Shown: piece by piece, positions 1 through 64,000 of the stretch | How positions within the stretch are numbered: the first letter of the stretch is position 1 | How the letters are laid out: each line of letters starts with the position of its first letter | NCBI GenBank assembly: GCA_963674745.2 | Contig: CAXXDV010000001.1 | Location: forward strand, 640,001-704,000 | Length of the DNA stretch: 64,000 nt | Reading direction: 5' to 3' | Source: Desulfosudaceae bacterium | GTDB lineage: Bacteria > Desulfobacterota > Desulfobacteria > Desulfobacterales > Desulfosudaceae | Position numbers and translations under genes: made by a program | Notes under the pieces: model-generated | Told to the model about the DNA's origin: nothing | The model's input: only the letters and a program-made list of their open reading frames with translations | The model's database searches: none

Positions 1-466
1 CAGAAGATACAAGAACGCCCTGTTGTGGACCGGCCTCGCCAACGGCCTGTGGATCTTCAGAAACATGGACGACTCGGCCGCACTGATTGAAATTGCCGAC
101 GCGGTGGCCCTGGTGGAACGCTCTGTTGAGCTGGATGAGGACCACTTCTTTGGCATCGGCAAACTCTTTCTGGGTGCCTATTACGCCCTGATCCCGGATT
201 TCTTCGGTACTGGCGGCGGAACGGAAGCATCGGCCAAAATGTTCGCTGAAGCCAGGGCGGCTTCAAACGGTCGGCTTCTGCTGGTGGATGTGTTTGAAGC
301 ACGGTTTCTGGATACGCAGTTAAAAAACCGGGAGGAATACGTTCGCAAGCTGGAATCCGTGCTGGCGGCTGACCCGGATATTTTACCAGAATATAAATCG
401 TTTACTGCCATCGCCAAACAAAAGGCACGGTTTTTTCTGAATCATATGGACGAATTCTTCATATAA
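1..466 (+). CDS. TRAP transporter TatT-family protein, C-terminal part (5' end outside window)
   Basis: LGAYYALIP...GGG...AKMFAEA and LESVLAADP...AKQKARFFL resemble the C-terminus of the TatT paralogue at 40904-41848. Confidence 0.7.
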   Translation, partial: RRYKNALLWTGLANGLWIFRNMDDSAALIEIADAVALVERSVELDEDHFFGIGKLFLGAYYALIPDFFGTGGGTEASAKMFAEARAASNGRLLLVDVFEARFLDTQLKNREEYVRKLESVLAADPDILPEYKSFTAIAKQKARFFLNHMDEFFI

Positions 467-551
467 CCCCTAAAAATCCGTTAAATTTTGGCCCTACAGA
501 ATAATTTACTTGAAACCGCCCAAACAAAGTGATAGGTTTTATCATTTTTAT

Positions 552-628
552 GGTGGGTGTAGCTCAGTTGGTAGAGCATCAGGTTGTGGCCCTGAGGGTC
601 GTGGGTTCAAGTCCCATCACTCACCCCA
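552..628 (+). tRNA. tRNA-His (GUG)
   Basis: Cloverleaf with G-1, anticodon arm TCAGG-TT-GTG-GC-CCTGA, GGTTCAAGTCC T-arm, encoded CCA. Confidence 0.97.
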
Positions 629-682
629 TATCTCCGACAGCAACCGGAGCCTTCTTTGCGAATTGGGCTCCGTTTTCCCTTC

Positions 683-759
<77 letters not shown>

Positions 760-778
760 ATAAAATCAATTTAATCTG

Positions 779-1400
779 CTATTCAATCTCGGCCTTTATT
801 GCCGTGATATTTGAAATCGGGCAAACAGAAATTTTCTCTTCAGCAGGATAAGAAGCTGTTCCAGGATAAACGATCCACAGGTGCTCAAGATGAAGATCGT
901 TTATCGCGATACGCATAGACTTGGTTATTTCAGGGGCTTCTTTTAACTTGAACTCAATACCGTACGTTTTCCCTGTGCATAAAAAAGAGATCAAGTTCCG
1001 CGTTATAATGAGTGGCCAAGAAAAATGCCTGTGTCGGGTTCATTGTCTTTAAAACTTCTTCTAAGGCGAATTCCTCCAAGGATGCACCTACGGACGGATG
1101 TCCCCAGAACGTATGGTAGTCCGGAATATTCAACAGAAAATGGAGAATCCCCGTGGCCCTGAAGTAAACCTCGGGAGATTTTACCTGGCGTTTGCCGATA
1201 TTCCCATGCCACGATTGAAGTTGACGGAGCAAGAATGTACTGGACAGGATATAGAGGTAAGACCGAATGGTTTTGTCCGAGATACCCATGGATCAGGCTT
1301 ATCCGAAGTTCAACTGGAACGCGGTTGACAACGCTGATGATGGTTTACGATTAAAAAACGGGCTTGAGGGGATGACGCCCACTTCTTTAAAGATTTTTTT
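779..1400 (-). pseudogene. Degraded AAA-family ATP-binding protein with DUF4143-like C-terminus
   Basis: Two out-of-frame pieces (954-1289 GKRQVKSPEVYFRATGILH...ELDL; 779-994 GIEFK...LHLEHLWIVYPG) with upstream stops; left limit of homology approximate. Confidence 0.7.
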
Positions 1401-1515
1401 GATGTGTTATTTAGTAAACTGGCGTACTTGTACGATCGATAATAGCTTGACTTGTATCAATTTTTATGTTTAAAAAATCTTTAAATCCATCAAAAACAAC
1501 GAGACCGCCATAATA

Positions 1516-1601
1516 TTCATGCCAAAGCCAACCGCCGGGTGACCGGTTGACGGAAAGCAACGGGCCTTTTGTAATATAAAAGGCAGCCGGGCCGTCATGA
1601 A
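1516..1601 (+). ncRNA. c-di-GMP-I (GEMM-I) family riboswitch aptamer, variant
   Basis: P1 TTCATG/CATGAA; P2 CCGG-GTGA-CCGG GNRA hairpin; GACGGAAAGC junction; P3 ending GCAGCCGGG; lies in the leader of a surface-protein gene. Confidence 0.8.
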
Positions 1602-1614
1602 ACGATGATTTGAG

Positions 1615-1657
1615 GCCGGACCGCCTTTGGTAAAGAATGGTTCGGTTTTTTATTTTA
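1615..1657 (+). terminator. Probable intrinsic terminator (riboswitch expression platform)
   Basis: GCCGGACCG...TGGTTCGGT hairpin (with G-U pairs) followed by a T tract, between aptamer and start codon. Confidence 0.55.
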
Positions 1658-1688
1658 ATCTATACGGGGGGAGAAAAGGGGGGGGATC

Positions 1689-4600
1689 ATGAAAATCAAA
1701 CAAACCTGCCTGCTGACGTTGTTCCTGGGGCTGGTACTGTCAATAGCGACATATTCAATGGCGGATGTGGATTTTACCGCCAGCAAAATGTATGACGCCG
1801 CCGGGGACAATCCAAATCCAGTTGCCACTGGTGACCTTAACGGCGACAACCACCCTGACCTGGTAACAGCTAATCGGTCATCCAACAACGTATCCGTACT
1901 GATCAACAACGGCGACGGCACTTTTGCCGCGGCCGTAAATTACAGTACCGGGAACTGGCCATATTCAGTTGCCATCGGGGACTTGGACGGCGACTCCCAC
2001 CCTGACCTGGTAACAGCTAATTCTTATTCCAACGACGTATCCGTGCTGATGGGCAACGGTGACGGTACTTTTGCCACGGATGTCATATACAGCGCCGGAG
2101 ACGGGCCACATTCAGTTGCCATCGGGGACTTGGACGGCGACTCCCATCCTGACCTGGTAACAACGAATAATGATGCCGACGACGTATCTGTGCTGATCAA
2201 TAACGGCGACGGCACTTTTGCCATGCGCGTAAAATACAGCGCCGGGAACGGGCCACGTTCAGTTGCCATCGGAGACCTGGACGGCGACTCCCACCCTGAT
2301 CTGACAGTTGGTAATATTTTGGACGACAACATATCCGTACTGATCAACAACGGCGACGGCACTTTTGCCGCGGCCGTCAACTACAGCGCCGGAGACGGGC
2401 CACGTTCAGTTGCCATCGGGGACCTGGACGGCGACTCCCATCCTGACCTGGTAACAGCTAACCAGTCATCCGACAACGTATCCGTGCTGACCAATAATGG
2501 AGACGGCACTTTTACCGCCCCAGTCAACTTCGCTGCAGATAACTCCCCCTATTCAATCGTCGCTGACGATTTGAATGGTGATAATTATCTGGATCTGGCT
2601 GTGGCTAATTATTACTCTGAAAGTTTGACAGTGCTGTTGGGCCACGGCAACGGCACCTTTGCCGCCGCTGTTAATTACGCTGCCGGAGAGGGAGCATGTT
2701 CAGTTGCCGTTACCGATCTCGACGGAGATACCCACCCAGATCTGGTTGCAGTCAATGGTGTAGCTGACAATATTTCTGTTTTGGCAAATAACGGCGATGG
2801 GACTTTTGACTGCGCTGTTAAATACGATGCGGGTGACGGGCCCTTTTCAATTGCCATTACCGATCTGGATAGTGATGCCAACCTGGATTTGGCGGTGGTC
2901 AATAATTATTCTGACGATGTCTCTGTGCTATTGGGCAACGGCAACGGGACTTTTACCGCATATACCAGCTACAGCGTGGGTGATTCACCATGGACAGTAG
3001 CCAGTGCCGACCTGAACGGTGATAATTGTCCAGACTTGGCTACGGCTAACGGTGTTTCTGACAATGTATCGGTGCTGTTGGGCAACGGTGATGGGACCTT
3101 TGGCGTCGCTGTTAATTTTGCCGCCGGTGATCGACCAATGTCAATTGCGATTGACGACCTTGACGGTGATACTTTCCCTGATTTGGTGGTGGCTAACAAT
3201 AACTCTGACAACTTGTCGGTACTGCTGGGCAACGGCGATGGGACTTTTGACGCCGCTGTTAACTATTCTATTTGGGGATCACCCAATTCAATTGCTATTG
3301 CCGATCTGAACGGTGATAATTGTCCGGACCTCCTGGCAGGGGATGTCGACTATGACATCGTCTCGGTACTGTTGGGCAACGGCGACGGCACCTTTGCCAC
3401 CCATACTGATTACAGTGTGGGTGATTCACCAAAGTCAATAGCCCTTGCCGACCTGAACGGTGATACCTATCCGGACTTGGCTGTGGCCAACATTTCTTCT
3501 GACAATGTGTCGGTGCTGTTAGGCAATGGCGATGGGAGCTTTGTCGCCGCTATTAATTATGCCGCCGGAGATGGACCAAAAGCGATTGCCATCGCGGATC
3601 TGAACAGCGACACTCACCTGGACTTGGCAGTAGCCAATAATTATTCTGACAACATCTCGGTGCTGTTGGGCAACGGTGATGGCACCTTTGCCGCTGCCGT
3701 CAATCTTATTGCCGGTAACATGTTGGAATGTATTGCCATTGCTGACCTTAATGGAGACTCTGCGCCGGATCTTGTAACCGCTAATCAGAAAGCCGACAGC
3801 GTATCCGTGCTGATTAACCGTTCAACACTATCCTGCGACACCCCACCCGCTGCCCCCATCCCGACCTCACCCTCGGGAACCATTGATCAGACCACGCCGA
3901 TCTATGTCTGGGAGAGCGATCCCTGCGCCGATGCTTACCAACTTATCATCCGGGACGAGGCCCAACAGGATATCTTTTCCCAATGGTATGATGCAGCTGT
4001 GGTGGATAACGGTGACGGAACCTGTTCTATAAATCCCGGCCTGGAACTTGCCCCGGGTAGTTATTATTGGCTGGTGCAGGCGCAAAATCAGTATGGAACA
4101 GGTCCCTTGAGTACGGAAATGGCCTTTACGGTCGAAGAAGCCGATAGCGACGGTGATGGCACGCCGGATTCCAGTGACGGCTGTCCCTACGATCCGAACA
4201 AGATTGATCCGGGTGCTTGCGGCTGCGGTATAGCGGACACGGACACCGACAGTGACGGCACACCGGACTGCAACGATGGCTGCCCGAATGATCCGGCCAA
4301 GGTTGATCCGGGTGCCTGCGGATGTGGGATTCCGGATACGGACACGGACAGTGACGGTACACCTGACTGTAACGACTTGTGCCCAAATGACCCGAACAAG
4401 GTTGATCCGGGTACATGCGGATGCGGCATAGCAGACACCGATACCGACAGCGATGGTACCCCGGACTGTATTGATCAGTGTCCAAATGATCCGAATAAAA
4501 CCAATCCCGGTACGTGCGGATGCGGTGTGCCGGATACAGACTCCGACGTTGACGGTGTTCCGGACTGTAACGATCAGTGTCCCAACGATCCAAACAAGAC

Positions 4601-6212
4601 GGTTCCGGGAACCTGCGGATGCGGGGTTGCGGACACGGATACCGATAGTGACGGTACGCTGGACTGCAACGATGGCTGTCCCAACGATCCGGCCAAGATC
4701 GATCCCGGAGTCTGCGGCTGCGGCGTAGCAGATACGGATACGGACAGTGACGGTACGCTGGACTGTAACGACGGTTGTCCGAATGATCCGGCCAAGATCG
4801 ATCCGGGTGCCTGCGGATGCGGAGTGCCTGACACTGACACGGACGGTGACGGCACGCCCGACTGCAATGACCTGTCGCCTTTTGGTGTTGACTTTGGTGA
4901 TGCCCCGGATCCGACCTACCCGACACTGCTTGCATCAGACGGCGCCCGCCATACGATCCTCCCGGGATATTTTCTGGGTTCAGGCATAGACTACGAATCT
5001 GACGGTCAGCCTGACGTCGATGCCATGGGCGATGATAACAATGGAATTACGGACGAAGACGGGGTGGTTTTCAACACCCTTATTATTGCGGGTCAAACCG
5101 TGAGCTTGACAGTAACCGCTTCGGACACCGGGAACCTGGATGCCTGGATCGATTTGAATGGGGATGGTGACTGGGCTGATGCGGAAGATCAGATTTTTAC
5201 CAACCAGGCATTAACAGCCGGCGAAAACGATTTGGACATTGATCTTCCGGTCAGCGCTGTGGCAGGTATGACCTTTGCGCGATTCCGGTTCAGTGCAGCC
5301 GGTGGCTTATCATATGACGGCCTTGCCGCTGATGGAGAAATAGAAGATTACCAGGTTGAGATTCTGGGGGATGCAGATGGCGATGGTGAACCGGACATCA
5401 CCGATGGTTGCCCGAACGACGCGAACAAGGTTGATCCCGGTACGTGCGGCTGCGGTGTGTTGGATACCGACTCCGATGTTGACGGTGTTCCGGACTGTAT
5501 TGATCAGTGCCCCAACGATCCCAACAAGACGGTCCCAGGCACCTGCGGATGCGGCGTTGCTGACACGGACACCGACAGTGACGGTACGCCGGACTGTATC
5601 GATCAGTGCCCGAATGATCCCGATAAGACCGTTCCCGGTACATGCGGATGCGGTGTAACGGATGCTGATTCAGATAACGACGGTGTTGCGGATTGTAATG
5701 ACAATTGCCCCGGCACACCCTCCGGAGAAAGTGTTGATTCCAGTGGATGCGATATTGACGCTCCGACGCCCGACCCGATGGTTTTCTCATCCAACCCCTC
5801 GGCAGGTGGAACGGGTTCGATCAGCATGACCGCGGCAACAGCCGCTGACGGGAATGGTGTCCAATATTATTTTGAGGAGACAACAGGAAACAGCGGTGGG
5901 ACAGACAGCGGGTGGCAGGACAGTGCCAGTTATACAGACACCGGGTTAAGCGCCAGCACGCAATACGCGTATCGGGTCAAGGCCCGCGACAAATCCGCAA
6001 ACAATAACGAAACCGGCTGGTCTTCGGTACAGACCGCCACAACCGACGATCCGCCCAAGTCGGGCTGTGGCGCGGCGCCAATGGGACGCAACGGTATTGA
6101 CCCTGTTTCCGCCAGAAAATCCATGGGCAAGGCAGCGCTTCCGTTAGCGCCCTCGATCCTGGCACTGGGCATTTGGTCTCTGATTAACCGCAAAAAAAGT
6201 CGCGAGGCCTAA
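1689..6212 (+). CDS. Large secreted surface/adhesin-like protein: signal peptide, 14 FG-GAP/VCBS repeats, Ig/FN3-like domain, thrombospondin type 3-like Cys/Asp repeats, GEVED domain, FN3-like domain, C-terminal Cys + TM + basic tail
   Basis: 14 x ~49-aa (G/A/T/D)DL(D/N)(G/S)DxxxDL repeats; 33-aa DxDxDGxPDCxDxCPNDPxKxxPGxCGCG repeats; AWIDLNGDGDW...TFARFRF...GEIEDY; tail KSGCG...AALPLAPSILALGIWSLINRKKSREA. Confidence 0.9.
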   Translation: MKIKQTCLLTLFLGLVLSIATYSMADVDFTASKMYDAAGDNPNPVATGDLNGDNHPDLVTANRSSNNVSVLINNGDGTFAAAVNYSTGNWPYSVAIGDLDGDSHPDLVTANSYSNDVSVLMGNGDGTFATDVIYSAGDGPHSVAIGDLDGDSHPDLVTTNNDADDVSVLINNGDGTFAMRVKYSAGNGPRSVAIGDLDGDSHPDLTVGNILDDNISVLINNGDGTFAAAVNYSAGDGPRSVAIGDLDGDSHPDLVTANQSSDNVSVLTNNGDGTFTAPVNFAADNSPYSIVADDLNGDNYLDLAVANYYSESLTVLLGHGNGTFAAAVNYAAGEGACSVAVTDLDGDTHPDLVAVNGVADNISVLANNGDGTFDCAVKYDAGDGPFSIAITDLDSDANLDLAVVNNYSDDVSVLLGNGNGTFTAYTSYSVGDSPWTVASADLNGDNCPDLATANGVSDNVSVLLGNGDGTFGVAVNFAAGDRPMSIAIDDLDGDTFPDLVVANNNSDNLSVLLGNGDGTFDAAVNYSIWGSPNSIAIADLNGDNCPDLLAGDVDYDIVSVLLGNGDGTFATHTDYSVGDSPKSIALADLNGDTYPDLAVANISSDNVSVLLGNGDGSFVAAINYAAGDGPKAIAIADLNSDTHLDLAVANNYSDNISVLLGNGDGTFAAAVNLIAGNMLECIAIADLNGDSAPDLVTANQKADSVSVLINRSTLSCDTPPAAPIPTSPSGTIDQTTPIYVWESDPCADAYQLIIRDEAQQDIFSQWYDAAVVDNGDGTCSINPGLELAPGSYYWLVQAQNQYGTGPLSTEMAFTVEEADSDGDGTPDSSDGCPYDPNKIDPGACGCGIADTDTDSDGTPDCNDGCPNDPAKVDPGACGCGIPDTDTDSDGTPDCNDLCPNDPNKVDPGTCGCGIADTDTDSDGTPDCIDQCPNDPNKTNPGTCGCGVPDTDSDVDGVPDCNDQCPNDPNKTVPGTCGCGVADTDTDSDGTLDCNDGCPNDPAKIDPGVCGCGVADTDTDSDGTLDCNDGCPNDPAKIDPGACGCGVPDTDTDGDGTPDCNDLSPFGVDFGDAPDPTYPTLLASDGARHTILPGYFLGSGIDYESDGQPDVDAMGDDNNGITDEDGVVFNTLIIAGQTVSLTVTASDTGNLDAWIDLNGDGDWADAEDQIFTNQALTAGENDLDIDLPVSAVAGMTFARFRFSAAGGLSYDGLAADGEIEDYQVEILGDADGDGEPDITDGCPNDANKVDPGTCGCGVLDTDSDVDGVPDCIDQCPNDPNKTVPGTCGCGVADTDTDSDGTPDCIDQCPNDPDKTVPGTCGCGVTDADSDNDGVADCNDNCPGTPSGESVDSSGCDIDAPTPDPMVFSSNPSAGGTGSISMTAATAADGNGVQYYFEETTGNSGGTDSGWQDSASYTDTGLSASTQYAYRVKARDKSANNNETGWSSVQTATTDDPPKSGCGAAPMGRNGIDPVSARKSMGKAALPLAPSILALGIWSLINRKKSREA

Positions 6213-6224
6213 TCTTCACGAGAC

Positions 6225-6257
6225 AACAAGGGCGGTCAGGCAATGACCGCCCTTGTT
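6225..6257. terminator. Bidirectional terminator-like hairpin between convergent genes
   Basis: Perfect 14-bp stem AACAAGGGCGGTCA-ggcaa-TGACCGCCCTTGTT. Confidence 0.85.
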
Positions 6258-8214
6258 ATTTATAGGGGAAAAAGCGGCAGGCGGGATCGCCAAGCAGGTT
6301 GTACAGGAAAAGATCATTCCGCAGCATGCCCGGCGTGCCCAGTGACGCCTTTTCATTCTCAGGCACAGCATTTAAAAGAGACCTCGCCAGCGGGTCATTG
6401 CCGGCAATCTCGTTGAATGATTGATCCCCGGTATCATAGAGGGCCTGCTGAATGCCAAGGAACGCCTGGCCGATCGTGTCGGTCGTTTTTTGCAGATGCA
6501 TGATTATTCCCTTTACAAACAAATAGTTTGTCAGGGGATGGGTTGTGCCTGTTGCCGATACGACCCCGACAGGACCGTTTGGTTGGGCCAAAAACGCTTC
6601 CCCTAGAGACGGTCCGCTGCTTTTGGGCAGGCAATACCGTCCTGAGTCACACCCCAGCATAAAAAGAACACCCGGGGGGGAATTCCCTGCCGGAGAATTC
6701 AACGACATTTTCGAAACATCTTCTACGCTGAGAAATATCTCTTCACCATCGTAAGTTCCGGCTGTCACGCTCCGGTATGACCCGTGAGAGACGATGAGCG
6801 ACAGAAAGGGGCGGTTGCTGTTTAAGCGGGCAAGAAATGTAAAGGGCTGCGCTTTGAGTTCTCCTGATGAGACGGCCTGAGAATCCGCGCCGATAACAAC
6901 AGGAACAATCCAGTCCGGCAGGCGTTCCAGCAAACGGGGCGCCATCCGGCTCATCTGGGCCGTGTACCCCTGGGCGCCAAACCACACCAGCACCTTCTTT
7001 TGTGCAGGACCGGCATACTGTTTTGAATAGCTGATGATTTTTTTGATCTGTGCGTCAAGTTCAGCGGTAGACTGAATAGCCAGCCGCCCTACCGGCACAT
7101 CCGGCAAACCGTCATTGTCCATATCACCGTATTGAGCGTCCGACGTATATTTTCCGGAGGCAAACGACGGCATATGCCATGGGGCCTGCATGTCATTGCC
7201 ATGCCCGCAATCACCAACAATCAGGATATTTCCGATCGGTTCTTGGAACATCCTTTGCCGGCTCTCTATCCAGCCTTTTACGTCTTCGCGGTCCGGGGTG
7301 GTTTCCCAGGCCCTGACAACGACCCGATATCCTTCTTTTTCTCTAAAACCCGCCCATTCGTTTAAGGCCTCGGAAAAAACAGACCGGGTCACAACAAGAT
7401 AGGGGATTTGGTTAACGGTTTTCTCAGAAACCGCTTTAAACATCATATTTCTTATGCCGGTTCCCGCCAACAACGAAAGAAGCAGCAGACAGACGGCCGC
7501 GACAGCCCCTCTTTTCTTCCATTTCAGGATCAAAAGAACGCACAGGGATAAGATAAAAATCAACACACAAACGACCTGAAACACGCGTAGCCCCGGAATT
7601 AATAAAAGGCCGGAATCCGCACCTCTGAAAAACTCGCTGATAAACCGATGAGCGGCAAGAAACAGGCAGTACAGCGGAAATAAACAGACCCGCTTTTCAG
7701 GCTTCCCCCACAACCATTGAAGGATAACAAGGGAGAACGCTTCACCGATCATGCTGTAAATCTGGGTCGGATGCACCATGCAATTCAGACGATCTGAAAA
7801 AACAGCCCAGGGGACATCCGAAGGCGTTCCATAACAGCAGCCATTCACCAGGCATCCGATACGGGCGATAATATGGGCCAGCGCATAAGCCGGCGCGACA
7901 CTTCCCAGATTGCTCCAAAACGGCTTTTTAGCCACCCGAAGAACGATCCACATGCCGAGAGGTCCCAGCAGCGGGCCTCCCAGCCAGGTGCCTGTTTCCT
8001 GCCAGAAAGCGATTGCCAGCCAAAAGTCATCCACGAACAGTCGGGGATAGAAGATCAGCACATAAAGGATCCGGGTGCCCAGAAGACCGGCGTAGATCCC
8101 CGCAGTGAGGGCGATAATAGCCAGGGGGAAAGAGCAGCCGTTTTTGAACATGTTTCTGGTGGCCAGCACACCACCGGCAAGGAACCCTGTAAAGCCCCAG
8201 AACCAGTAATTCAT
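6256..8214 (-). CDS. Fusion of an Lgt (prolipoprotein diacylglyceryl transferase)-like membrane domain and a C25 (gingipain-family) cysteine peptidase domain
   Basis: Lgt-like motifs ARIGCLVNGCCYG, HPTQIY, RFISEFFR; C25-like motifs ILIVGD, DGLPDVPVGRL, SHGS (His), LGCDSG (Cys), YNLLGDPA; ATG at 8214 lies 2 nt after the upstream stop. Confidence 0.85.
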   Translation of the reverse strand: MNYWFWGFTGFLAGGVLATRNMFKNGCSFPLAIIALTAGIYAGLLGTRILYVLIFYPRLFVDDFWLAIAFWQETGTWLGGPLLGPLGMWIVLRVAKKPFWSNLGSVAPAYALAHIIARIGCLVNGCCYGTPSDVPWAVFSDRLNCMVHPTQIYSMIGEAFSLVILQWLWGKPEKRVCLFPLYCLFLAAHRFISEFFRGADSGLLLIPGLRVFQVVCVLIFILSLCVLLILKWKKRGAVAAVCLLLLSLLAGTGIRNMMFKAVSEKTVNQIPYLVVTRSVFSEALNEWAGFREKEGYRVVVRAWETTPDREDVKGWIESRQRMFQEPIGNILIVGDCGHGNDMQAPWHMPSFASGKYTSDAQYGDMDNDGLPDVPVGRLAIQSTAELDAQIKKIISYSKQYAGPAQKKVLVWFGAQGYTAQMSRMAPRLLERLPDWIVPVVIGADSQAVSSGELKAQPFTFLARLNSNRPFLSLIVSHGSYRSVTAGTYDGEEIFLSVEDVSKMSLNSPAGNSPPGVLFMLGCDSGRYCLPKSSGPSLGEAFLAQPNGPVGVVSATGTTHPLTNYLFVKGIIMHLQKTTDTIGQAFLGIQQALYDTGDQSFNEIAGNDPLARSLLNAVPENEKASLGTPGMLRNDLFLYNLLGDPACRFFPYK

Positions 8215-8216
8215 TA

Positions 8217-9095
8217 TTAAATTGATGAAATATTCAACCATTCCACAACGATATTAATACTCACGTGAATAATCAAGGCCCAACCGATGCCGGATGTCCT
8301 CTGCGTCACTGCGCCAAAAATCAGCCCGAGTGCCAGGACACATCCAAGATAACCGAAACCGGACAGAACAACAGGCCCAAGATGCATATGAAACACGGTG
8401 TAAAGCAACGCCTGAAAAATGATTCCCGGGATCAGGCCATACCGCTCCACACAAACGGGTTGAAGTATTCCCCGGTAGCAAATCTCTTCGGTGCCACCGG
8501 TCAGGGAGGCTTTCATGATCGCGATCAACACGACCCCCCAGAATGGTCCCAGCGGCTGAATCTGAATCCTTGTCACAATACCGATCGCCATGAAAACGGC
8601 TGCCGCGGAAGTAACGACCAGAACCACAGACAAGGGCGTTGTGACAGAAAAGCGCCCCCACGCCCCCCAACGAATGGGATTGCCCTGCCCATTGACGCGG
8701 TTCATAATAAGCACCGGAACCAGGACGTTGGCCGCAAATATGAAATGAAAATATAATAACAGCAGATATCCGTATAAATTACCGGGACGGGCAAGGGGCC
8801 ACGCGACTAGGCCATAATACCGAAAACAATTAAACACCCAGAATCCGGTGGCAAGAGCTGTAATTAACCTGAGTAGCCGACGATCTGCATAAACAGGTCT
8901 TAACACCGGGACAAATGCCGTAATCGCCATGCCAGTCACAATAAACAGGGCCACGGCAATACGCCAGCGGTCTGCCCCGGCTGCTGTGAGCAAATGAACC
9001 ACAAGTAAAAAAACAGCTAAAAGTGCAACCGGCTCAAATATTAAATATACTTTATTGTTTTTGTGAAAGGCGTGATCAGGGATATGCGTTTTCAT
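8217..9095 (-). CDS. CPBP (Abi/CAAX type II) family intramembrane glutamic protease
   Basis: Polytopic membrane protein with EEICYRG (EExxxR), FHMH and HVSIN (HxxxN) motifs. Confidence 0.85.
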   Translation of the reverse strand: MKTHIPDHAFHKNNKVYLIFEPVALLAVFLLVVHLLTAAGADRWRIAVALFIVTGMAITAFVPVLRPVYADRRLLRLITALATGFWVFNCFRYYGLVAWPLARPGNLYGYLLLLYFHFIFAANVLVPVLIMNRVNGQGNPIRWGAWGRFSVTTPLSVVLVVTSAAAVFMAIGIVTRIQIQPLGPFWGVVLIAIMKASLTGGTEEICYRGILQPVCVERYGLIPGIIFQALLYTVFHMHLGPVVLSGFGYLGCVLALGLIFGAVTQRTSGIGWALIIHVSINIVVEWLNISSI

Positions 9096-9235
9096 GGACT
9101 GATATTATACGATATTATTCCCCATGACAAAAGCACACACAACATTCAGGTATCCGCCAAAATCCACGATTGATTTTTCATGTGTTTTCCTAAAGGACAC
9201 AGCAGGTCAAAAAATCGTCCCCTTTAAATACTGAC

Positions 9236-9333
9236 GTTCTTGCAATACGTTGCATTGGTTGCACATAGGTTGCAGCGAGAGGTTGTTTCAGGGCAACTTT
9301 AACAGATTCGGTTTCAATAAAATCAATATGTTA
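9236..9333 (+). repeat. att arm-like region: four TTGCA repeats, GGGCAAC, IHF-consensus site
   Basis: TTGCA at 9240, 9250, 9259, 9270; AATCAATATGTTA at 9321-9333 fits WATCAANNNNTTR; near copy at 11036-11100, partial copy at 16736-16783. Confidence 0.7.
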
Positions 9334-9347
9334 TAGGTTAAAACAAA

Positions 9348-9393
9348 ACTTCGAATCCGTAGGCCGGGGGTTCGAACCCCTCCGGGCGCGCCA
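9348..9393 (+). repeat. Direct repeat of tRNA-Arg 3' half (att core, copy 2)
   Basis: 46 bp matching 714-759 with one mismatch, starting at the anticodon loop. Confidence 0.95.
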
Positions 9394-9404
9394 ATAAATT
9401 TATT

Positions 9405-10322
9405 TCAGAAAGTCCATGGACCTGACACAGTCCATTTTGAAGGCGGCGACTTTCGTGCAATCAAAGCCGAGGTTATCGGGCTGATAAATTCTTTCACTTG
9501 CATGACAATGATTTCGAACTCAGCAGGAACATGATCATGTTTGAGCTTTTTCCTGAAAGCATTCCATTGGACTTGTTTTGCTATGATGAACTCATGTGAA
9601 AAGGCAACTATATTTATGCTGTCTGGAAGTTCTGTCCCACGTTGCTCAAGCGTCAATCTGATCGCTTCTGACAGAATCTTACCATCAAAATCAAAATTGC
9701 GCGAAAGAAGCCAGATATCATAGAAATCCTTCATCCGGCTGTTCAACTCTCGACGTTTCAACATGGCTTCAAATTTTTCCGCGATCGAACTTTCACGGCT
9801 GTAACACAATAATTGAGGGGCCGGGAACTCCAGTATCGTCGGTATTTCTGATCTTTCAGGTTCGGGATAGATAATATCGCCGAATCCTATATCAATCTGT
9901 ATATTAAGCCTCATTGTATCCAGTTTTGTCGGAAACGATATTCTGACGCCCTGATATTCCGCATCCTCAGTAATATGCTCGGCCATTATGTTTTCAGGAG
10001 AGAAAGAGAGTCCGTCAGGATCAACAGCAACGGTTAGTATATCGGTTATATTGGAAATAAGTGACGACACGTCATTGTCTGTTTTACCAAGCAGGTCAAT
10101 GTCCATCGTTGATCGGATTTCAGGCGCTTGCCAGATCCGAAGCATCAGCGCCCCCTTCAGGATAAACCGGTTGGCATGCCGAGATTGTGCCAGGCGATAC
10201 AGAAACCGCTCCATGGCATAGTAATGAACCAGTTCTTGAAAAGGACGGCCATCAGTTCTGGCTTTATTGAGCAGCCGCTGTCTTACGGAGGCTGAGACAT
10301 TTTTCACCTGCTTTTTTATCAA
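9405..10322 (-). CDS. abiEii: AbiEii/AbiGii-family nucleotidyltransferase toxin (type IV TA)
   Basis: ERFLYRL, FILKGAL, RSTMDIDL, AEKFEAM, SRMKDFYD motifs. Confidence 0.9.
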   Translation of the reverse strand: MIKKQVKNVSASVRQRLLNKARTDGRPFQELVHYYAMERFLYRLAQSRHANRFILKGALMLRIWQAPEIRSTMDIDLLGKTDNDVSSLISNITDILTVAVDPDGLSFSPENIMAEHITEDAEYQGVRISFPTKLDTMRLNIQIDIGFGDIIYPEPERSEIPTILEFPAPQLLCYSRESSIAEKFEAMLKRRELNSRMKDFYDIWLLSRNFDFDGKILSEAIRLTLEQRGTELPDSINIVAFSHEFIIAKQVQWNAFRKKLKHDHVPAEFEIIVMQVKEFISPITSALIARKSPPSKWTVSGPWTF

Positions 10323-10912
10323 AGTGTTGCCTCCAGATAAGGCGTCATAATCTTTTTTACCCGACAGACCTCAGCGTACCTCAGCAGCTTTTCGAGATTG
10401 AATGGTTGCCTGGTTCGATACAGCTTAAGCGCTTCAAGAACAACCTCCATTCCAACTTTGTTCCGGAACTTAAAACAATCGGCCAGGGTCTTCTCCGGAG
10501 TATAGATCCTTACGTTTGCACCATCTATGGTGTGTTTTTCGATGCCGGAGGTGTAAGCTTTATCAGAGAATCGATGGGCCTGAACAGGAGGGTAGTCGAG
10601 AGAAGGGGCTCTTGAGTTTTTTGGCACCGCCACGGAAACAACATGTGGAATCTGGGTCGTGATATTATGGTAATGCAGGGCTGAGATAAGGCAGATTACG
10701 GTATTAGGGAACCGAAGGCTTACTGTAACAAGATCCGGGTTGGATAGCGGGGGCAGTTCCACAAGGCGATAAACACCTCTGGTCACTTGCTCTATTAGCC
10801 CCCTGTCTCTTAGCGAATAAAGCATATAACGCGTAATACCATGTGAAATCGCCTCACTCATTCGAAGTTGCCCGCCATGCTTCCGGAAAATTGTTAGTGG
10901 AGATTCTTTCAT
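10319..10912 (-). CDS. abiEi: AbiEi-family antitoxin/transcriptional regulator
   Basis: N-terminal wHTH (RGVYRL), ICLISAL.YH..TTQIP, EKTLADCFKFRN; 4-nt overlap with toxin gene. Confidence 0.9.
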   Translation of the reverse strand: MKESPLTIFRKHGGQLRMSEAISHGITRYMLYSLRDRGLIEQVTRGVYRLVELPPLSNPDLVTVSLRFPNTVICLISALHYHNITTQIPHVVSVAVPKNSRAPSLDYPPVQAHRFSDKAYTSGIEKHTIDGANVRIYTPEKTLADCFKFRNKVGMEVVLEALKLYRTRQPFNLEKLLRYAEVCRVKKIMTPYLEATL

Positions 10913-10920
10913 CTTTTTAA

Positions 10921-10968
10921 TCAGACATATTGTATATATTTGTAAATAATTAATGACATTATGTCTGA
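10921..10968. promoter_or_regulatory. Inverted repeat in abiE promoter, probable AbiEi operator
   Basis: TCAGACATATTGT ... ACATTATGTCTGA (13 bp, 1 mismatch) immediately upstream of the abiEi start. Confidence 0.6.
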
Positions 10969-11035
10969 ATCAGGATAAAAAAGTCAAGATGAATTTGAAA
11001 ATCCCTCAAAATTCGGACGAGACTTAAATTCTTAG

Positions 11036-11100
11036 GTTCTTGCAATACCTTGCATTGGTTGCGCATAGGTTGCAGCGAGAGGTCGCTCCAGGGCAACCTT
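11036..11100 (+). repeat. Second copy of att arm-like region, lacking an intact tRNA core
   Basis: 65-bp near copy of 9236-9300, offset exactly 1800 bp. Confidence 0.85.
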
Positions 11101-11164
11101 GACAATTATTTGCTAAACAAAATCATTTTTCTGACCTTCTATTAAGTCAAAAACAAGCCCGGGT

Positions 11165-11180
11165 TCGACAATAATGTCGA
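11165..11180. promoter_or_regulatory. Palindrome, candidate enhancer (UAS) for the sigma54 activator
   Basis: TCGACA-ATAA-TGTCGA about 100 bp upstream of a -24/-12-like promoter; another TGTCGA half-site at 11195-11200. Confidence 0.5.
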
Positions 11181-11276
11181 GCGAACACCTGGTTTGTCGA
11201 GCCCCACCTGCTTTCTAATCGGGCACATATTCTTTTACCTACTGGTTTCATAGCATATTTTGCCAGCCGCAGGGGT

Positions 11277-11292
11277 TGGCATGGTTATTGAT
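11277..11292 (+). promoter_or_regulatory. Candidate sigma54 -24/-12 promoter
   Basis: TGGCAT-GGTTA-TTGAT versus consensus TGGCAC-N5-TTGC (GA rather than GC at -12); gene cluster encodes its own sigma54 activator. Confidence 0.5.
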
Positions 11293-11357
11293 TTGATTGT
11301 TGTCAGATTGATTGGAAATGAATTTGAACAATAATCAAAACAAAAAGGAGCAAAACA

Positions 11358-11993
11358 ATGAAAAACATCAAATCAAAGATCATTGTCACAGTAATCGCCT
11401 TAAGTCTTTTCGTCATGGTACCGGCGACCTTTGCCGGGAACGGGAGAGGACAGGGCCAGGGCGCCGGAGACGGGAGCGGTCCTATTCACAGCATTCTTGA
11501 CGGCGTCCCTGTTGTGGTTGACGGTACGGTGGTCGCTTTGGGGACCAAGGGAAATGGTATCGAAATCGACGACGGTATCGACATTGTCACCGTATACGGC
11601 CTGGGGCCTGTTGCCTTCTGGGATGCAGCGGGAATGGTAAAGCCGGAAATCGGTGAAGACATCGTGGTCAACGGATTCGAAATTACCCTGTCGGATGGAT
11701 CAACCAAAATTATCGTGGCAAGCATCACCATTGGCGGGGATGAAATTATCCTTCGCGACCCGGAAACAGGCGCCCCCCTGTGGCGCGGCATTAACCGGTT
11801 TAACAATCAAAATCGAAACAGGACCGGGGACTGCGTATCTTTGTTGGATACCCCTGCTGATACACGGCTTCTCGCAAAAGGAGGAAACGGTCGTGGCGGG
11901 CATGGTCCGAAAGACGGCACCGGCAATGGGGGCAACGGCCCAAAAGACGGTTCCGGTTATGGGAAAAAAGCCGGCACCTGTAACATTGGCTGA
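11358..11993 (+). CDS. Exported protein with Gly-rich termini (GPKDGTG/GPKDGSG repeats), function unknown
   Basis: AAGGAG RBS, signal peptide ending ATFA, beta-rich core, Gly-rich ends. Confidence 0.75.
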   Translation: MKNIKSKIIVTVIALSLFVMVPATFAGNGRGQGQGAGDGSGPIHSILDGVPVVVDGTVVALGTKGNGIEIDDGIDIVTVYGLGPVAFWDAAGMVKPEIGEDIVVNGFEITLSDGSTKIIVASITIGGDEIILRDPETGAPLWRGINRFNNQNRNRTGDCVSLLDTPADTRLLAKGGNGRGGHGPKDGTGNGGNGPKDGSGYGKKAGTCNIG

Positions 11994-12214
11994 TATTGTT
12001 GAAAAAATATCCGGTTGAGCGGAAGGCCTAAAAATTGCGGTCATCACCGGAAAAGGACGCGGCCTCCGCCAACCCGGATATTTGCAAGAGACTTCATGTT
12101 TTTTATAAATATGCAAAACATTGAATTAAGAAAGAATATCATGATAAAAAGAGCAGGGACTAACATTTTTTCTCCAATCGTGTTCTTTATGAAGGATACT
12201 CGGGCATAGCGGAT

Positions 12215-13195
12215 ATGGTTTTTCAAAAAAATCGCACAACATCAAAGTTCACTCGCTATACCCTTATTCGGTTCTTTCCAATTCTAATTGTTATTCTTTT
12301 CCCAAAAATACAAACGCAGGCTTCGGCAATAGACACGGCCGTTGCGTTTGCGGTCGGGTATGATGACAACGTGACGCTTTCTCCGGTTTCTAAAAACTCG
12401 GCGTTTGCCCGCTATCAGGCATATCTGGCCCGGAATTTTTTTTCTGATGGAAGCCTGGCCGACTTCAAGGGTTATATCGGCGCCCAATATCAGGATTATT
12501 TCAGTGCCGGGGATAATTATTATATGTATGCCGGTGCTTCACTTGGTTACCCTGTGGCGGAAGGGCGATTAGTGCCTGAATTGTATTATGAAGGAACAAT
12601 ATTTCGTGACGATGAACTGCCTGAAGACAGTATGAACGAACATTGTCTGGGTGGTCGCCTGGACTGGTTCCCCCAGGCAAGAATCATTATCGGACTTCGG
12701 CAAAGCTGGTGCTGGCAGGATTATCGGGACAAAGAAGGCCCCGAAGTCTCTGGCAAACAAAAAGGCATGAACGGTCAGACCGGCCATGATGAATTAGAAT
12801 CACGTGATGACCGCCTGAGTTCAACCGGCTTAATGCTTCACTACAGTTTTACGCCTCAAACAGATGCGGAAATCTTATTCACACATGACCGATCATCTTC
12901 TTCCATTGAAAGAGAATCTTATTCAGAAAACGGCCTGGCATTATCGCTGTTATGGACGCCTATGGATCATTGGGAATTTTCCGGTAGGATGGGATGGGGA
13001 AAAACGGATTATGACCGTTCACCCCAGGATGTAAAAAGACAGGACAAGACCTGGCGGTTCGGTGTTGAGATAGGCCGTATAATTAATAAATACAAAATAT
13101 TTGCCCGTTATGAAAAAACAGACAATGACTCCTCGATTGATGAGGAAACTTATAAGAATATGGTGACGCAATGCGGCGTTTCATGTTTTTTTTAA
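12215..13195 (+). CDS. Putative outer-membrane beta-barrel protein
   Basis: Signal-like N-terminus, GYDDNV motif, alternating aromatic beta strands, C-terminal Phe. Confidence 0.65.
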   Translation: MVFQKNRTTSKFTRYTLIRFFPILIVILFPKIQTQASAIDTAVAFAVGYDDNVTLSPVSKNSAFARYQAYLARNFFSDGSLADFKGYIGAQYQDYFSAGDNYYMYAGASLGYPVAEGRLVPELYYEGTIFRDDELPEDSMNEHCLGGRLDWFPQARIIIGLRQSWCWQDYRDKEGPEVSGKQKGMNGQTGHDELESRDDRLSSTGLMLHYSFTPQTDAEILFTHDRSSSSIERESYSENGLALSLLWTPMDHWEFSGRMGWGKTDYDRSPQDVKRQDKTWRFGVEIGRIINKYKIFARYEKTDNDSSIDEETYKNMVTQCGVSCFF

Positions 13196-13584
13196 TAATA
13201 CTGATTCATCTGGTTACCATCCCGGCGGCGGCGGCGGATGCCATCTTGGGCACCGTTGTTTCACTTGATCGTGAAAAAGGAGAAATGACCGTCCGTTTAA
13301 GTGACACCTTTAATTCGATTGATGAACCCGAAGTCAATACTGAACCAGAAATTGTAACGGTCAATTTTAACGCCGATCAATTGGAAAAAAGCATTAAAGT
13401 CGGCAGGCTGGTGCGGCTGTGGGGCAGTTTTGGGTCAGGCGCACAAAACGTCTTTCAAGCCACCGTAATTGAAAGAAGCGACAGACAAAACAGGTTTGAC
13501 CCGACCGGCGTGCGGGGACGGCTTGGGAAAAGAAGGGGAATGGGCAGCGGACATCATGGCGGAAAAGGACGTGGCGGCAATTGA
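13171..13584 (+). CDS. Small exported beta-rich (OB-fold-like) protein with Gly/basic tail
   Basis: Signal peptide (AAAA-D), GTVVSLD...VRLWG, overlaps both neighbours. Confidence 0.65.
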   Translation: MRRFMFFLIILIHLVTIPAAAADAILGTVVSLDREKGEMTVRLSDTFNSIDEPEVNTEPEIVTVNFNADQLEKSIKVGRLVRLWGSFGSGAQNVFQATVIERSDRQNRFDPTGVRGRLGKRRGMGSGHHGGKGRGGN

Positions 13585-15176
13585 AAAAGAGGCATGAAGG
13601 GACACCCATTATAAATCATTTTCAAATAAAATCTCCGTGGAAAGCCAACATCATTGTTATCGGGACATTGATTCTGATTGTTTTGGGATACTTCTTCTGG
13701 CAGCTCCAGTATACTGAAAAAACATTTCGCAATCATATTAACGATCATGCCCTGATGCTGGCCGGTATGATTCGTTTGAATGCCGACAATTCAGTATTAT
13801 CACAGGAAATCATCGAAGAGATCATGGTGACTTTTCTGGGGAATTCTGCACGTTTCGTCGATTACCTGGATTCCATAGAACCGTTTAACAGTGATGAGCT
13901 GACCGCATTTGCCGAAGAGTCCGGGCTGGCGGGCATCTGTATCGTCAGAAAAGACGGACGGATTGTGGAGGGCCCCCCCGGATGGTTTCTCCTGAAAAAC
14001 CGTTACCATACTGAGAATTTTGTCATTCATCATTTAAAAGACAACAATATCTACTATTTTTCTATCCCGGGCAATAACGATTCAACATGCATCCATGTCG
14101 GACTGGCCGGCAAAAGAATCGACGAATTAAAAAACCAGGTTGATCTGAACCATATGTTGAGCATCCTGTCAGGGCAGCCCGGCATCCGGTATGTTCACCT
14201 TGACCAGAAACGTTTGTCAGATAATAATCCAGGGCCCCTTTCCAATGTAAAAATGATTGAAAATAAAAATGGCCGGATTGCCGAAGTGCGTGTCCCTCTG
14301 GGAGACGATGTTCTGGTAGTTGGACTTGAAGCGATCAGTTTCTTTAAACGTGTCAATCAACTCCGTTATGAATTCATTGTTTTCAGCATCATTATTGCCG
14401 GTTTAGGCGCTTTTTTCACCTGGGTTCTTTACCGTTACCAGATGGCACATCTGGCCCAGGCACAAAAATTTGAGCGTCGACTGGCGGCCGAACAGGAGGA
14501 CGCCGCCCTGGGCCGGGCATCGGCCACCATCACCCATGAAATACGAAACCCTTTGAATGCCATCAGTATGGGGCTTCAACGCCTGGGTTTAGAAGCCGAT
14601 GAAATGAACGACGAGCATCGCGACCTGGTTTTAAACCTGCAAAAAGCCGTGCAGAGGACCGACAATATTATCAACGGACTTCGTCGTTACTGCACCCCCC
14701 TGGTTCCCCGGCTTGAAAATGTCAGGATCGATTCGATTATCGACCACATTCTGGCTTTATACCGGCAGGCCTGCACCGACAACTCAATCTCGATTAATTA
14801 CCACCCTGAATATCAGCAAACGATTGCTGCTGATTTTAATCTTCTGGAAGAGGTTTTCGAAAATTTAGTCAAAAACGCGATAGAAGCACAACCAGACGGC
14901 GGTGATATTGAGATCAGGCTTTACAAAAAAAGCCCGGATCTTGTTATTTCCATAGAAAACGGCGGATTTGATTTGTCTTCAGATGAGGCGGATAAAATTT
15001 ACAAACCGTATTTCACAACCAAAACCAGGGGGTCCGGTTTAGGGCTATCCATTTCCGCCCGAATTATCCGTGCCCATGGCGGGCGGATGGAACTACAGGT
15101 GCCGGATGCCGGGCGCCTGCGAATCAACATTTTTCTTCCGGTTGAAAGAGATGATCATGAAAATTCTCGTGGTTGA
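13581..15176 (+). CDS. Membrane sensor histidine kinase
   Basis: Two TM segments, H-box HEIRNPL, N-box NLVKNAIEA, FTTK, GSGLGL. Confidence 0.95.
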   Translation: MKKRHEGTPIINHFQIKSPWKANIIVIGTLILIVLGYFFWQLQYTEKTFRNHINDHALMLAGMIRLNADNSVLSQEIIEEIMVTFLGNSARFVDYLDSIEPFNSDELTAFAEESGLAGICIVRKDGRIVEGPPGWFLLKNRYHTENFVIHHLKDNNIYYFSIPGNNDSTCIHVGLAGKRIDELKNQVDLNHMLSILSGQPGIRYVHLDQKRLSDNNPGPLSNVKMIENKNGRIAEVRVPLGDDVLVVGLEAISFFKRVNQLRYEFIVFSIIIAGLGAFFTWVLYRYQMAHLAQAQKFERRLAAEQEDAALGRASATITHEIRNPLNAISMGLQRLGLEADEMNDEHRDLVLNLQKAVQRTDNIINGLRRYCTPLVPRLENVRIDSIIDHILALYRQACTDNSISINYHPEYQQTIAADFNLLEEVFENLVKNAIEAQPDGGDIEIRLYKKSPDLVISIENGGFDLSSDEADKIYKPYFTTKTRGSGLGLSISARIIRAHGGRMELQVPDAGRLRINIFLPVERDDHENSRG

Positions 15177-16491
15177 TGATGAAAAAATGCAGCGTGACTT
15201 AATGAAAGGGTTCCTGGAAAAGCAAGGCTATGATGTAAGCGTGGCCGCGGATGGTAATGAGGCGCTGACATTGTTTTCAAACTACCCGTTTCAACTGGTC
15301 CTTCTGGACAACCGGATGCCGGATTCGTCCGGTGCCGAAGTTCTGGAACGGATAAAGACCATCAACCCCCTGGTGCGCTGCATTATGATTACGGCTTACG
15401 GGTCGGTGGATACGGCTGTGGAAGTCATGAAACTGGGGGCTGACGATTTTCTTGAAAAACCGGTGGATCTTTCGGCCCTGCTGGAAAAAATCAGATTGAT
15501 TGAAAAATCCATCATAATAGAAGAAGAAGCCGCAAGTGTTTCAGAGGCCTTGGCGGCAAAAGAACTGCCGATCAGGATGATCGGTGAAAGCAAAAATATG
15601 AAAATCGTTTTTTCCCTGGTCAGGCGAATCGCGCCGACGGATTGGACGGTCTTAATTCAGGGAGAAACCGGAACCGGAAAAGACTTAATCGCCAGAATTC
15701 TCCACATGCTCAGCCCGAGGAACGAGAATCCGTTTATAGAAGTGAATTGTGCCGCCATCCCGGAAAACCTGTTCGAGTCAGAATTTTTCGGGCATGAAAA
15801 AGGCGCCTTTACCGGAGCGGTATCCAGCCGCAAAGGCAGCTTTGAACTGGCACAAAAGGGGAGCCTGTTTCTGGATGAAGTGGGAGAATTGCCCGTAAGT
15901 TTACAGGCTAAACTGCTGAGGGCTTTACAGGAGAAAAGGATCAACCGGGTGGGCAGTGCGCAAAGCATTCCCATTGATGTCCGTGTGTTTGCGGCCACAA
16001 ACAGAGACCTCAAAAAAATGGTTGAAGACGGCAAATTCAGGGAAGACCTGTTTTACCGTTTAAAAGTTCTGGATCTTGAAGTACCGCCGCTCCGCCACAG
16101 AAAGGAGGATATTACACCTTTAGCAGAATTTTTCATCGATCGATACAGCTCCAGCCCTGTTCGATTTGATCCGGATGCTTTGGCCACACTGATTAAATAT
16201 ACTTTTCCCGGTAATGTCCGGGAACTTGAACACATGATCCAGCGGATTTTAACGCTTTCAAGGGGGACTGTCATCCGGCCAGAAGATTTACCTGCAGAGG
16301 TCCGTTTTCACCACGCCAACGATCAGGGGACATTGACCGAACGGCTTGAGACGGTCGAGCGGGAAATGATTATTTCCGCTCTGGAAAAACATGACTGGGT
16401 GCAGACCCATGCGGCCGACGACCTGGGGATCAGTGAACGGGTGCTTCGTTACAAAATGAAAAAGTATCGTATCAAAAACGATGGGAAATAA
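15157..16491 (+). CDS. Sigma54-dependent response regulator (NtrC/ZraR family)
   Basis: Receiver ILVVDDE...LLDNRMP, GETGTGK, GAFTGA, FREDLFYRL, PGNVREL, C-terminal Fis-type HTH. Confidence 0.95.
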   Translation: MKILVVDDEKMQRDLMKGFLEKQGYDVSVAADGNEALTLFSNYPFQLVLLDNRMPDSSGAEVLERIKTINPLVRCIMITAYGSVDTAVEVMKLGADDFLEKPVDLSALLEKIRLIEKSIIIEEEAASVSEALAAKELPIRMIGESKNMKIVFSLVRRIAPTDWTVLIQGETGTGKDLIARILHMLSPRNENPFIEVNCAAIPENLFESEFFGHEKGAFTGAVSSRKGSFELAQKGSLFLDEVGELPVSLQAKLLRALQEKRINRVGSAQSIPIDVRVFAATNRDLKKMVEDGKFREDLFYRLKVLDLEVPPLRHRKEDITPLAEFFIDRYSSSPVRFDPDALATLIKYTFPGNVRELEHMIQRILTLSRGTVIRPEDLPAEVRFHHANDQGTLTERLETVEREMIISALEKHDWVQTHAADDLGISERVLRYKMKKYRIKNDGK

Positions 16492-16735
16492 CCCTTTTTC
16501 CAAAGCTGTTCATTCATCCCAGTGACAGTTCCTGAAGGCGAAGTAAAAGATATTTATCTGGCTGCAAAACACTCCGCTGCACTGAAAGCATTAGTTAAAC
16601 TAATTTTTTGAATGTCTTGGGAATACACCATACTTCAGTTTAAAGAAAATCAACGTACCTTTTGGATAACCAAGACTAAGTTCAAAAACGGTTCCCTGTA
16701 TTCTATAATATAGCCGGACCGCCTTATTTTTTTAC

Positions 16736-16843
16736 GTTTCAGGGCAACTCTAACGATTTTGGCCAAATAATATCAACATGTTATGCATTTAAGTAAAACT
16801 TCGAATCCATAGGCCGGGAGGTCGAATCTCTCCGGGCGCGCCA
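16736..16843 (+). repeat. Third att copy: partial arm, IHF site and degenerate tRNA-Arg 3' half
   Basis: GTTTCAGGGCAAC as at 9285-9297; TATCAACATGTTA (16771-16783); core 16798-16843 with 4 mismatches to 714-759. Confidence 0.85.
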
Positions 16844-17024
16844 ATATTTCAGAACATTATGTTGTCAACAAAATCTTCCGGTTTTTAAAAAAGGTCAAAA
16901 AGAGGATGTTTTGGCATTTTTGCTATTCATCAAGGGGGAGGCATGGGCAGGTCATAATTGCCCGCTCTTGAAGACATGAGCATACGCAGCAATGAGACGA
17001 CAATGGGATAAATTAGCGTTTACA

Positions 17025-19232
17025 TTATTTAATATCGATCCATATTGGGCTTGCCCAAGCCATTTCATGATCTTTTTGAATAACACGAATATAATAAAAG
17101 ATATAAGGATTCGGAGAAAATTGATTGGGCGTCATTGATATCTCGTTAATAGGGATGTTATCTTCCCAATATGTTTCAAGATCAAGCCCGTTTCCTGTTA
17201 TTGAATGTACAATTTTATTGTTGCGTATAATTTGTAACTTTTCAACAGGGGCTGTTCCGTGAAATGCGATATGAAGGCGTCGCTTCGCCGCCAGATCAGG
17301 CATTGTTGTTGTATCCAACTCTGAGCCCATGGGGCTGCCATTTAAATCGTAATTTAAAAGTACCCTTTCGCCAGTTGTCGCAACGACTCTTCGGTTATAT
17401 AGGGCATCCCATAAAGCCTCTCTGGTAAGGTCGGTTGCGAGTACGCCCATGACACCGTCCTTGGTCCATAAATCCTTCATGCCGACGATCCCGGCCGTAC
17501 CGGAATGATCGTCTCCGCCAGCAGCAAATCCGACACGCCATCCACGTCCAAGCGCATCTTGCACATAGCCGTGAGGAAACGAAATCGCTTTTGGATGCAA
17601 TAGATTTCCGTTTTCCACCGAGCATTCATAGCTCCCTCTGACTTGAAATATTTCAACCAGCCTTTCAAACTCAGGGGCATGATTTTTCCAGTTGCAATAT
17701 GAGGATGCTTCTGCAGTATGGTGTGGTATTGCTATTACCGCTTCATTACTTTTCCGCAAAACATTAAAAAGATCCGTTCGTTCAGTATAATATAGGCTTC
17801 TATACATGGGGGCGCTATCGTTCAAATAGTATGCACAAAGATCGCCATTACCATCACCAAGCCAGTTATCCCATTCATACCCTAAGAAGGTTACGAACTC
17901 TCCGGGTTTATTATATTCCCGCACTTTCCGTGATATCCTTTCCCACAAAACATCCGGGGTGGACAGTATATTACAATGTTCAGAAGATGCTGCGAAATCT
18001 AAAGCAGCCTCGTCTCGCATCTGAAGGTAGTAATGATCCAGACTGCCGGTAGCATCCCAAGACATTTCTGAATGCCCGTGAATAACGCCCCAGTAAGTTT
18101 TATATTTATCTGGCGCCTCCTTGCATACGAAAGGATTTGTCATAACAGATTTGCCTGAGCTTTTATCGACTATATTTAAACGGTAAACACCTTTCTTTGA
18201 TATCGAAACGGTCACGTTACAACTTGTTGATACGGAATTCTTGATGCATTCCGGCTCCCAACTCGTATTTTCGGCATCAATTTTGATCGATTCTACTCCC
18301 TGTCGAGACAGGTTATTGCTTTTATCTTCAGGCCTGACCAGGATTGAAAAAGGTTTATTAATGATTACTTGTGAAGGTGCATAGGCCCGTATGTGATCTG
18401 TTTCTCCACCTTCAACGTTTATTAAACATGCCCCGATAATTGTTTGCGGATTCAAGTGAAACTGGTAATTCATCTTGATATGTTTTTTTAGAAATTGCTT
18501 CTTTTGATCGTCGTCATTATCAATATGCTCCAGAAAAAAGCATTTTCTTCCACTTATTGGAAAGCATATGTCATGAAAAGTTACGATGATCATGCTCCCG
18601 GCTGATAAATGTTCGGGGACTTTGAACATATTGCCGGATATATGAGGCAGTTTTACTTCGTTGCCAGTCTTAATGTAATATTTCCTGAAACTTAGCTTAT
18701 GCCTTTCACTGTCTAATTGAATGACGGCACCTTCAGGGACATTTTTCGAAAGAATGAAACGCAATTCCAGCTGCTCATTATTATCGTTTGCATAAACTTT
18801 TTCAGGGGTTGAGCGCTGTATGGTCACCCTGGGCGGTATTTTTATTGGCATACCATTATTGTTAAATAAAAAATCATAGGCATATACGATGTATCCCTTT
18901 TCAATGGTATTCCCCTGATCATTATTGACGTTTAAACCAATAAAATAATCACCGGGAATGTCGGCTATAAAAGTGGGCCTGGTCGTATTCGGATCGGATA
19001 GACGCGCATTGCTTTTTTCTGGTAATGAATAGAAAGACCAGTAATGTGTCAATGTACCCTTCTCAATATTATTTAGGTTTCCATCAAGTATCACTTTTGT
19101 TCCGGGTTTAACAATTGACGGCTTATTTGGAAGGACAAGAGTGCCGGATCTAGGCACAAAATGAGTATACATATAGAGACTTATACAAATAAATATCACT
19201 GTAACAAAAACAATTGATAATATTTTTTTCAT
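17025..19232 (-). CDS. Membrane-anchored PHP-like metallohydrolase (DUF3604-like) with N-terminal PKD/Ig-like domain
   Basis: YWGVIHGHS, FLGYEW, IPHH, VEIFQ, GGDDH, YYIRV...AWASPIW. Confidence 0.75.
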   Translation of the reverse strand: MKKILSIVFVTVIFICISLYMYTHFVPRSGTLVLPNKPSIVKPGTKVILDGNLNNIEKGTLTHYWSFYSLPEKSNARLSDPNTTRPTFIADIPGDYFIGLNVNNDQGNTIEKGYIVYAYDFLFNNNGMPIKIPPRVTIQRSTPEKVYANDNNEQLELRFILSKNVPEGAVIQLDSERHKLSFRKYYIKTGNEVKLPHISGNMFKVPEHLSAGSMIIVTFHDICFPISGRKCFFLEHIDNDDDQKKQFLKKHIKMNYQFHLNPQTIIGACLINVEGGETDHIRAYAPSQVIINKPFSILVRPEDKSNNLSRQGVESIKIDAENTSWEPECIKNSVSTSCNVTVSISKKGVYRLNIVDKSSGKSVMTNPFVCKEAPDKYKTYWGVIHGHSEMSWDATGSLDHYYLQMRDEAALDFAASSEHCNILSTPDVLWERISRKVREYNKPGEFVTFLGYEWDNWLGDGNGDLCAYYLNDSAPMYRSLYYTERTDLFNVLRKSNEAVIAIPHHTAEASSYCNWKNHAPEFERLVEIFQVRGSYECSVENGNLLHPKAISFPHGYVQDALGRGWRVGFAAGGDDHSGTAGIVGMKDLWTKDGVMGVLATDLTREALWDALYNRRVVATTGERVLLNYDLNGSPMGSELDTTTMPDLAAKRRLHIAFHGTAPVEKLQIIRNNKIVHSITGNGLDLETYWEDNIPINEISMTPNQFSPNPYIFYYIRVIQKDHEMAWASPIWIDIK

Positions 19233-19325
19233 TTAACGCCCTCATACTGTCTTGACTTTTAATGACTCGTTTATATCTAATGGTCCTGGCAACCAGATGA
19301 CGCCAGGCCATCATAAAGGACGAAA

Positions 19326-20783
19326 TCAGTTGAGCTTTGATATGATATTTTGGAACGCTTGTGTTCCTCTGATATTATCAATATCTTCATCTGTTAGGAG
19401 AAAATCCGTTTTGTTATATCCTTCATCCACAGCTCTGCTTAACCATGCCAATGCTTCATAGCTATTTTGCATCATGGCGAGCATACAGGCAATATTATAG
19501 GAAATGGTCGGATTATCAGGTTCAATTTTTTTAAGCCTGCTGAATGTCTCAAAAGCTGAGGCATAGTCCCCTAACGAGGCGTATACTTCTGCTGTATTAC
19601 ATAAAACATCCTGTTTTGGGCCACTGCTTTCAAAAGCCGCCTTGAAACAAGCGAGGGCTTTATTCAACTTCCCGCTGCTTTTATATAATTTCCCAAGGGA
19701 CAGTAAGTATATCCCATCATTGGGTTTCTCACGCAAGATTTTTTTGTTTTTTGAATCTGCTGGGCAATTATGTCCATTCTTTTTTTAACTGTAGACAGTT
19801 TTGTCGCAGCCTCCTCAAATTTATCATTTGTTTCAAGAGTTTTATTGTAAAAAGCAATGGCTTCTTCCAGTCTGCCCTTGGCTGCCGATATGTTCCCTCT
19901 TAAAAAAAACAACTGTTCGTTTTTTAGATTATCACCAGATGCCAGATTGAAAGACGCTAAAGCCTTTCTATATTTTTTATACGAATAATAAACAGTGCCG
20001 ATAAAAAAATTATTGTTTATTTTTTCATCAGTAACAAAGTAATTCAAATCTATGAGGTCGTTATCGTTGATGGACTTCAACCATGCATCAATATGGCGTG
20101 ATACGACACCGGCGCCGAAAGTATTTACATGATTACCATCTCCGTAGAATTCATCCGGCAGTTCCAGGGTGGACAAATCTATACATTCTACAGCATATTG
20201 TCTGCTTAATTTATTCATATAGTCTTCGTGCATATCGAGAAAACGCCTGGGGATTAGCCTGTAATAAGAAGGATGAACCGGCGTATTTATGAAAACAACC
20301 TCTATTCCGCGTGATTGTAGCAGAACGATAAGCTTGCTTAGATATTTTTCTTGTAATGATGAGAAGTTTTGAACTTCCTCCCCGTTGAAGAACAGCCTTG
20401 AAATCATTGCGCTTGTTGATTGTAAGCTTACTCTAGAGTTATAACTTCTATAAAACCCGCCTAAAAAAGGTATGGTTGATATGTCTTTTGAGAATAATTG
20501 TGAAACTATCCATGGTTCCAAGTAAAACTTACTATGAATCAGTTTGGAGAAAATTACATCGAAATTATATTGCATCAATTCCATATAGGCTTCAAAAGGA
20601 AGGATTGTCTGATAGTAATGAAAACGCTTTTCTATATTTTCGCCGTAAAGGTGTGACTCATACATTAGTGACAGTGCATGATTAGGATATCCGATGAGTA
20701 CTCTTTTAACATCCCTCTGTGCCAATGAAAATGAGACACCTACCCCTTGAAAAATTAGTGTAGTGCGGGTAGGAGTAATCATT
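19326..20783 (-). pseudogene. SGNH-like + TPR protein split by a 1-nt frameshift; N-terminus apparently truncated
   Basis: FYGDGNHVN..GA motif then TPRs in ORF 19664-21067; TPRs continue in ORF 19326-19736 (YNIACM...ALAWL); frames join if the A7 tract at 19739-19745 gains one base; start uncertain. Confidence 0.6.
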
Positions 20784-21236
20784 ATGAAAACAATGCAATT
20801 ATCATTACCAGACGCCAAGGCCACTGGGCCGGTAGGTACGGTGTCAACGGAGGGAGCCCGATTATGGCTACTGGGCTGAATAATCCAAAATTTGCCAACC
20901 GGACGACACAGTAAAGCTGCCTCAAAAATCCCGTGTTTTTCTTTGTTTTCCAATGCCTTGAAAAGTTTTCTGTTCTTTTTATCTTTTTGACAATGTCCTG
21001 TCGAATCCCGCCTGAAAGGCCCATCAACAAGTTTCGCCCTCAGAAATATTGACACACAAGACCGCACTTGCTATAAATGATGACCATAAAAGCACCTTCT
21101 TATCCTTGAAAATTAAGAGGCTACAGAAAGCAGATTACAAAAAAATAAGTAGCAACATTAACACCCAGCACTTTGCACTGCCCAGTTAAAACTTTAACGC
21201 GTTTTATTAACAACAACTTTAGAAGAAAGTCGCCCC

Positions 21237-22589
21237 ATGAAAAGCCTGATCTTTTGCATAGTATTTTTAGCTATCGGTGTCGCTTTAGGCAGCGTATTGT
21301 TTAACGGTTCTGATACTGGGGAAAACTCGGTAGCCCACCAAACGCTTTGGAGTAATCCCTATTCGAACTGGCACAACCCGGCCTATTTGTTGCTTGGTGG
21401 TCAGGGAGCCCATTTTCATACGATTAGCTTCAGCACTAAACCGGACGCCACAATCCCCATTGAAAAGTCGCTACAGATTTTTCGTCATCATCTCTGGGGG
21501 GGTGAGTGGTTCCAGAGAGGCGTTACTACTGGCGGCTATGAAAACACCAACCAGGGCTACGAATTTGTCATAGTTGGCGCTCACAACCATCGGCGTACCG
21601 AAGACCAGTACAAAAAACTACTTGAATACACGGAACAAATTGCTCCGGCTTATGGTTATACCTCCGTAATCCGGGCGGCGGAGGTCTACCCACCCCATGA
21701 GGGCATGATCTGGAACGGGCTATGCAGAGACGAAAACAGCCAGCTAGCCACCTTTGTCACTAATAATAAAGTGGATTTTGTCAAAAAAGTCGTGGCCGCA
21801 GAAACCCCCGAGCACCACTCTCTGGCGGTAATTCTTCACCCCCAGGGCGGCGGTGCAGACGGTAGAAATTCCCAAAAAAGCGTTCTGGAAATGGCCAAGG
21901 CCGGGGCTGAAATGATTGAAATCTTCAACGGTTTATGGGAAACAGGAGATGACTTGTGCGTCAATGATCACTTTCGTACCGGATCAACTAATATAGAAAG
22001 GGCCCCGGCCGATGGCAATGCCGAAGACTACTGGGATATTCTTCTTACTTTGGGCCATAAAATTTGGGGAGAGGGTTGTGATGATTTCCATGGTTTCAGA
22101 AAGGGTGTTGATCCTGACTACCCAGCCCATGCTTATGGTGGTAATTATGTCTGGATGGAAGTTTTGGCACCCAAGAATCCCTCGCCGGAAGAAATCGTTC
22201 GACAACTGGAGAATGGCGCTTTTTACGTCACCCAAGGGGTGCAAATCAAAGATATCCGAGTTGAAAACGACACTATCACGATTGTCGGTGATGAAACCGT
22301 AGACTTTATTGAGGCCATCGGTAGTGTCGGCGGCGAAACAGCACTAAAACAGCTCAATCAAGGAAATGGTGATACCGGAACATTGCTTAAAAAGGAGATA
22401 GGAAATACCATTCATTATCAGGCGGACAGCACCACGCCTTATGATAATATCTACGTTAGATTCAGGCTGGTCAATACGGACTACGATGAAGCCTATTATT
22501 ATGATGAGCATAGAGACGGAGGCGGAGATGTCTATGCCTGGACTCAGCCCTTTTTCTTTCATTCGAAAACCCTGGACCACCAAGAATAG
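21237..22589 (+). CDS. Exported PHP-like metallohydrolase (CehA/McbA-like)
   Basis: N-terminal signal/TM, HFHT, LHP, EIFNG, CDDFH, GAFYVTQG, YVRF...AWTQP. Confidence 0.75.
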   Translation: MKSLIFCIVFLAIGVALGSVLFNGSDTGENSVAHQTLWSNPYSNWHNPAYLLLGGQGAHFHTISFSTKPDATIPIEKSLQIFRHHLWGGEWFQRGVTTGGYENTNQGYEFVIVGAHNHRRTEDQYKKLLEYTEQIAPAYGYTSVIRAAEVYPPHEGMIWNGLCRDENSQLATFVTNNKVDFVKKVVAAETPEHHSLAVILHPQGGGADGRNSQKSVLEMAKAGAEMIEIFNGLWETGDDLCVNDHFRTGSTNIERAPADGNAEDYWDILLTLGHKIWGEGCDDFHGFRKGVDPDYPAHAYGGNYVWMEVLAPKNPSPEEIVRQLENGAFYVTQGVQIKDIRVENDTITIVGDETVDFIEAIGSVGGETALKQLNQGNGDTGTLLKKEIGNTIHYQADSTTPYDNIYVRFRLVNTDYDEAYYYDEHRDGGGDVYAWTQPFFFHSKTLDHQE

Positions 22590-22900
22590 CGCTTTAAAGA
22601 GCTAAAATTCTTGCCAGTCTCTCTTCTACTGTTTACTCTTTTTTATCCATGGACTGCTGAGGAGAGCTTTTTAAAATTCTTTTCTATAGATACACGTGGA
22701 TGATACTCACATTTAAGGTCTCTTCCACCGTCCCCCTGACAACCTTATACAGGTGTTTCTTTAACTGCCCCTGCTCGATCTTAATTATCTAACCTGATTT
22801 CAAATCTTTACTTCCCGCACACCTTTTGCTATCCTGCATTTGTAGCTCTCCTTCTGTTTTGTGGCTGAGTCTTGGTCTACCCAACCCTTACCAGATCGGG

Positions 22901-23224
22901 GGCTACTTCTTCATCAAAAAATGTGCGAAAAATATTGTACGTTATCGCAAATATGGGACTATCGAAAAAGGGGCTGGATGAAGGGTATGCTCCGGCCAGA
23001 ACGGTGAGCCACAGGCCAGCAAAGAAATCTGCCGACATGCTTAAAAGGCACGCTTACGGGAACCTGAAACATTGCGATTATCCGATTCATACCAGTAAAA
23101 GAGAATGTGTTAACAATAAAATTAAGGCCATAATACGAAAACCCTGTGGATTTCATGACGATAGACACTTTATATTAAAGGTCGTCATACAGGCCTTTAC
23201 CTCCCACTGATAGGGAGAAAAACC
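22901..23224 (+). mobile_element. ISL3-family transposase remnant (C-terminus and probable right end)
   Basis: HCDYPIHT..RECVNNKIKAIIRK..GFHD..HF.LK matches ISL3 transposase C-termini; GGAGAAAAACC end at 23224; left limit uncertain. Confidence 0.7.
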
Positions 23225-23234
23225 ATATTTTGTT

Positions 23235-24233
23235 ATGAAACATAGTTTTAATGATCCGAAATGGTTCAATTCAATTGTTTTAAGGGTCGTTATATTTAAT
23301 ATAATAATCCTTTTTGTAATACTATTGATCGCTGAAGGACTTTTTAGAATACTAAACATCCCCTTCGATCCAATAGAAACACCTTCAGAATATACAATCG
23401 CTCAATTCGATAAAACACTCGGATGGTCGTATATTCCGAATAAAACAGAAACACAGACATTCGGATTAAATGAAAAACCTGTTGTCATGTGTTTTGACGA
23501 AAATGGTTTCAGGGTCGCTTCACCCAATCATATCCTTTCTAAGGAAGAGCCTTCGATTCTATTCGTGGGGTGTTCTTTCACCATGGGACACGGCGTATCC
23601 TTTGAAGAAAGTTTCCCTGGGAAATTTGGTCTATACCCAGAAGTCAAATATCAAATTATTAACGCAGGTGTTCAAGCGTATGGAACTGATCAATCTTATT
23701 TGATGTTGTCTAAAATATGTAATGCTTTCAATATAAAATACGTCGTCTATACGTTTATCCCCGGGCACTTAAGACGCAATATTAATTACGACAGACGGTT
23801 GCTTTACCCCAAAACTAAATTTTTAGGGACAAAACCTCTTTTTAAAATCAATAATCATGGAGATCTAGTATTATCGAAAAAGCCAATTCGCTATGAAAAT
23901 TATATACATTCTTATTTTTTTGATTTTTTGAAAATAAGGATTATCAATAAGTCTCACTTATTTGATATGTATTCACTCGATTTAACTGATAGAATTATTC
24001 ACAGAATGGATGATTTCTGTAAAAAGAATGATGCGCGTTTTATTCTTTTAAATTGGGGTGGAGAAAAATATTTCAATTATAACGATATTCCGACAATTCA
24101 TGTTTATAATAGAAATTTACCATCAAGCTGGTATTCCATGATTATTCCTGGTGACGGACATCCTGATAAAAAGGCCCATGAATATATAGCCCGATTACTT
24201 CTTAACTTTTTTTTAAAGAATAATTTTTTGTAA
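23235..24233 (+). CDS. Membrane-anchored SGNH/GDSL-family protein (AT-rich)
   Basis: N-terminal TM, GCSFTMG, NAGVQAYGTDQ, DGHP. Confidence 0.8.
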   Translation: MKHSFNDPKWFNSIVLRVVIFNIIILFVILLIAEGLFRILNIPFDPIETPSEYTIAQFDKTLGWSYIPNKTETQTFGLNEKPVVMCFDENGFRVASPNHILSKEEPSILFVGCSFTMGHGVSFEESFPGKFGLYPEVKYQIINAGVQAYGTDQSYLMLSKICNAFNIKYVVYTFIPGHLRRNINYDRRLLYPKTKFLGTKPLFKINNHGDLVLSKKPIRYENYIHSYFFDFLKIRIINKSHLFDMYSLDLTDRIIHRMDDFCKKNDARFILLNWGGEKYFNYNDIPTIHVYNRNLPSSWYSMIIPGDGHPDKKAHEYIARLLLNFFLKNNFL

Positions 24234-24435
24234 TGTATTCTTTGAAAGGCAGATTGGATTTTGACCCGGATGATCCCCTGTGCTTCTGCCTTAGACAATA
24301 AAAATCCAGCCCTAAAACAGGAAACCCTCTTTTTGCAAGAGGGGTGTCAGATTAAACCGAAACGACCAAACATTAAGTGAGTGTATCAAGAAGGCCTGAA
24401 GTGTGTCCCGGATTTAATCCGTAACAACATCCGTA

Positions 24436-25233
24436 TTAGACCCCGAGATTTGAAACAGATTCTTCCGTAAGGCCGTAATCCGCTTCCGCCGGGATGCAGA
24501 GGACCGGGCCGTCAGGGCGTTGTTCCACCCTGGGCAGTACCGTGACCACAGGATTCTGTCTGCAATATCTGCGTGCGGCATCAAGATTTTTGAACCGGCT
24601 CATTTTGGTGATGTTCATGCGAGTGGGAAACATCACCGTGAATTTACCTTCAGCGGCTACGGAAATAACCTTTTCCGGTGTAAGCCACAGGGAATCCACG
24701 GATTCACATCCGTCATGGCAGCCGGTATGACCTGCGGGCGCATCGGCAATGAAGAACCAGGTATCAAACCGTTTGGGCATGACCCCTGGGGTGATCCAGT
24801 GGGCAAACGGCGTCAAGCAGTCACAGGCGGGATACAGGTCTTCTTTTTCAAGCATCTGGCTGAATTTCAACTCATTGGCGCATAGCGCCCGGCGCTTGTC
24901 CTCCAGGCCTGCCAGGCGGTCGGATGAAACGATCTTCGCGTCGCCGCGATCCCTGGCCAGCAGGATGCCGCTCTCTTCATACACCTCCCGGATGGCCGCC
25001 ACATAAAAGCCGATATCCGGCTCCGGCCTGCGATTCACCATAAGGCACCGTCGGACAACACCGGGCATGGCGTCGTCCGCCTCCACCTTGCCTCCGGGAA
25101 AGACAAGCGCGCCGGCGGCAAAGTCAATCTGCCGGTTCCGCTTGACCATGAAGATTTCAATATCGTCCCCGCTATCCCTTCCCAGAATGATCGTCGCCGA
25201 AGGAATCGTACCTTTTATACCTGTTTCGCTCAT
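24436..25233 (-). CDS. NUDIX hydrolase (NUDT19-like)
   Basis: VFPGGKVE, AAIREVYEESG, HWITP...KRFDTWFF. Confidence 0.9.
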   Translation of the reverse strand: MSETGIKGTIPSATIILGRDSGDDIEIFMVKRNRQIDFAAGALVFPGGKVEADDAMPGVVRRCLMVNRRPEPDIGFYVAAIREVYEESGILLARDRGDAKIVSSDRLAGLEDKRRALCANELKFSQMLEKEDLYPACDCLTPFAHWITPGVMPKRFDTWFFIADAPAGHTGCHDGCESVDSLWLTPEKVISVAAEGKFTVMFPTRMNITKMSRFKNLDAARRYCRQNPVVTVLPRVEQRPDGPVLCIPAEADYGLTEESVSNLGV

Positions 25234-25349
25234 ATCCTTTTCATATCACCCGCCGGTCATTTATGCCATATCAAAGTAAAGAGCGTTTGACACAGAACCG
25301 CCGGTCCGGTTAAAAATACCAGAAACATAAAATTGACAAAGGTACAAGT

Positions 25350-26429
25350 ATGCGGACCGGCATCGCCAACCTTCCCCTGCACGGCGGCAAAGCGCCGAGA
25401 TGGCTCTTTGTCCGCATGCAGAAGCTTGCCCGGGAAATCGTCAAATTCATTACCTATGAATCCGGCCCGGAGGAAGTGCTGAACAAACTCTCCGACCCGT
25501 TCTGGTTTCAATGCTTCGGGTGCGTGCTCGGTTTTGACTGGCACTCCAGCGGCGTGACCACAACCGTATGCGGGGCCGTTAAAGAAGGTATTAAAGGCAT
25601 GGAAACCGAGCTGGGTTTTTTTGCCGCCGGCGGCAAAGGGGCGACATCGCGCAAAACACCGGGAGAAATTCAGAACTGGGCGGAAAAAATATCTTCGATC
25701 GCCCATGACGATCTTGTCTATGCCAGCCGCATGTCGGCCAAGGTCGACTCGGCAGCGGTACAGGACGGTTACCAGCTTTATCATCATGGTTTTTTCTTTA
25801 CCAAAAACAATAAATGGTGCGTCGTCCAGCAGGGCATGAATGATCGGAATCACTACGCACGCCGCTATCACTGGCTTGGTGATAATGTACAGAGTTTTGT
25901 TATCGAACCGCATGCGGCCGTGTGTGCCCAGGAAAAAGCAGCCACCCTTAACCTGATCGCAAACGAAAGCGATCAGTGCCGGGACGTCTCCTGCCGGATA
26001 TCCCGGGAGAAACCGGAAAAACTGCTGTCGGAACTCAATAAAATACTGACGCTGGACATGACCGCCGATCACTGGATCAACCCCAAAAGAGATATTAATC
26101 CAAAATATCTTGAAAAAACATTATTAAAAACCTACGAGGGCCAGCCGGAGAATTTTGCCGGCTTGCTGGGGCTTCAAGGCGTGGGGCCGAAAACCATCAG
26201 GGCCTTATCGCTGATATCCGATATCGTATACGGCGCCAGGCCCAGCTTCCGCGATCCGGCCCGTTACTCATTCGCCCACGGTGGCAAAGATGGAACACCC
26301 TATCCCGTGGACCGGGAAAGCTACGACTTATCCATTCAAGTCCTGAACAAGGCCCTGGACAAAGGCAAAATCGATTACACGGAAAAAGTCAAAGCCTTCA
26401 AGCGCCTGGCGGCTTTTCAAAAGGAATAG
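25350..26429 (+). CDS. DUF763 family protein
   Basis: LPLHGGKAP.WL, DWHSSG.TT, SFAHGGKDG.PYPV. Confidence 0.9.
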   Translation: MRTGIANLPLHGGKAPRWLFVRMQKLAREIVKFITYESGPEEVLNKLSDPFWFQCFGCVLGFDWHSSGVTTTVCGAVKEGIKGMETELGFFAAGGKGATSRKTPGEIQNWAEKISSIAHDDLVYASRMSAKVDSAAVQDGYQLYHHGFFFTKNNKWCVVQQGMNDRNHYARRYHWLGDNVQSFVIEPHAAVCAQEKAATLNLIANESDQCRDVSCRISREKPEKLLSELNKILTLDMTADHWINPKRDINPKYLEKTLLKTYEGQPENFAGLLGLQGVGPKTIRALSLISDIVYGARPSFRDPARYSFAHGGKDGTPYPVDRESYDLSIQVLNKALDKGKIDYTEKVKAFKRLAAFQKE

Positions 26430-26433
26430 ACCG

Positions 26434-27621
26434 TCAGTCGGTCAGTGTGCCCCGTTTAACGGCGTTTTTACCGAATTTTTCAGCAATGGCCGAAACCGAG
26501 CGGTCCACTTTTTCCCAACGGCTGTCGCGCTGCCTGTCGACATCGAACAATTCCATCTGTACGCCGGTGGTTTTGAAAACAAGTCCGGCCGCGCCAACGC
26601 CGATCAACCGCACCTTTTGAGCAAGGCCCCGGTTTTCCAAAAGCATTACAGCATGACGGTAGATGGCGTCAGACGACTGAACCGGGGGATCAAGCGTCTG
26701 TTGGCGACTGGTTTCCGAAAAATCGGCATACTTGACCTTGATGTACACCACCCGGGCCTTTGCCCCGAGTTTCTGAAGCTGCCGGCAAACGTCACCGGCC
26801 TGACGCAACAGGTGCTGCTCGAGAACCGCCATATCGGCCGTGTCCCGGGACAGGGTCGTTTCCGTGCTGACCGATTTTGTCTGGCCGGTCGTGATGACCG
26901 GATCATCGTCACGACCCCGGGACAGCCATGTCAGCCGCCGGCCGAACTTGCCGAGCTTTTTCAGCAGCATGTCTTCAGGATATCGGGCCACATCGCCCAG
27001 CGTTTCAATGCCCAGCAAGGATAACCGCTGGCGGGTAACCCGCCCCACTCCCGGTACCTTGTGCACCGGAAGCGTCTCGATGAAACCGGACACCGCCTCA
27101 TGTGGAATAATGGTCAGGCCGTCCGGCTTGTTCATGTCCGAGGCGATCTTGGCCAGAAATTTCAGGGGCGCGCCACCCACCGAACAGGTCAGGCCGATGG
27201 ATTCGAAAATCTTTTTCTTGATAGTCTTCGCGATCTCTTCCGGCGTCCCATGCAACCGCCGACACCCGGCAATATCAACATAAGCCTCGTCGATAGAAAC
27301 CTGCTCGACCAGCGGCGAAACAGTCGTCAGGATTTCCATGACACGCGTGGAGACTTCTTTGTATCGTTCCTTGCGGGGCGGGGTTATGACAGCCGAAGGG
27401 CAGAGTTGCCTGGCCCGCACCATGGACATGGCCGAATGCACGCCAAAGGCCCGCGCCTCGTAGCTCGCGGCCGCCACGACTCCCCGGTCGGAGTCACCGC
27501 CCACCAGCACGCATTTTCCCTTGAGGTCGGGATTGTCAAGCTGCTCAATCGACGCGAAAAAAGCGTCCATATCAATGTGCAGAATCATGGTCCTGTCCGG
27601 ATCAATGTCATTTTCCATCAT
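26434..27621 (-). CDS. dinB: DNA polymerase IV
   Basis: HIDMDAFFASIE, SYEAR.FGV.SAM, SIDEAY, AKIASD..KPDG. Confidence 0.95.
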   Translation of the reverse strand: MMENDIDPDRTMILHIDMDAFFASIEQLDNPDLKGKCVLVGGDSDRGVVAAASYEARAFGVHSAMSMVRARQLCPSAVITPPRKERYKEVSTRVMEILTTVSPLVEQVSIDEAYVDIAGCRRLHGTPEEIAKTIKKKIFESIGLTCSVGGAPLKFLAKIASDMNKPDGLTIIPHEAVSGFIETLPVHKVPGVGRVTRQRLSLLGIETLGDVARYPEDMLLKKLGKFGRRLTWLSRGRDDDPVITTGQTKSVSTETTLSRDTADMAVLEQHLLRQAGDVCRQLQKLGAKARVVYIKVKYADFSETSRQQTLDPPVQSSDAIYRHAVMLLENRGLAQKVRLIGVGAAGLVFKTTGVQMELFDVDRQRDSRWEKVDRSVSAIAEKFGKNAVKRGTLTD

Positions 27622-27742
27622 AACGCGATTGTCTGTTCACATTATACAGGCGAATCAGCCGGTCATAAATCCCTTTTTTATTGCTTGTAAACCTTATTTA
27701 TAATAAATAAATTCAAGGGGTAAATAATACAAAGGAGAGATT

Positions 27743-28126
27743 ATGTCGCTGACGGTAACCACTTCAAAAATGGCAAAAGGCGTTTTTGTGATTAAACCCG
27801 AGGGTTCCATAAACACGGACACTTACGATGTTCTTGAAAAAGAGACGCAAAAAGTGCTGAAAAAAGGCCCGCAAAAAATCATCCTGGACATGGTGGGCGT
27901 AGAATATATCAGCAGCATGGGGCTCCGGGTGGTCCTGTCAACATTGAAGGCCCTTAAAAATGAAAATGGTGAACTTGCGCTGGTAAACCTTCAGCCGCAA
28001 ATACAAAAGGTGTTTGACATCGTTAACGCCATGCCGTCCATGAGAATATTCGAAAGCATGGAAGAGATGGACAGGTATCTTGATGCCATGCAGAAAAAAG
28101 CGCTGGCCGGAGAGGACGAGGAATGA
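27743..28126 (+). CDS. STAS-domain anti-sigma factor antagonist
   Basis: LDM.GVEYISSMGLRV motif; AAGGAG RBS. Confidence 0.9.
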   Translation: MSLTVTTSKMAKGVFVIKPEGSINTDTYDVLEKETQKVLKKGPQKIILDMVGVEYISSMGLRVVLSTLKALKNENGELALVNLQPQIQKVFDIVNAMPSMRIFESMEEMDRYLDAMQKKALAGEDEE

Positions 28127-28638
28127 CGCTTCAGGCCGCCTTGGCCGATTTGGCGGATTTGCTGGCCGATAAGCCCGGCATGTCCGGCTCGGAAGTCCTG
28201 TCCAGGGGCCGGGAACTGCTGACCTGGAAAACGTCACAGCAATTAGACGGCATTTTCAAAACGCCGCCGACCCTGATGACCGCGACCCTGGACGACGGTA
28301 TCGGGCAGGGGCTGAAATCAATTCACTGCTTTGCCGAACTGGCCGGCATGAAGACCGTTCCCCTTGGACTGATGCAGGCGCCGGAAACCATCATTGCTGA
28401 ATGCCGTCGACAGGTGCCCGACTTTCTCGGTTTGACGGTGCTGCACTATGAAACTGAAGAACGGCTCTGCAGCGACATTATCCCGCAACTTCCGGATTCC
28501 GTGCAGGTTATTGCGGGCGGCCCTATTTTCGCCACCATGAGTGAAGCGGTTTTGGCGGCAAAGCCCTACCGCGTTTTGAACAACATCAAGGTATTTTTGA
28601 ACTTTCTGCTGGACATGAATGATAACCGTGGTCTTTAG
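28123..28638 (+). CDS. Cobalamin-binding-fold protein (degenerate)
   Basis: LAGM...LG....E.II......PD.LGLTV...VIAGG pattern; ATGA overlap with STAS gene. Confidence 0.6.
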   Translation: MTLQAALADLADLLADKPGMSGSEVLSRGRELLTWKTSQQLDGIFKTPPTLMTATLDDGIGQGLKSIHCFAELAGMKTVPLGLMQAPETIIAECRRQVPDFLGLTVLHYETEERLCSDIIPQLPDSVQVIAGGPIFATMSEAVLAAKPYRVLNNIKVFLNFLLDMNDNRGL

Positions 28639-30260
28639 TCCAGACCGGCCAGCACTTTTTCGGCGGCGAAAATACCGGACATGATGACCGCCGACTGACC
28701 GCCGCAGGGAAAGGTCCAGGCCCCGGCCAGATAAAGGTTGTCAATCGGTGTCTTTTGGGGCAGCCGTTTGAACATGCTCTGTTCCGGAGTATTAGCCCAG
28801 CCGAGAATCGCCCCCTTGGGGTTAAGGGTATAATGCTCCATGGTACGCGGTGAGCCTACTTCCATGACCTCGATATGCCGGCTCAGCTCGGGCAGGAACT
28901 TTTCCGCCCGCCTGACCAGCTGCATGCCCACCTCGTTTTTCAATTGCCGGTATTGCTCATACCCCTTGTCTTCGTACCAGCCCGCCTTCCAATCATAGGG
29001 CATGATCGTAGTCAGGCAGATAACATTTTTTCCGGCCGGCGCACAGGTGGGATCGACCAATGTATAATTGGCGATGACATAAGGGATATCCTCCACATTC
29101 GCATCCACCGACCGGATAGCACCGAAATCCGCGTTTCGGCTGCCGTCTCCGGCCAGGTTGACGAATATTTCATGGGAATCGCTGAAACGATCGTTGTACT
29201 CACGGTCCACCCCGAGATACACCATCAGGGCGGAAGCGCCGATCTCCATACCTTCCACAGCGGCCGCATAATCCTCGGGCAGATGTTTACGACCGACCAG
29301 CTTGAACAGGGTGGCCGGCGCGTTGGCGTTTGAAATCACGTATCGGCTGCTGTATGCACGGCCGTCATCTGTCACGACACCGGTGGCGACACCGTCCTCA
29401 ACAATGATCCGGGTGACCCGGGTTGACAGCAGGATATCGCCGCCGTTTTCCCGGATAACTTCGGCCAGGGCGTCGGAAACAGCCTGGGACCCGCCTTCAA
29501 GATAATAATAACCGTGCCGGTGATAGCTGTTCCACATGGCCGCGAAAACCGGTGCCGAGATATTGTCGGGACCGTCACCGAGAAATCCGGCCAGTTGGGT
29601 AAAGACCTGGATCAGTCGTTCATCCTGGATATACCGCCTGATCATCTGCCCGGCCGTGGCGTTCCAGTTCCGCAGCAGGGTGGCAAGGCACAAGGGGTGC
29701 CGTACACCGCCCCACAAGCCGCTTAAAATATCGCCCTGCGTAAAATCCATGCCCGAGGACATAATTGTATATATTCTCTTGAATGCGGCAAACAGATCAT
29801 TGATGCCTTGGGCTTCTTCCGGAAACCGTTCCCTTAATTGTTGGGCATAGTCATCCACATCGGCCGGAATGTCCATCACCAGGTCTGAGTATACGGTCCG
29901 GTACATGGGGTCCAGCTTGACCGGTTGAAGCTTGTCATAAATGCCGAGCTGGTGAAAAAAGCCGTACGTCAGGCCGCCGGGATCAAGACCGTCAATGGCA
30001 TGCAGCGACACTTCAAAACGATAGTCGTCGCGTTCAAAGCATGTCATATAACCGCCCGGACGGTGGTGCTGCTCAATTACCAGGACTCGCTTACCCGCCG
30101 CCGCCAGCCTGGCCGCGGCCCCGAGTCCGCCCCCGCCGGCACCGACGACAATGGCATCATACGGCGCTTCTTTGCCGGTCGTATCCTTCACCTTCGCGCT
30201 GGAACAGGAAAACACCAAAAGTCCGGTTACGATTACCGCCAGCATGATTTTTGTTTTCAT
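28635..30260 (-). CDS. CrtI/phytoene desaturase (retinol saturase-like) family FAD oxidoreductase with lipoprotein-type signal
   Basis: LVFS-C lipobox-like signal, VVGAGGGGL...EQHHRPGG, SPRT...YT.NP.GAI.G, NLYLAGAWTFP.GG. Confidence 0.85.
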   Translation of the reverse strand: MKTKIMLAVIVTGLLVFSCSSAKVKDTTGKEAPYDAIVVGAGGGGLGAAARLAAAGKRVLVIEQHHRPGGYMTCFERDDYRFEVSLHAIDGLDPGGLTYGFFHQLGIYDKLQPVKLDPMYRTVYSDLVMDIPADVDDYAQQLRERFPEEAQGINDLFAAFKRIYTIMSSGMDFTQGDILSGLWGGVRHPLCLATLLRNWNATAGQMIRRYIQDERLIQVFTQLAGFLGDGPDNISAPVFAAMWNSYHRHGYYYLEGGSQAVSDALAEVIRENGGDILLSTRVTRIIVEDGVATGVVTDDGRAYSSRYVISNANAPATLFKLVGRKHLPEDYAAAVEGMEIGASALMVYLGVDREYNDRFSDSHEIFVNLAGDGSRNADFGAIRSVDANVEDIPYVIANYTLVDPTCAPAGKNVICLTTIMPYDWKAGWYEDKGYEQYRQLKNEVGMQLVRRAEKFLPELSRHIEVMEVGSPRTMEHYTLNPKGAILGWANTPEQSMFKRLPQKTPIDNLYLAGAWTFPCGGQSAVIMSGIFAAEKVLAGLD

Positions 30261-30397
30261 CTCTCCCCCCGTTTTATCTTTTAAAAATATTGTTTAACTG
30301 AACATTTTATGAAATTGATTGATAAGTTATTGTTTATGAGCATATTTTATTTTTTCAATCCATGCAAACCCGTGACTGAAAAACTGGAGGCTGAATA

Positions 30398-30859
30398 ATG
30401 ACCATCAATAAAGATCTGCTGGCCCCCTGCGGTTTGTACTGCGGGGTGTGCGGCATCCTGATCGCCGACCGGGACGACAACCAGAAATTTAAAGAACGAC
30501 TGTGCACGGTTTACGGCACAAAACCCGAAGACATCCGCTGCAAGGGATGCCTGCATGAAAACGAGGAAGATGTTTTCTTTTATTGCCGGTCCTGCCCGAT
30601 CAAGGACTGCACCCGGGAAAAAGGAATTGAAGGCTGTCATCTATGTGATGATTTTCCCTGCCGCCTGATCGAAGACTTCCCCATGCCGGTCGGCAAGCGC
30701 GTCATGCTGCGCGCCATCCCCCAGTGGCGGGAATGGGGAACTGAAAAATGGATTGAAGAAGAAGAAAAACGTTATCACTGCCCCTCCTGCGGCTACGCCC
30801 TGTTTCGGGGTGCCAAACGATGCCGGCAGTGCAAGGAACCGGTCGACCTGGACGGATAA
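30398..30859 (+). CDS. DUF3795-family Cys-rich protein
   Basis: APCGLYCG.C, C.GC, C.IK.C..EKG...C..CDDFPC, C-terminal zinc-ribbon CxxC pairs. Confidence 0.85.
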   Translation: MTINKDLLAPCGLYCGVCGILIADRDDNQKFKERLCTVYGTKPEDIRCKGCLHENEEDVFFYCRSCPIKDCTREKGIEGCHLCDDFPCRLIEDFPMPVGKRVMLRAIPQWREWGTEKWIEEEEKRYHCPSCGYALFRGAKRCRQCKEPVDLDG

Positions 30860-31206
30860 GATCGGGGCATCTCCCGATTGGTTGCAGCAAACCAATTTTA
30901 TCATCTCCAGCGCAGTCGATGGTTTCGAGAAGGATTCAACCACTTGTCCCCGCGGGCACTGGGAGCCACGAGCTCAATTGGAGAAAAGCCCAAATTTTGA
31001 GCTGAACGGCTCGCAGATGGCGAAGAACGCAACCAACCGATTTCTAAGTTAAATCAAATTTTTTTCAGTGTAACACAACCGGTCGCCGGGCGGCAAATTA
31101 TTTTTTGTGAGCCGTTCAGTGTTGATTTTATGAACCAGGTGTTGTATATTAAAAAAAGTGTAAATCAGATTATCTGAAGTTCTTGCAGTAAGGAGTAACA
31201 CCGTAT

Positions 31207-32133
31207 ATGTATGACAGCAGTATCACCCGGCTGGCGGAAGCCAACCACCGGGTTATTTTCCAGGCCCCTGATCTTGATAACCTGAGCCAGACCAGCACCG
31301 TCGTTGATCTTCATTTTCACTCCCACTTTTCAGACGGCGCCAATTCCCCTCAGCAAATCATCGAAAAAGCGGAACAACTCGGCATCGGCATCGCCATTAC
31401 CGACCATAACAGCATTGAAGGGGCCATGGCGATCGACCGGCAGTCCCGGGTATTAAGTATCCCGGGAATCGAAATCACCTCCCGCGACGGTGCTCACATT
31501 CTGCTTTATTTTTATACCGCCCGATCTTTAAAAAAATTCTTCACTGCCTGTGTTCAGCCTTATCTCGGAAAGGAACTGATGTCTTCCATTGGTTTGACCA
31601 TGGAGGAAATTATCCGGCAGGCCCGTCCTTATGAGCCTGTCATCATTTTCCCCCATCCGTTCTGTGCCATGTATACCGGCATCTGCAATCCGCTGTTTTC
31701 TCCTGACCGCCAGCATGAATTGTTGACCGCCGCAGATGGTGTGGAGGTCATCAATGCCGGCAACCTGAAAAAATGGAATTTAAAATCCGCTCTTCTGGGG
31801 TTTAACCTGAACAAAATCATGACCGGCGGCAGCGACGGACACAGCCTGTATCAGATGGGGAAATCCGTTACTTGTGCGACTACTGCACCGGACCGGACCG
31901 CTTTTCTGGATGCGTTAAAAGCCAAAGAGGCCCGGGTGGTTGGTAAAGAGATTGATTTTGTAAGAAAAATCGCATCAAACAGCGCCAAAATCCCGGCCAA
32001 CATGAAAAATTCCAAGGACCAGATGGGAAAAAATATGCGCTACGGCTATGCTGTTTTCAACCACAACTCGCACCGTGTAAAAGCCCGTGTCCAGCAGATG
32101 CTTTATAACCACCGCTTGAAAAAAAGCGCTTGA
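31207..32133 (+). CDS. PHP-domain protein
   Basis: DLHFHS..SDG, ITDHN, GIEIT...H, PHP, GGSDGH. Confidence 0.9.
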   Translation: MYDSSITRLAEANHRVIFQAPDLDNLSQTSTVVDLHFHSHFSDGANSPQQIIEKAEQLGIGIAITDHNSIEGAMAIDRQSRVLSIPGIEITSRDGAHILLYFYTARSLKKFFTACVQPYLGKELMSSIGLTMEEIIRQARPYEPVIIFPHPFCAMYTGICNPLFSPDRQHELLTAADGVEVINAGNLKKWNLKSALLGFNLNKIMTGGSDGHSLYQMGKSVTCATTAPDRTAFLDALKAKEARVVGKEIDFVRKIASNSAKIPANMKNSKDQMGKNMRYGYAVFNHNSHRVKARVQQMLYNHRLKKSA

Positions 32134-32393
32134 TAAACAGAACACCCAACGGGACAAACCGTTCTCTCTGCCATACTGAAACCTGATTAATCCGAAGATG
32201 CCCGGCAAAAGCCATTGAGACCGGACCGGTGGCAAAAAAGCTAAATATTCATATGGTTGTCAATTTTACGAGAAAATTTTAGCGTACCATTTTTTTGTTG
32301 ATTATTTGATTCGGGTTTGAATAGTATCATTTAAATATCAATGCTTAAGATCTACTGACAGATCTTCGCAGAAAACAGGGGGAATCGCTAGAA

Positions 32394-32873
32394 ATGTCGG
32401 AATTTTACAAAACCCGGGAAAAGGTTAACAAACAACCCTCAAAGTCAGAACCGGTTGGAATGCGCCGAACCAGGCGTTTTCCGGTAAGAAACGCCACGCT
32501 CAAGTTGCGCAAAACCGGTATGCTCAAATTCATTCTGCTGCATACCGGCAACGACGCTTCGCTTGTCAATCTCAGCAAAAGCGGCCTGCAACTGATGATT
32601 TCCGAGACGCTGAAGGCCAACGACAACTATCAGATCAATCTTTATATTCCAGGGTTTATAAACCCGCTCATCATGAAGGCACAAGTCATGTGGTGCCGAC
32701 CTTATAAAAAATTTTACGACAAGACCTACTACCGGGCGGGCTTTAAGTTTGTCAAGCTGAATCAGGAAGTTGAAGGCACATTAAAAAAGCTGGAAAAGGC
32801 AGCAGCAAAAAAAGCCCAAAAAAAGAAAACATCATCAACAATAAACCGGGGGATGGTTCACTCACCGGTATAA
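32394..32873 (+). CDS. PilZ-domain protein
   Basis: RRTRR (RxxxR), NLSKSG, V.WC...AG.KF. Confidence 0.75.
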   Translation: MSEFYKTREKVNKQPSKSEPVGMRRTRRFPVRNATLKLRKTGMLKFILLHTGNDASLVNLSKSGLQLMISETLKANDNYQINLYIPGFINPLIMKAQVMWCRPYKKFYDKTYYRAGFKFVKLNQEVEGTLKKLEKAAAKKAQKKKTSSTINRGMVHSPV

Positions 32874-32907
32874 CGGCTTCGGCCAAGCTCGGCCTTTCAT
32901 CAAGGTC

Positions 32908-33645
32908 TTACGCCACTTTTACTTCCATGGGGGCGATAATTTCCGGATCTCCGGACAGGGTGAAGTCAGGCAGATTTAACCGCCCGGCCCGCCAGCCTTT
33001 ATGAACCAGTTTACCCTCAAACGGGGGGTCGCCGATAACATTTCCGCTTAACCGGTACGCACCTGGATCAAAACCCGGCGAAACCGTTACCGCCTCTCCC
33101 TCCGCCTGTTTTGACAATGGTTCCGGTGCAACATATTTGGCCAGGGCCTGTTTGCATCCCTCATGGACACCTCGCGCCGCCGCACCGATCTGTCCGTCCT
33201 CAAACTGGTCCAGATCCTCATTTAAAAAATCAAGCAACCGCCCTTCTGTCTGCAACACGGACATCAGGTGGAGAAACAGCTTCTTCTCCTGGTGCAGGCG
33301 TTTTTCCTTTTCTGACGGGCCTTCTTCTTTGGACTTGCTTTTTTCGGCAGGCGCTGCCGGTAATTCCGCTCTTTCGGCTTTCCGGCATACCCGGCCGATG
33401 ACCAGCCACAGCATCAGCATCCATAAGACAATCACCAAATCTGCCGTGATCATCGTAATCTCCTTGTAAAGATCCGGACGGATTTCAGCCGGCCACCATA
33501 AGGGTGGCCGGGCAGGTAAAAAAAAGTAACACAGGCCTTCAACCAGGCCCACCAGAAGCACCGTAAACAGCGCGGTCCATAAGAGTAACCGCCGCGTCAG
33601 GGAAGCGGATTTTTTCATAAGTCGTGATACCTTCTTTTTTTTCAA
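32908..33645 (-). CDS. DUF2760-domain membrane protein
   Basis: LQ.EGRL.DFL.EDL...D.QIGAAAR.VH.GC; G.L.H.GW. Confidence 0.85.
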   Translation of the reverse strand: MKKKKVSRLMKKSASLTRRLLLWTALFTVLLVGLVEGLCYFFLPARPPLWWPAEIRPDLYKEITMITADLVIVLWMLMLWLVIGRVCRKAERAELPAAPAEKSKSKEEGPSEKEKRLHQEKKLFLHLMSVLQTEGRLLDFLNEDLDQFEDGQIGAAARGVHEGCKQALAKYVAPEPLSKQAEGEAVTVSPGFDPGAYRLSGNVIGDPPFEGKLVHKGWRAGRLNLPDFTLSGDPEIIAPMEVKVA

Positions 33646-33770
33646 TTATTCATAATAAACAGAATTGTAAAAAGCCGGGGTTTAGCGGACACCGTGAAAA
33701 GTTCAAGATCAAGGGGCGCAAATCTTGAGGGATACAGAAAGCGGCACTGGGTTTTTTTACGAAGCCGTCA

Positions 33771-34418
33771 TTATTCAGTATCCGGGGTGCCCGGTCGGGA
33801 CGGACCATTACCATCAGCACCGTTATCGTTGTTTTTGCTTAACTGGGTAAACAGGTCGTCAACCGTCCCGTTTTTAAGCACTTCGTCAAACTGGGAGCGA
33901 TAACTCTTGATAAAGCTGACCCCGTCGATTTCCACATCATAGACCTGCCACTGATCATTGGCTGAATAAAACTTATAAATGATTTCAACCCGACCATCCT
34001 TGGCCTCAAGATATGTCGGCACATGGATTTTCCCGGAAGATTCAATCGCTTTTCCATATACCACTTTCTGATCGGTATAAAGCGTTACCTTGTTAAGATA
34101 GGAAGCTTTCAGTCGCTCCACGAACAGGTCCACAAATCGGGTGCGCTCTTCCGGTGTCAGCCGGCTCCAGTTCTCCTTGCCCAGGGTCAACTTGGCCATG
34201 AGCGAAAAATTGATAACCGGATTTATCAACGCCATAACCTGCTGTCGTTTGGCTTCGTCGCTAACCTCGTCCTGGCTTAAAATATTAAGAACACCGTCAA
34301 TTTTTGTTTTCAGCAGTGTTTCCACGACCTCCGTTGAATCGCTGGCAAAAGCCGGAAAACAGAAGACAAAAACCATGGCTGTTATCAACCCGATATTTGT
34401 AACAGGTTTGCGTATCAT
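33771..34418 (-). CDS. mlaC: MlaC/Ttg2D-family phospholipid-binding protein
   Basis: F..MAKLTLG..W, WQVYDVEIDGVS....YRSQF; signal peptide. Confidence 0.85.
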   Translation of the reverse strand: MIRKPVTNIGLITAMVFVFCFPAFASDSTEVVETLLKTKIDGVLNILSQDEVSDEAKRQQVMALINPVINFSLMAKLTLGKENWSRLTPEERTRFVDLFVERLKASYLNKVTLYTDQKVVYGKAIESSGKIHVPTYLEAKDGRVEIIYKFYSANDQWQVYDVEIDGVSFIKSYRSQFDEVLKNGTVDDLFTQLSKNNDNGADGNGPSRPGTPDTE

Positions 34419-34422
34419 TTCA

Positions 34423-39076
<4,654 letters not shown>

Positions 39077-39095
39077 CGAAATAGTACCGAACTGC

Positions 39096-39134
39096 AAAAG
39101 AGGTCGCAAAAATACATTTTGCGACCTCTTTTTT
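39096..39134 (+). terminator. Intrinsic terminator after por
   Basis: AAAAGAGGTCGCAAAA/TTTTGCGACCTCTTTT stem plus T run. Confidence 0.9.
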
Positions 39135-39160
39135 GTTCTGTGTTCAGGGTTCTCGCTATT

Positions 39161-39270
39161 GTAGAGACGCCCCCTGTGGTTGCCTTTTACCGGGCAGGCA
39201 CGGGGGCCTGCCCCTACATTGTTCATGGACGCCCGCCACGGCCCGTAGGGGCAACCCCCTGTGGTTGCCC
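39161..39270. repeat. GTAG-type REP-like cluster
   Basis: GTAG(A/G)G..C.CCCCTGTGGTTGCC copies and inverted GGGCAGGCACGGGGGCCTGCCCCTAC; related doublet at 40609-40667. Confidence 0.75.
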
Positions 39271-39351
39271 TTCCAATGCATACCCTGCCCTTTGCCAGCC
39301 GATATCCAGTATAAATTTGCCTTTTTTTATTTTCTTTTATACCCTGTTGAC

Positions 39352-40530
39352 ATGAAACCGGATGATTTAAGACAAAGGCTCAACTGGGATGCCTGTGTTG
39401 AGTGCGGTGAGTGCCTGGTCAACTGCCGTTACATCGACTTTACCCGGGACGAGGCCATCCGGGAGATCAAAAAAATCAACCGGGGTGACACCGCCGATAT
39501 CCTTAAAAATTGCATCAGCTGTTATGCCTGTGACGCTTTCTGCCCCAATGACGCTCATCCTTACGAACGGATTATCTTCGGCTGGGACGCGCGGCATAAA
39601 AATCAGGGTCTGCCGCGCCGGGCTCACTACCTCATGCCCGGCAGCAAACCCAATTTCCGGGAAAATATTCCTTTTTACGAAAGCGAAAAAGCAATCCTGG
39701 CCCAGTGGAACCGGCCCGTTCCACCGGCGGAAACAATTCTCTATCCCGGCTGTAACCTGCTGGCCATGCCGTTTCTGGCAACGGGCAAAATTTTCGATCT
39801 GCTGCCGGTCTGGGGCAATTTTGATCTGTGCTGCGGAGAAATGTATTTCCGCACCGGTAACCTGGATAAAACAAAAGCGATTGCGGACAAGCTGACAAAC
39901 TTTTACAAAGACAAACCCGTTAAAGAGATGGTATTTGTCTGCCCGGCCGGTTACAACATGTTCACCAACGTACTGCCTCAATTGTTTGGCGCCGAATTTT
40001 CTTTCAAGACGACTTTTTTAACCGACTGGCTGACAAAGGCATTTGACGACGGACGGCTGACCATCACCCGACCTTTGGACGGCAGCGTGGTCATGCACGA
40101 CTCCTGCCATGCCCGGATACTGGGTGATGACTTCATGGAGGCCCAGCGTGATATTCTAAGACGTATGGGGTTGACTATTTATGAGACACCGCAAAACAAG
40201 TCCCATGGTCTGTGCTGCGGCATGGCCGCGGGCGCCAATAAATTTTCCGTGGTCGACCTGGTCAAAAACGCCCTGCGGCAATTACTGACGTTGGACCGGG
40301 CCGACGGTGACGCCGCCGCCATTTACTGCACCGGCTGCCTGCTCATGTTAAGCTGTGTCCGGCCGCTTGCCCCCCTTGGCAAACCCCTGGTGCATCCATT
40401 GGAGTATATCCGCCATGCCCTGGGCGAGTCCGTTCCACGCCGCAACGTTCCCCGGGCCATGGCCATCACCGCCGGCATTCTCTCCCACTCGCTGCCGTGG
40501 TATTTCAGTCGGCGAACCTTCCGTCCCTGA
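39352..40530 (+). CDS. Fe-S/CCG-domain oxidoreductase (HdrD/GlcF-like)
   Basis: CVECGECLVNC, CISCYACDAFCP, YPGC, CCG, HDSCH, CCG, CTGC. Confidence 0.85.
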   Translation: MKPDDLRQRLNWDACVECGECLVNCRYIDFTRDEAIREIKKINRGDTADILKNCISCYACDAFCPNDAHPYERIIFGWDARHKNQGLPRRAHYLMPGSKPNFRENIPFYESEKAILAQWNRPVPPAETILYPGCNLLAMPFLATGKIFDLLPVWGNFDLCCGEMYFRTGNLDKTKAIADKLTNFYKDKPVKEMVFVCPAGYNMFTNVLPQLFGAEFSFKTTFLTDWLTKAFDDGRLTITRPLDGSVVMHDSCHARILGDDFMEAQRDILRRMGLTIYETPQNKSHGLCCGMAAGANKFSVVDLVKNALRQLLTLDRADGDAAAIYCTGCLLMLSCVRPLAPLGKPLVHPLEYIRHALGESVPRRNVPRAMAITAGILSHSLPWYFSRRTFRP

Positions 40531-40608
40531 GCCGGATACGGAGTTCTTGTTCTGACCGCATTCAATTGTTAAAAGGGATCAAGGATTCGAGGGGTCCAGG
40601 GAGATATT

Positions 40609-40667
40609 GTAGGGGCGGCCCCCTGTGGCCGCCCGGTGTTTGGGCACCCACAGGGGGGTGCCCCTGC
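40609..40667. repeat. GTAG-type REP-like inverted doublet
   Basis: GTAGGGGCGGCCCCCTGTGGCCGCCC ... GGGCACCCACAGGGGGGTGCCCCTGC. Confidence 0.75.
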
Positions 40668-40903
40668 ATGAGTAGACGACCAATCGATCTGAATTATATT
40701 GATATGACACGGATTACACGGATCTTATGAACAACGCCCCTCAAACCCCGACCACTTAATCACCTAATCACATAAACACTTAACCACATACCTGAATCTC
40801 TAAAACCCTAACACTTAAAACTTTAAAACCTAAAACCTTCAAAGCCCCTGAAAGGCTACTATTGCCCACAGGCTAAGTGCCAAGCCGTCCCATGGGGGCA
40901 CAC

Positions 40904-41848
40904 TTAGAAGTAGTAATCCCGATTGGCCAGCATATCAGCCGCCTTCTCCTGGGCGACCTTGTTCAAGGCCCTGACGGAAGGAAATTCATCCACGGAAAAG
41001 TTCAGAATATAATTTAACTCCTGATCGAACAGCGCTTCTTCCAGAAGCAGGGTCGGATAGTATCGGGCGTAGAGGAAACGATTCAGCAGGAAATCGGGCT
41101 CAATCTCGATGGCTTTTTCAAATTCCACCAGGGCCTTATCAGGGCCGCCGCCTCCGGCAGCCGGCATGATGGCGTAATACACGCCCAGCAGAACATGGGT
41201 GGTGCCGTATTCAATCGTCTCATCGGTGGCTAATATCCAGTTGGTCAAGTCAACAAAATCTTCGGCCAGGGCCAGCACCTGGGGAACGTCCAGGCTGCAG
41301 ATAAGGTTCAGGCCCATATTAAAAGCCACACCGTAAGCCGCGGGAAGATCTTTTTTCTTAAGATAAGTTACAGCCTCTTTTATGGGGACATCCTTTTCAA
41401 GGGCTTTCTTGAATCGCCGGTTGGTTTTCAAGGCCTTCATGCCGTAATTAATCCCTCGCCAGTACATGTTTCGGGCCCGTTCAAGCCCTTGATTCCGCAC
41501 AGCCTCGTCCACATCCTGGTATTCGTCAACCACCACAAAGCCGTATCCGTAATACCCGTAAAGTTTGGAAACCAGGGCATTGAGTTCCAAATTATCAGGT
41601 GAATTAAGGGCCAGGGTTTCCAGTAGAATAAGATCCGCCTCGAGCAAAGACTGCAGCACAACCAGATCGTCGTGCCGTAATCCGGTATCTACCAGATCAT
41701 TAATGGTCGGCACGGCCAGATCACTGATCGTACTCTTGACAACGCCCATACCACCGATGGCGGCACAACCGGAAACGTAAACGGGTAAAATGGCAACCAG
41801 TACCAGCCTTAACCTTAACCCGGAAAACAACGATTTGTATGCCTTCAT
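40904..41848 (-). CDS. tatT: TRAP transporter TatT component (TPR-like lipoprotein)
   Basis: VSG-C lipobox, helical TPR-like body, LGVYYA.MP..GGG.DKA...FEKA; last gene of dctPQM operon. Confidence 0.8.
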   Translation of the reverse strand: MKAYKSLFSGLRLRLVLVAILPVYVSGCAAIGGMGVVKSTISDLAVPTINDLVDTGLRHDDLVVLQSLLEADLILLETLALNSPDNLELNALVSKLYGYYGYGFVVVDEYQDVDEAVRNQGLERARNMYWRGINYGMKALKTNRRFKKALEKDVPIKEAVTYLKKKDLPAAYGVAFNMGLNLICSLDVPQVLALAEDFVDLTNWILATDETIEYGTTHVLLGVYYAIMPAAGGGGPDKALVEFEKAIEIEPDFLLNRFLYARYYPTLLLEEALFDQELNYILNFSVDEFPSVRALNKVAQEKAADMLANRDYYF

Positions 41849-41860
41849 ATTATCTCCTTT

Positions 41861-43138
41861 TCATGACCCCAGCCAGAGGCTCAGGCCGGGAACATAGGTG
41901 ATCAACAAAAGTGTTATGATGCCAAGCAATAAAAAGGGGAGCACCGCCCCGTAAAGATAGACAATGCTTTTGTTAAACCGGAAGCTGGAAATAAACAGAT
42001 TCAAGCCGATGGGCGGCGTACAGTAGCCGATCTCCAGATTGACCAGAAAAATAATGGCCAGGTGAACCGGATCGACCCCGAAACTCAGGGCAATAGGGGT
42101 AATGAGCGGCACCACCACCATGATGGCTGAAAAAATATCCAGAAAGCACCCCACCACCAGCAGCAGGCAGTTTAACATAATCAGGAACACGATCTTTGAT
42201 TCGGTAAACTGCTTCATGAATTCAACCACCGCGTAGGGAATCCGGAAATCAACGATAAAATAGGAAAAGGCCAGGGCCATGCAGAGAATCATCAAAATAG
42301 CGCCGACCATTTTCATACTGTCAATCGTTACCCGGTAAAGCTGCCTGGCATTCAGGTCCCTGATAATCAGCACCTCGGCCACAAACACATAAGCGGCGGT
42401 CAGGGCGGCTACTTCCGTCACCGTGGCAAACCCGCCATATATACCGACAATGATCAGGATCGGAATCGGGATTTCCCAGACAGCGCTTTTTAAGGCGGCA
42501 AATATTCTGCCCACCTCAAATTTATCCCGGGACATGTTTGACTTTAAGGCGGTTAAAAAAGGATAGCCGCCCCAGACCAGCATCAGGAGGATGCCGGGTA
42601 TGATGCCGGCGGTGAAAATACTCTGGATATCAACGCCGGCGATAAACCCGTACAAAATAACAGGGATACTGGGAGGGAATAACAGGCCGAGGCTGCCCGA
42701 TGCCGTCACCAGCCCCGTCGACATCCTTTCGGTGTATCCGCTTTTCATCAGAGCGGGCAGCAACAGACCGCCCAGGGCGATAATGGTGACGCCCGAGGCA
42801 CCGGTAAAGGCCGTAAACAAGGCGCAGGACACGATGGTCACCCAGGTAATGCTCCCGGGTATCCATCCCAGCAGGGCATTGTTCAACTCCACCAGGCGTT
42901 GCGGCATCTTGCTTTCGGCCATGATATATCCCGCGAATGTAAACAACGGAATGGAAACCAGAATGGGGTTTGAGACCAGTCGATAGGCTTCGCCGAAAAT
43001 AACCATCAACGGCTCCCCGGCGAACCAGTAAATACAGAACATGGAGGCCGCGCCGAGAATAAGAAAAAGGGGGGTTCCGACGACAAAGAAAAACAAAACC
43101 ACAGCCAGGAAGGCCCAGGGTAGAAGCAATTCTATCAT
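41861..43138 (-). CDS. dctM: TRAP transporter large permease
   Basis: IPLF..AG, GLLFPPSIP.ILY, TEVAA, GVDPVH, EIGYCTPP.GLNLF. Confidence 0.95.
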   Translation of the reverse strand: MIELLLPWAFLAVVLFFFVVGTPLFLILGAASMFCIYWFAGEPLMVIFGEAYRLVSNPILVSIPLFTFAGYIMAESKMPQRLVELNNALLGWIPGSITWVTIVSCALFTAFTGASGVTIIALGGLLLPALMKSGYTERMSTGLVTASGSLGLLFPPSIPVILYGFIAGVDIQSIFTAGIIPGILLMLVWGGYPFLTALKSNMSRDKFEVGRIFAALKSAVWEIPIPILIIVGIYGGFATVTEVAALTAAYVFVAEVLIIRDLNARQLYRVTIDSMKMVGAILMILCMALAFSYFIVDFRIPYAVVEFMKQFTESKIVFLIMLNCLLLVVGCFLDIFSAIMVVVPLITPIALSFGVDPVHLAIIFLVNLEIGYCTPPIGLNLFISSFRFNKSIVYLYGAVLPFLLLGIITLLLITYVPGLSLWLGS

Positions 43139-43150
43139 TTTACCATCCTT

Positions 43151-43642
43151 TTATCCGGCACGCCGGATATTGCTGATTTCCTCCAGCGCCAGTAGAAAGA
43201 AACGATACAGAATGATTGAAAGGCTGACCGGCATGACCAGCTGCAGAACCCAGAGCGGCACCGGTATGGCCGTCAGCATCTCCATCATGTCATATTCAAG
43301 TTGTACAAAGTCGATGGCGCAAACAATCAGAAATCCGCAAATGACCATGGCCACGATATTGATGGCCAGCATGATAAAATTCCGCAGATTGCCTTTCAGA
43401 TACTTTGACACAAAATCGACTTTTATGTGCTCCGCCCGCCTGGTAGCCAGGCTGCCGCCCACCATGGCCAGCCATAAAACCAGGATCTGGTTCATGCTGG
43501 TCGAATAGGACGGTACGTTGATCTCCAGGGCCCGGAAAAAAATCTGGAGCACATTGAGGATGATAATGGTAAAGACCATCACAAAAACCAGAATTTCCTC
43601 AACCCTGGCGATAACGTCATCTATTTTTTTTAATGCCGTCAT
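43151..43642 (-). CDS. dctQ: TRAP transporter small permease
   Basis: Four TMs, W....G.SLA.R..EHIKVD. Confidence 0.9.
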   Translation of the reverse strand: MTALKKIDDVIARVEEILVFVMVFTIIILNVLQIFFRALEINVPSYSTSMNQILVLWLAMVGGSLATRRAEHIKVDFVSKYLKGNLRNFIMLAINIVAMVICGFLIVCAIDFVQLEYDMMEMLTAIPVPLWVLQLVMPVSLSIILYRFFLLALEEISNIRRAG

Positions 43643-43661
43643 GAATGGCGTCCTTTATCCT

Positions 43662-44705
43662 TTATTTGTTTTGGCTTCGAAAATCTTTCAAATGATGTTT
43701 GACGTCCTCGAGGATTGCTTTGGGGAACATGTCTCCGGGAAGGGTTTCCCAGACCTTCATGGTCTTTTCCCTGATCTTTGCCAGTTCTTCGGGTGAAATT
43801 TCAACGACATTGATGCCGCCGGTTTCAACCAGGGCCTTTAAGGCTTCTTCATCCGCTTCGTGTATTTTCTGGAGGTATTCCCGCTTAATCTTTTCCACGT
43901 CTTCATCATATACCATGGCCTGAATGTCCTCCGGCAAAGACTCCCACGCTTCTCGGGTAAAAATGAAGAAAGCCGGGGTATAAAACAATGACGGCGTGTA
44001 TACGGTGTCAACGAATTTGTTCCACTGAAAGGAAAGGACATGAAGGGGCGTACCGTAAAAGGCGGTTATCATGCCCGTCTGCAGGGCCGTCAAGGTTTCC
44101 GGCAACGGCAGGGAAATCGGATTGACACCCAAAGATTTCGATATTTCCAGCATGACCGGATCACCCTCCCATTGCCAGACCTTTTGCTGGGGGAAATCCC
44201 GGATCAGGCTGTCCACTTTGCCTTTGGTCCAGAAGTGCGCGAAACCGGCTTCTGAGATGGCTACCAGTTTGTATCCATGTTCCCAGGCGGCCTTTTCAAA
44301 ATACTCGAAGGTTTTATCATAAACATAGTCTGTTTCATCATAATTACGGTTAGGAAACAGAAACGGCAGTTCCATGACCTGAAATTCGGGGACCGTCAGG
44401 CGAACACCGGCCAGTGTAATACCGGCGCCCTGAATCACACCCATTTTCATTTTGCGGATCACATCCGGCTCATCGCCCATGACACCGCCGGCATAATAAT
44501 TGAATTTCACTCTGCCCCCTGATTTTTCCTCGACATAATCGGTGGCCGCCCGCATGGCCTTCATCCATGGTGTCCCTGCCGGCGCCAGGGTGGCGATTTT
44601 CATTCGTATCCGTTTAGATCGGGCATCCGCATACGTTGAAGAAAAACAGAACAGTGCTACCGTCATAAATAGAAAAAGCGCCTTAAAAGAACCTTTTTTC
44701 AGCAT
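43662..44705 (-). CDS. dctP: TRAP substrate-binding protein
   Basis: Signal peptide, KIATLAPAGTPW, YAGGVMGDE, ALQTGM. Confidence 0.9.
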   Translation of the reverse strand: MLKKGSFKALFLFMTVALFCFSSTYADARSKRIRMKIATLAPAGTPWMKAMRAATDYVEEKSGGRVKFNYYAGGVMGDEPDVIRKMKMGVIQGAGITLAGVRLTVPEFQVMELPFLFPNRNYDETDYVYDKTFEYFEKAAWEHGYKLVAISEAGFAHFWTKGKVDSLIRDFPQQKVWQWEGDPVMLEISKSLGVNPISLPLPETLTALQTGMITAFYGTPLHVLSFQWNKFVDTVYTPSLFYTPAFFIFTREAWESLPEDIQAMVYDEDVEKIKREYLQKIHEADEEALKALVETGGINVVEISPEELAKIREKTMKVWETLPGDMFPKAILEDVKHHLKDFRSQNK

Positions 44706-45004
44706 AAAACACCTCCGATATTGTTTTAGGAATAAATTGTGTGTCCAAGTTATGCATGCAAAATTTGTACAACTGTAAAAAAAGCGCCTTTTTTATTTTT
44801 AAGTATTCTATTTTATTATCATAAAAACATTTTCACCAAAAATTATCAAAAACACAAATTGGGGCCTATCGGATCGCCAGGCATCTCTTCTGACGGCCAT
44901 TTCAGCAATAACCACCTGTTATGATAAGGTTTTAAATTTAAATGCCCGCTATGCCCACCATGGGCACAAATGACCAGCATCATATGCTCGATCAACACCC
45001 GCTT

Positions 45005-45757
45005 TCAGGGTTTGCCCTTCCATACCAGACGCATCTGATTCAACTTAAAATCCAATGTATTATCAAGAATATACAAATTGGGGATCTCTTCAGCAATAGC
45101 ACCTTCAAGTGATACGTTGGCCTGAACGTGCTCCTTAAACGGAATGGTTAAATCGGCTTTTAACGGAATTTCCGCGGAAAATACCGTTTTAATCGGAATC
45201 TGGAAGACATCATCGATATCGACACTCACGGGCGTGCGCAGTGCCAGGGCAAAATCCTCATGCACCTCAACCTGTTGATCCACGGGTATACTTGTTTTAA
45301 CAGGGATATAGCCTTTTACGGGAACAGAAACGGGGATGCCCAGCACAGACGTCTTGATGACAGTGTCTACAAATACTTCTGTATCAATGGGAATATCGGA
45401 CTTGAAAGGAACGGTCATATAAACCGGGATAGTGGTGTTCAGTTCAATAGGGACATCAAGGGTTTTTTTAAAGGGGATGGAAAAGTGCTGTTGAAATGGG
45501 ACTGTAACGGAAATTGTTTCATTCAGGGGGATATGCAATAGCTGGTCGATTTCAGCCAGCACCGGAAAAGAGGCCGCCATCCGGGCTTTTAAGTATTGCT
45601 GTTCCAGGTTGATTCTCAGGCTGATACGGTCTAAAAAGCCGGTCGCGAAAAAGGCATATGCCATTACCGCGGCCAGAAGGACGGCACCGCATAAAACGCC
45701 CCCCAGCGCGGCGAAAAAAACGCGACCCGTCTTTATCGTGATATGATACTCCCCCAT
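45005..45757 (-). CDS. Single-TM protein with periodic (I/V)P beta-strand repeats, function unknown
   Basis: N-terminal TM followed by ~140 aa of IP/VP-spaced amphipathic strands. Confidence 0.7.
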   Translation of the reverse strand: MGEYHITIKTGRVFFAALGGVLCGAVLLAAVMAYAFFATGFLDRISLRINLEQQYLKARMAASFPVLAEIDQLLHIPLNETISVTVPFQQHFSIPFKKTLDVPIELNTTIPVYMTVPFKSDIPIDTEVFVDTVIKTSVLGIPVSVPVKGYIPVKTSIPVDQQVEVHEDFALALRTPVSVDIDDVFQIPIKTVFSAEIPLKADLTIPFKEHVQANVSLEGAIAEEIPNLYILDNTLDFKLNQMRLVWKGKP

Positions 45758-45811
45758 ATCGCCATTCCGAGTAAACTCAGCGCTTGAACAGGTGACGCAA
45801 TCAGGGCTGAC

Positions 45812-46345
45812 TTACTTTTTGGGCGTTGGAATAACCAGAACCGGAATTCGGCTTTTTTTCAAAACACTTTTGGTCGTAGAACCGGTAACCGCTTCCGCGA
45901 ACCTGTTGTAACGGCCATGTCCCATAACAATCAGGTCACAGTCGTATTTTTTGACGGCCGCGAAAATCTCAGAAACCGGATCTCCCTTTTTTACGATAAT
46001 TTCATCGGCCGGGATATCCTGCTGCTGAAGCTGGGTTTTCACATCTTCACAAAAAACCCCCAGGGCGTCTCTGACGACATCCGCCTCACGGCGTTTTCCG
46101 ATGAGAATATCCCTGGCACTTTCAGCATGTTCATCCTGTTTTTCGTCCAGCTCCCGCATTTTCTCACTGCCTAGAAAAACGGAAAGCATATTTCTGGTGT
46201 TTTCGGGCGGATCATCCCCCATCACATGAAGGATAACGATACTGGCTTTACTCAAGGCGGCAACACTGGTCACATACTGAAAAGAATAGCGGGCATGTTC
46301 GGAAAGATCAGTTGGAAAAAGAATTTTTTTGAATTTTGGGATCAC
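45812..46345 (-). CDS. Universal stress protein
   Basis: KILFPTDLS, G.P..EI...A....CDLIVMG, GS....VL.....PVLVIP; GTG start after GGAGG. Confidence 0.9.
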   Translation of the reverse strand: MIPKFKKILFPTDLSEHARYSFQYVTSVAALSKASIVILHVMGDDPPENTRNMLSVFLGSEKMRELDEKQDEHAESARDILIGKRREADVVRDALGVFCEDVKTQLQQQDIPADEIIVKKGDPVSEIFAAVKKYDCDLIVMGHGRYNRFAEAVTGSTTKSVLKKSRIPVLVIPTPKK

Positions 46346-46395
46346 CGTGAACCCTCCCCACACTTTAAATTACATATTATCATATTTTAATTACA

Positions 46396-47790
46396 TCAAC
46401 TCTTCTGGCCTGCCCTGTATTCCTCGAGGGCTTTGAGCACCCGGTCCATCAACTCCTTGGAAAAGGCCTTACCGGCCAGTTTTTCCCTGGTTTTTATGCC
46501 GGCCTGCCGGATCGTTTCCATGTCCTGGGGAGAAAGGGTAACCGGCTTGATACCGCATTTCTCTTCAAAGGCCTTCAGGCTTTTGGCTTCATAAATCCGG
46601 CTCTGTCGTTTCCATTCGTCTTCCAGTGTGTTGACCTCATACACCAGCATCTCCTGAATGTTATAGGCAAATGTTTCAGAAACGTTAAACTGTTTTTTCA
46701 GCCTTTCTTTGGTGTTGATGCTGACAATAGCAGCGCCGGGAGAATAAAGCCAGGGCTGTTTAACATAATAGTTCACATATTGATAAGCCTGCATGCCCAG
46801 CATCCAGGCCGAAGGCGACAGGTTCGTGTTGGCCAAACCCGTGCTGAGGGCAGAAATAAGTTCCGGCACCGCCACGGGTGTGGCATCAATACCAAGCTCT
46901 TTAAAAAACGTGGTTTCCACCTCACCGAACCACGTCGATACTTTCTGTTTCCGGATATCCGCCAGGCTGGAAATCTTGTTTTTGGAAAACAGATAAAAAT
47001 TACCGGTATCGATCAGGGCGGAAAGGATGTAACCCCGTTTTTCACAGGCGGCGTCCAGCTCTTTTCTGAACTTCTTTAATATATAATCCACCTCATCATA
47101 GTTTCTGAACAAACCGGGAACCAGAAGCACGGATGTCTCCGGGGAGGCCGCCAGAATGCCCAGCGCGGTGCAGCCGCAGCAGTCAATCTGGCCGATGTCC
47201 ATTTTTCGCAGGATATCGGTGTCTTCCCCCATTACACCGCCGGAGTAAATTTTCATGGCCACCTTGCCGCCGCTCAACTTATCCATCTGGGGCATGAGCA
47301 CATTTTCCGGCAAATTCAGCCAGGGGGTACCCGCCGGGGCCAGGGTGGCGATGGTGATGACCATTCTTTCACCGTCGGGAATAGTAGCCGACCCCGCCTT
47401 CCAGACCATGGCACGGACCTCTTCCCAGTCCATATGAGGTGTCAGCAGTTTTTCAACCCGCCCGGGCACTTCCTGCAGGATATACCGGGAGGTCCTGATC
47501 TCTTCCAGAATATTAAGAAGCATCTTTTCCATGACCTGGTCTTTGAGCTCGGCCTTGGTAATGGCGCCATTACTCAGCATCGCCTTTAAAGAGGCCTGCT
47601 TTTTCTGTAACGCCGGGCTGAAATCTTTGCCGGTCAATAAGGCCTTGATACTCTCATATAAAGTTGCCTGCGCCTCTGCTTTGGAAAGGTCCGCCGCAAC
47701 CGCTGTTGCTGAAAAAACGAATAGCAGACAAAAAACCATGGCGATGAATAAGCGGCACCGCCTTATTAATTTAGATGAAGCATCACCCAT
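46396..47790 (-). CDS. dctP: Second DctP-family binding protein with N-terminal extension
   Basis: IATLAPAGTPW and YSGGVMGED preceded by ~110 extra helical residues after the signal peptide. Confidence 0.85.
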   Translation of the reverse strand: MGDASSKLIRRCRLFIAMVFCLLFVFSATAVAADLSKAEAQATLYESIKALLTGKDFSPALQKKQASLKAMLSNGAITKAELKDQVMEKMLLNILEEIRTSRYILQEVPGRVEKLLTPHMDWEEVRAMVWKAGSATIPDGERMVITIATLAPAGTPWLNLPENVLMPQMDKLSGGKVAMKIYSGGVMGEDTDILRKMDIGQIDCCGCTALGILAASPETSVLLVPGLFRNYDEVDYILKKFRKELDAACEKRGYILSALIDTGNFYLFSKNKISSLADIRKQKVSTWFGEVETTFFKELGIDATPVAVPELISALSTGLANTNLSPSAWMLGMQAYQYVNYYVKQPWLYSPGAAIVSINTKERLKKQFNVSETFAYNIQEMLVYEVNTLEDEWKRQSRIYEAKSLKAFEEKCGIKPVTLSPQDMETIRQAGIKTREKLAGKAFSKELMDRVLKALEEYRAGQKS

Positions 47791-48114
47791 GACCGATCTC
47801 CTTTCATGCCCATATTCTTTTATACATCCCGATAATAAAAAAAAGCGGAATCTGCCTTAACAAAATTCATTTTGGTAAAAGATGTTCACCCCCGGTCAGA
47901 AAACACAGCACCGTAAAATTTTTTCCTGTTTACCATGTTTGCAAATGGTTGTCAAAACAATCCACACGCCTGGAAACCGGTTATTTCGGGCCAGCCATTT
48001 GCAGGCACAAATTTGTTTATGGCAGACTGCGGGGCGGCAGGGAAAAACAGAAATGACGGATTCATGAACAAACTGAACAATTAAGGGCATCTCTAAAGAA
48101 GGGCCCTTAAGGCG

Positions 48115-49407
48115 TTATTGGGGTCGTTTCACAGCCAGCAGCAGAACGGCCGCGACAATATCCAGAGCGATGAATAAAACGTAAGCCGTGTTATAAGAGC
48201 CGGTCAGATCGAAACTCAGACCGGCGATAATATACCCGCTCATCTGGAGCACCAGAAAAACAGCCATAAACCGGAATACCGATGCGAATGACGTTCTGCC
48301 GAAAAGATCGGCCACAATAATGGGGTAAGTCGCCATCACCCCGCCCATGGCAAACCCGAATAAAAAAATAAAAACGCCCACCGCCACTGCAGAATCCGCT
48401 ACCAGAGCCGCCACCAGGCCGATGCCGTTGGCGATCATGATGGCGGAAACCACCCGGAGGGGGTTGATAAAATCGCACAGCATGCCCCAGCTGTACTTGC
48501 CAAGCGCGCCGAAAAGGGCCGTCACGGCCATTAATGTCATGGCGGTTGTATCGGAAAAGCCGACATCCACGAACCTGGGTTTTAACTGGGACATGACACC
48601 GACCACCCCGGTCATGACCAGGGTATAGGCAAACCCCACCTGCCAGAAAGCAGGCACCCTGATCAGCCGGCCCAGGGTCCAGTTGTGATGCGCGTCGGGG
48701 CGGCCTTCGGCCGGGGAAACGCTCGTGCCGGTAACGTTTATGCCGGGGGTCGGCAAAACTTCTGCGCCATTATCCATGGCATACAGATCGGTTGCATCAC
48801 CATCCGGGAACAGCCCGCGCTGTTCGGGCCAGTCCACCACCACCAGCCAGAACAAGGGTGCAAAGGCCAGAACCGCCGCTCCGATGGCCACGGAAGCGCC
48901 GGTCATGCCCATACGTAAAACCAGGGCCATGGCAATAAGGGGCAGAACCGCGCCGGAAAACGAAATCCCGGAGGTCGCGATGCCCATGGCTTTGCCTCTT
49001 TTTCGGATAAACCAGTTGTTGACGGCCGAATTGGCGACAATGCCGCCGTAAGCACCGTTTCCGACAAACAGCAGGACATAATAAAAATAAAACAGCCACA
49101 GATGGGACGTATTAAAAAGCATCATAAACGCCAGGCCGCCGACAATGGACCCGGCCACCATCAGTCGTTTCACCCCCAGGCGCATGACCAGCGTGCCGTA
49201 GATAAATTGGCCGAAAAACCCGAAAGGAGTGCCGATCACCAGGGCCATGTTGACCTGGGTACGGGTCCAGCCGTAAGCGTCACAAAGCGGCTCCATAAAA
49301 GCGTTAAAGGCATAAAAACCCGTGCCAACGGACATGAAATTGGCGATAAAGGCCACCGCCACGATGTACCAGCCGTAAAAAAGCCGTTCCGGACGGTCAC
49401 CACTCAT
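48115..49407 (-). CDS. MFS transporter
   Basis: FYGW.IV, WF.RKRG.AMG, ~12 TM segments. Confidence 0.9.
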   Translation of the reverse strand: MSGDRPERLFYGWYIVAVAFIANFMSVGTGFYAFNAFMEPLCDAYGWTRTQVNMALVIGTPFGFFGQFIYGTLVMRLGVKRLMVAGSIVGGLAFMMLFNTSHLWLFYFYYVLLFVGNGAYGGIVANSAVNNWFIRKRGKAMGIATSGISFSGAVLPLIAMALVLRMGMTGASVAIGAAVLAFAPLFWLVVVDWPEQRGLFPDGDATDLYAMDNGAEVLPTPGINVTGTSVSPAEGRPDAHHNWTLGRLIRVPAFWQVGFAYTLVMTGVVGVMSQLKPRFVDVGFSDTTAMTLMAVTALFGALGKYSWGMLCDFINPLRVVSAIMIANGIGLVAALVADSAVAVGVFIFLFGFAMGGVMATYPIIVADLFGRTSFASVFRFMAVFLVLQMSGYIIAGLSFDLTGSYNTAYVLFIALDIVAAVLLLAVKRPQ

Positions 49408-49472
49408 GAAGATTTTCCTGTCTTAAAAATTCACCCGTTAATTCAGCCTTATCCTCGCCGCGCAGGCGGCCT

Positions 49473-50288
49473 TTACTCAACCCCTTCAGGCATGGGCACC
49501 ATGGGTTCACCGCCCAGCACATAGCCGCCGTCCAGCCGCAGCACACTGCCCGTCATAAAAGGCGCATCCTGGAGGATAAACAGCACCGCCCTGACCACGT
49601 CTTCCGGCCGACCGGTCCGGCCGACCAGGGTGTGATCGATAATGGCCTGTTTCTGCATTTCGGTCAGCAGTCCCCAGCCGCGGGTCTGCTGCGCGTGCCG
49701 GGTATCGACAAAACCCAGCATGATTTCATTGACCCGCACCTCGGGTGCGCCCATGCGGGCCCATGTTTCCGTCAACAGGGAGACACCCCGGCAGGCAGCA
49801 GCGTAACCGTCGTTAAAGACCGGCGCTGCCGGGCCGGAACGCCCGACCATCCCCGCGATAGAAGAAAAATTAATGACCACCCCCCGACCGGATTTTTTCA
49901 GATGCGGCAGTGCCGCCTGAAACACCCATTGCTTGGCCCGCAGGGTGGTGGCCAGCTCCATGTCCCACTGGCTCTGGTTATAGGCGCCATGAACAACCGG
50001 CCAGCCGCCGCGCTCGATATTATTGATCAGAATATCAAGACCGTCGAAACGGCTGACCACCTGATCGATCAGCCCGGGAATTTTTCCGGTGTGGTTTAAA
50101 TCAATGCGCCGGATCAGATGCTCCGCTCCGGTTTCGGCAAAGGCCGCTTCCATGTCGGGAAAATGGTCTTCCCAGTCATGCCAGGTCAGTGCCAGACGAA
50201 CGCCCCGCCGGGCCAGGGCCAAACCGATTTCACGGCCGATCCCCTTAACGGCGCCCAGCACCAGGGCGGTTTTACCCTCCAGGTCCAT
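49473..50288 (-). CDS. Atypical SDR-family oxidoreductase
   Basis: ALVLGAVKGIG, LDILINN, VRVN.I..G, FMTGS.L.LDGG; YAAAC instead of YxxxK. Confidence 0.85.
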   Translation of the reverse strand: MDLEGKTALVLGAVKGIGREIGLALARRGVRLALTWHDWEDHFPDMEAAFAETGAEHLIRRIDLNHTGKIPGLIDQVVSRFDGLDILINNIERGGWPVVHGAYNQSQWDMELATTLRAKQWVFQAALPHLKKSGRGVVINFSSIAGMVGRSGPAAPVFNDGYAAACRGVSLLTETWARMGAPEVRVNEIMLGFVDTRHAQQTRGWGLLTEMQKQAIIDHTLVGRTGRPEDVVRAVLFILQDAPFMTGSVLRLDGGYVLGGEPMVPMPEGVE

Positions 50289-50290
50289 CC

Positions 50291-51031
50291 TTACTCCTGC
50301 TTTTCCGGAAACAGTATATGGCGTGTCCAGACCAGCGCCAGTTCAAGAAGCGCCCCGTCGTCCATGGACGACTGCGCCGGATCGACCTTCTCCATCCCGG
50401 CCTCGGCCAGCCTTCCGGTTTCGAAAATCTCGCTTCGAAATCGATCCAGGTCATAACAACCGGTATAAAAGATATTGGCTTCCGCCAGGCTCAAGGTTCT
50501 GCCCGGCGCGAGCCGGTTTTTGGCACTGATGATTTCCATCATCAGATCGTTCATACGGTTGTATTCGGCCAACCCCTGGTCCATGATCCACTGCCGTACG
50601 GTCTGCGTCCCGCCCTGCTCAAAGCCCCGGCAGTGGTCTTCCTGGATCAGAAAATACCGTTCACTGATCTGCCCGGTTTCCCTGGCCCTGGACGCAAGGC
50701 GGATCAGGGGATACGTTCGACATGATGACGGTCGATCATCATAAACCCCGCATCCCTCCGGCGTCACAAACGGACAACGGGTATCATCCGGCGATTCGCT
50801 TTTCAGCGACACAATAACAAGCCCCGTTTCTCCGCCCGTCTGCTGCCGGGTATAACGGGCCAGAAACTCGGAAGAGAACAGGCCCAGCCCCTGCTTGAGA
50901 CGCAAAATATCATACGGGGTCAAAAACTGTACCAGGTCGCCGCAGCACTGGTTAAAACAGGTCACCTTCGGATGACAGGCAAACTGGAAGGTATCATCCA
51001 GCGACAACTCTACGGGTTCATAATCAACCAT
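50291..51031 (-). CDS. YkgJ-family cysteine-cluster protein
   Basis: C....CFN.CC, LTPYD, CPF....C.VY.DRP..CR.YP. Confidence 0.9.
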   Translation of the reverse strand: MVDYEPVELSLDDTFQFACHPKVTCFNQCCGDLVQFLTPYDILRLKQGLGLFSSEFLARYTRQQTGGETGLVIVSLKSESPDDTRCPFVTPEGCGVYDDRPSSCRTYPLIRLASRARETGQISERYFLIQEDHCRGFEQGGTQTVRQWIMDQGLAEYNRMNDLMMEIISAKNRLAPGRTLSLAEANIFYTGCYDLDRFRSEIFETGRLAEAGMEKVDPAQSSMDDGALLELALVWTRHILFPEKQE

Positions 51032-51096
51032 ATAAATATTAAATCTTCTCCAATAACAACCTGACTTCTAAAAACTTTATTGAGGACGGCTTCATC

Positions 51097-51621
51097 CTAT
51101 TCCCCTTCGAACTCCACCAGGGTAAATATGGAATACCCCTTGATCTTGTCCTTGCCCTTTAAATCCGGCAGATCAATGACAAAAGCGCATTCCACCACTT
51201 CGCCGCCCAGTTTTTCCACCAGATCAACGGCGGCCTTAATGGTACCGCCGGTAGCAATCAGGTCGTCCATGATCAGCACCCGGTCGCCCTTTTTAAGGGC
51301 ATCTTCGTGAATCTCAATACTGTCTTCCCCGTATTCCAGCGCGTAGGACTGGCTGACGGTTTTATACGGCAGTTTGCCCTTTTTGCGGACCGGCACAAAC
51401 GGCAGGCCCATTTTATACGCCAGCGGCGCGCCGAAAATCAGGCCCCGGGCGTCAATCCCCAGGATGGCGTCAATTTTCATTCCCTGATAACGGTCATAAA
51501 AACAGTCGATGACTTCTTTAAACACCGCCGGATCCTGCAGCAAAGTCGTAATATCCCGAAACATAACCCCCTCGACCGGCCAGTTGGGTACGGTCCTGAT
51601 AGCATTTTTTACTTTCTCCAT
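51097..51621 (-). CDS. apt: Adenine phosphoribosyltransferase
   Basis: G..FRDITT, VRKKGKLP, Y.LEYG, DDLIATGGT. Confidence 0.97.
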   Translation of the reverse strand: MEKVKNAIRTVPNWPVEGVMFRDITTLLQDPAVFKEVIDCFYDRYQGMKIDAILGIDARGLIFGAPLAYKMGLPFVPVRKKGKLPYKTVSQSYALEYGEDSIEIHEDALKKGDRVLIMDDLIATGGTIKAAVDLVEKLGGEVVECAFVIDLPDLKGKDKIKGYSIFTLVEFEGE

Positions 51622-51635
51622 TCGGTCCCCCTTAT

Positions 51636-52385
51636 TTATATTTTGGCAATTGAGGCTAACAACAACTGCCTCACTTTTTCGGCGTTACTGTTGAACACAT
51701 CCATGATCTCTTTCCAGGTCACCGGCTCCTCATCTTCTTTCCAGCAGTCATAATCGGTCGACATGGCCACCGCCGCGTAGGGAATTTCAGCCTCATTGGC
51801 CAGGGCCGCTTCCGTGGCCACGGTCATATTAATGACGTCCGCGCCCCAGGCCCGAAACATTTTCGATTCCGCCCGGGTGGAAAACCGGGGGCCTTCAATG
51901 GTTACCACCGTGCCCCTGTCATGCACGGGCAAGTCCATTTCTTTGGCACATTCAATCATCACCCGGCGCAATTCTCCGTCAAAAGGATCGGCCATGGGCG
52001 TGTGCGCACTCATATCATTATCGGCGAAGGAATCAAAAAAAGTGTTATCCCTTTTCTTTGCAAAATCAATAAACTGGTCCAGAATAACAAAATGACCGCG
52101 GTCGATCTTTTCACGCAAACTGCCGCAGGCGGTAGTGGCCAGGATATGGGTCACGCCATGATCCTTCATGGCCTGAATGTTGGCCCGGTAATTGATCCCG
52201 GAAGGTGAATGCTGATGCTCTTTCCCGTGCCGGGGCAAAAGCACAACCTCTACGCCCTCGATCTTGCCACAGGTCAATGGCGCCGAAGGCTCGCCAAAAA
52301 TGGTCATCACTTCGTCTTCATGATACTCGCTCAACAGACCCGGATCATCCAGCCCGGATCCCCCGATAATCCCTATTTTTTTCAT
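51636..52385 (-). CDS. mtnP: S-methyl-5'-thioadenosine phosphorylase
   Basis: GIIGGSG, RHG..H..P..INYRAN, EGPRFSTRAES, TDYDCW. Confidence 0.92.
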   Translation of the reverse strand: MKKIGIIGGSGLDDPGLLSEYHEDEVMTIFGEPSAPLTCGKIEGVEVVLLPRHGKEHQHSPSGINYRANIQAMKDHGVTHILATTACGSLREKIDRGHFVILDQFIDFAKKRDNTFFDSFADNDMSAHTPMADPFDGELRRVMIECAKEMDLPVHDRGTVVTIEGPRFSTRAESKMFRAWGADVINMTVATEAALANEAEIPYAAVAMSTDYDCWKEDEEPVTWKEIMDVFNSNAEKVRQLLLASIAKI

Positions 52386-52540
52386 GTTCCACCCTGTTCC
52401 TGGTTAAAATTATAAAGAACGCTTCCACCCCAAAATTCATGGGTGGAAAAACCCGTTTGCCCGGATTGCGTGCATTAATCTCTGTTGAAATAGTATAAAT
52501 GCTACATATTGTCAAGATATTGCGCCAGTTAGCCTCTTCC

Positions 52541-52592
52541 CGTCACCGGACTCCGATTTATACTGGATCCCCCGGACAAGCTGGAGGATGGC
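52541..52592. repeat. Degenerate CGTC-type REP-like element
   Basis: CGTCA... CTGGATCCCCCGGACAAGCTGGAGGATG resembles the reverse complement of the 60350-60381 unit. Confidence 0.45.
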
Positions 52593-52889
52593 TATGGGAA
52601 AGGCAACAGACTTCCCAGTTACTTCCCACTAATGTTTTCAGGCCCCTTACTTGTCATAAAAACCGACCGTCCCCCGTGTCGCCAATGCCGCCCATAACCA
52701 TAACATCAAGATATAACTGCGATATAATGCCTATGGGAATCATCAGGGCTAATTCGCTGTATTTTTTACCGAAAAACATTTTTCTTGACTGCGCGGTCAA
52801 ATTTTGTTATAAAAATATATCATTTCGCGAATTATTATCCGTATAATCGCACACTCTATGCCACGCAAAAATGGGGGGGGGAAGGCACT

Positions 52890-53252
52890 GTGAAGCTCTG
52901 GTCAAGAGGTCTTGGAAAGACCGAAATCTACATGGATTTTCGCTATTACAAAACCATCAAAGACCCCGATACCGGGCAGATGATGATCATCGGCAGCATG
53001 CAGGACCCGGTCAACTGGGAATTTAAAGTAATTCTACAGCCGGAAGATATAGGCGGCGTCATGAAGTCCATGTTCAACCTGCCGATGATTTTTTTTATCC
53101 TCAGAAATCTCCACCAGTATGTGATCTACCTGTTCAAGCGCAAACAGTTCAACAACAGCCAGGAAAATATCGTGGAAAAAGTCAACACCGCCTATGAACA
53201 GATAATGAAGGCTCAGGATCAGAAACAGCGCCAGCAGCGATTTTCGTTTTAA
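52890..53252 (+). CDS. Hypothetical protein
   Basis: GTG start after a purine-rich RBS, host-like codon usage, leads the oxidoreductase cluster. Confidence 0.7.
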   Translation: MKLWSRGLGKTEIYMDFRYYKTIKDPDTGQMMIIGSMQDPVNWEFKVILQPEDIGGVMKSMFNLPMIFFILRNLHQYVIYLFKRKQFNNSQENIVEKVNTAYEQIMKAQDQKQRQQRFSF

Positions 53253-53317
53253 GCGTCTTTATATTTGAACCAAAACGCCTTTGGGCGCAACCTGTTTTTT
53301 ATCAAAGGAGGAAAACC

Positions 53318-55039
53318 ATGCCGGATTATGATGTCATCGTCATCGGCGGGGGCATAAACGGCCTGACCTGTGCCGCCTATCTGGGAAAAGCCGGGCTTAA
53401 AACCCTCCTCATCGAAGCCAGGGGCGAATGCGGCGCCCATTGTGACACCGTAGAAGCAAGCATCCCCGGTTATCTCTTTAATCTTCACGCCGTCTGGATG
53501 ATCACGCCCATCAGCCCGGCCATGGTGGACCTGGAGCTGGAAAAGTACGGGCTGGAATGGCGGACCACCGAATACGCCTGGGCCAAGACCTTTGCCGACG
53601 GCAAGAACATGCTGTCAGGCAACGATCCCTTTCTGACCGTTGACAAGGCCGGCCGGCATTCGGCCAGGGACGCCAAAACCATCCACAAGGGCATCAATTT
53701 CTTTATGGACAATCTGTACGAAGCCTGCCAGGTGATGCACGATTATATCTTTACCGCCCCCAGCCAGGCCAACGTAAAAAAAGTGACCGACATCGTCGAC
53801 CGATTCTTCCGGGCCGCCAAGGTCAATTGCAGCGGCGAAAAATTCATGCAGATGAACGGATACGAAATCCTGGACATTCTTTTTGAATCCGAATACGTCA
53901 AGACCACGGCCCATGCCCTCTCCTGGATCGGTGCCTATAACCCCCTGCAAAAACAGATCGGGGCCATGGGCTCGGCCCTGATCGGCCTGCTGCTGGGGCC
54001 TTTTTTCCCCTCGGTGGTGGTCAAAGGCGGTTCCCACGAGTTGACCCATGTGCTGGTCCAGGCCTGTATCGATAACGGCGTCACCGTCATGCCCAACTGC
54101 CCGGTCAAAACCATCATCACCGAAAACAATCGCGCCGGCGGCGTTATCCTGTCCGATCGGGCCCTTTATCCCGGGGAAACCATCACCGCCCAAAAAGTGG
54201 TCAGCAACGTCACCGCCGGACCTACTTTCCTGGACATGATCGGCGAGGACAAGCTGGGGCCGGACATGACCGCCCGGCTGAAAAAATTCGACTATGACGA
54301 GCAGAACCTGTTCACGGTCCACTTTGCGTTAAACGGTCAGCCTCAGTTTGCGTCGGCCGAATACGATGACGGTATTCAGCGGGCCTACATGGGTTATATG
54401 GGCGGAGAGACATCCGCCGAAATGATGCGCTTCGGCCGGAATATCGCCCCGGACAAGCGCCGTATCCACGACGACATCATCTGCAACTATTTTATTACCA
54501 CCCTGGCCGACCCGCTCCAGGCGCCGGCCGGATGCCACACCACCCACATGTGGCTGGACGTGCCGCCCGACCCGGCGGAATGGAAATTCGGACCGCTCAA
54601 GGGGTTTTCCGACTGGGACAGCCTCAAACAGGGCCTGGCCGACCAGATGACCGATACTTACGAAAAATATGCCCCGGGCTTCAAGTCACTGATCAAAGAC
54701 CGGCTGATCTACACGCCCCTGGACATGTACCGCAACAACCCATCGGCCGTCAAAGGCAACTGGGCCGGCGGCTCGCTGACACCCGGGCAGTACTACGAAA
54801 ACCGGCCGGTAGCCGGGGTCATCACCGGCGGCGGCACCCGCACCTTTATCGAAAACCTTTACCTGTCTAACTCCGTGCACCATTTTTCCAATTCGTCCCT
54901 GGCGTCCGGATATATCGCCGCCTGCGACGTGGCCGAGGACATGAATGCCAGAAACCAGGACTGGTGGCAGAGCCAGGGATTTCACTGGTACCTCCAGAAC
55001 TGCTCACGATTTCCCCGGGACCTGGGGGTGAATCCATAG
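53318..55039 (+). CDS. CrtI/phytoene dehydrogenase (COG1233)-family FAD oxidoreductase
   Basis: IGGG.NGL.CAAYL...E.R, P...GGS, TPLD..R.N, T.IENLYL. Confidence 0.88.
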   Translation: MPDYDVIVIGGGINGLTCAAYLGKAGLKTLLIEARGECGAHCDTVEASIPGYLFNLHAVWMITPISPAMVDLELEKYGLEWRTTEYAWAKTFADGKNMLSGNDPFLTVDKAGRHSARDAKTIHKGINFFMDNLYEACQVMHDYIFTAPSQANVKKVTDIVDRFFRAAKVNCSGEKFMQMNGYEILDILFESEYVKTTAHALSWIGAYNPLQKQIGAMGSALIGLLLGPFFPSVVVKGGSHELTHVLVQACIDNGVTVMPNCPVKTIITENNRAGGVILSDRALYPGETITAQKVVSNVTAGPTFLDMIGEDKLGPDMTARLKKFDYDEQNLFTVHFALNGQPQFASAEYDDGIQRAYMGYMGGETSAEMMRFGRNIAPDKRRIHDDIICNYFITTLADPLQAPAGCHTTHMWLDVPPDPAEWKFGPLKGFSDWDSLKQGLADQMTDTYEKYAPGFKSLIKDRLIYTPLDMYRNNPSAVKGNWAGGSLTPGQYYENRPVAGVITGGGTRTFIENLYLSNSVHHFSNSSLASGYIAACDVAEDMNARNQDWWQSQGFHWYLQNCSRFPRDLGVNP

Positions 55040-55074
55040 CCGCTTAACGTCAACACCTTTTGGGAGGTATGCCC

Positions 55075-56661
55075 ATGACAGTCAAGCACGTAGACGTGGC
55101 CATTATCGGCGCCGGCCCCAACGGCCTGATATGCGGTGCCTACCTGGCCGGCTGCGGCCTTAACGTGGCCCTGCTGGAAGCCCGCCACGAAACCGGCGGC
55201 GGCCTGGAAACACTGGAACTTTCCGGGTTCCGCTACAACCTGCACGCCGTCTATCACATGATGGCCCTGCAGATGCCCTGCTACCATGATTTCGGGTTGG
55301 ATCAGAAAGGCGTCAAATACGTGTTCCCGGATGTTCAATGCGCCTATATCAACGCCGGCCGGCCGCCCTTACTGTTTTACCGGAACGGGGAGAAAACCGC
55401 CGATTATCTGGCCCGGCACCTTTCCCCCGAAGACAGCCGCGCCTGGCGCCGCATGCACGCCGATTTCAAGGAATTTTCCGAAAAGATCCTCATACCCCTG
55501 ACCTATATTCCACCCCTGCCCTTTGTGGAACAGACGCTGGTCCTGGACAAGGCCCGGGACGATGTGGGCAGACGATACAACGAAATCGCGGACCTGACGC
55601 CCCTTGACATCCTCGACGCCTATAAGATCAAGGATCCGCTGAAAGCAGCCCTGCTCAACCTGTTTACCATGTGGGGCATGTCGCCCTATGAATTGGGATT
55701 TCTGTTCCCCTTGTACGTTTACCGGATGACGGACGCGGCCCTGGTCCGGGGCGGCTCCCACCGTTTATCCTCGGCGTTATACCGGACGTTTGTGGCCTCC
55801 GGCGGCACCGTCCTGGACCGGGCCGAAGTCGTGCGGATCCTGGTGGAAAAGGGCGGCGTGGCCGGCGTGGTGACCGCCGGCGGAGATGAAATCCGGGCCA
55901 AGGCGGTGGTCTCCACCTGCAACCCGGAACAAAACTTCACGCAGTTCATCGACCCGTCCGAACTGCCGACGGAACTGGTCGAAAGCGCCGGAAAGTGGGA
56001 ATGGGAAAAAACCACTTTTTTCGGCGTCCACCTGGCCTTGAAAGAATCGCCGGTGTACGGGCCGGATGAAGACGCCAACCGGGCCATGATCACCTTTTTC
56101 GATATCCAGGACACGCCCCGGCTGCTGGAACACCTGCGATCCGTTGAGCAGGGCGAACTGCCGGAAATCCCGCTGGGCCATGTCACCTGTCCGTCCCTGT
56201 TCGACCCCCTGCACGCGCCCGAAGGCCTTCATACCGGACGATGGGAGTGCCTGGTCCCGTTTGATGCCGACTGGGAAACCATTACCGGCGGTTACGCGCA
56301 AACCTGCGTCGACCGGTGGAAATCCGCCGCCCCCAACCTGGAACCGCTCAACGTGCTGGCCTATCCGCCCACCTATATTGAAAAGAAAAACCAATCCATG
56401 AAGCGGGGCTCCTACAAACATGGCGCCTACATCCCGCTGCAGATGGGTTACCTGCGGCCCAACGACATGTGCTCCCGGAACTTCACGCCGGTTGAACGGT
56501 TTTACGTGGCCGGCGCCAGCAGTTATCCCGGCGGCATGATCCTGGGCGGAGGCGGTTACCTGGCCGCCAATGCCATTGCCGCGGATTTCGGACTTGACAA
56601 GAACTGGCAGGAACCGATTTACATGCAGGCTGCGCGGCAGGCCGGAATCATCGCAGACTGA
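55075..56661 (+). CDS. CrtI/phytoene dehydrogenase (COG1233)-family FAD oxidoreductase
   Basis: IGAG.NGL.C.AYL...E.R.E.GG, GGS..L, RP......TPV..FY..GAS.YPGG; GGAGG RBS. Confidence 0.88.
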   Translation: MTVKHVDVAIIGAGPNGLICGAYLAGCGLNVALLEARHETGGGLETLELSGFRYNLHAVYHMMALQMPCYHDFGLDQKGVKYVFPDVQCAYINAGRPPLLFYRNGEKTADYLARHLSPEDSRAWRRMHADFKEFSEKILIPLTYIPPLPFVEQTLVLDKARDDVGRRYNEIADLTPLDILDAYKIKDPLKAALLNLFTMWGMSPYELGFLFPLYVYRMTDAALVRGGSHRLSSALYRTFVASGGTVLDRAEVVRILVEKGGVAGVVTAGGDEIRAKAVVSTCNPEQNFTQFIDPSELPTELVESAGKWEWEKTTFFGVHLALKESPVYGPDEDANRAMITFFDIQDTPRLLEHLRSVEQGELPEIPLGHVTCPSLFDPLHAPEGLHTGRWECLVPFDADWETITGGYAQTCVDRWKSAAPNLEPLNVLAYPPTYIEKKNQSMKRGSYKHGAYIPLQMGYLRPNDMCSRNFTPVERFYVAGASSYPGGMILGGGGYLAANAIAADFGLDKNWQEPIYMQAARQAGIIAD

Positions 56662-56697
56662 CAATATTAACGGCCGTGATTTAAAAACCGTTTTAGT

Positions 56698-56841
56698 AGG
56701 GCATCTCTAAAAATTAGAATTTTGGTTCGAGGTCAAGGCGTGTGAAAATTTTAACCACAGGAATACCTGGAGTATTTCGAGGATTAAAATTTGAGCACAA
56801 CGCCGAGATCGGGCCAAAAGGCAATTTTTAGAGGTGGCCTT
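56698..56841. repeat. ~144-bp imperfect palindromic intergenic element (MITE-like)
   Basis: AGGGCATCTCTAAAAATT ... AATTTTTAGAGGTGGCCT terminal IR with nested internal IRs. Confidence 0.65.
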
Positions 56842-56859
56842 TAGTCACAAGGAGTCGAC

Positions 56860-57231
56860 ATGCGTTTTAAATTCCTATTATGGCTGGTCGCCGGCCTGAT
56901 GAAACGGGCCGGGCGGAAAAATACCGAATTTCAGAAAAAAATCGCCGGTAAAAAAGCCGTTGTCCAGATCGCCACCGCCGACGGGCAGTTGATCCGGTAC
57001 TTCGGCTTTGACGACGGCCGGGTGTCATCTTCGGTCGGCGGCCACGAAAAACCATCCTGCACGGTTTTTTTCAAAGACGCCGCTTTTGGTTTTTCCGCTC
57101 TTTTACCCTGGAACAAACGCCTCCAGGTCAGCGGCATTCAGAACGGCAGCATTCGTGTAGATGGCGATTTCTCTTTGTTCCTCTGGTTTCAGAGCCTGGC
57201 CCTGCTGATCCAGCCGGGAAAAAAATACTGA
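56860..57231 (+). CDS. Small SCP2 (sterol carrier)-like protein
   Basis: AAGGAG RBS; ...P.CTV.F.DA...G...G.IRVDGD.SL pattern of SCP2-fold proteins. Confidence 0.55.
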   Translation: MRFKFLLWLVAGLMKRAGRKNTEFQKKIAGKKAVVQIATADGQLIRYFGFDDGRVSSSVGGHEKPSCTVFFKDAAFGFSALLPWNKRLQVSGIQNGSIRVDGDFSLFLWFQSLALLIQPGKKY

Positions 57232-57248
57232 TGCAATAGGGAAGAACA

Positions 57249-58637
57249 ATGAAAAAGAAAATTATTATCATCGGCGCCGGGGTGGGCGGCATGGCCTGTG
57301 CCGCCCTGCTGGCCAAAGCCGGCCATGAGGTAACCGTGCTGGAGTCCCATTCCTTTCTCGGCGGGCGTTGCGCCACCCTGGAAAAGGACGGGTTTGTCTA
57401 CGATTTCGGCGTGCATATGTTCAGCCGGGGCGACTGCGGCCCCCACGGCGACACCAACCGCCGCCTCGACGGTGACCTGCAGTGGATCACCAAAGAACCG
57501 TCCTGTAGAGTCATGGGGAAAATGGAATTTGACTTTCCCCTGGATATCCGCCCGTTTTCCCGCCAGGTCAAGCTGGCCTTGCAGCTTGGCGTGCGGCCGA
57601 AAAACTTGTTCGGGGCCTGGCGCCTGTTCCGTACCCTGATGAGCGGTCGCAGCGTCGAAGCAAACAACAACGTCTTCCTGGAAGACTACATTTTTCGTTT
57701 CACCGGCGACGAAAGTATCCATTTATTTATCACATGCGTTTCCCAGCTTTACTTTGCACTGTCCGCCAGACAGGCTTCGGCCGGCGAGTTCATCTGGTGT
57801 TTTTCCCGCATGTTTAAAGACGCCGCCTTCGGTTATCCTAAAGGCGGTGCCCGGGCCATCCCGCAGGCTTTTGAGGATGCCTTGATCCGTTACGGCGGGA
57901 CCATCGCCTATGAAACCCCGGTCACCGGTATCCGGGTCGAAAACAAACGGGTCACCGGCGTGGACACGGCCAGGAATTTTTTCCCGGCCGATATCGTCAT
58001 TTCCAATGCCGGCCTGAACCGCACCATCGACCTGGCCGGCGCCGACCGGTTTCCCGAGGACTATGTCAAACGGGCCAAAACCCTGAAATACGCCAACCCT
58101 TACGTCACCAACACCTACGCCCTGGACTGGCCGGTGGTGCCTTATCCGGTGGTGTTCTATATGCCGGACATGCCGGCCGATAAAATTTTCTCTCACATAG
58201 AGAACAACACCGCGCCCGAAGATCCTTATCTGTTCATGCCCATCCCCAGCAATCTTGATCCCGGCCTGGCGCCGCCCGGCAAACAACTGGTTATTGCCGG
58301 TACACCGGTGGCCCCCGGGGCCGACGATGACGTCTGCCAACAGACACTGGACCGGATCGACGACCGCGTACACAAACTGTTTCCGGAAATCAAAAAGGCG
58401 CTCATCTGGCAGGAACAGGGCACCCGGGCCGACACGACCCGCATCACCGCCCATCCTCCGGGCGGGGCCATCGGCCTGGGACAGTTCCCTGGCCAGACCG
58501 GACAGCAGCGGCCCTCTTTGCAGACACCCGTAACCGGGCTATACCTGGTCGGCGCCGACGCCGGCAGCCGGGGCATCGGTACGGAGCTGGCCGTGGGCAG
58601 CGCCCTCAACCTGGCCGACCTGCTGGCTGGAACATAA
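57249..58637 (+). CDS. CrtI/amine oxidase-family FAD oxidoreductase
   Basis: IIGAGVGG...LE....GGRC, D.G.H, YPKGG, TPV.GLYLVG.D. Confidence 0.88.
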   Translation: MKKKIIIIGAGVGGMACAALLAKAGHEVTVLESHSFLGGRCATLEKDGFVYDFGVHMFSRGDCGPHGDTNRRLDGDLQWITKEPSCRVMGKMEFDFPLDIRPFSRQVKLALQLGVRPKNLFGAWRLFRTLMSGRSVEANNNVFLEDYIFRFTGDESIHLFITCVSQLYFALSARQASAGEFIWCFSRMFKDAAFGYPKGGARAIPQAFEDALIRYGGTIAYETPVTGIRVENKRVTGVDTARNFFPADIVISNAGLNRTIDLAGADRFPEDYVKRAKTLKYANPYVTNTYALDWPVVPYPVVFYMPDMPADKIFSHIENNTAPEDPYLFMPIPSNLDPGLAPPGKQLVIAGTPVAPGADDDVCQQTLDRIDDRVHKLFPEIKKALIWQEQGTRADTTRITAHPPGGAIGLGQFPGQTGQQRPSLQTPVTGLYLVGADAGSRGIGTELAVGSALNLADLLAGT

Positions 58638-58728
58638 CCGCCGGTTTTGTCAATTTTCATGACACTTTCCGAAATATTTGCTATTATTCTTTAATCCATG
58701 ATTAATCACTTTACGGGGGAAGTGTCGG

Positions 58729-59409
58729 ATGATGAAATATGCCTTTACTTTCGAGGACGGTAAAACCCTGGAATTCCCTGTTGAGGAAGGCGTCGACACC
58801 TCTTCGGAAGCGGGGTTGACGGACGCGCCGGATTGGATGGAGCTTGAGAATTATCGCTGCAAAGAGTGCGGCATCCCGGCAGGAGAGAGAAAAACCTGCC
58901 CCGCGATCCTGGCCATCAAACCGGTCATTGATTCGTTGGACAGCCATTTTTCCTATGAAAAAGTCCATCTTGTTTTTACCCGTGACGATATCCGGATGGA
59001 AACAGATATCAGTATTCAGCGGGCCCTGCGCTCGCTCATCGGCTTTCTACTCCCTTTTTCCAGTTGCCCGGTAATGATGAAACTCAGGCCCATGGCCTAC
59101 TTTCATCTACCGTTGGGGAGTAAAGACCACACCGCCTTCCGGTTTATCGGTATGTACCTGACGGCCCAGTACCTGCGCCAGAGGGCAAACCTGTCATCCG
59201 ACTGGGAGCTTGAGCAACTCCTTGATCTTTTCAGAAAAATCCACATGGTCAACCGGGGTCTGGCCAACCGGATCCGGGTGGCGGCCAAGGCCGATGCCAC
59301 CGTAAACGGGATTGTCCTGCTGGACGCGTTTGCGGATTCCGTGGAAGTGCAAGTGGAAGAATTGTTAGAGGAGATGAAGCCCTTTTTCTCGACTTACCTG
59401 TCCGATTGA
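58729..59409 (+). CDS. Conserved-looking hypothetical protein with Cys motifs
   Basis: W..L....C..C, CP, SCP....LRPMA.FHLP. Confidence 0.75.
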   Translation: MMKYAFTFEDGKTLEFPVEEGVDTSSEAGLTDAPDWMELENYRCKECGIPAGERKTCPAILAIKPVIDSLDSHFSYEKVHLVFTRDDIRMETDISIQRALRSLIGFLLPFSSCPVMMKLRPMAYFHLPLGSKDHTAFRFIGMYLTAQYLRQRANLSSDWELEQLLDLFRKIHMVNRGLANRIRVAAKADATVNGIVLLDAFADSVEVQVEELLEEMKPFFSTYLSD

Positions 59410-59421
59410 GCCAGCCGGCGG

Positions 59422-60252
59422 CTATACCCCCAGTACCTTTTGAATAACGTTTTTCCGGTACAAAAAGGAAAAGGTGCCCAGATAGATGCGGGGCAGCCAG
59501 CGTTTGACCCGCCACAAAACACGGGCATCCCACTGGGGCAGGACATAGAACCGGTTTTTTTCCACCGCGCGTATAAGCTGCCCGGCCACCTTCTCGGCCG
59601 GAAATGACGACCGGTCAAAAAGCGTCCTGATCATGGTTTCCTTTTCTTTGTCCTGACAATAAAGTTGATCCATCAGGTTCGTCTGGAAAAACGACGGCAT
59701 CAGCACCGACACGCCGATGTTTTTCCCGGACAGCTCGATGCGCAGTGTTTCCGACAAAGACACAATGGCGGCCTTGGTCAGGTTGTAACAGGCCGAACCC
59801 GGCGCGGATAAAAAGGCCAGGTAGGATGCCACGTTGGCAATATGGCCCCCGCCCTGCTGGGCCAGCATGGGAATGAAGGTCTTGCAGCCGTAAATGCAGC
59901 CCATGAGATTAATATCCATGATCCAGCGCCAGCGTTCCACGGGTATGGTCTCCATATCGCCATAGGCCGATACACCGGCGTTGTTGACCACCACGTCCAC
60001 TCCGCCCCAGGCGTCCCGGACCGTCGCCGCCGCCGCCTCCAGATGTTCCGGTTGTGTGACGTCGCAGGTAATGCCGAGCGCCTGCCCCCCGGCCCGTTTA
60101 ACCATCTCAACCGTCCCCTCGACGCGCTCCGGATCGATATCGCTCACCGCCACCCGCCATTGCCGCCCGGCCCAACCCAGCGCCAGGGCCCGTCCCAGCC
60201 CGCTGCCGGCACCGGTAACCAAAACCCTTTTCTCCGCCAATCGTTTATTCAT
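59422..60252 (-). CDS. Classical SDR oxidoreductase
   Basis: TGAGSGLG, NNAG, YNLTK. Confidence 0.92.
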   Translation of the reverse strand: MNKRLAEKRVLVTGAGSGLGRALALGWAGRQWRVAVSDIDPERVEGTVEMVKRAGGQALGITCDVTQPEHLEAAAATVRDAWGGVDVVVNNAGVSAYGDMETIPVERWRWIMDINLMGCIYGCKTFIPMLAQQGGGHIANVASYLAFLSAPGSACYNLTKAAIVSLSETLRIELSGKNIGVSVLMPSFFQTNLMDQLYCQDKEKETMIRTLFDRSSFPAEKVAGQLIRAVEKNRFYVLPQWDARVLWRVKRWLPRIYLGTFSFLYRKNVIQKVLGV

Positions 60253-60262
60253 AATCCCCCCT

Positions 60263-60381
60263 GTCATTGCCCGGCCTTTTTACCTCGTCATTACCCGGCC
60301 TTTTTACCCCGTCATTATCCGGCTTGACCGGATAATCCAGATTCCTTCCCCGTCATTGCCCGGCTTGACCGGGCAATCCAG
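60263..60381 (+). repeat. CGTC-type REP-like cluster
   Basis: Four GTCATT-start units; two full palindromes, e.g. CGTCATTGCCCGGCTTGACCGGGCAATCCAG. Confidence 0.8.
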
Positions 60382-60452
60382 CACAAAGCCGACAGTAATT
60401 TTTTATCCCCAATATCTTGAAAAAAGAAATAAAAAGTCTGCAAACAGGCCAT

Positions 60453-60791
60453 CTACGAGTACTTCAGAATCGCCTGAATTTGTTGAATAAGGGAAGGCAG
60501 ATTTTCTTTTACCGTCTGCAATATCACACGGTAATCAATATCAAAATAGACATGAATCAAGCGATTGCGCATTCCAATAATTTTATGCCAGGGTATGTGG
60601 GTATGCTCTTCACGGAAATGATCAGAAAGGTTCGCGGCTGCTTCACCAATTACTTCAATAGATCGAATAATCGCACGGACGGTTTTTCCATCCTGAACAA
60701 AAGCTTCATAAGAAAGCCCCTCGGCATAACTACATGCCTCTTCAGCTTCTTCAAGAATGTGCATTAACCGAATCCGATCTTCAGGCTGCAT
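60453..60791 (-). CDS. hepT: HepT/DUF86 HEPN ribonuclease toxin
   Basis: E.IGEAA, IPW..I.GMRNRLIH.YF (Rx4H). Confidence 0.92.
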   Translation of the reverse strand: MQPEDRIRLMHILEEAEEACSYAEGLSYEAFVQDGKTVRAIIRSIEVIGEAAANLSDHFREEHTHIPWHKIIGMRNRLIHVYFDIDYRVILQTVKENLPSLIQQIQAILKYS

Positions 60792-61083
60792 ATTCTACTT
60801 TCGCTGTTTTTAAAACCTCGTTTCTGAAATAGCGGCTAAGCTCCGCCGGGGTGCGAAGGTCTACTTTTCTACCAATCATTTCCGACAATTCGATCTCCAT
60901 TCCAGCTAAATCCATCAAGCCCGGAATATGATTTTGATGAAACTCAACAAGAATATCAATATCACTGTTTGGCGTCAGGTCATCACGAATGGCGGAACCA
61001 AAAAGTGCCATTTTGGTTATGTGATTCCTTCGACAAAAAGAATCCAGTTCTTTGCGAGAAATATAATTCGTAATCATAAACAT
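60781..61083 (-). CDS. mntA: MntA minimal nucleotidyltransferase antitoxin
   Basis: LFGS..R......SDIDILVEF, GRKVDL; overlaps toxin start. Confidence 0.92.
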   Translation of the reverse strand: MFMITNYISRKELDSFCRRNHITKMALFGSAIRDDLTPNSDIDILVEFHQNHIPGLMDLAGMEIELSEMIGRKVDLRTPAELSRYFRNEVLKTAKVEYAA

Positions 61084-61218
61084 TTTTATTCCTCTCTCCC
61101 CCGTCGGCACGCCCATTTAAAATCAACGGCAACTTTTTATTATCACAACCTGGCGACACTACCAATATACGCTACAAACTAAATCATTTCAAGATCTTCC
61201 TAAAACAGCCACACACCT

Positions 61219-61372
61219 CGTCATTCCGGCCCCCGAGCGCTTCCCCTCGTCATTGCCCGAGCGCTTCCTTCCTCGTCATTCCGGCCAGTGGAGCGAAGCG
61301 AAACGTGAGCCGGAATCCAGTATAAAATTGATATTTTTTCCTCGTCACAAGCGGCTTGACCGGAAAATCCAG
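61219..61372 (+). repeat. CGTC-type REP-like cluster
   Basis: Repeated CCTCGTCATT units ending CCGGAATCCAG / CCGGAAAATCCAG. Confidence 0.75.
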
Positions 61373-61485
61373 CCATAATTTTTACTATACCACATCACCG
61401 CCCATATTCACCCACCAGTGCCTGATTGATTTGCCCGCTTTGACGTGTTAGCCTGTTTTCTACTTTAATCGATTAGCAAAGGAGC

Positions 61486-63087
61486 ATGGATATGGATCCC
61501 CTATGGATCGTGGCCGCATTCATATTCGGCGCGCTGATCAGTAAAACCGGGTTACCGCCCCTGGTGGGCTATTTACTGGCCGGGTTCTTCCTCAACCGTA
61601 TCGGCGTCGATGGCGGCGACAATCTTGTCAAAATCGCCGATGCCGGCGTGACGTTGCTCCTTTTTACCATCGGCCTGAAACTGAAACTAAAAAGCCTGTC
61701 CAGACCGGAAGTCTGGGCCGGTACAACGATCCACATGGCCGTTACGGTCGCCGTCTACGGTTTGGCCATCCGGATTGCCGGGTGGGCAGGCGTTCCCCTT
61801 TTCGAAGGACTGAACGTCTATACCGCCCTGCTGGTTGCCTTTGCGCTTTCTTTTTCCAGCACGGTCTTCGCCGTAAAAGTGCTTGAAGGGAAAAAAGAGA
61901 CGGCTTCCCGGCATGCCGTAACCGCCATCGGCATCCTCATCATGCAGGACATCATCGCGGTTGTTTTTCTGGCCTCCTCGACCGGGAAACTCCCCTCCCC
62001 CTGGGCTTTAGCCCTTTTCCCGGCGTTGCTTATCGCCCGCCCCGTCCTGGCCAGGTTTATGGCCCGCTGCGGCCACGGCGAACTGCTGATGCTGTTCGGC
62101 ATCCTGATGGCCATCACCGGTTATGTCAGTTTCGAGCGGGTCGGATTAAAGGGAGACCTGGGCGCCCTGGTGTTCGGCATGCTTGTCGCCGCTCATCCCA
62201 AGGCCGCCGAACTGGCGGAAAGACTGCTCAGTTTTAAGGACCTGCTTCTGATCGGCTTCTTTCTGAATATCGGCATCTCCGGCACACCGACATCAACCGG
62301 GCTGCTGATCGCCGCCGCCCTGGCGGTTGTCATGCCGTTTAAAGCCGGATTGTTTTTCCTGCTTCTGACACGGTTTAAACTGCGCGCCCGAACCTCCCTG
62401 CTGGCCTCGTTCAGCCTGGCCAATTACAGCGAATTCGGCCTTATCGTCGGTTCAATCGGCGCGGCCAACGGCTGGATCAGCAGCGACTGGCTGGCCATCA
62501 TCGCCGTTGCCCTTTCCATCACCTTTATCATGGCCGCGCCCCTCAATTCAGCCGCCCACGCCATCTATGCCCGGATATCAAGCCGTATCAAAAGTTTTGA
62601 AACCGAAAAACGCCTGCCGGATGATCAACCCATCGATACCGGCGATGCCGAGATCGCCGTCATCGGCATGGGCGTTGTGGGCACCAGCGCCTACGACGAA
62701 ATGAACCGCCGTTACGGCGACATCGTGATCGGCATTGATTTCGACACCGAAAAAGTCAAAAAGCACCGTGAGACGGGCAGAAACGTGTTTCACGGCGATG
62801 CCGGGGACAGTGATTTCTGGGAACGCATCGAGCCCGCCAACAGCCAGGTCATCCTGGTCATGCTGGCCCTTCCCGACCCCCGGACCAGCGTGTTTGCCAT
62901 TCAGCAGATGAAACAAAAAGGCTACCCGGGGCAAATCACGGCCTCGGTCAGCTACGAAGATGAGATGCACCTGCTCAAAACAGAAGGCATCGACGCCGTC
63001 TACAGCTTATACGAAGAAGCCGGTGTGGGTTTTGCCGACCACGTATGCGACCACATGGATTATTGCAGAATTAAAATGAGTCAATAA
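61486..63087 (+). CDS. CPA2-family cation:proton antiporter with TrkA-N domain (Kef-like)
   Basis: LPPLVGYL.AG, LLF.IGL, SST, ILI.QD, SEFG; G.G.VG and GDA.D in C-terminal domain. Confidence 0.92.
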   Translation: MDMDPLWIVAAFIFGALISKTGLPPLVGYLLAGFFLNRIGVDGGDNLVKIADAGVTLLLFTIGLKLKLKSLSRPEVWAGTTIHMAVTVAVYGLAIRIAGWAGVPLFEGLNVYTALLVAFALSFSSTVFAVKVLEGKKETASRHAVTAIGILIMQDIIAVVFLASSTGKLPSPWALALFPALLIARPVLARFMARCGHGELLMLFGILMAITGYVSFERVGLKGDLGALVFGMLVAAHPKAAELAERLLSFKDLLLIGFFLNIGISGTPTSTGLLIAAALAVVMPFKAGLFFLLLTRFKLRARTSLLASFSLANYSEFGLIVGSIGAANGWISSDWLAIIAVALSITFIMAAPLNSAAHAIYARISSRIKSFETEKRLPDDQPIDTGDAEIAVIGMGVVGTSAYDEMNRRYGDIVIGIDFDTEKVKKHRETGRNVFHGDAGDSDFWERIEPANSQVILVMLALPDPRTSVFAIQQMKQKGYPGQITASVSYEDEMHLLKTEGIDAVYSLYEEAGVGFADHVCDHMDYCRIKMSQ

Positions 63088-63153
63088 AAACGTTCATTTT
63101 GGGGTTAATGTTCATCAGATCCGGATTGCCCAGACCGGCGGCCAACGGCATCA

Positions 63154-63297
63154 TTATCCATGGCGACGATGCGGAACGACAAGAAATTCAGTATCGCTGT
63201 ATTCTTTTCGGACCATTTTCGAAAAACGGGTTTTGAGGTTCCAAATTTCCAGTGCGGCAAAAAAAAGCGTGGTTAAAATGCAGACGGTGATTTCCAT
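63154..63297 (-). CDS. Putative 47-aa single-TM small protein
   Basis: AAGGAGA RBS then MEITVCILTTLFFAALEIWNLKTRFSKMVRKEYSDTEFLVVPHRRHG*. Confidence 0.5.
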   Translation of the reverse strand: MEITVCILTTLFFAALEIWNLKTRFSKMVRKEYSDTEFLVVPHRRHG

Positions 63298-63523
63298 GGT
63301 TTTTCTCCTTTTTATGAACGTTTTAAGTTTTAGGTTTTAGGTATTAAGGTTTTGATCTTGATTGGACGATAGCAGGCAGGTGTGACAGATCCGGTCATAG
63401 TTAAACAATTTTTTTTAAAAGTGTTTAGGTGGTTATGTGATTAAGTGATTAGGGGGGCGGGGTTTGAGGTTCAGTGCGTAAAAGTGGTCATGTGATTAAG
63501 GGGGAGGAAAACTATCAATTTTT

Positions 63524-63623
63524 CTGGATGCCGGGTCGGAGCCCGGCATGACGATGGGAGGGATGCTACGTTCCTATCCGGCATGACGATGGGAGGGATG
63601 CTACGTTCCTATCCGGCATGACG
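63524..63623 (-). repeat. CGTC-type REP-like unit plus 35-bp tandem duplication
   Basis: CTGGATGCCGGGTCGGAGCCCGGCATGACG; CCGGCATGACGATGGGAGGGATGCTACGTTCCTAT at 63543 and 63578, partial at 63613. Confidence 0.75.
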
Positions 63624-63634
63624 GGGAAAAAACT

Positions 63635-64000
63635 TCAGGAACCCATGATTTTCAGGATGCGGTCGACATCGACGTACTGTTCAAAATGGGCGGCCAGGCG
63701 GTCGTAATTGCGGTCTTTGACTTTGTAAAAATCTTCCCGGGGGAGGTCGGCGTCAAAGAAAACGGCATGCCGGCGGGCAACAGAAGACAGGAAGGCGGCC
63801 CGGAAAGATCCGGCATCAAACAGGCCGTGAAGGTAGGTGCCGAACACCCGGCCGTCCCTGGAAACAGCGCCGTCCGGTCCGTTATCAAGTTCAAGCAGGG
63901 TGGCGGCATCGGGCCCAAGATTTGTACGGCCCATATGAATTTCATACCCGGACACCGCCGCGCCAAACAGGCGGTCCGTACCGTGAGACAACCGGACCTC
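63635..64000 (-). CDS. cobQ: Cobyric acid synthase, C-terminal part
   Basis: GYEIHMG, DGA......GTYLHGLF, YDRLA.......D. Confidence 0.88.
   Translation of the reverse strand, partial: EVRLSHGTDRLFGAAVSGYEIHMGRTNLGPDAATLLELDNGPDGAVSRDGRVFGTYLHGLFDAGSFRAAFLSSVARRHAVFFDADLPREDFYKVKDRNYDRLAAHFEQYVDVDRILKIMGS

Follow-up and report, generated by a model that had tools for sequence, protein, structure and literature searches.

A candidate C-terminal protein-sorting cassette with a Cys-containing tail, a CPBP protease and an Lgt-C25 fusion protein

Our analysis revealed an islet of 8.6 kb adjoining a tRNA-Arg gene and holding three intact genes, which encode a 1507-aa repeat protein predicted to be exported, a CPBP protease and a fusion of an Lgt paralogue with a C25 peptidase. 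On balance we favour the interpretation that this is a dedicated, horizontally acquired C-terminal sorting cassette of the myxosortase kind, equipped with its own lipid transferase. Whether it amounts to a complete "reverse lipoprotein" pathway, in which the Lgt paralogue would lipidate a near-C-terminal Cys, the CPBP protease would remove the helix and a C-terminal lipid anchor would be left, seems to us about evenly balanced. What the computations show directly is a conserved set of three genes, a Cys that never varies, catalytic motifs that are intact, and tails that occur together with the enzymes.

The islet and its three genes

The window (the whole 64-kb stretch of DNA that was analysed) contains a tRNA-Arg (TCG) gene at 683-759 (+), the islet's integration site, and a tRNA-His gene just upstream of it (553-628), both identified by ARAGORN. 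A 58-nt direct repeat has its left copy at 714-771 (+), which joins the final 46 nt of tRNA-Arg to 12 further nt, and its right copy, a tRNA-Arg 3' fragment that marks the islet's far end, at 9348-9405 (+); the identity of the two copies is 93% by the repeat tool's own figure. In the window, the 32-nt core of the repeat occurs three times, where chance would give 0; the third copy, at 16812-16843, is degenerate. The islet is flanked by direct repeats of a tRNA 3' end, as is the case for tRNA-integrated genomic islands. The preliminary description had spoken of a tRNA-bounded, mobile island with only three intact genes. ORF and Pfam analysis upheld the gene count, and tRNA-Arg does bound one side, while the far border is the 58-nt direct repeat and not a tRNA gene. 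From the tRNA to the substrate gene (760-1689), the sole recognisable ORF was a truncated DUF4143 gene remnant (954-1289, -; Pfam, profile positions 41-147 of 160). Pfam searches of the ORFs in 779-1473 and 9405-22589 gave matches to the DUF4143 fragment, an AbiE toxin-antitoxin, a histidine kinase, a sigma-54 regulator and others, and to no integrase or mobility gene. The word "mobile" fits the repeat flanks, the sporadic spread and the occurrence in several phylum-level lineages, all of them consistent with horizontal acquisition; with no integrase found, the islet is at most a candidate for present-day mobility.

The substrate gene (1689-6212, +; ORF, Pfam and repeat analysis) encodes a 1507-aa protein in which an N-terminal signal-like segment is followed by repeats and then by a C-terminal sorting tail. 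Pfam detected 13 FG-GAP_3 stretches (9e-106) and a GEVED domain. Furthermore, there were 33-aa Cys-rich TSP3-like repeats, with a TSP_3 match below the Pfam cut-off, and the internal repeat periods of the gene were 147 nt and 99 nt. The tail of 55 aa (6045-6209, +), delimited by the tail alignment and the tail profile, ends with ...PKSGCGAAPMGRNGIDPVSARKSMGK-AALPLAPSILALGIWSLI-NRKKSREA and has the architecture Cys, 21-residue spacer, TM helix and basic end. Its signature K-S-G-C-G-A-A-P lies at 6057-6080 (+), the hydrophobic helix AALPLAPSILALGIWSLI at 6132-6185 (+) and the basic end NRKKSREA at 6186-6209 (+). The proposed lipidation site is Cys1460, which is invariant in the tail alignments; its codon (6066-6068, +) is exactly where it had been placed beforehand, and the predicted exported repeat protein with a GC-spacer-hydrophobic-basic end was likewise recovered in the ORF, tail and Pfam analyses.

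The 292-aa protein encoded at 8217-9095 (-) is a predicted intramembrane glutamic protease of the CPBP (Rce1-like) type according to Pfam and the family alignment, and the Rce1-like match (48.4 bits vs a cut-off of 22.4; 1e-12) agreed with the original call of a CPBP intramembrane protease. In its core (8247-8537, -), we take EExxxR, F/YxxxH and HxxxN/D to be the catalytic motifs of CPBP/Rce1-like proteins. Residues E203 and E204 (8484-8489, -), R208, F235, H236 and H277 were invariant in 13/13 family members, and with its catalytic motifs intact the protease looks active. The N-terminal half was conserved and specific to the family. None of the NCBIfam Mrt models tried on this protein (Mrt_core, MrtX, MrtC, MrtP, MrtJ, MrtS) reached its cut-off (20.6-25.5 bits vs 75-195; for Mrt_core, 23 bits vs 100). 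The 13 family members gave weak matches to MrtJ (12/13) and Mrt_core (10/13), with best E-values of 7e-10 to 1.5e-4.

The fusion gene (6256-8241, -) encodes 661 aa, and Pfam found both of the parts named in the preliminary description, LGT (2.7e-36; 125.5 bits vs a cut-off of 24.9) and Peptidase_C25 (7e-32; 111.5 bits vs 23). The Lgt-like domain (residues 12-237; 7531-8208, -) was delimited by Pfam, the genome scan and PDB profile alignment to 5azb, and Foldseek found the same fold in 5azb (E 2.3e-5, TM-score 0.57 normalised to target). The fusion remained below the cut-off of the Lgt equivalog model TIGR00544 (55.9 vs 118.9 bits), and a separate housekeeping Lgt (227 bits), 33% identical over 209 aligned residues, is encoded on another contig. 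In the alignment of 16 fusion sequences, which were 36-57% identical to the query, Arg127 (7861-7863, -), Arg199 (7645-7647, -), R206 and the HP..Y motif of Lgt were invariant and Y12 was nearly so. R127, R199, R206 and Y12 align with R143, R239, R246 and Y26 of E. coli Lgt, where R143 and R239 are reported to be essential (Mao 2016, PMC4728403). H103 and Y235 of the E. coli enzyme were not retained in the fusion family, which has L/W at the H103 position, and N146 and E151 are replaced by Cys130 and Cys135. H103, N146 and E151 are likewise essential in E. coli, but the host's housekeeping Lgt, too, carries Cys in place of N146 and E151, and Tyr in place of H103. The fusion and this housekeeping enzyme both have the Lgt signature in its "RIGC..GCCYG" form. 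Judged by its conserved catalytic arginines and HP..Y motif, the Lgt domain looks active.

A KWKKRG loop and then an extra hydrophobic segment (residues 245-263; 7453-7509, -; hydropathy) separate the Lgt domain from the C25 domain. From hydropathy and charge, we predict that this segment forms a hairpin and so takes the C25 domain to the other side of the membrane; the AF2 model gives residues 220-270 as one unbroken helix. The C25 domain (residues 281-656; 6274-7401, -) was delimited by Pfam, PDB profile alignment and Foldseek, and its fold matched RgpB (Foldseek vs 1cvr: E 5e-12, TM-score 0.60 normalised to target). His486 (6784-6786, -) and Cys531 (6649-6651, -), present in 15/16 and 16/16 sequences, respectively, align with the gingipain H-G and C motifs, whose His/Cys pair is presumably the catalytic dyad; the conserved pair and the matching fold make the domain look active. 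PorU was detected as a relative (6za2 at 6e-7 in the PDB profile search, Foldseek rank 21, NF033707 at 1e-3), gingipains being closer in both the PDB profile search and Foldseek. Orthology with PorU was rejected (NF033707, 16.8 bits vs a cut-off of 420; NF052324, 15.9 vs 450).

The two enzyme genes are not separated by a 2-nt gap, as had been described. That gap needs a start at Met10, while the first ATG (8241) makes the CPBP stop and the fusion start overlap by 25 nt (8217-8241, -), with the fusion ATG lying within the Glu-Trp codons (GAATGG) of the CPBP gene. The upstream start was used by 12/16 aligned homologues and the overlap was conserved across loci, the ATG being embedded in CPBP Glu-Trp/Cys codons at 17/19 of them.

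Linkage of the tail and the enzymes across genomes

Nineteen loci were compared, our own and 18 others (7 genome, 8 metagenome and 3 fetched afterwards, which were used for no profile). The preliminary description had proposed two checks, a search beside fusion homologues for CPBP genes and Cys-TM-basic tail proteins and a tail profile for genome profiling, and the outcome of both supported it. A CPBP gene was directly upstream of the fusion at 7/7 genome, 8/8 metagenome and 3/3 independent loci, that is, at 18/18 other loci from at least four lineages. A tail-bearing gene was present within the locus in 13/19 cases, and for 3 of the other 6 elsewhere in the same genome. These loci are kin, so the counts do not represent independent events. 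The fusion was rare, occurring in 1/401 and 3/135 sampled genomes, and its hosts were labelled as Desulfobacterota-type, SAR324, Pirellulales and Nitrospiraceae MAGs.

The neighbouring tails (n = 13) could be aligned, and the Cys, the Pro at +4 and an intramembrane Pro were all invariant. The family signature was K-x-x-C-G-A-A-P-M-Y-R-x-G with a spacer of ~20 residues from Cys to helix, conserved as P-M-Y-R-x-G ... S. The passengers were unrelated to each other: M4 thermolysin-like (3), M28, C1 papain with MAM, S8, FN3/Ig, disaggregatase-like and FG-GAP proteins; among the hydrolases, M4 carries an FTP propeptide and C1 its own chagasin-type inhibitor domain. When the tail profile was run against 1.84 billion representative proteins, 53 matches were obtained, and the match ended at most 20 residues from the C-terminus in 51/53. 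After three rows had been dropped (one false hit in a repeat protein, one match that was internal and one fragment of 30 aa), the Cys was found in 50/50 usable tails, including all 46 that were non-identical to the training tails, and a Lys three residues N-terminal of it in 40/50, being absent in 10/50. Shared by unrelated passengers and placed at the C-terminus, the tail behaves, as far as sequence tells, like a sorting signal.

Genome-wide, the profile matched a single tail protein in our own genome, the 1507-aa protein (85.6 bits). Among the fusion-carrying genomes searched, 8/9 were positive for the tail profile, and one without a cassette-adjacent tail gene had two tail genes on another contig; in the fusion-carrying MAG G405 (2.9 Mb, without a completeness estimate) the profile detected nothing. 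The 400 fusion-less genomes of the same phylum gave no strong tail match, with a single weak, partial one of 24 bits to the TM part only. At two of the three independent loci the tails were divergent (18 bits and no match with the profile, respectively) and the Cys-TM-basic architecture was retained. Thus two features of Cys-CTERM systems were observed, co-occurrence of enzyme and signal across genomes (8/9 fusion genomes vs 400 fusion-less ones) and an invariant Cys, TM helix and basic cluster at the target's end. The own tail gave 0 matches to family models at E <= 10, and of the CTERM models run on the 13 tails, JDVT-CTERM matched 2/13 (best 5e-4) and the MYXO-CTERM models 1/13 (0.055 and 2.6).

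A possible pathway and its alternatives

We infer the lipidation of the Cys by the Lgt domain, the cut positions and the role of C25 from the sequences. The substrate would be exported by Sec through its N-terminal signal. Its tail architecture suggests that the C-terminal helix and basic end would keep it in the inner membrane, leaving passenger, Cys motif and 21-residue spacer on the periplasmic side. The Lgt-like domain could then move diacylglyceryl from phosphatidylglycerol onto the thiol of Cys1460, a step proposed from its Lgt family membership and conserved catalytic arginines. By analogy with Rce1 and MrtX, the CPBP protease would cut distal to the modified Cys, and the spacer, helix and basic end would be shed. 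As the Cys lies 21 residues from the helix, we have to assume that it can reach the sites of Lgt and CPBP, which are embedded in the membrane. The scheme uses only two activities and so leaves the conserved C25 domain without a job. Probably periplasmic and tethered by the extra membrane segment beside the Lgt domain, C25 may cut the conserved spacer once more or carry out a transfer there, which is the weakest step. The C-terminally lipid-held protein may finally move outward, for example via a type II secretion system; such systems are present and GspD-type secretins are encoded in the genome.

An alternative that does give C25 a job is that it acts as a PorU-like sortase, cutting the tail and transferring the new C-terminus to an amine acceptor via an acyl-enzyme. 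The Lgt-like domain would then bind or prepare a phospholipid-derived acceptor and would not alkylate the Cys, the CPBP protease would clear the membrane stub, and the Cys would serve for recognition or as a transient thioester. The conserved His/Cys pair, the detectable relationship to PorU, the physical fusion of C25 to a phospholipid-binding enzyme and a conserved spacer whose length allows a periplasmic active site to be reached agree with it. However, the PorU models stay far below cut-off (16.8 vs 420 bits) and the hydrolytic gingipains are closer. Moreover, the conserved residues are those which Lgt, as it is described, needs for C3-O activation toward the Cys thiol, and an invariant Cys together with a CPBP protease fits the order reported for Rce1 and the myxosortases, where the Cys is modified before the cut is made. 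We therefore regard transpeptidation by C25 as unlikely.

Slightly less probable again, in our opinion, is that exported hydrolases and adhesin-like proteins are held back in the inner membrane by the tail until CPBP and/or C25 frees them, with the Lgt-like domain as a scaffold without a transferase role and the Cys aiding recognition only. Hydrolases of the secreted type with propeptides (M4, S8, C1, M28) are numerous among the passengers, and timed release would make sense for them. Two proteases are encoded vs one putative transferase, and the Lys three before the Cys (40/50 tails) might point to cleavage on the proximal side of the Cys. That Lys, however, is missing in 10/50 tails whereas the Cys is invariant in 50/50, and in a mere scaffold one would not expect the Lgt arginines and HP..Y to stay invariant at 36-57% identity. 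In addition, removal of MYXO-CTERM in M. xanthus is reported to lead to release, so in that species the related tail is for anchoring (PMC11980579).

It is very improbable that the fusion and CPBP serve N-terminal lipoprotein maturation or envelope housekeeping beside tail genes that are there by chance or hitch-hiking: Lgt normally acts on N-terminal lipoboxes, the CPBP-fold LnsB is reported in N-terminal lipoprotein tailoring in S. aureus (PMC7387801), and a common ancestor cassette behind all loci means that the linkage could partly be inheritance, but a housekeeping Lgt is already in the genome, a gene found in 1/401 and 3/135 sampled genomes cannot be a housekeeping gene, the tail is kept through many passenger swaps, tail genes that lie elsewhere in a genome are still accompanied by the enzymes, and 400 fusion-less genomes are without a strong tail match.

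Relation to known systems and significance

In the myxosortase literature, MrtX, MrtC and MrtP are paired with MYXO-CTERM, MrtJ with JDVT-CTERM, MrtS with Synerg-CTERM and MrtA with CGP-CTERM; the lipidating enzyme is given as unknown there, with an Lgt-type enzyme proposed (Haft preprint, 10.1101/2023.06.07.544157; mBio 2025, PMC11980579). Cys-dependent tail cleavage was reported for MrtX/TraA by expression and mutagenesis (PMC11980579). Like these systems as described, the cassette has a tripartite tail (invariant Cys, helix, Arg/Lys cluster) and a cognate CPBP protein with intact motifs. It also resembles the JDVT-CTERM system, reported as dedicated, sporadic, often co-operonic and with one or few targets, and shares with Synerg-CTERM, by its description, an invariant Pro in the tail helix. 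However, its CPBP protein is below every Mrt cut-off where scores are shown and has its own conserved N-terminal half, and its tail signature and ~20-residue spacer fit no CTERM model. MYXO-CTERM-type tails are without the P-M-Y-R-x-G ... S spacer, and in these tails, as in the lipobox, the Cys is described as near the helix instead of 21 residues away. The cassette always adds the Lgt-C25 fusion gene, which goes unmentioned in the parts of the myxosortase literature available to us. NCBIfam gave no model at cut-off and a literature search no paper on the fusion or on the combination of the three activities, in line with the earlier statement that no described system combining them was known to its author.

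With the bacterial N-terminal lipoprotein pathway (Lgt/LspA/Lnt) the cassette shares an Lgt-family domain with the R143/R239/R246 equivalents, the same fold and an acceptor Cys beside small residues (G-C-G), and in its logic the cassette would follow that pathway: the Cys is lipidated and an intramembrane protease then removes the anchoring peptide. The cassette differs in that the acceptor is C-terminal, the helix lies on the other side of the Cys at a distance of 21 residues, there is no lipobox, and the removing protease would be CPBP, not LspA; the Lgt domain itself, unlike the housekeeping Lgt, is a paralogue below the equivalog cut-off. PorU removes the C-terminal sorting domain of type IX cargo and re-anchors the cargo. 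The cassette C25 domain shares the fold and the aligned His/Cys pair with PorU and the gingipains RgpB and Kgp. Unlike PorU, it forms one polypeptide with a polytopic Lgt-like membrane domain and scores far below the PorU cut-off, and its cargo would be recognised by a short helix tail instead of a beta-sandwich CTD.

The cassette would have its order of steps in common with eukaryotic and archaeal CAAX processing, in which one enzyme, a prenyltransferase, is described as lipidating the Cys before the CPBP-family Rce1 cuts just after it, and C-G-A-A-P resembles C-a-a-X in form. Nevertheless, the cassette would work in the periplasm and not the cytosol, the proposed lipid is diacylglyceryl and not prenyl, and a membrane helix comes after the motif, which lies ~47 residues from the C-terminus. 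LnsA/LnsB of S. aureus also combine a CPBP-fold membrane protein with a Cys/His-dyad enzyme, but, by the account given, LnsB is without the CPBP catalytic residues that are invariant in the cassette, LnsA is an NlpC/P60 enzyme rather than C25, and LnsAB targets N-terminal Cys amines (PMC7387801).

If the "reverse lipoprotein" interpretation is true, no earlier system would have revealed, via gene fusion and linkage, the long-sought lipid transferase for Cys-containing C-terminal sorting signals, and the implication would be that the housekeeping Lgt performs this step on MYXO-CTERM and related tails. C25 would add a third, new step, either spacer trimming or a PorU-like transfer. The cassette suggests how some bacteria could anchor surface proteins by a lipid at the tail end.

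The cassette and the islet at tRNA-Arg

Three long open reading frames fill positions 1689-9095 of the window. ORF calling and Pfam confirmed what the preliminary description had recognised there, namely an exported repeat protein with a Cys tail, a CPBP protease and an Lgt/C25 fusion in one island. The substrate gene (1689-6212, plus strand) encodes a 1507-aa protein with a signal-like N-terminus, 13 FG-GAP_3 stretches (9e-106), a GEVED domain (3.9e-13) and stretches of Cys-rich 33-aa repeats with weak similarity to thrombospondin type 3; a repeat search of its DNA gave periods of 147 and 99 nt. The protein ends in ...PKSGCGAAPMGRNGIDPVSARKSMGK / AALPLAPSILALGIWSLI / NRKKSREA, a tail in which a Cys (residue 1460, nt 6066-6068) is separated by 21 spacer residues from a hydrophobic stretch of 18 residues with a basic end behind it. 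Both enzyme genes are on the minus strand. The fusion gene (6256-8241) encodes 661 aa, in which Pfam places LGT at 12-237 (125.5 bits) and Peptidase_C25 at 281-656 (111.5 bits), and the CPBP/Rce1-like gene (8217-9095, assigned with Pfam) encodes 292 aa. When the first ATG was used, the two genes overlapped by 25 nt and the fusion's ATG lay within the Glu-Trp codons of CPBP. Their reading frames thus overlap, and the two are probably translationally coupled. The 2-nt gap reported earlier was obtained only with Met10 as the start, but 12 of the 16 aligned homologues have the upstream start.

To the left of the cassette are tRNA-His (553-628) and tRNA-Arg (683-759). A 58-nt direct repeat (714-771 and 9348-9405, 93% identical) reproduces the final 46 nt of tRNA-Arg, and the tRNA 3' end is found a third time, in a degenerate copy with 3 mismatches, at 16812-16843. 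Since the 32-nt repeat core occurs three times in the window (0 expected), two tandem islets are indicated at tRNA-Arg. The first (about 760-9347) contains the three cassette genes and a truncated DUF4143 ORF (954-1289, minus strand; Pfam profile positions 41-147 of 160, without the ATPase part), which is probably what remains of a gene brought in with the islet. The second, in tandem at the same site (9394-16843) and ending in the degenerate copy, carries AbiEii (9405-10322) and AbiEi (10319-10912), an ORF that weakly resembles a porin (12215-13195), the gene of a histidine kinase (13581-15176) and that of a sigma-54 response regulator (15070-16491). Pfam found no integrase among the ORFs of either islet, and a tblastn search of 72,556 plasmid records with the fusion was negative at E <= 1e-10. 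The G+C content was 0.50-0.60 in the cassette, 0.41-0.47 just outside and 0.505 for the whole genome.

Recurrence of the enzyme pair and of the tail

A word-indexed protein search with the fusion as query returned 57 rows, 51 of which (query counted) had both LGT and Peptidase_C25; these proteins were 35-57% identical over their full length and bore generic names only. Nine loci were collected from genome contigs (L001-L007 with both domains, L008 with the Lgt part only, L009 an unrelated weak Lgt match) and 12 from metagenome contigs (L010-L017 true fusions, L018-L021 weak Lgt matches). Three more, L047-L049, came from a second phylum with an Lgt-only relative as query and were outside every profile's training. 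The hosts, as labelled in the records, were Desulfoluna, 'delta proteobacterium', SAR324, Pirellulales and Nitrospiraceae MAGs. The preliminary description had proposed looking beside fusion homologues for CPBP genes and for aligned Cys-TM-basic tails, and both searches were positive. A CPBP homologue (E 1e-25 to 2e-84) was immediately upstream of the fusion in 7/7 genome, 8/8 metagenome and 3/3 second-phylum loci. Furthermore, the fusion's ATG lay within the conserved Glu-Trp/Cys codons of CPBP at 17 of 19 loci including the window, with overlaps of 16-28 nt; the exceptions were L006 and L048.

An alignable tail gene was present in the window, L001 (two genes), L002, L004, L006, L011 and L013-L017, each scoring 66-87 bits with the tail profile, which was built from aligned neighbouring tails. 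In L047 and L049 a Cys / spacer / helix / basic tail of more divergent sequence was directly upstream of CPBP, and with these two counted the tail gene was found within 13 of 19 loci. L005, L010 and L012, which have no tail in the locus, lie on short contigs that break off beside the enzymes. Tail genes occur elsewhere in the genomes of L003, L005 and L048 (74 and 73; 76.8; 54.8 bits, respectively), and the MAG of L007 was the sole fusion MAG without any match to the tail profile. The commonest gene order was tail gene, CPBP and fusion, all on one strand, while the tail gene was convergent on the fusion in the window, L001 and L004.

The proteins bearing the tail were diverse: M4 thermolysin-like with propeptide and PKD (L001, L004, L017), M28 (L001), chagasin-inhibitor with papain C1 and MAM (L011), subtilase S8 (L014), FN3/Ig arrays (L006, L013), disaggregatase-like (L016) and FG-GAP/GEVED (window). 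Because one short tail is carried by many unrelated exoproteins, it can be regarded as a sorting signal. In an alignment of 13 tails, the Cys, Pro(+4) and an intramembrane Pro were invariant. The 55-position profile was then run against 1.84 billion cluster representatives. At the threshold of E <= 1e-3 it matched 53 proteins, of which 26 also passed E <= 1e-10, and in 51/53 the match ended no more than 20 residues from the C-terminus. Excluding a repeat protein, an internal match and a 30-aa fragment left 50 tails. The Cys was kept in 50/50 (46/46 among tails not identical to a training tail) and the intramembrane Pro also in 50/50, followed by Trp (47/50), Gly(+1) and Pro(+4) (46/50 each) and Lys(-3) (40/50). 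We consider it very probable that the cassette is a dedicated processing/sorting system for this tail.

Several loci had features of their own. The L011 substrate (1339-3741, plus strand) combines a chagasin-type inhibitor (I42), papain C1, MAM and MopE-like metal-binding motifs in one chain, which places an inhibitor in the same protein as its likely target protease. About 2 kb from the fusion in L049, a gene at 4130-6250 (plus strand) encodes another Cys tail, in which ..AMGCAAGSG.. is followed by a hydrophobic stretch; its end was unmatched by the tail profile, and the product may be a second kind of Cys-tail substrate. In L004, from a SAR324 MAG, the fusion (6902-9219) is split into overlapping ORFs (6902-7933 and 7840-9219) by a frameshift, either real or an assembly error, and a short database protein (P0074, 336 aa) matches this split fusion. 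One genome, G406, has two cassettes, intact in L048 (8160-11550) and decayed in L008 (2614-3900), where CPBP is frameshifted over two frames and the fusion ends after the Lgt domain; a well-conserved tail gene adjoins the decayed copy. L008 was rejected as a natural C25-less variant, since the copy is degenerate and the same genome holds an intact full-length cassette. Short Lgt-only relatives do exist (224-267 aa, 53-60% identity), some on 20-39 kb contigs. The two length classes of the fusion (about 660 and about 780 aa) were compared with the tail subtypes; long fusions occur with both subtypes, and the idea of a link was given up. In other Lgt-domain proteins of about 400-490 aa (P0057-P0059), Lgt is fused to a different partner, the peptide-binding PDZ domain (PF17820, PF13180).

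Proposed processing and its alternatives

Our reading of the sequences favours, with somewhat better than even confidence in the scheme as a whole, the following series of events. The substrate would be exported by Sec and retained by its C-terminal helix, and the Lgt domain would then transfer diacylglyceryl to Cys1460. CPBP would cut distal to the modified Cys, a further C25-dependent step may take place in the conserved spacer, and onward export may possibly follow. GspD-type secretins are encoded in the genome. Weak points of the scheme are the 21 residues separating the Cys from the helix and the part assigned to C25. In CPBP, E203, E204, R208, F235, H236 and H277 were invariant in 13/13 aligned sequences, and a family-specific N-terminal half (GFWxF..FRY..WPL..H) was conserved alongside the catalytic motifs.

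In the C25 domain, Cys531 (16/16) and His486 (15/16) align with the gingipain C and H-G motifs, and we take these positions to be the catalytic dyad of C25. The AF2 model of the fusion (mean pLDDT 84.6) matched RgpB 1cvr with E 5e-12 and a TM-score of 0.60 normalised to target, and Lgt 5azb with E 2e-5 and a TM-score of 0.57. S1-pocket specificity could not be read from the RgpB alignment, which was too poor around the pocket. The idea that C25 is Lys-specific and cuts behind Lys(-3) was weakened, as this Lys is missing in 10/50 tails, two strong independent ones among them. The last Lgt helix (220-238) is followed by a KWKKRG loop and one more hydrophobic segment (245-263), which leads into the C25 part of 398 residues. 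Lgt has a seven-helix topology with a cytoplasmic C-terminus; with the extra segment 245-263, C25 would therefore be periplasmic, and it would sit beside the Lgt cavity opening to the periplasmic side. The charge pattern of Lgt is described as positive-inside (Mao et al., 2016, PMC4728403). The model draws 220-270 as a single helix, and the TM7/TM8 hairpin was not seen in it. PorU-like transpeptidation by C25 would be in keeping with the conserved dyad; the fusion scores under the cut-offs of both the PorU models and the Lgt equivalogs, and we regard this alternative as unlikely. The window's genome has a second Peptidase_C25 domain (G000:C3:1934012-1935043, 244 bits) within a 2971-aa open frame, and this giant protein has no relation to the cassette.

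For the Lgt domain, profile alignment of E. coli Lgt (5azb) with the fusion paired R143 with R127, R239 with R199, R246 with R206 and the H196-P..Y motif with H157-P..Y162. R127, R199, R206 and H157-P..Y162 were invariant in 16 fusion-family sequences, and R143 and R239 are described as the catalytic pair of the E. coli enzyme (Mao et al., 2016, PMC4728403). The N146 and E151 positions are Cys in the fusion (RIGC..GCCYG). The housekeeping Lgt of the organism, encoded on another contig (227 bits) and 33% identical to the domain in the fusion, has the same signature form, which is therefore more probably a lineage trait than decay. The equivalents of H103 and Y235 are not kept in the fusion family. 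The invariant Arg residues speak against retention and release of the substrate without lipidation; we judge it a little less probable still than transpeptidation, and continue to favour lipidation of Cys1460. A third Lgt-family gene of the genome (G000:C1:1875034-1875732, 349-aa frame, 28 bits to Pfam LGT) has the signature GRLACLSFGCCYG, and no Cys-tail protein was found within about 9 kb of it.

Among 401 sampled genomes of its phylum, the window's genome alone carried a full-length fusion. All but one of the other fusion matches covered the Lgt part alone, in frames of about stand-alone Lgt length, and a C25-only match appeared in one genome. Over the same genomes the tail profile gave one match in the window's genome (85.6 bits) and one 24-bit match elsewhere, to the helix part only, in one genome. 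In the second phylum, 3/135 genomes had the fusion. The tail profile found the tail in 8/9 fusion-carrying genomes searched, and these counts are descriptive and do not amount to a statistical test, because the genomes are related to each other. That the three genes are unrelated neighbours is highly improbable beside such co-occurrence.

Relation to myxosortase systems

Four Cys-containing tripartite signals processed by CPBP 'myxosortases' have been described, of which the JDVT-CTERM system is dedicated, sporadic and co-operonic (Haft, 10.1101/2023.06.07.544157). MrtX was reported to cut MYXO-CTERM in a Cys-dependent manner, in E. coli too (mBio 2025, PMC11980579). According to both accounts, lipidation of the invariant Cys in MYXO-CTERM-type tails probably precedes cleavage by CPBP, and Lgt is named only as a leading candidate for a lipidating enzyme given there as unknown (10.1101/2023.06.07.544157; PMC11980579); the preprint likewise states that the enzyme for the presumed Cys modification is not known (10.1101/2023.06.07.544157). 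Like these systems, the window cassette pairs a Cys-containing C-terminal signal with a CPBP protease. Its signal and its CPBP subfamily are new, and so is its obligatory partner, the Lgt-C25 fusion. In comparison with NCBIfam (June 2026), the window tail had no match at E <= 10, and JDVT-CTERM matched 2/13 tails (best 5e-4). The window CPBP scored 20-25 bits with MrtS, Mrt_core, MrtJ and MrtC (cut-offs 75-195), while across the CPBP family MrtJ matched 12/13 and Mrt_core 10/13. We found no description of the Lgt-C25 fusion or of this tail in the literature searched, which did not extend to the preprint supplements, where related families could be listed.

At the level of genomics only, the cassette fills the myxosortase gap: the protease gene overlaps that of a private Lgt paralogue next to a Cys-tail substrate. 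The comparative test supported the interpretation with which it had been proposed, that the tail would be cleaved and lipidated at its Cys. The overlap of the two genes and their joint occurrence with the substrates constitute an independent line of comparative evidence for the idea that Lgt lipidates the Cys. The finding also raises the question of what role a gingipain-type protease fused to Lgt plays. For genome annotation, it provides a new sorting signal and an enzyme pair, each represented by about 50 protein clusters in the databases covered. Three genes and a 55-residue tag are small enough to be rebuilt in a laboratory host, which opens the chemistry of lipidation, the sites of cleavage and the sequence of steps to direct tests, and the stated question of the Cys-lipidating enzyme becomes a three-gene reconstitution experiment. 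If anchoring works as proposed, the tail could be a portable C-terminal lipid-anchor tag.

Follow-up and report, generated by a model that had tools for sequence, protein, structure and literature searches.

Background

In eukaryotic CAAX processing a prenyl group is transferred to a Cys, and this step is followed by Rce1. The GPI-anchor transamidase is a caspase-like Cys protease which removes a C-terminal hydrophobic signal. It has recently been described that CPBP-family proteases termed 'myxosortases' process C-terminal signals that carry a Cys (PMC11980579; bioRxiv 10.1101/2023.06.07.544157), and for MYXO-CTERM it has been proposed that the Cys is lipidated before cleavage distal to it (PMC11980579; bioRxiv 10.1101/2023.06.07.544157). 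For the step that adds the lipid to myxosortase signals the authors predict an 'Lgt-like' enzyme (PMC11980579; bioRxiv 10.1101/2023.06.07.544157), with Lgt itself as no more than a leading candidate (PMC11980579).

The window analysed here is a stretch of 64,000 nucleotides from a Desulfosudaceae bacterium. It encodes an Lgt-like domain joined to a C25 peptidase, a second membrane protease and a giant surface protein with a Cys-containing tail, a combination that suggests a new route of C-terminal lipid anchoring. The fusion is best explained as the hallmark enzyme of a small protein-sorting cassette that moves horizontally and has three parts, namely cargo, CPBP protease and Lgt-like/C25 fusion.

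The fusion gene and its domains

The gene of the fusion protein (661 aa) was delimited by its open reading frame, Pfam matches and an alignment of homologues, and most likely covers 6256..8241 on the minus strand. A preliminary description of this DNA had reported one uninterrupted frame at 6256..8214 and no strand. The frame is unbroken over that span, on the minus strand; position 8214, taken there as the start, is an internal Met, and the frame opens at the ATG at 8241. This start is the likelier one because 33 homologues begin with M-A-E-Y, and the N-terminus MVEYFINL... lines up with it in the alignment. A perfect hairpin of 14 bp with a 5-nt loop (6225..6257) sits where the cargo and fusion genes converge, between their stop codons, and looks like a bidirectional terminator.

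Both proposed domains match above the Pfam cut-offs. LGT (PF01790) covers aa 12-237 (7531..8208, minus strand; E 2.7e-36, 125.5 bits, cut-off 24.9), and Peptidase_C25 (PF01364) covers aa 281-656 (6274..7401, minus strand; E 7.1e-32, 111.5 bits, cut-off 23), the latter over profile positions 1-373 of 374. One additional membrane helix separates the LGT domain from the peptidase domain with its His/Cys dyad. The motifs quoted for the two domains (RIGCLVNGCCYG, HPTQIY, RFISEFFR, TGTWLGG, SHG and GCDSG) are all present.

The Lgt-like domain and the housekeeping Lgt

Structures of E. coli Lgt are available (5azb/5azc), and the fusion matches the PF01790 fold. In the alignment to E. coli Lgt, residues Y12, R127, R199, E203 and R206 of the fusion correspond to Y26, R143, R239, E243 and R246, positions at which mutation is reported not to be tolerated in E. 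coli (PMC4728403). Among 33 fusion sequences, which are only 36-57% identical in the alignment, R127, R199 and R206 never vary, while conservation of Y12 and E203 is at least 90%.

Other parts of the domain differ from Lgt. The position of E. coli His103, which is essential there and belongs to the HGGL motif at the proposed site of the lipobox peptide, is Leu in the fusion of the window and Leu or Met in the 12 fusions shown. A His is not universal among stand-alone Lgts at this position, and the stand-alone Lgt of the same genome has Tyr. The GG doublet ahead of the H103 position is replaced in the fusion (FWQxTGTW), the head between GCCYG and HPTQ counts 18 residues against 26 in the genome's own Lgt, and the N-terminal arm is different. 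The fusion also stays below the cut-offs of the NCBIfam lgt equivalogs, with 73.5 bits as its best score (NF000778, cut-off 334) and 55.9 bits for TIGR00544 (cut-off 118.9).

A separate housekeeping Lgt, which the preliminary description had suggested looking for, is encoded on contig C3 as a stand-alone protein of 258 aa (227.9 bits). It is 34% identical to the Lgt-like domain over 208 aa. A stand-alone Lgt is also encoded in 5/5 other fusion genomes examined. In a phylogenetic tree the 33 fused Lgt domains are split from 9 stand-alone Lgts by a long-stemmed branch with 100/99 support, in agreement with the idea of a specialised paralogue. One of the two sequence marks put forward for this paralogue was retained: where the fusion has TGTWLGG, the own Lgt reads KGGLVFYGG. 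The other, QIYS in place of QLYE, was dropped, as the own stand-alone Lgt reads QLYS. This Lgt likewise has RIGCFFAGCCYG, and shares with the fusion a signature of the 'RIGCxxxGCCYG' type. The invariant C130, C135 and C136 had also been considered as a sign of new chemistry; this was rejected, as the own Lgt and four other stand-alone Lgts share the Cys-rich signature type.

The C25 domain and membrane topology

The preliminary description had assigned a catalytic dyad to the C25 domain, and a profile alignment with gingipain R (4ief/1cvr) bears this out. The His of SHGS (His486, nt 6784-6786) aligns with His 211 of GHGS and the Cys of GCDSG (Cys531, nt 6649-6651) with Cys 244 of ACVNG; chain positions 211 and 244 of 1cvr are what we take to be the catalytic dyad. 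The Cys is kept in 33/33 fusion sequences and the His in 32/33. In profile searches the domain matches RgpB with E 1.2e-12 and the PorU structure 6za2 with E 1.1e-7, and it scores 16.8 bits against the PorU equivalog NF033707, for which the cut-off is 420. Matches in the ESM Atlas were to generic C25 clusters alone, with scores of 0.75-0.76. A search of the own genome for type IX CTD tails was run as well, and its control matched nothing.

The Lgt core of the fusion is followed by a basic loop (K-W-K-K-R-G) and the additional transmembrane helix (aa 245-263; 7453..7509, minus strand), found by alignment and hydropathy. The polar Lgt helices are called poorly by simple hydropathy, and homology to E. 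coli Lgt was used for the topology. On this model the extra helix would put the C25 domain on the outer side of the cytoplasmic membrane. Furthermore, at least 7 of 13 stand-alone C25 relatives begin with what resembles a signal peptide, followed by the same L-V-V-T-R at the start of the domain.

The CPBP protease gene

A CPBP/Rce1-like intramembrane protease of 292 aa is encoded at 8217..9095 on the minus strand, as identified by Pfam and alignment, and the stop of its gene overlaps the start of the fusion by 25 nt. The protein keeps E203-E204-x3-R208, F235-H236, H277, E285 and N288; E203, E204, R208, F235, H236 and H277 are invariant in 25/25 sequences. Judged by their conserved residues the Lgt-like domain, the C25 domain and the CPBP protease all look catalytically active.

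The gene is found immediately upstream of the fusion in 14/14 loci, on the same strand and either overlapping it or at most about 30 nt apart. Fusion and CPBP are the only genes common to all 15 loci. The CPBP of the window scores below all named Mrt models: 25.5 bits for MrtS (cut-off 130), 22.6 for MrtJ (75), 20.6 for MrtC (195) and 23.1 for Mrt_core (100).

The cargo protein and its C-terminal tail

A domain search identified the third gene (1689..6212, plus strand), convergent with the fusion, as encoding an FG-GAP protein of 1507 aa. It consists of a signal-peptide-like N-terminus, 13 FG-GAP-like repeats, thrombospondin-3-like Cys/Asp repeats, GEVED and fn3-like modules, and a sorting tail formed by the last 61 aa (6027..6209, plus strand; tail alignment and profile). 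The tail has the Cys box K-S-G-C-G-A-A-P-M-G-R-N-G with Cys1460 (nt 6066-6068), then, at a Cys-to-Pro spacing of 25 residues, a helix A-A-L-P-L-A-P-S...W with Pro1485 (nt 6141-6143), and finally N-R-K-K-S-R-E-A.

In its conserved form the tail begins with K-S-G-C-G-A-A-P-M-Y-R-D-G; a spacer leads from there to a membrane helix with A-L-L-P-L-L-P, and a cluster of Arg/Lys comes last. All 45 tails have the Cys and the Pro of the helix (45/45); Gly at +1 and Pro at +4 are each found in 43/45, Lys at -3 in 38/45 and Arg at +7 in 29/45. The distance from Cys to Pro is 21-27 residues, most commonly 26. A profile of the tail gave 48 matches among 1.84 billion representatives, 46/48 of them within the last 70 residues, and the match ends at most 20 residues from the C-terminus. 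The proteins carrying the tail are otherwise diverse (n=45), with fn3 in 13, Big_9 in 9, cadherin-like domains in 6 and PKD in 6, plus S8, M28, GH30 and CotH. In the own genome exactly one tail was found among 36,814 frames (84.5 bits, next best 12 bits), and the 1507-aa protein is thus its sole carrier.

Four tails were compared with the CTERM models. Three gave no family, and the fourth gave sub-threshold scores with PVV-CTERM as the best (15.8 bits, cut-off 27). In the main text of openly accessible papers searched we found nothing on this tail or on an Lgt-C25 fusion.

Distribution and the genomic islet

An isolated assembly artefact had been named as one possible reading of the fusion. 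By BLASTP the fusion recurs, at 35-55% identity, in 50 other cluster representatives. An alignment-based search collected 14 full-length loci, which come from several phyla; a single-protein locus search returned none. The records are from Desulfobacterales, Desulfatiglandales, Desulfoluna, SAR324, Gemmatimonadota, Pirellulales, Nitrospiraceae and Hydrogenedentota. The architecture is unbroken in 13/14 loci and split in one (L010). In locus L012, which belongs to a cultured strain (Desulfoluna spongiiphila AA1 by its record), the genes of a cargo of 1837 aa, the CPBP protease and the fusion share one strand as an operon. The fusion was found in 0/150 other genomes of the same order and 0/400 of the same phylum. 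Nine records of a plasmid collection match, all in the Lgt part alone and none over at least 80% of the query. Longer forms, such as CPBP, Lgt and C25 joined in a triple fusion, were searched for with a single weak match to something unrelated; as evidence of absence this is weak.

A tail-bearing open reading frame lies in the fetched flanks of 9/14 loci and elsewhere in the genome for 3 of the other 5. In total, 13/15 fusion genomes have the tail, the own genome included; in the remaining two, both MAGs, it is absent at E <= 1e-3. Among 150 genomes of the same order without the fusion the tail is absent in 149, and the last has one weak match of 24 bits without the Cys box. Since genes neighbouring the fusion supplied the sequences for the tail profile, this absence, within a single order, is the sole independent test of the co-occurrence.

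In the window the three genes lie in an islet of about 8.6 kb with a tRNA-Arg 3' repeat at both edges. The tRNA-Arg gene (TCG) is located at 683..759 on the plus strand, and a tRNA-His gene at 553-628. A direct repeat of 52 nt has its left copy in the 3' part of the tRNA-Arg gene (714-759) and on to position 765, where it marks an attL-like boundary of the islet. The right copy (9348..9399, plus strand; 52 nt with 1 mismatch) forms an attR-like end. The islet also holds a DUF4143 fragment of 111 aa (954..1289, minus strand; profile positions 41-147 of 160). An integrase was not seen there.

Proposed sorting mechanism and alternatives

We consider it rather probable that these genes serve a dedicated C-terminal sorting process, in which the Lgt-like domain would lipidate the tail Cys and the proteases would remove the membrane helix. 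The cargo would be exported by means of its N-terminal signal peptide; its C-terminal helix would hold it in the cytoplasmic membrane, and its Arg/Lys end would stay in the cytoplasm. The Lgt-like domain, in which the Arg/Glu/Tyr core of Lgt is kept and the arm-2/TM3 junction and the head appear remodelled, would then take a diacylglyceryl group off a phospholipid and attach it to the invariant Cys in the K-S-G-C-G-A-A-P box. Subsequently the CPBP protease and the tethered C25 domain, which would be periplasmic, would remove the spacer and the membrane helix; both this order of steps and the share of each protease in the cutting are put forward tentatively. The cargo would end up lipid-anchored at or near its new C-terminus. 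The preliminary description had proposed altered substrate recognition and a coupling of proteolysis to lipid transfer, and the conserved CPBP protease and Cys-tailed cargo would fit with that.

Several observations count against this proposal. Leu or Met occupies the H103 position. The Cys box is only a partial lipobox, with small residues at -2/-1 and Lys at -3. It lies 21-27 residues off the helix, from where access to an Lgt site at the membrane surface appears hard to see. Two proteases are puzzling if one suffices. Finally, the two fusion genomes in which the tail is absent weigh in the same direction.

Alternatively, anchoring may be of a transamidase type. The C25 domain would cut in the small-residue Cys box and join the new C-terminus to a nucleophile like PorU or the GPI transamidase. 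A phospholipid head group held by the Lgt-like domain would serve as this nucleophile; the domain would present the lipid without thiol transfer, and the CPBP protease would clear the leftover helix. PorU belongs to the C25 family and its structure matches the profile. PG0026, the CTD signal peptidase, has been put forward as the sortase-like enzyme of P. gingivalis (PMC4560394), and elsewhere the name 'PorU sortase' is used (PMC4804311). The long spacer would suit an enzyme with a soluble domain, an argument that has been made for LPXTG (bioRxiv 10.1101/2023.06.07.544157); moreover, small residues (G-A-A) come right after the Cys, and the covalent joining of both domains suggests coupled chemistry. 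We nevertheless regard this reading as unlikely, since the Cys that is invariant in all 45 tails is needed by a thiol-directed Lgt reaction and not by a transamidase, the catalytic Arg/Glu network of Lgt is fully kept, and the PorU equivalog score is far under its cut-off.

Even fainter is the prospect that an inactive Lgt-like domain acts as a membrane scaffold recruiting the tail, while the C25 domain, the CPBP protease or both free the cargo, which would be released or handed to a secretion route. The replaced H103 position, the shortened head and altered N-terminal arm, and the lgt equivalog scores, all far below cut-off, would agree with it, and the Lys at -3 and Arg at +7 of the tail could be gingipain-type cleavage sites. 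A scaffold is hard to square with the invariant R127, R199 and R206 and nearly invariant Y12 and E203 at such low overall identity, and leaves the invariant Cys without a role.

The reading as an ordinary housekeeping Lgt or as an assembly or annotation artefact joining two genes was rejected as extremely improbable: NCBI/JGI names 8 homologues 'prolipoprotein diacylglyceryl transferase', its family protein or the JGI equivalent, and a ninth both peptidase C25-like and transferase, but stand-alone Lgts are encoded separately here and in the five other fusion genomes examined, and the unbroken fusion recurs across clusters and loci while missing from the related genomes searched.

Returning to lipidation of the tail Cys, the cassette presents an Lgt-family domain genetically locked to a CPBP protease and a cargo across several phyla. 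It turns the question of the missing Cys-modifying enzyme into a three-gene, one-substrate system that could be rebuilt in E. coli. We see the chances as evenly balanced that this is the first identifiable enzyme lipidating a C-terminal Cys signal, an Lgt paralogue re-aimed, together with C25 and a myxosortase-like CPBP protease, at making 'C-terminal lipoproteins'. If true, it would give direct genetic support to the unproven role of the Lgt family in the lipidation step of the MYXO-CTERM type, define a new bacterial protein-lipid linkage and extend Lgt chemistry beyond N-terminal lipoboxes. It would also account for a gene fusion that is rare, occurs widely scattered and goes under the plain label Lgt in databases, and could provide a compact module of tag plus enzymes for anchoring proteins to membranes via the C-terminus.

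Comparison with known systems

Lgt acts on an N-terminal lipobox, whereas the presumed acceptor of the fusion is a Cys near the C-terminus. The fusion further differs by its extra helix and C25 domain; as a paralogue it belongs to a mobile islet, with the housekeeping copy encoded elsewhere.

Like PorU and the gingipains, the C25 domain of the fusion would act on surface proteins at a signal in their C-terminal part. It would however be tethered to the cytoplasmic membrane through the Lgt-like domain, and the hosts of the fusion are not Bacteroidota. The signal of PorU substrates is a beta-sandwich CTD, and the signal here is a Cys box with a helix.

The proposed cassette resembles CAAX processing in that a lipid would be placed on a Cys near the C-terminus before a CPBP-family protease cuts distal to it. 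A prenyltransferase acts in CAAX processing, whereas the cassette would use the Lgt-like family, the periplasmic compartment and a tail with a membrane helix. GPI transamidase offers an alternative likeness, as a caspase-like Cys protease that takes off a C-terminal hydrophobic signal. The likeness to these two systems implies homology for the CPBP family alone.

A close resemblance in kind is to the myxosortase systems. They likewise have a CPBP/Rce1-like protease with catalytic Glu-Glu and His motifs, and a tripartite C-terminal signal (invariant Cys, helix, basic cluster) borne by exported proteins that are not related in other respects. An invariant helix Pro, as in the present tail, has been described for Synerg-CTERM (bioRxiv 10.1101/2023.06.07.544157), and the MrtJ/JDVT pair is small and dedicated like the present cassette, with which it has the co-occurrence of enzyme and signal in common (PMC11980579). 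Signals of the MYXO-CTERM type have their motif directly against the helix (bioRxiv 10.1101/2023.06.07.544157), whereas the present Cys box is 21-27 residues away from it. The protease of the window does not reach the cut-off for any named Mrt family, and none of the four tails compared matches a model of the described CTERM signals. Finally, the available text on the myxosortase systems names no Lgt-like/C25 partner (PMC11980579; bioRxiv 10.1101/2023.06.07.544157), whereas here one is always encoded alongside.

Fusion gene and domain structure

The fusion gene runs on the minus strand from an ATG at 8241 to a stop at 6256 and encodes 661 aa. Pfam places LGT at aa 12-237 (E 2.7e-36) and Peptidase_C25 at aa 281-656 (E 7.1e-32), with scores that greatly exceed the gathering thresholds; this confirms the domain identities in the preliminary description, and every motif quoted there is also found. 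Its single open frame at 6256..8214 stands, with the strand now given as minus, and its end point 8214 is a Met internal to the frame. Of the two, 8241 is more likely to be the start, since homologues begin with M-A-E-Y and the longer N-terminus lines up with them there. In roughly one third of the homologues (760-790 aa), C25 is followed by a further C-terminal module of ~110-130 residues (columns ~735-845 of the homologue alignment A1), which is absent from the fusion in the window.

Occurrence of the fusion

Searching 5.8 billion protein clusters gave 57 proteins, query included, and both domains are present in 50 other representatives (P0005-P0054; 35-55% identity, BLASTP). An alignment-based locus scan, using one genome per species, gave 14 full-length fusion loci (L004-L017), with record titles of Desulfobacterales, Desulfatiglandales, Desulfoluna spongiiphila, SAR324, Gemmatimonadota, Pirellulales, Nitrospiraceae and Hydrogenedentota. 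The other 65 loci kept hold C25 relatives only (23-32% identity). Thirteen of the 14 have an uninterrupted frame; in L010, a SAR324 MAG, it is split into two overlapping frames (6890-9219, break at ~residue 335), perhaps through a frameshift or a fault in assembly. The fusion is real and recurrent, and these representatives and loci dispose of the idea of an isolated artefact. It was found in none of 150 other genomes of the order, where the 86 matching genomes all match only the Lgt part (profile positions ~8-285), and in none of 400 other genomes of the phylum (E <= 1e-80).

Other Lgt fusions were also seen: in P0058-P0060, Lgt domains (400-491 aa) are fused to PDZ domains (PF17820, PF13180), a second instance of Lgt linked to a periplasmic protein-binding module. 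The source genome has a second C25 domain (239 bits) at locus L110 (G000:C3:1926001-1941000, ORF 8003-14995, minus strand). It makes up the C-terminal portion of a giant protein of surface type, whose 2971-aa open frame also contains SdrD_B and DUF11 repeats, and it has no relation to the cassette.

Relation to the housekeeping Lgt

That the fusion is simply the housekeeping Lgt is ruled out by a separate stand-alone Lgt (258 aa, 227.9 bits) on a different contig of the source genome, which is 5.5 Mb and 99.96% complete. Stand-alone Lgts also occur in all five other fusion genomes examined (205-245 bits, compared with 108-129 for the fused domains), and the fusion falls far below the cut-off of all NCBIfam lgt equivalogs. 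The proposal of a specialised paralogue is supported by a maximum-likelihood tree (unrooted, three of the stand-alone rows being partial envelopes), in which 33 fused domains are separated from nine stand-alone Lgts by a branch with support 100/99, whose stem measures 2.21 changes per column.

Stand-alone Lgts in these genomes have two signature types, RIGCxxxGCCYG and RxGNFxNxE (L001, 1465-2241, minus strand; L099-L106), and three of the five fusion genomes (G153, G156, G158) carry two copies each. The housekeeping Lgt of the source genome belongs to the Cys type and has Tyr where E. coli Lgt has His103. The same genome encodes a third Lgt-like protein, a weak and very divergent paralogue of 348 aa (PF01790 28 bits, motif GRLACLSFGCCYG), at locus L003 (G000:C1:1873534-1877232, ORF 1351-2397, plus strand), immediately following a phosphatidylserine decarboxylase gene (274-1347).

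Active-site residues and topology

By profile alignment (5azb, E 3.5e-12), Y12, R127, R199, E203 and R206 of the fusion correspond to Y26, R143, R239, E243 and R246 of E. coli Lgt, where PMC4728403 describes mutation as not tolerated; each is invariant or at least 90% conserved in 33 fusion sequences. Differences from E. coli Lgt are Leu or Met at His103 of the proposed peptide-binding HGGL motif, FWQxTGTW in place of the GG before that position, and an altered N-terminal arm. Its head is shorter than any other seen: 18 residues separate GCCYG from HPTQ, compared with 26 in the stand-alone Lgt of the source genome. As that Lgt shares RIGCxxxGCCYG and Q-x-Y-S, these are lineage traits and do not mark the fused paralogue, so QIYS loses the distinguishing value first given to it.

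The C25 His and Cys, described earlier as a retained dyad, do align with that of gingipain R (4ief, 1.2e-12; 1cvr, 1.8e-11), with Cys in 33 and His in 32 of the 33 sequences. The PorU structure 6za2 also matches the domain (1.1e-7). C-terminal to the last Lgt helix follow K-W-K-K-R-G and an additional hydrophobic helix (aa 245-263). Head and polar cavity face the periplasm in E. coli Lgt, as described in PMC4728403, and in at least 7 of 13 stand-alone C25 relatives read a signal-peptide-like N-terminus directly precedes the same L-V-V-T-R domain start. For these reasons the C25 domain is predicted to lie outside the membrane, on the same side as the Lgt site and the cargo Cys box.

Gene neighbourhood

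Directly upstream of the fusion is a CPBP/Rce1-like intramembrane protease gene (8217-9095, minus strand), its stop overlapping the fusion start by 25 nt. A CPBP homologue (30-42% identity) has the same position in 14 of 14 fusion loci, and an all-against-all comparison found CPBP and the fusion to be the only genes common to all 15 neighbourhoods. The protease residues E-E-x3-R, F-H and H do not vary among 25 CPBP sequences. Five further CPBP homologues come from contigs exactly as long as those of fusion homologues, which suggests co-location.

Convergent with the fusion is the cargo gene (1689-6212; 1507 aa, FG-GAP/thrombospondin-3/GEVED, signal-peptide-like start). These three genes form the cassette. 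The last 46 nt of tRNA-Arg (tRNA-His and tRNA-Arg, 553-759) and 6 nt beyond are repeated at 9348-9399 with one mismatch, bounding a segment of ~8.6 kb with a DUF4143 fragment, cargo, fusion and CPBP gene; no integrase was seen within it. GC content gives no strong signal (0.49-0.55 across the cassette genes, 0.505 for the genome). An AbiEii toxin/AbiEi antitoxin pair (9405-10912, minus strand) lies just outside the right repeat. The same-family genome G067 has the same tRNA locus without a fusion, and there an AbiE module 87% identical to window 9397-10993 lies between two partial tRNA-Arg repeats; these two placements of AbiE suggest tandem islets at a tRNA-Arg hot spot. Downstream of the islet are a histidine kinase and a sigma-54-dependent response regulator (13581-16491, plus strand), and from 24 to 64 kb the window is ordinary chromosome (PFOR, TRAP transporters, MlaA/MlaC, DinB-type polymerase).

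The C-terminal tail of the cargo

The cargo ends in a tail of Cys box, spacer, Pro-start helix and Arg/Lys cluster (...DDPPKSGCGAAPMGRNG...KAALPLAPSILALGIWSLINRKKSREA). The same tail terminates ORFs adjoining the cassette in 9 of 14 loci (two such ORFs in L005, just 23 bits in L014). A profile built from ten tails matches one of 36,814 frames of the source genome, the neighbouring cargo (84.5 bits, runner-up 12). Against 1.84 billion representative proteins it gave 48 matches at E <= 1e-3, 46 of them within the last 70 residues and ending at most 20 residues from the C-terminus; the remaining two are chance matches made up of several stretches. Among 45 aligned cargo proteins the Cys and helix-start Pro are invariant, 21-27 residues apart (most often 26), with the helix W in 42, G+1 and P+4 in 43 each, K-3 in 38, M+5 in 36 and R+7 in 29. 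The remainder is diverse and extracellular in type (fn3 in 13, Big_9 in 9, cadherin-like and PKD in 6 each; one subtilase, one M28 peptidase, one GH30 and one CotH). Finding one tail on otherwise unrelated cargo is what would be expected of a sorting signal, and the tail may well be one. None of the NCBIfam CTERM models matches it.

The tail is present in 13 of 15 fusion genomes, counting the source genome; for the five loci lacking it in the fetched flanks, it lies elsewhere in the genome for three and is absent from two MAGs. It is absent from 149 of 150 same-order genomes without the fusion, the remaining one giving a 24-bit match to the helix part only. Because the profile was derived from fusion neighbours, this absence is the sole independent test of co-occurrence.

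Proposed pathway and comparison with known systems

Alongside the observed architecture, conserved residues, gene linkage and tail with its co-occurrence with the enzymes, we propose a pathway in which the cargo would be exported via Sec and tethered through its C-terminal helix. The Lgt-like domain would move diacylglyceryl onto the invariant tail Cys, and C25 and/or CPBP would cut away spacer and helix, giving cargo with a lipid anchor at its C-terminal end. A soluble-domain enzyme such as C25 would fit the long, conserved spacer, and the Pro-rich helix resembles those of other CPBP-processed signals.

No description of the cassette was found in the literature searched, and on a term search the words Lgt, diacylglyceryl, C25 and gingipain did not occur in the myxosortase preprint (bioRxiv 10.1101/2023.06.07.544157). 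The nearest described kind is myxosortase-type sorting, where CPBP proteases cleave signals that contain an invariant Cys (MYXO-, JDVT-, Synerg- and CGP-CTERM). The cassette departs from it on four points: its tail is new, the spacer is long, the CPBP belongs to none of the named Mrt families, and an Lgt-like/C25 enzyme is an obligatory partner.
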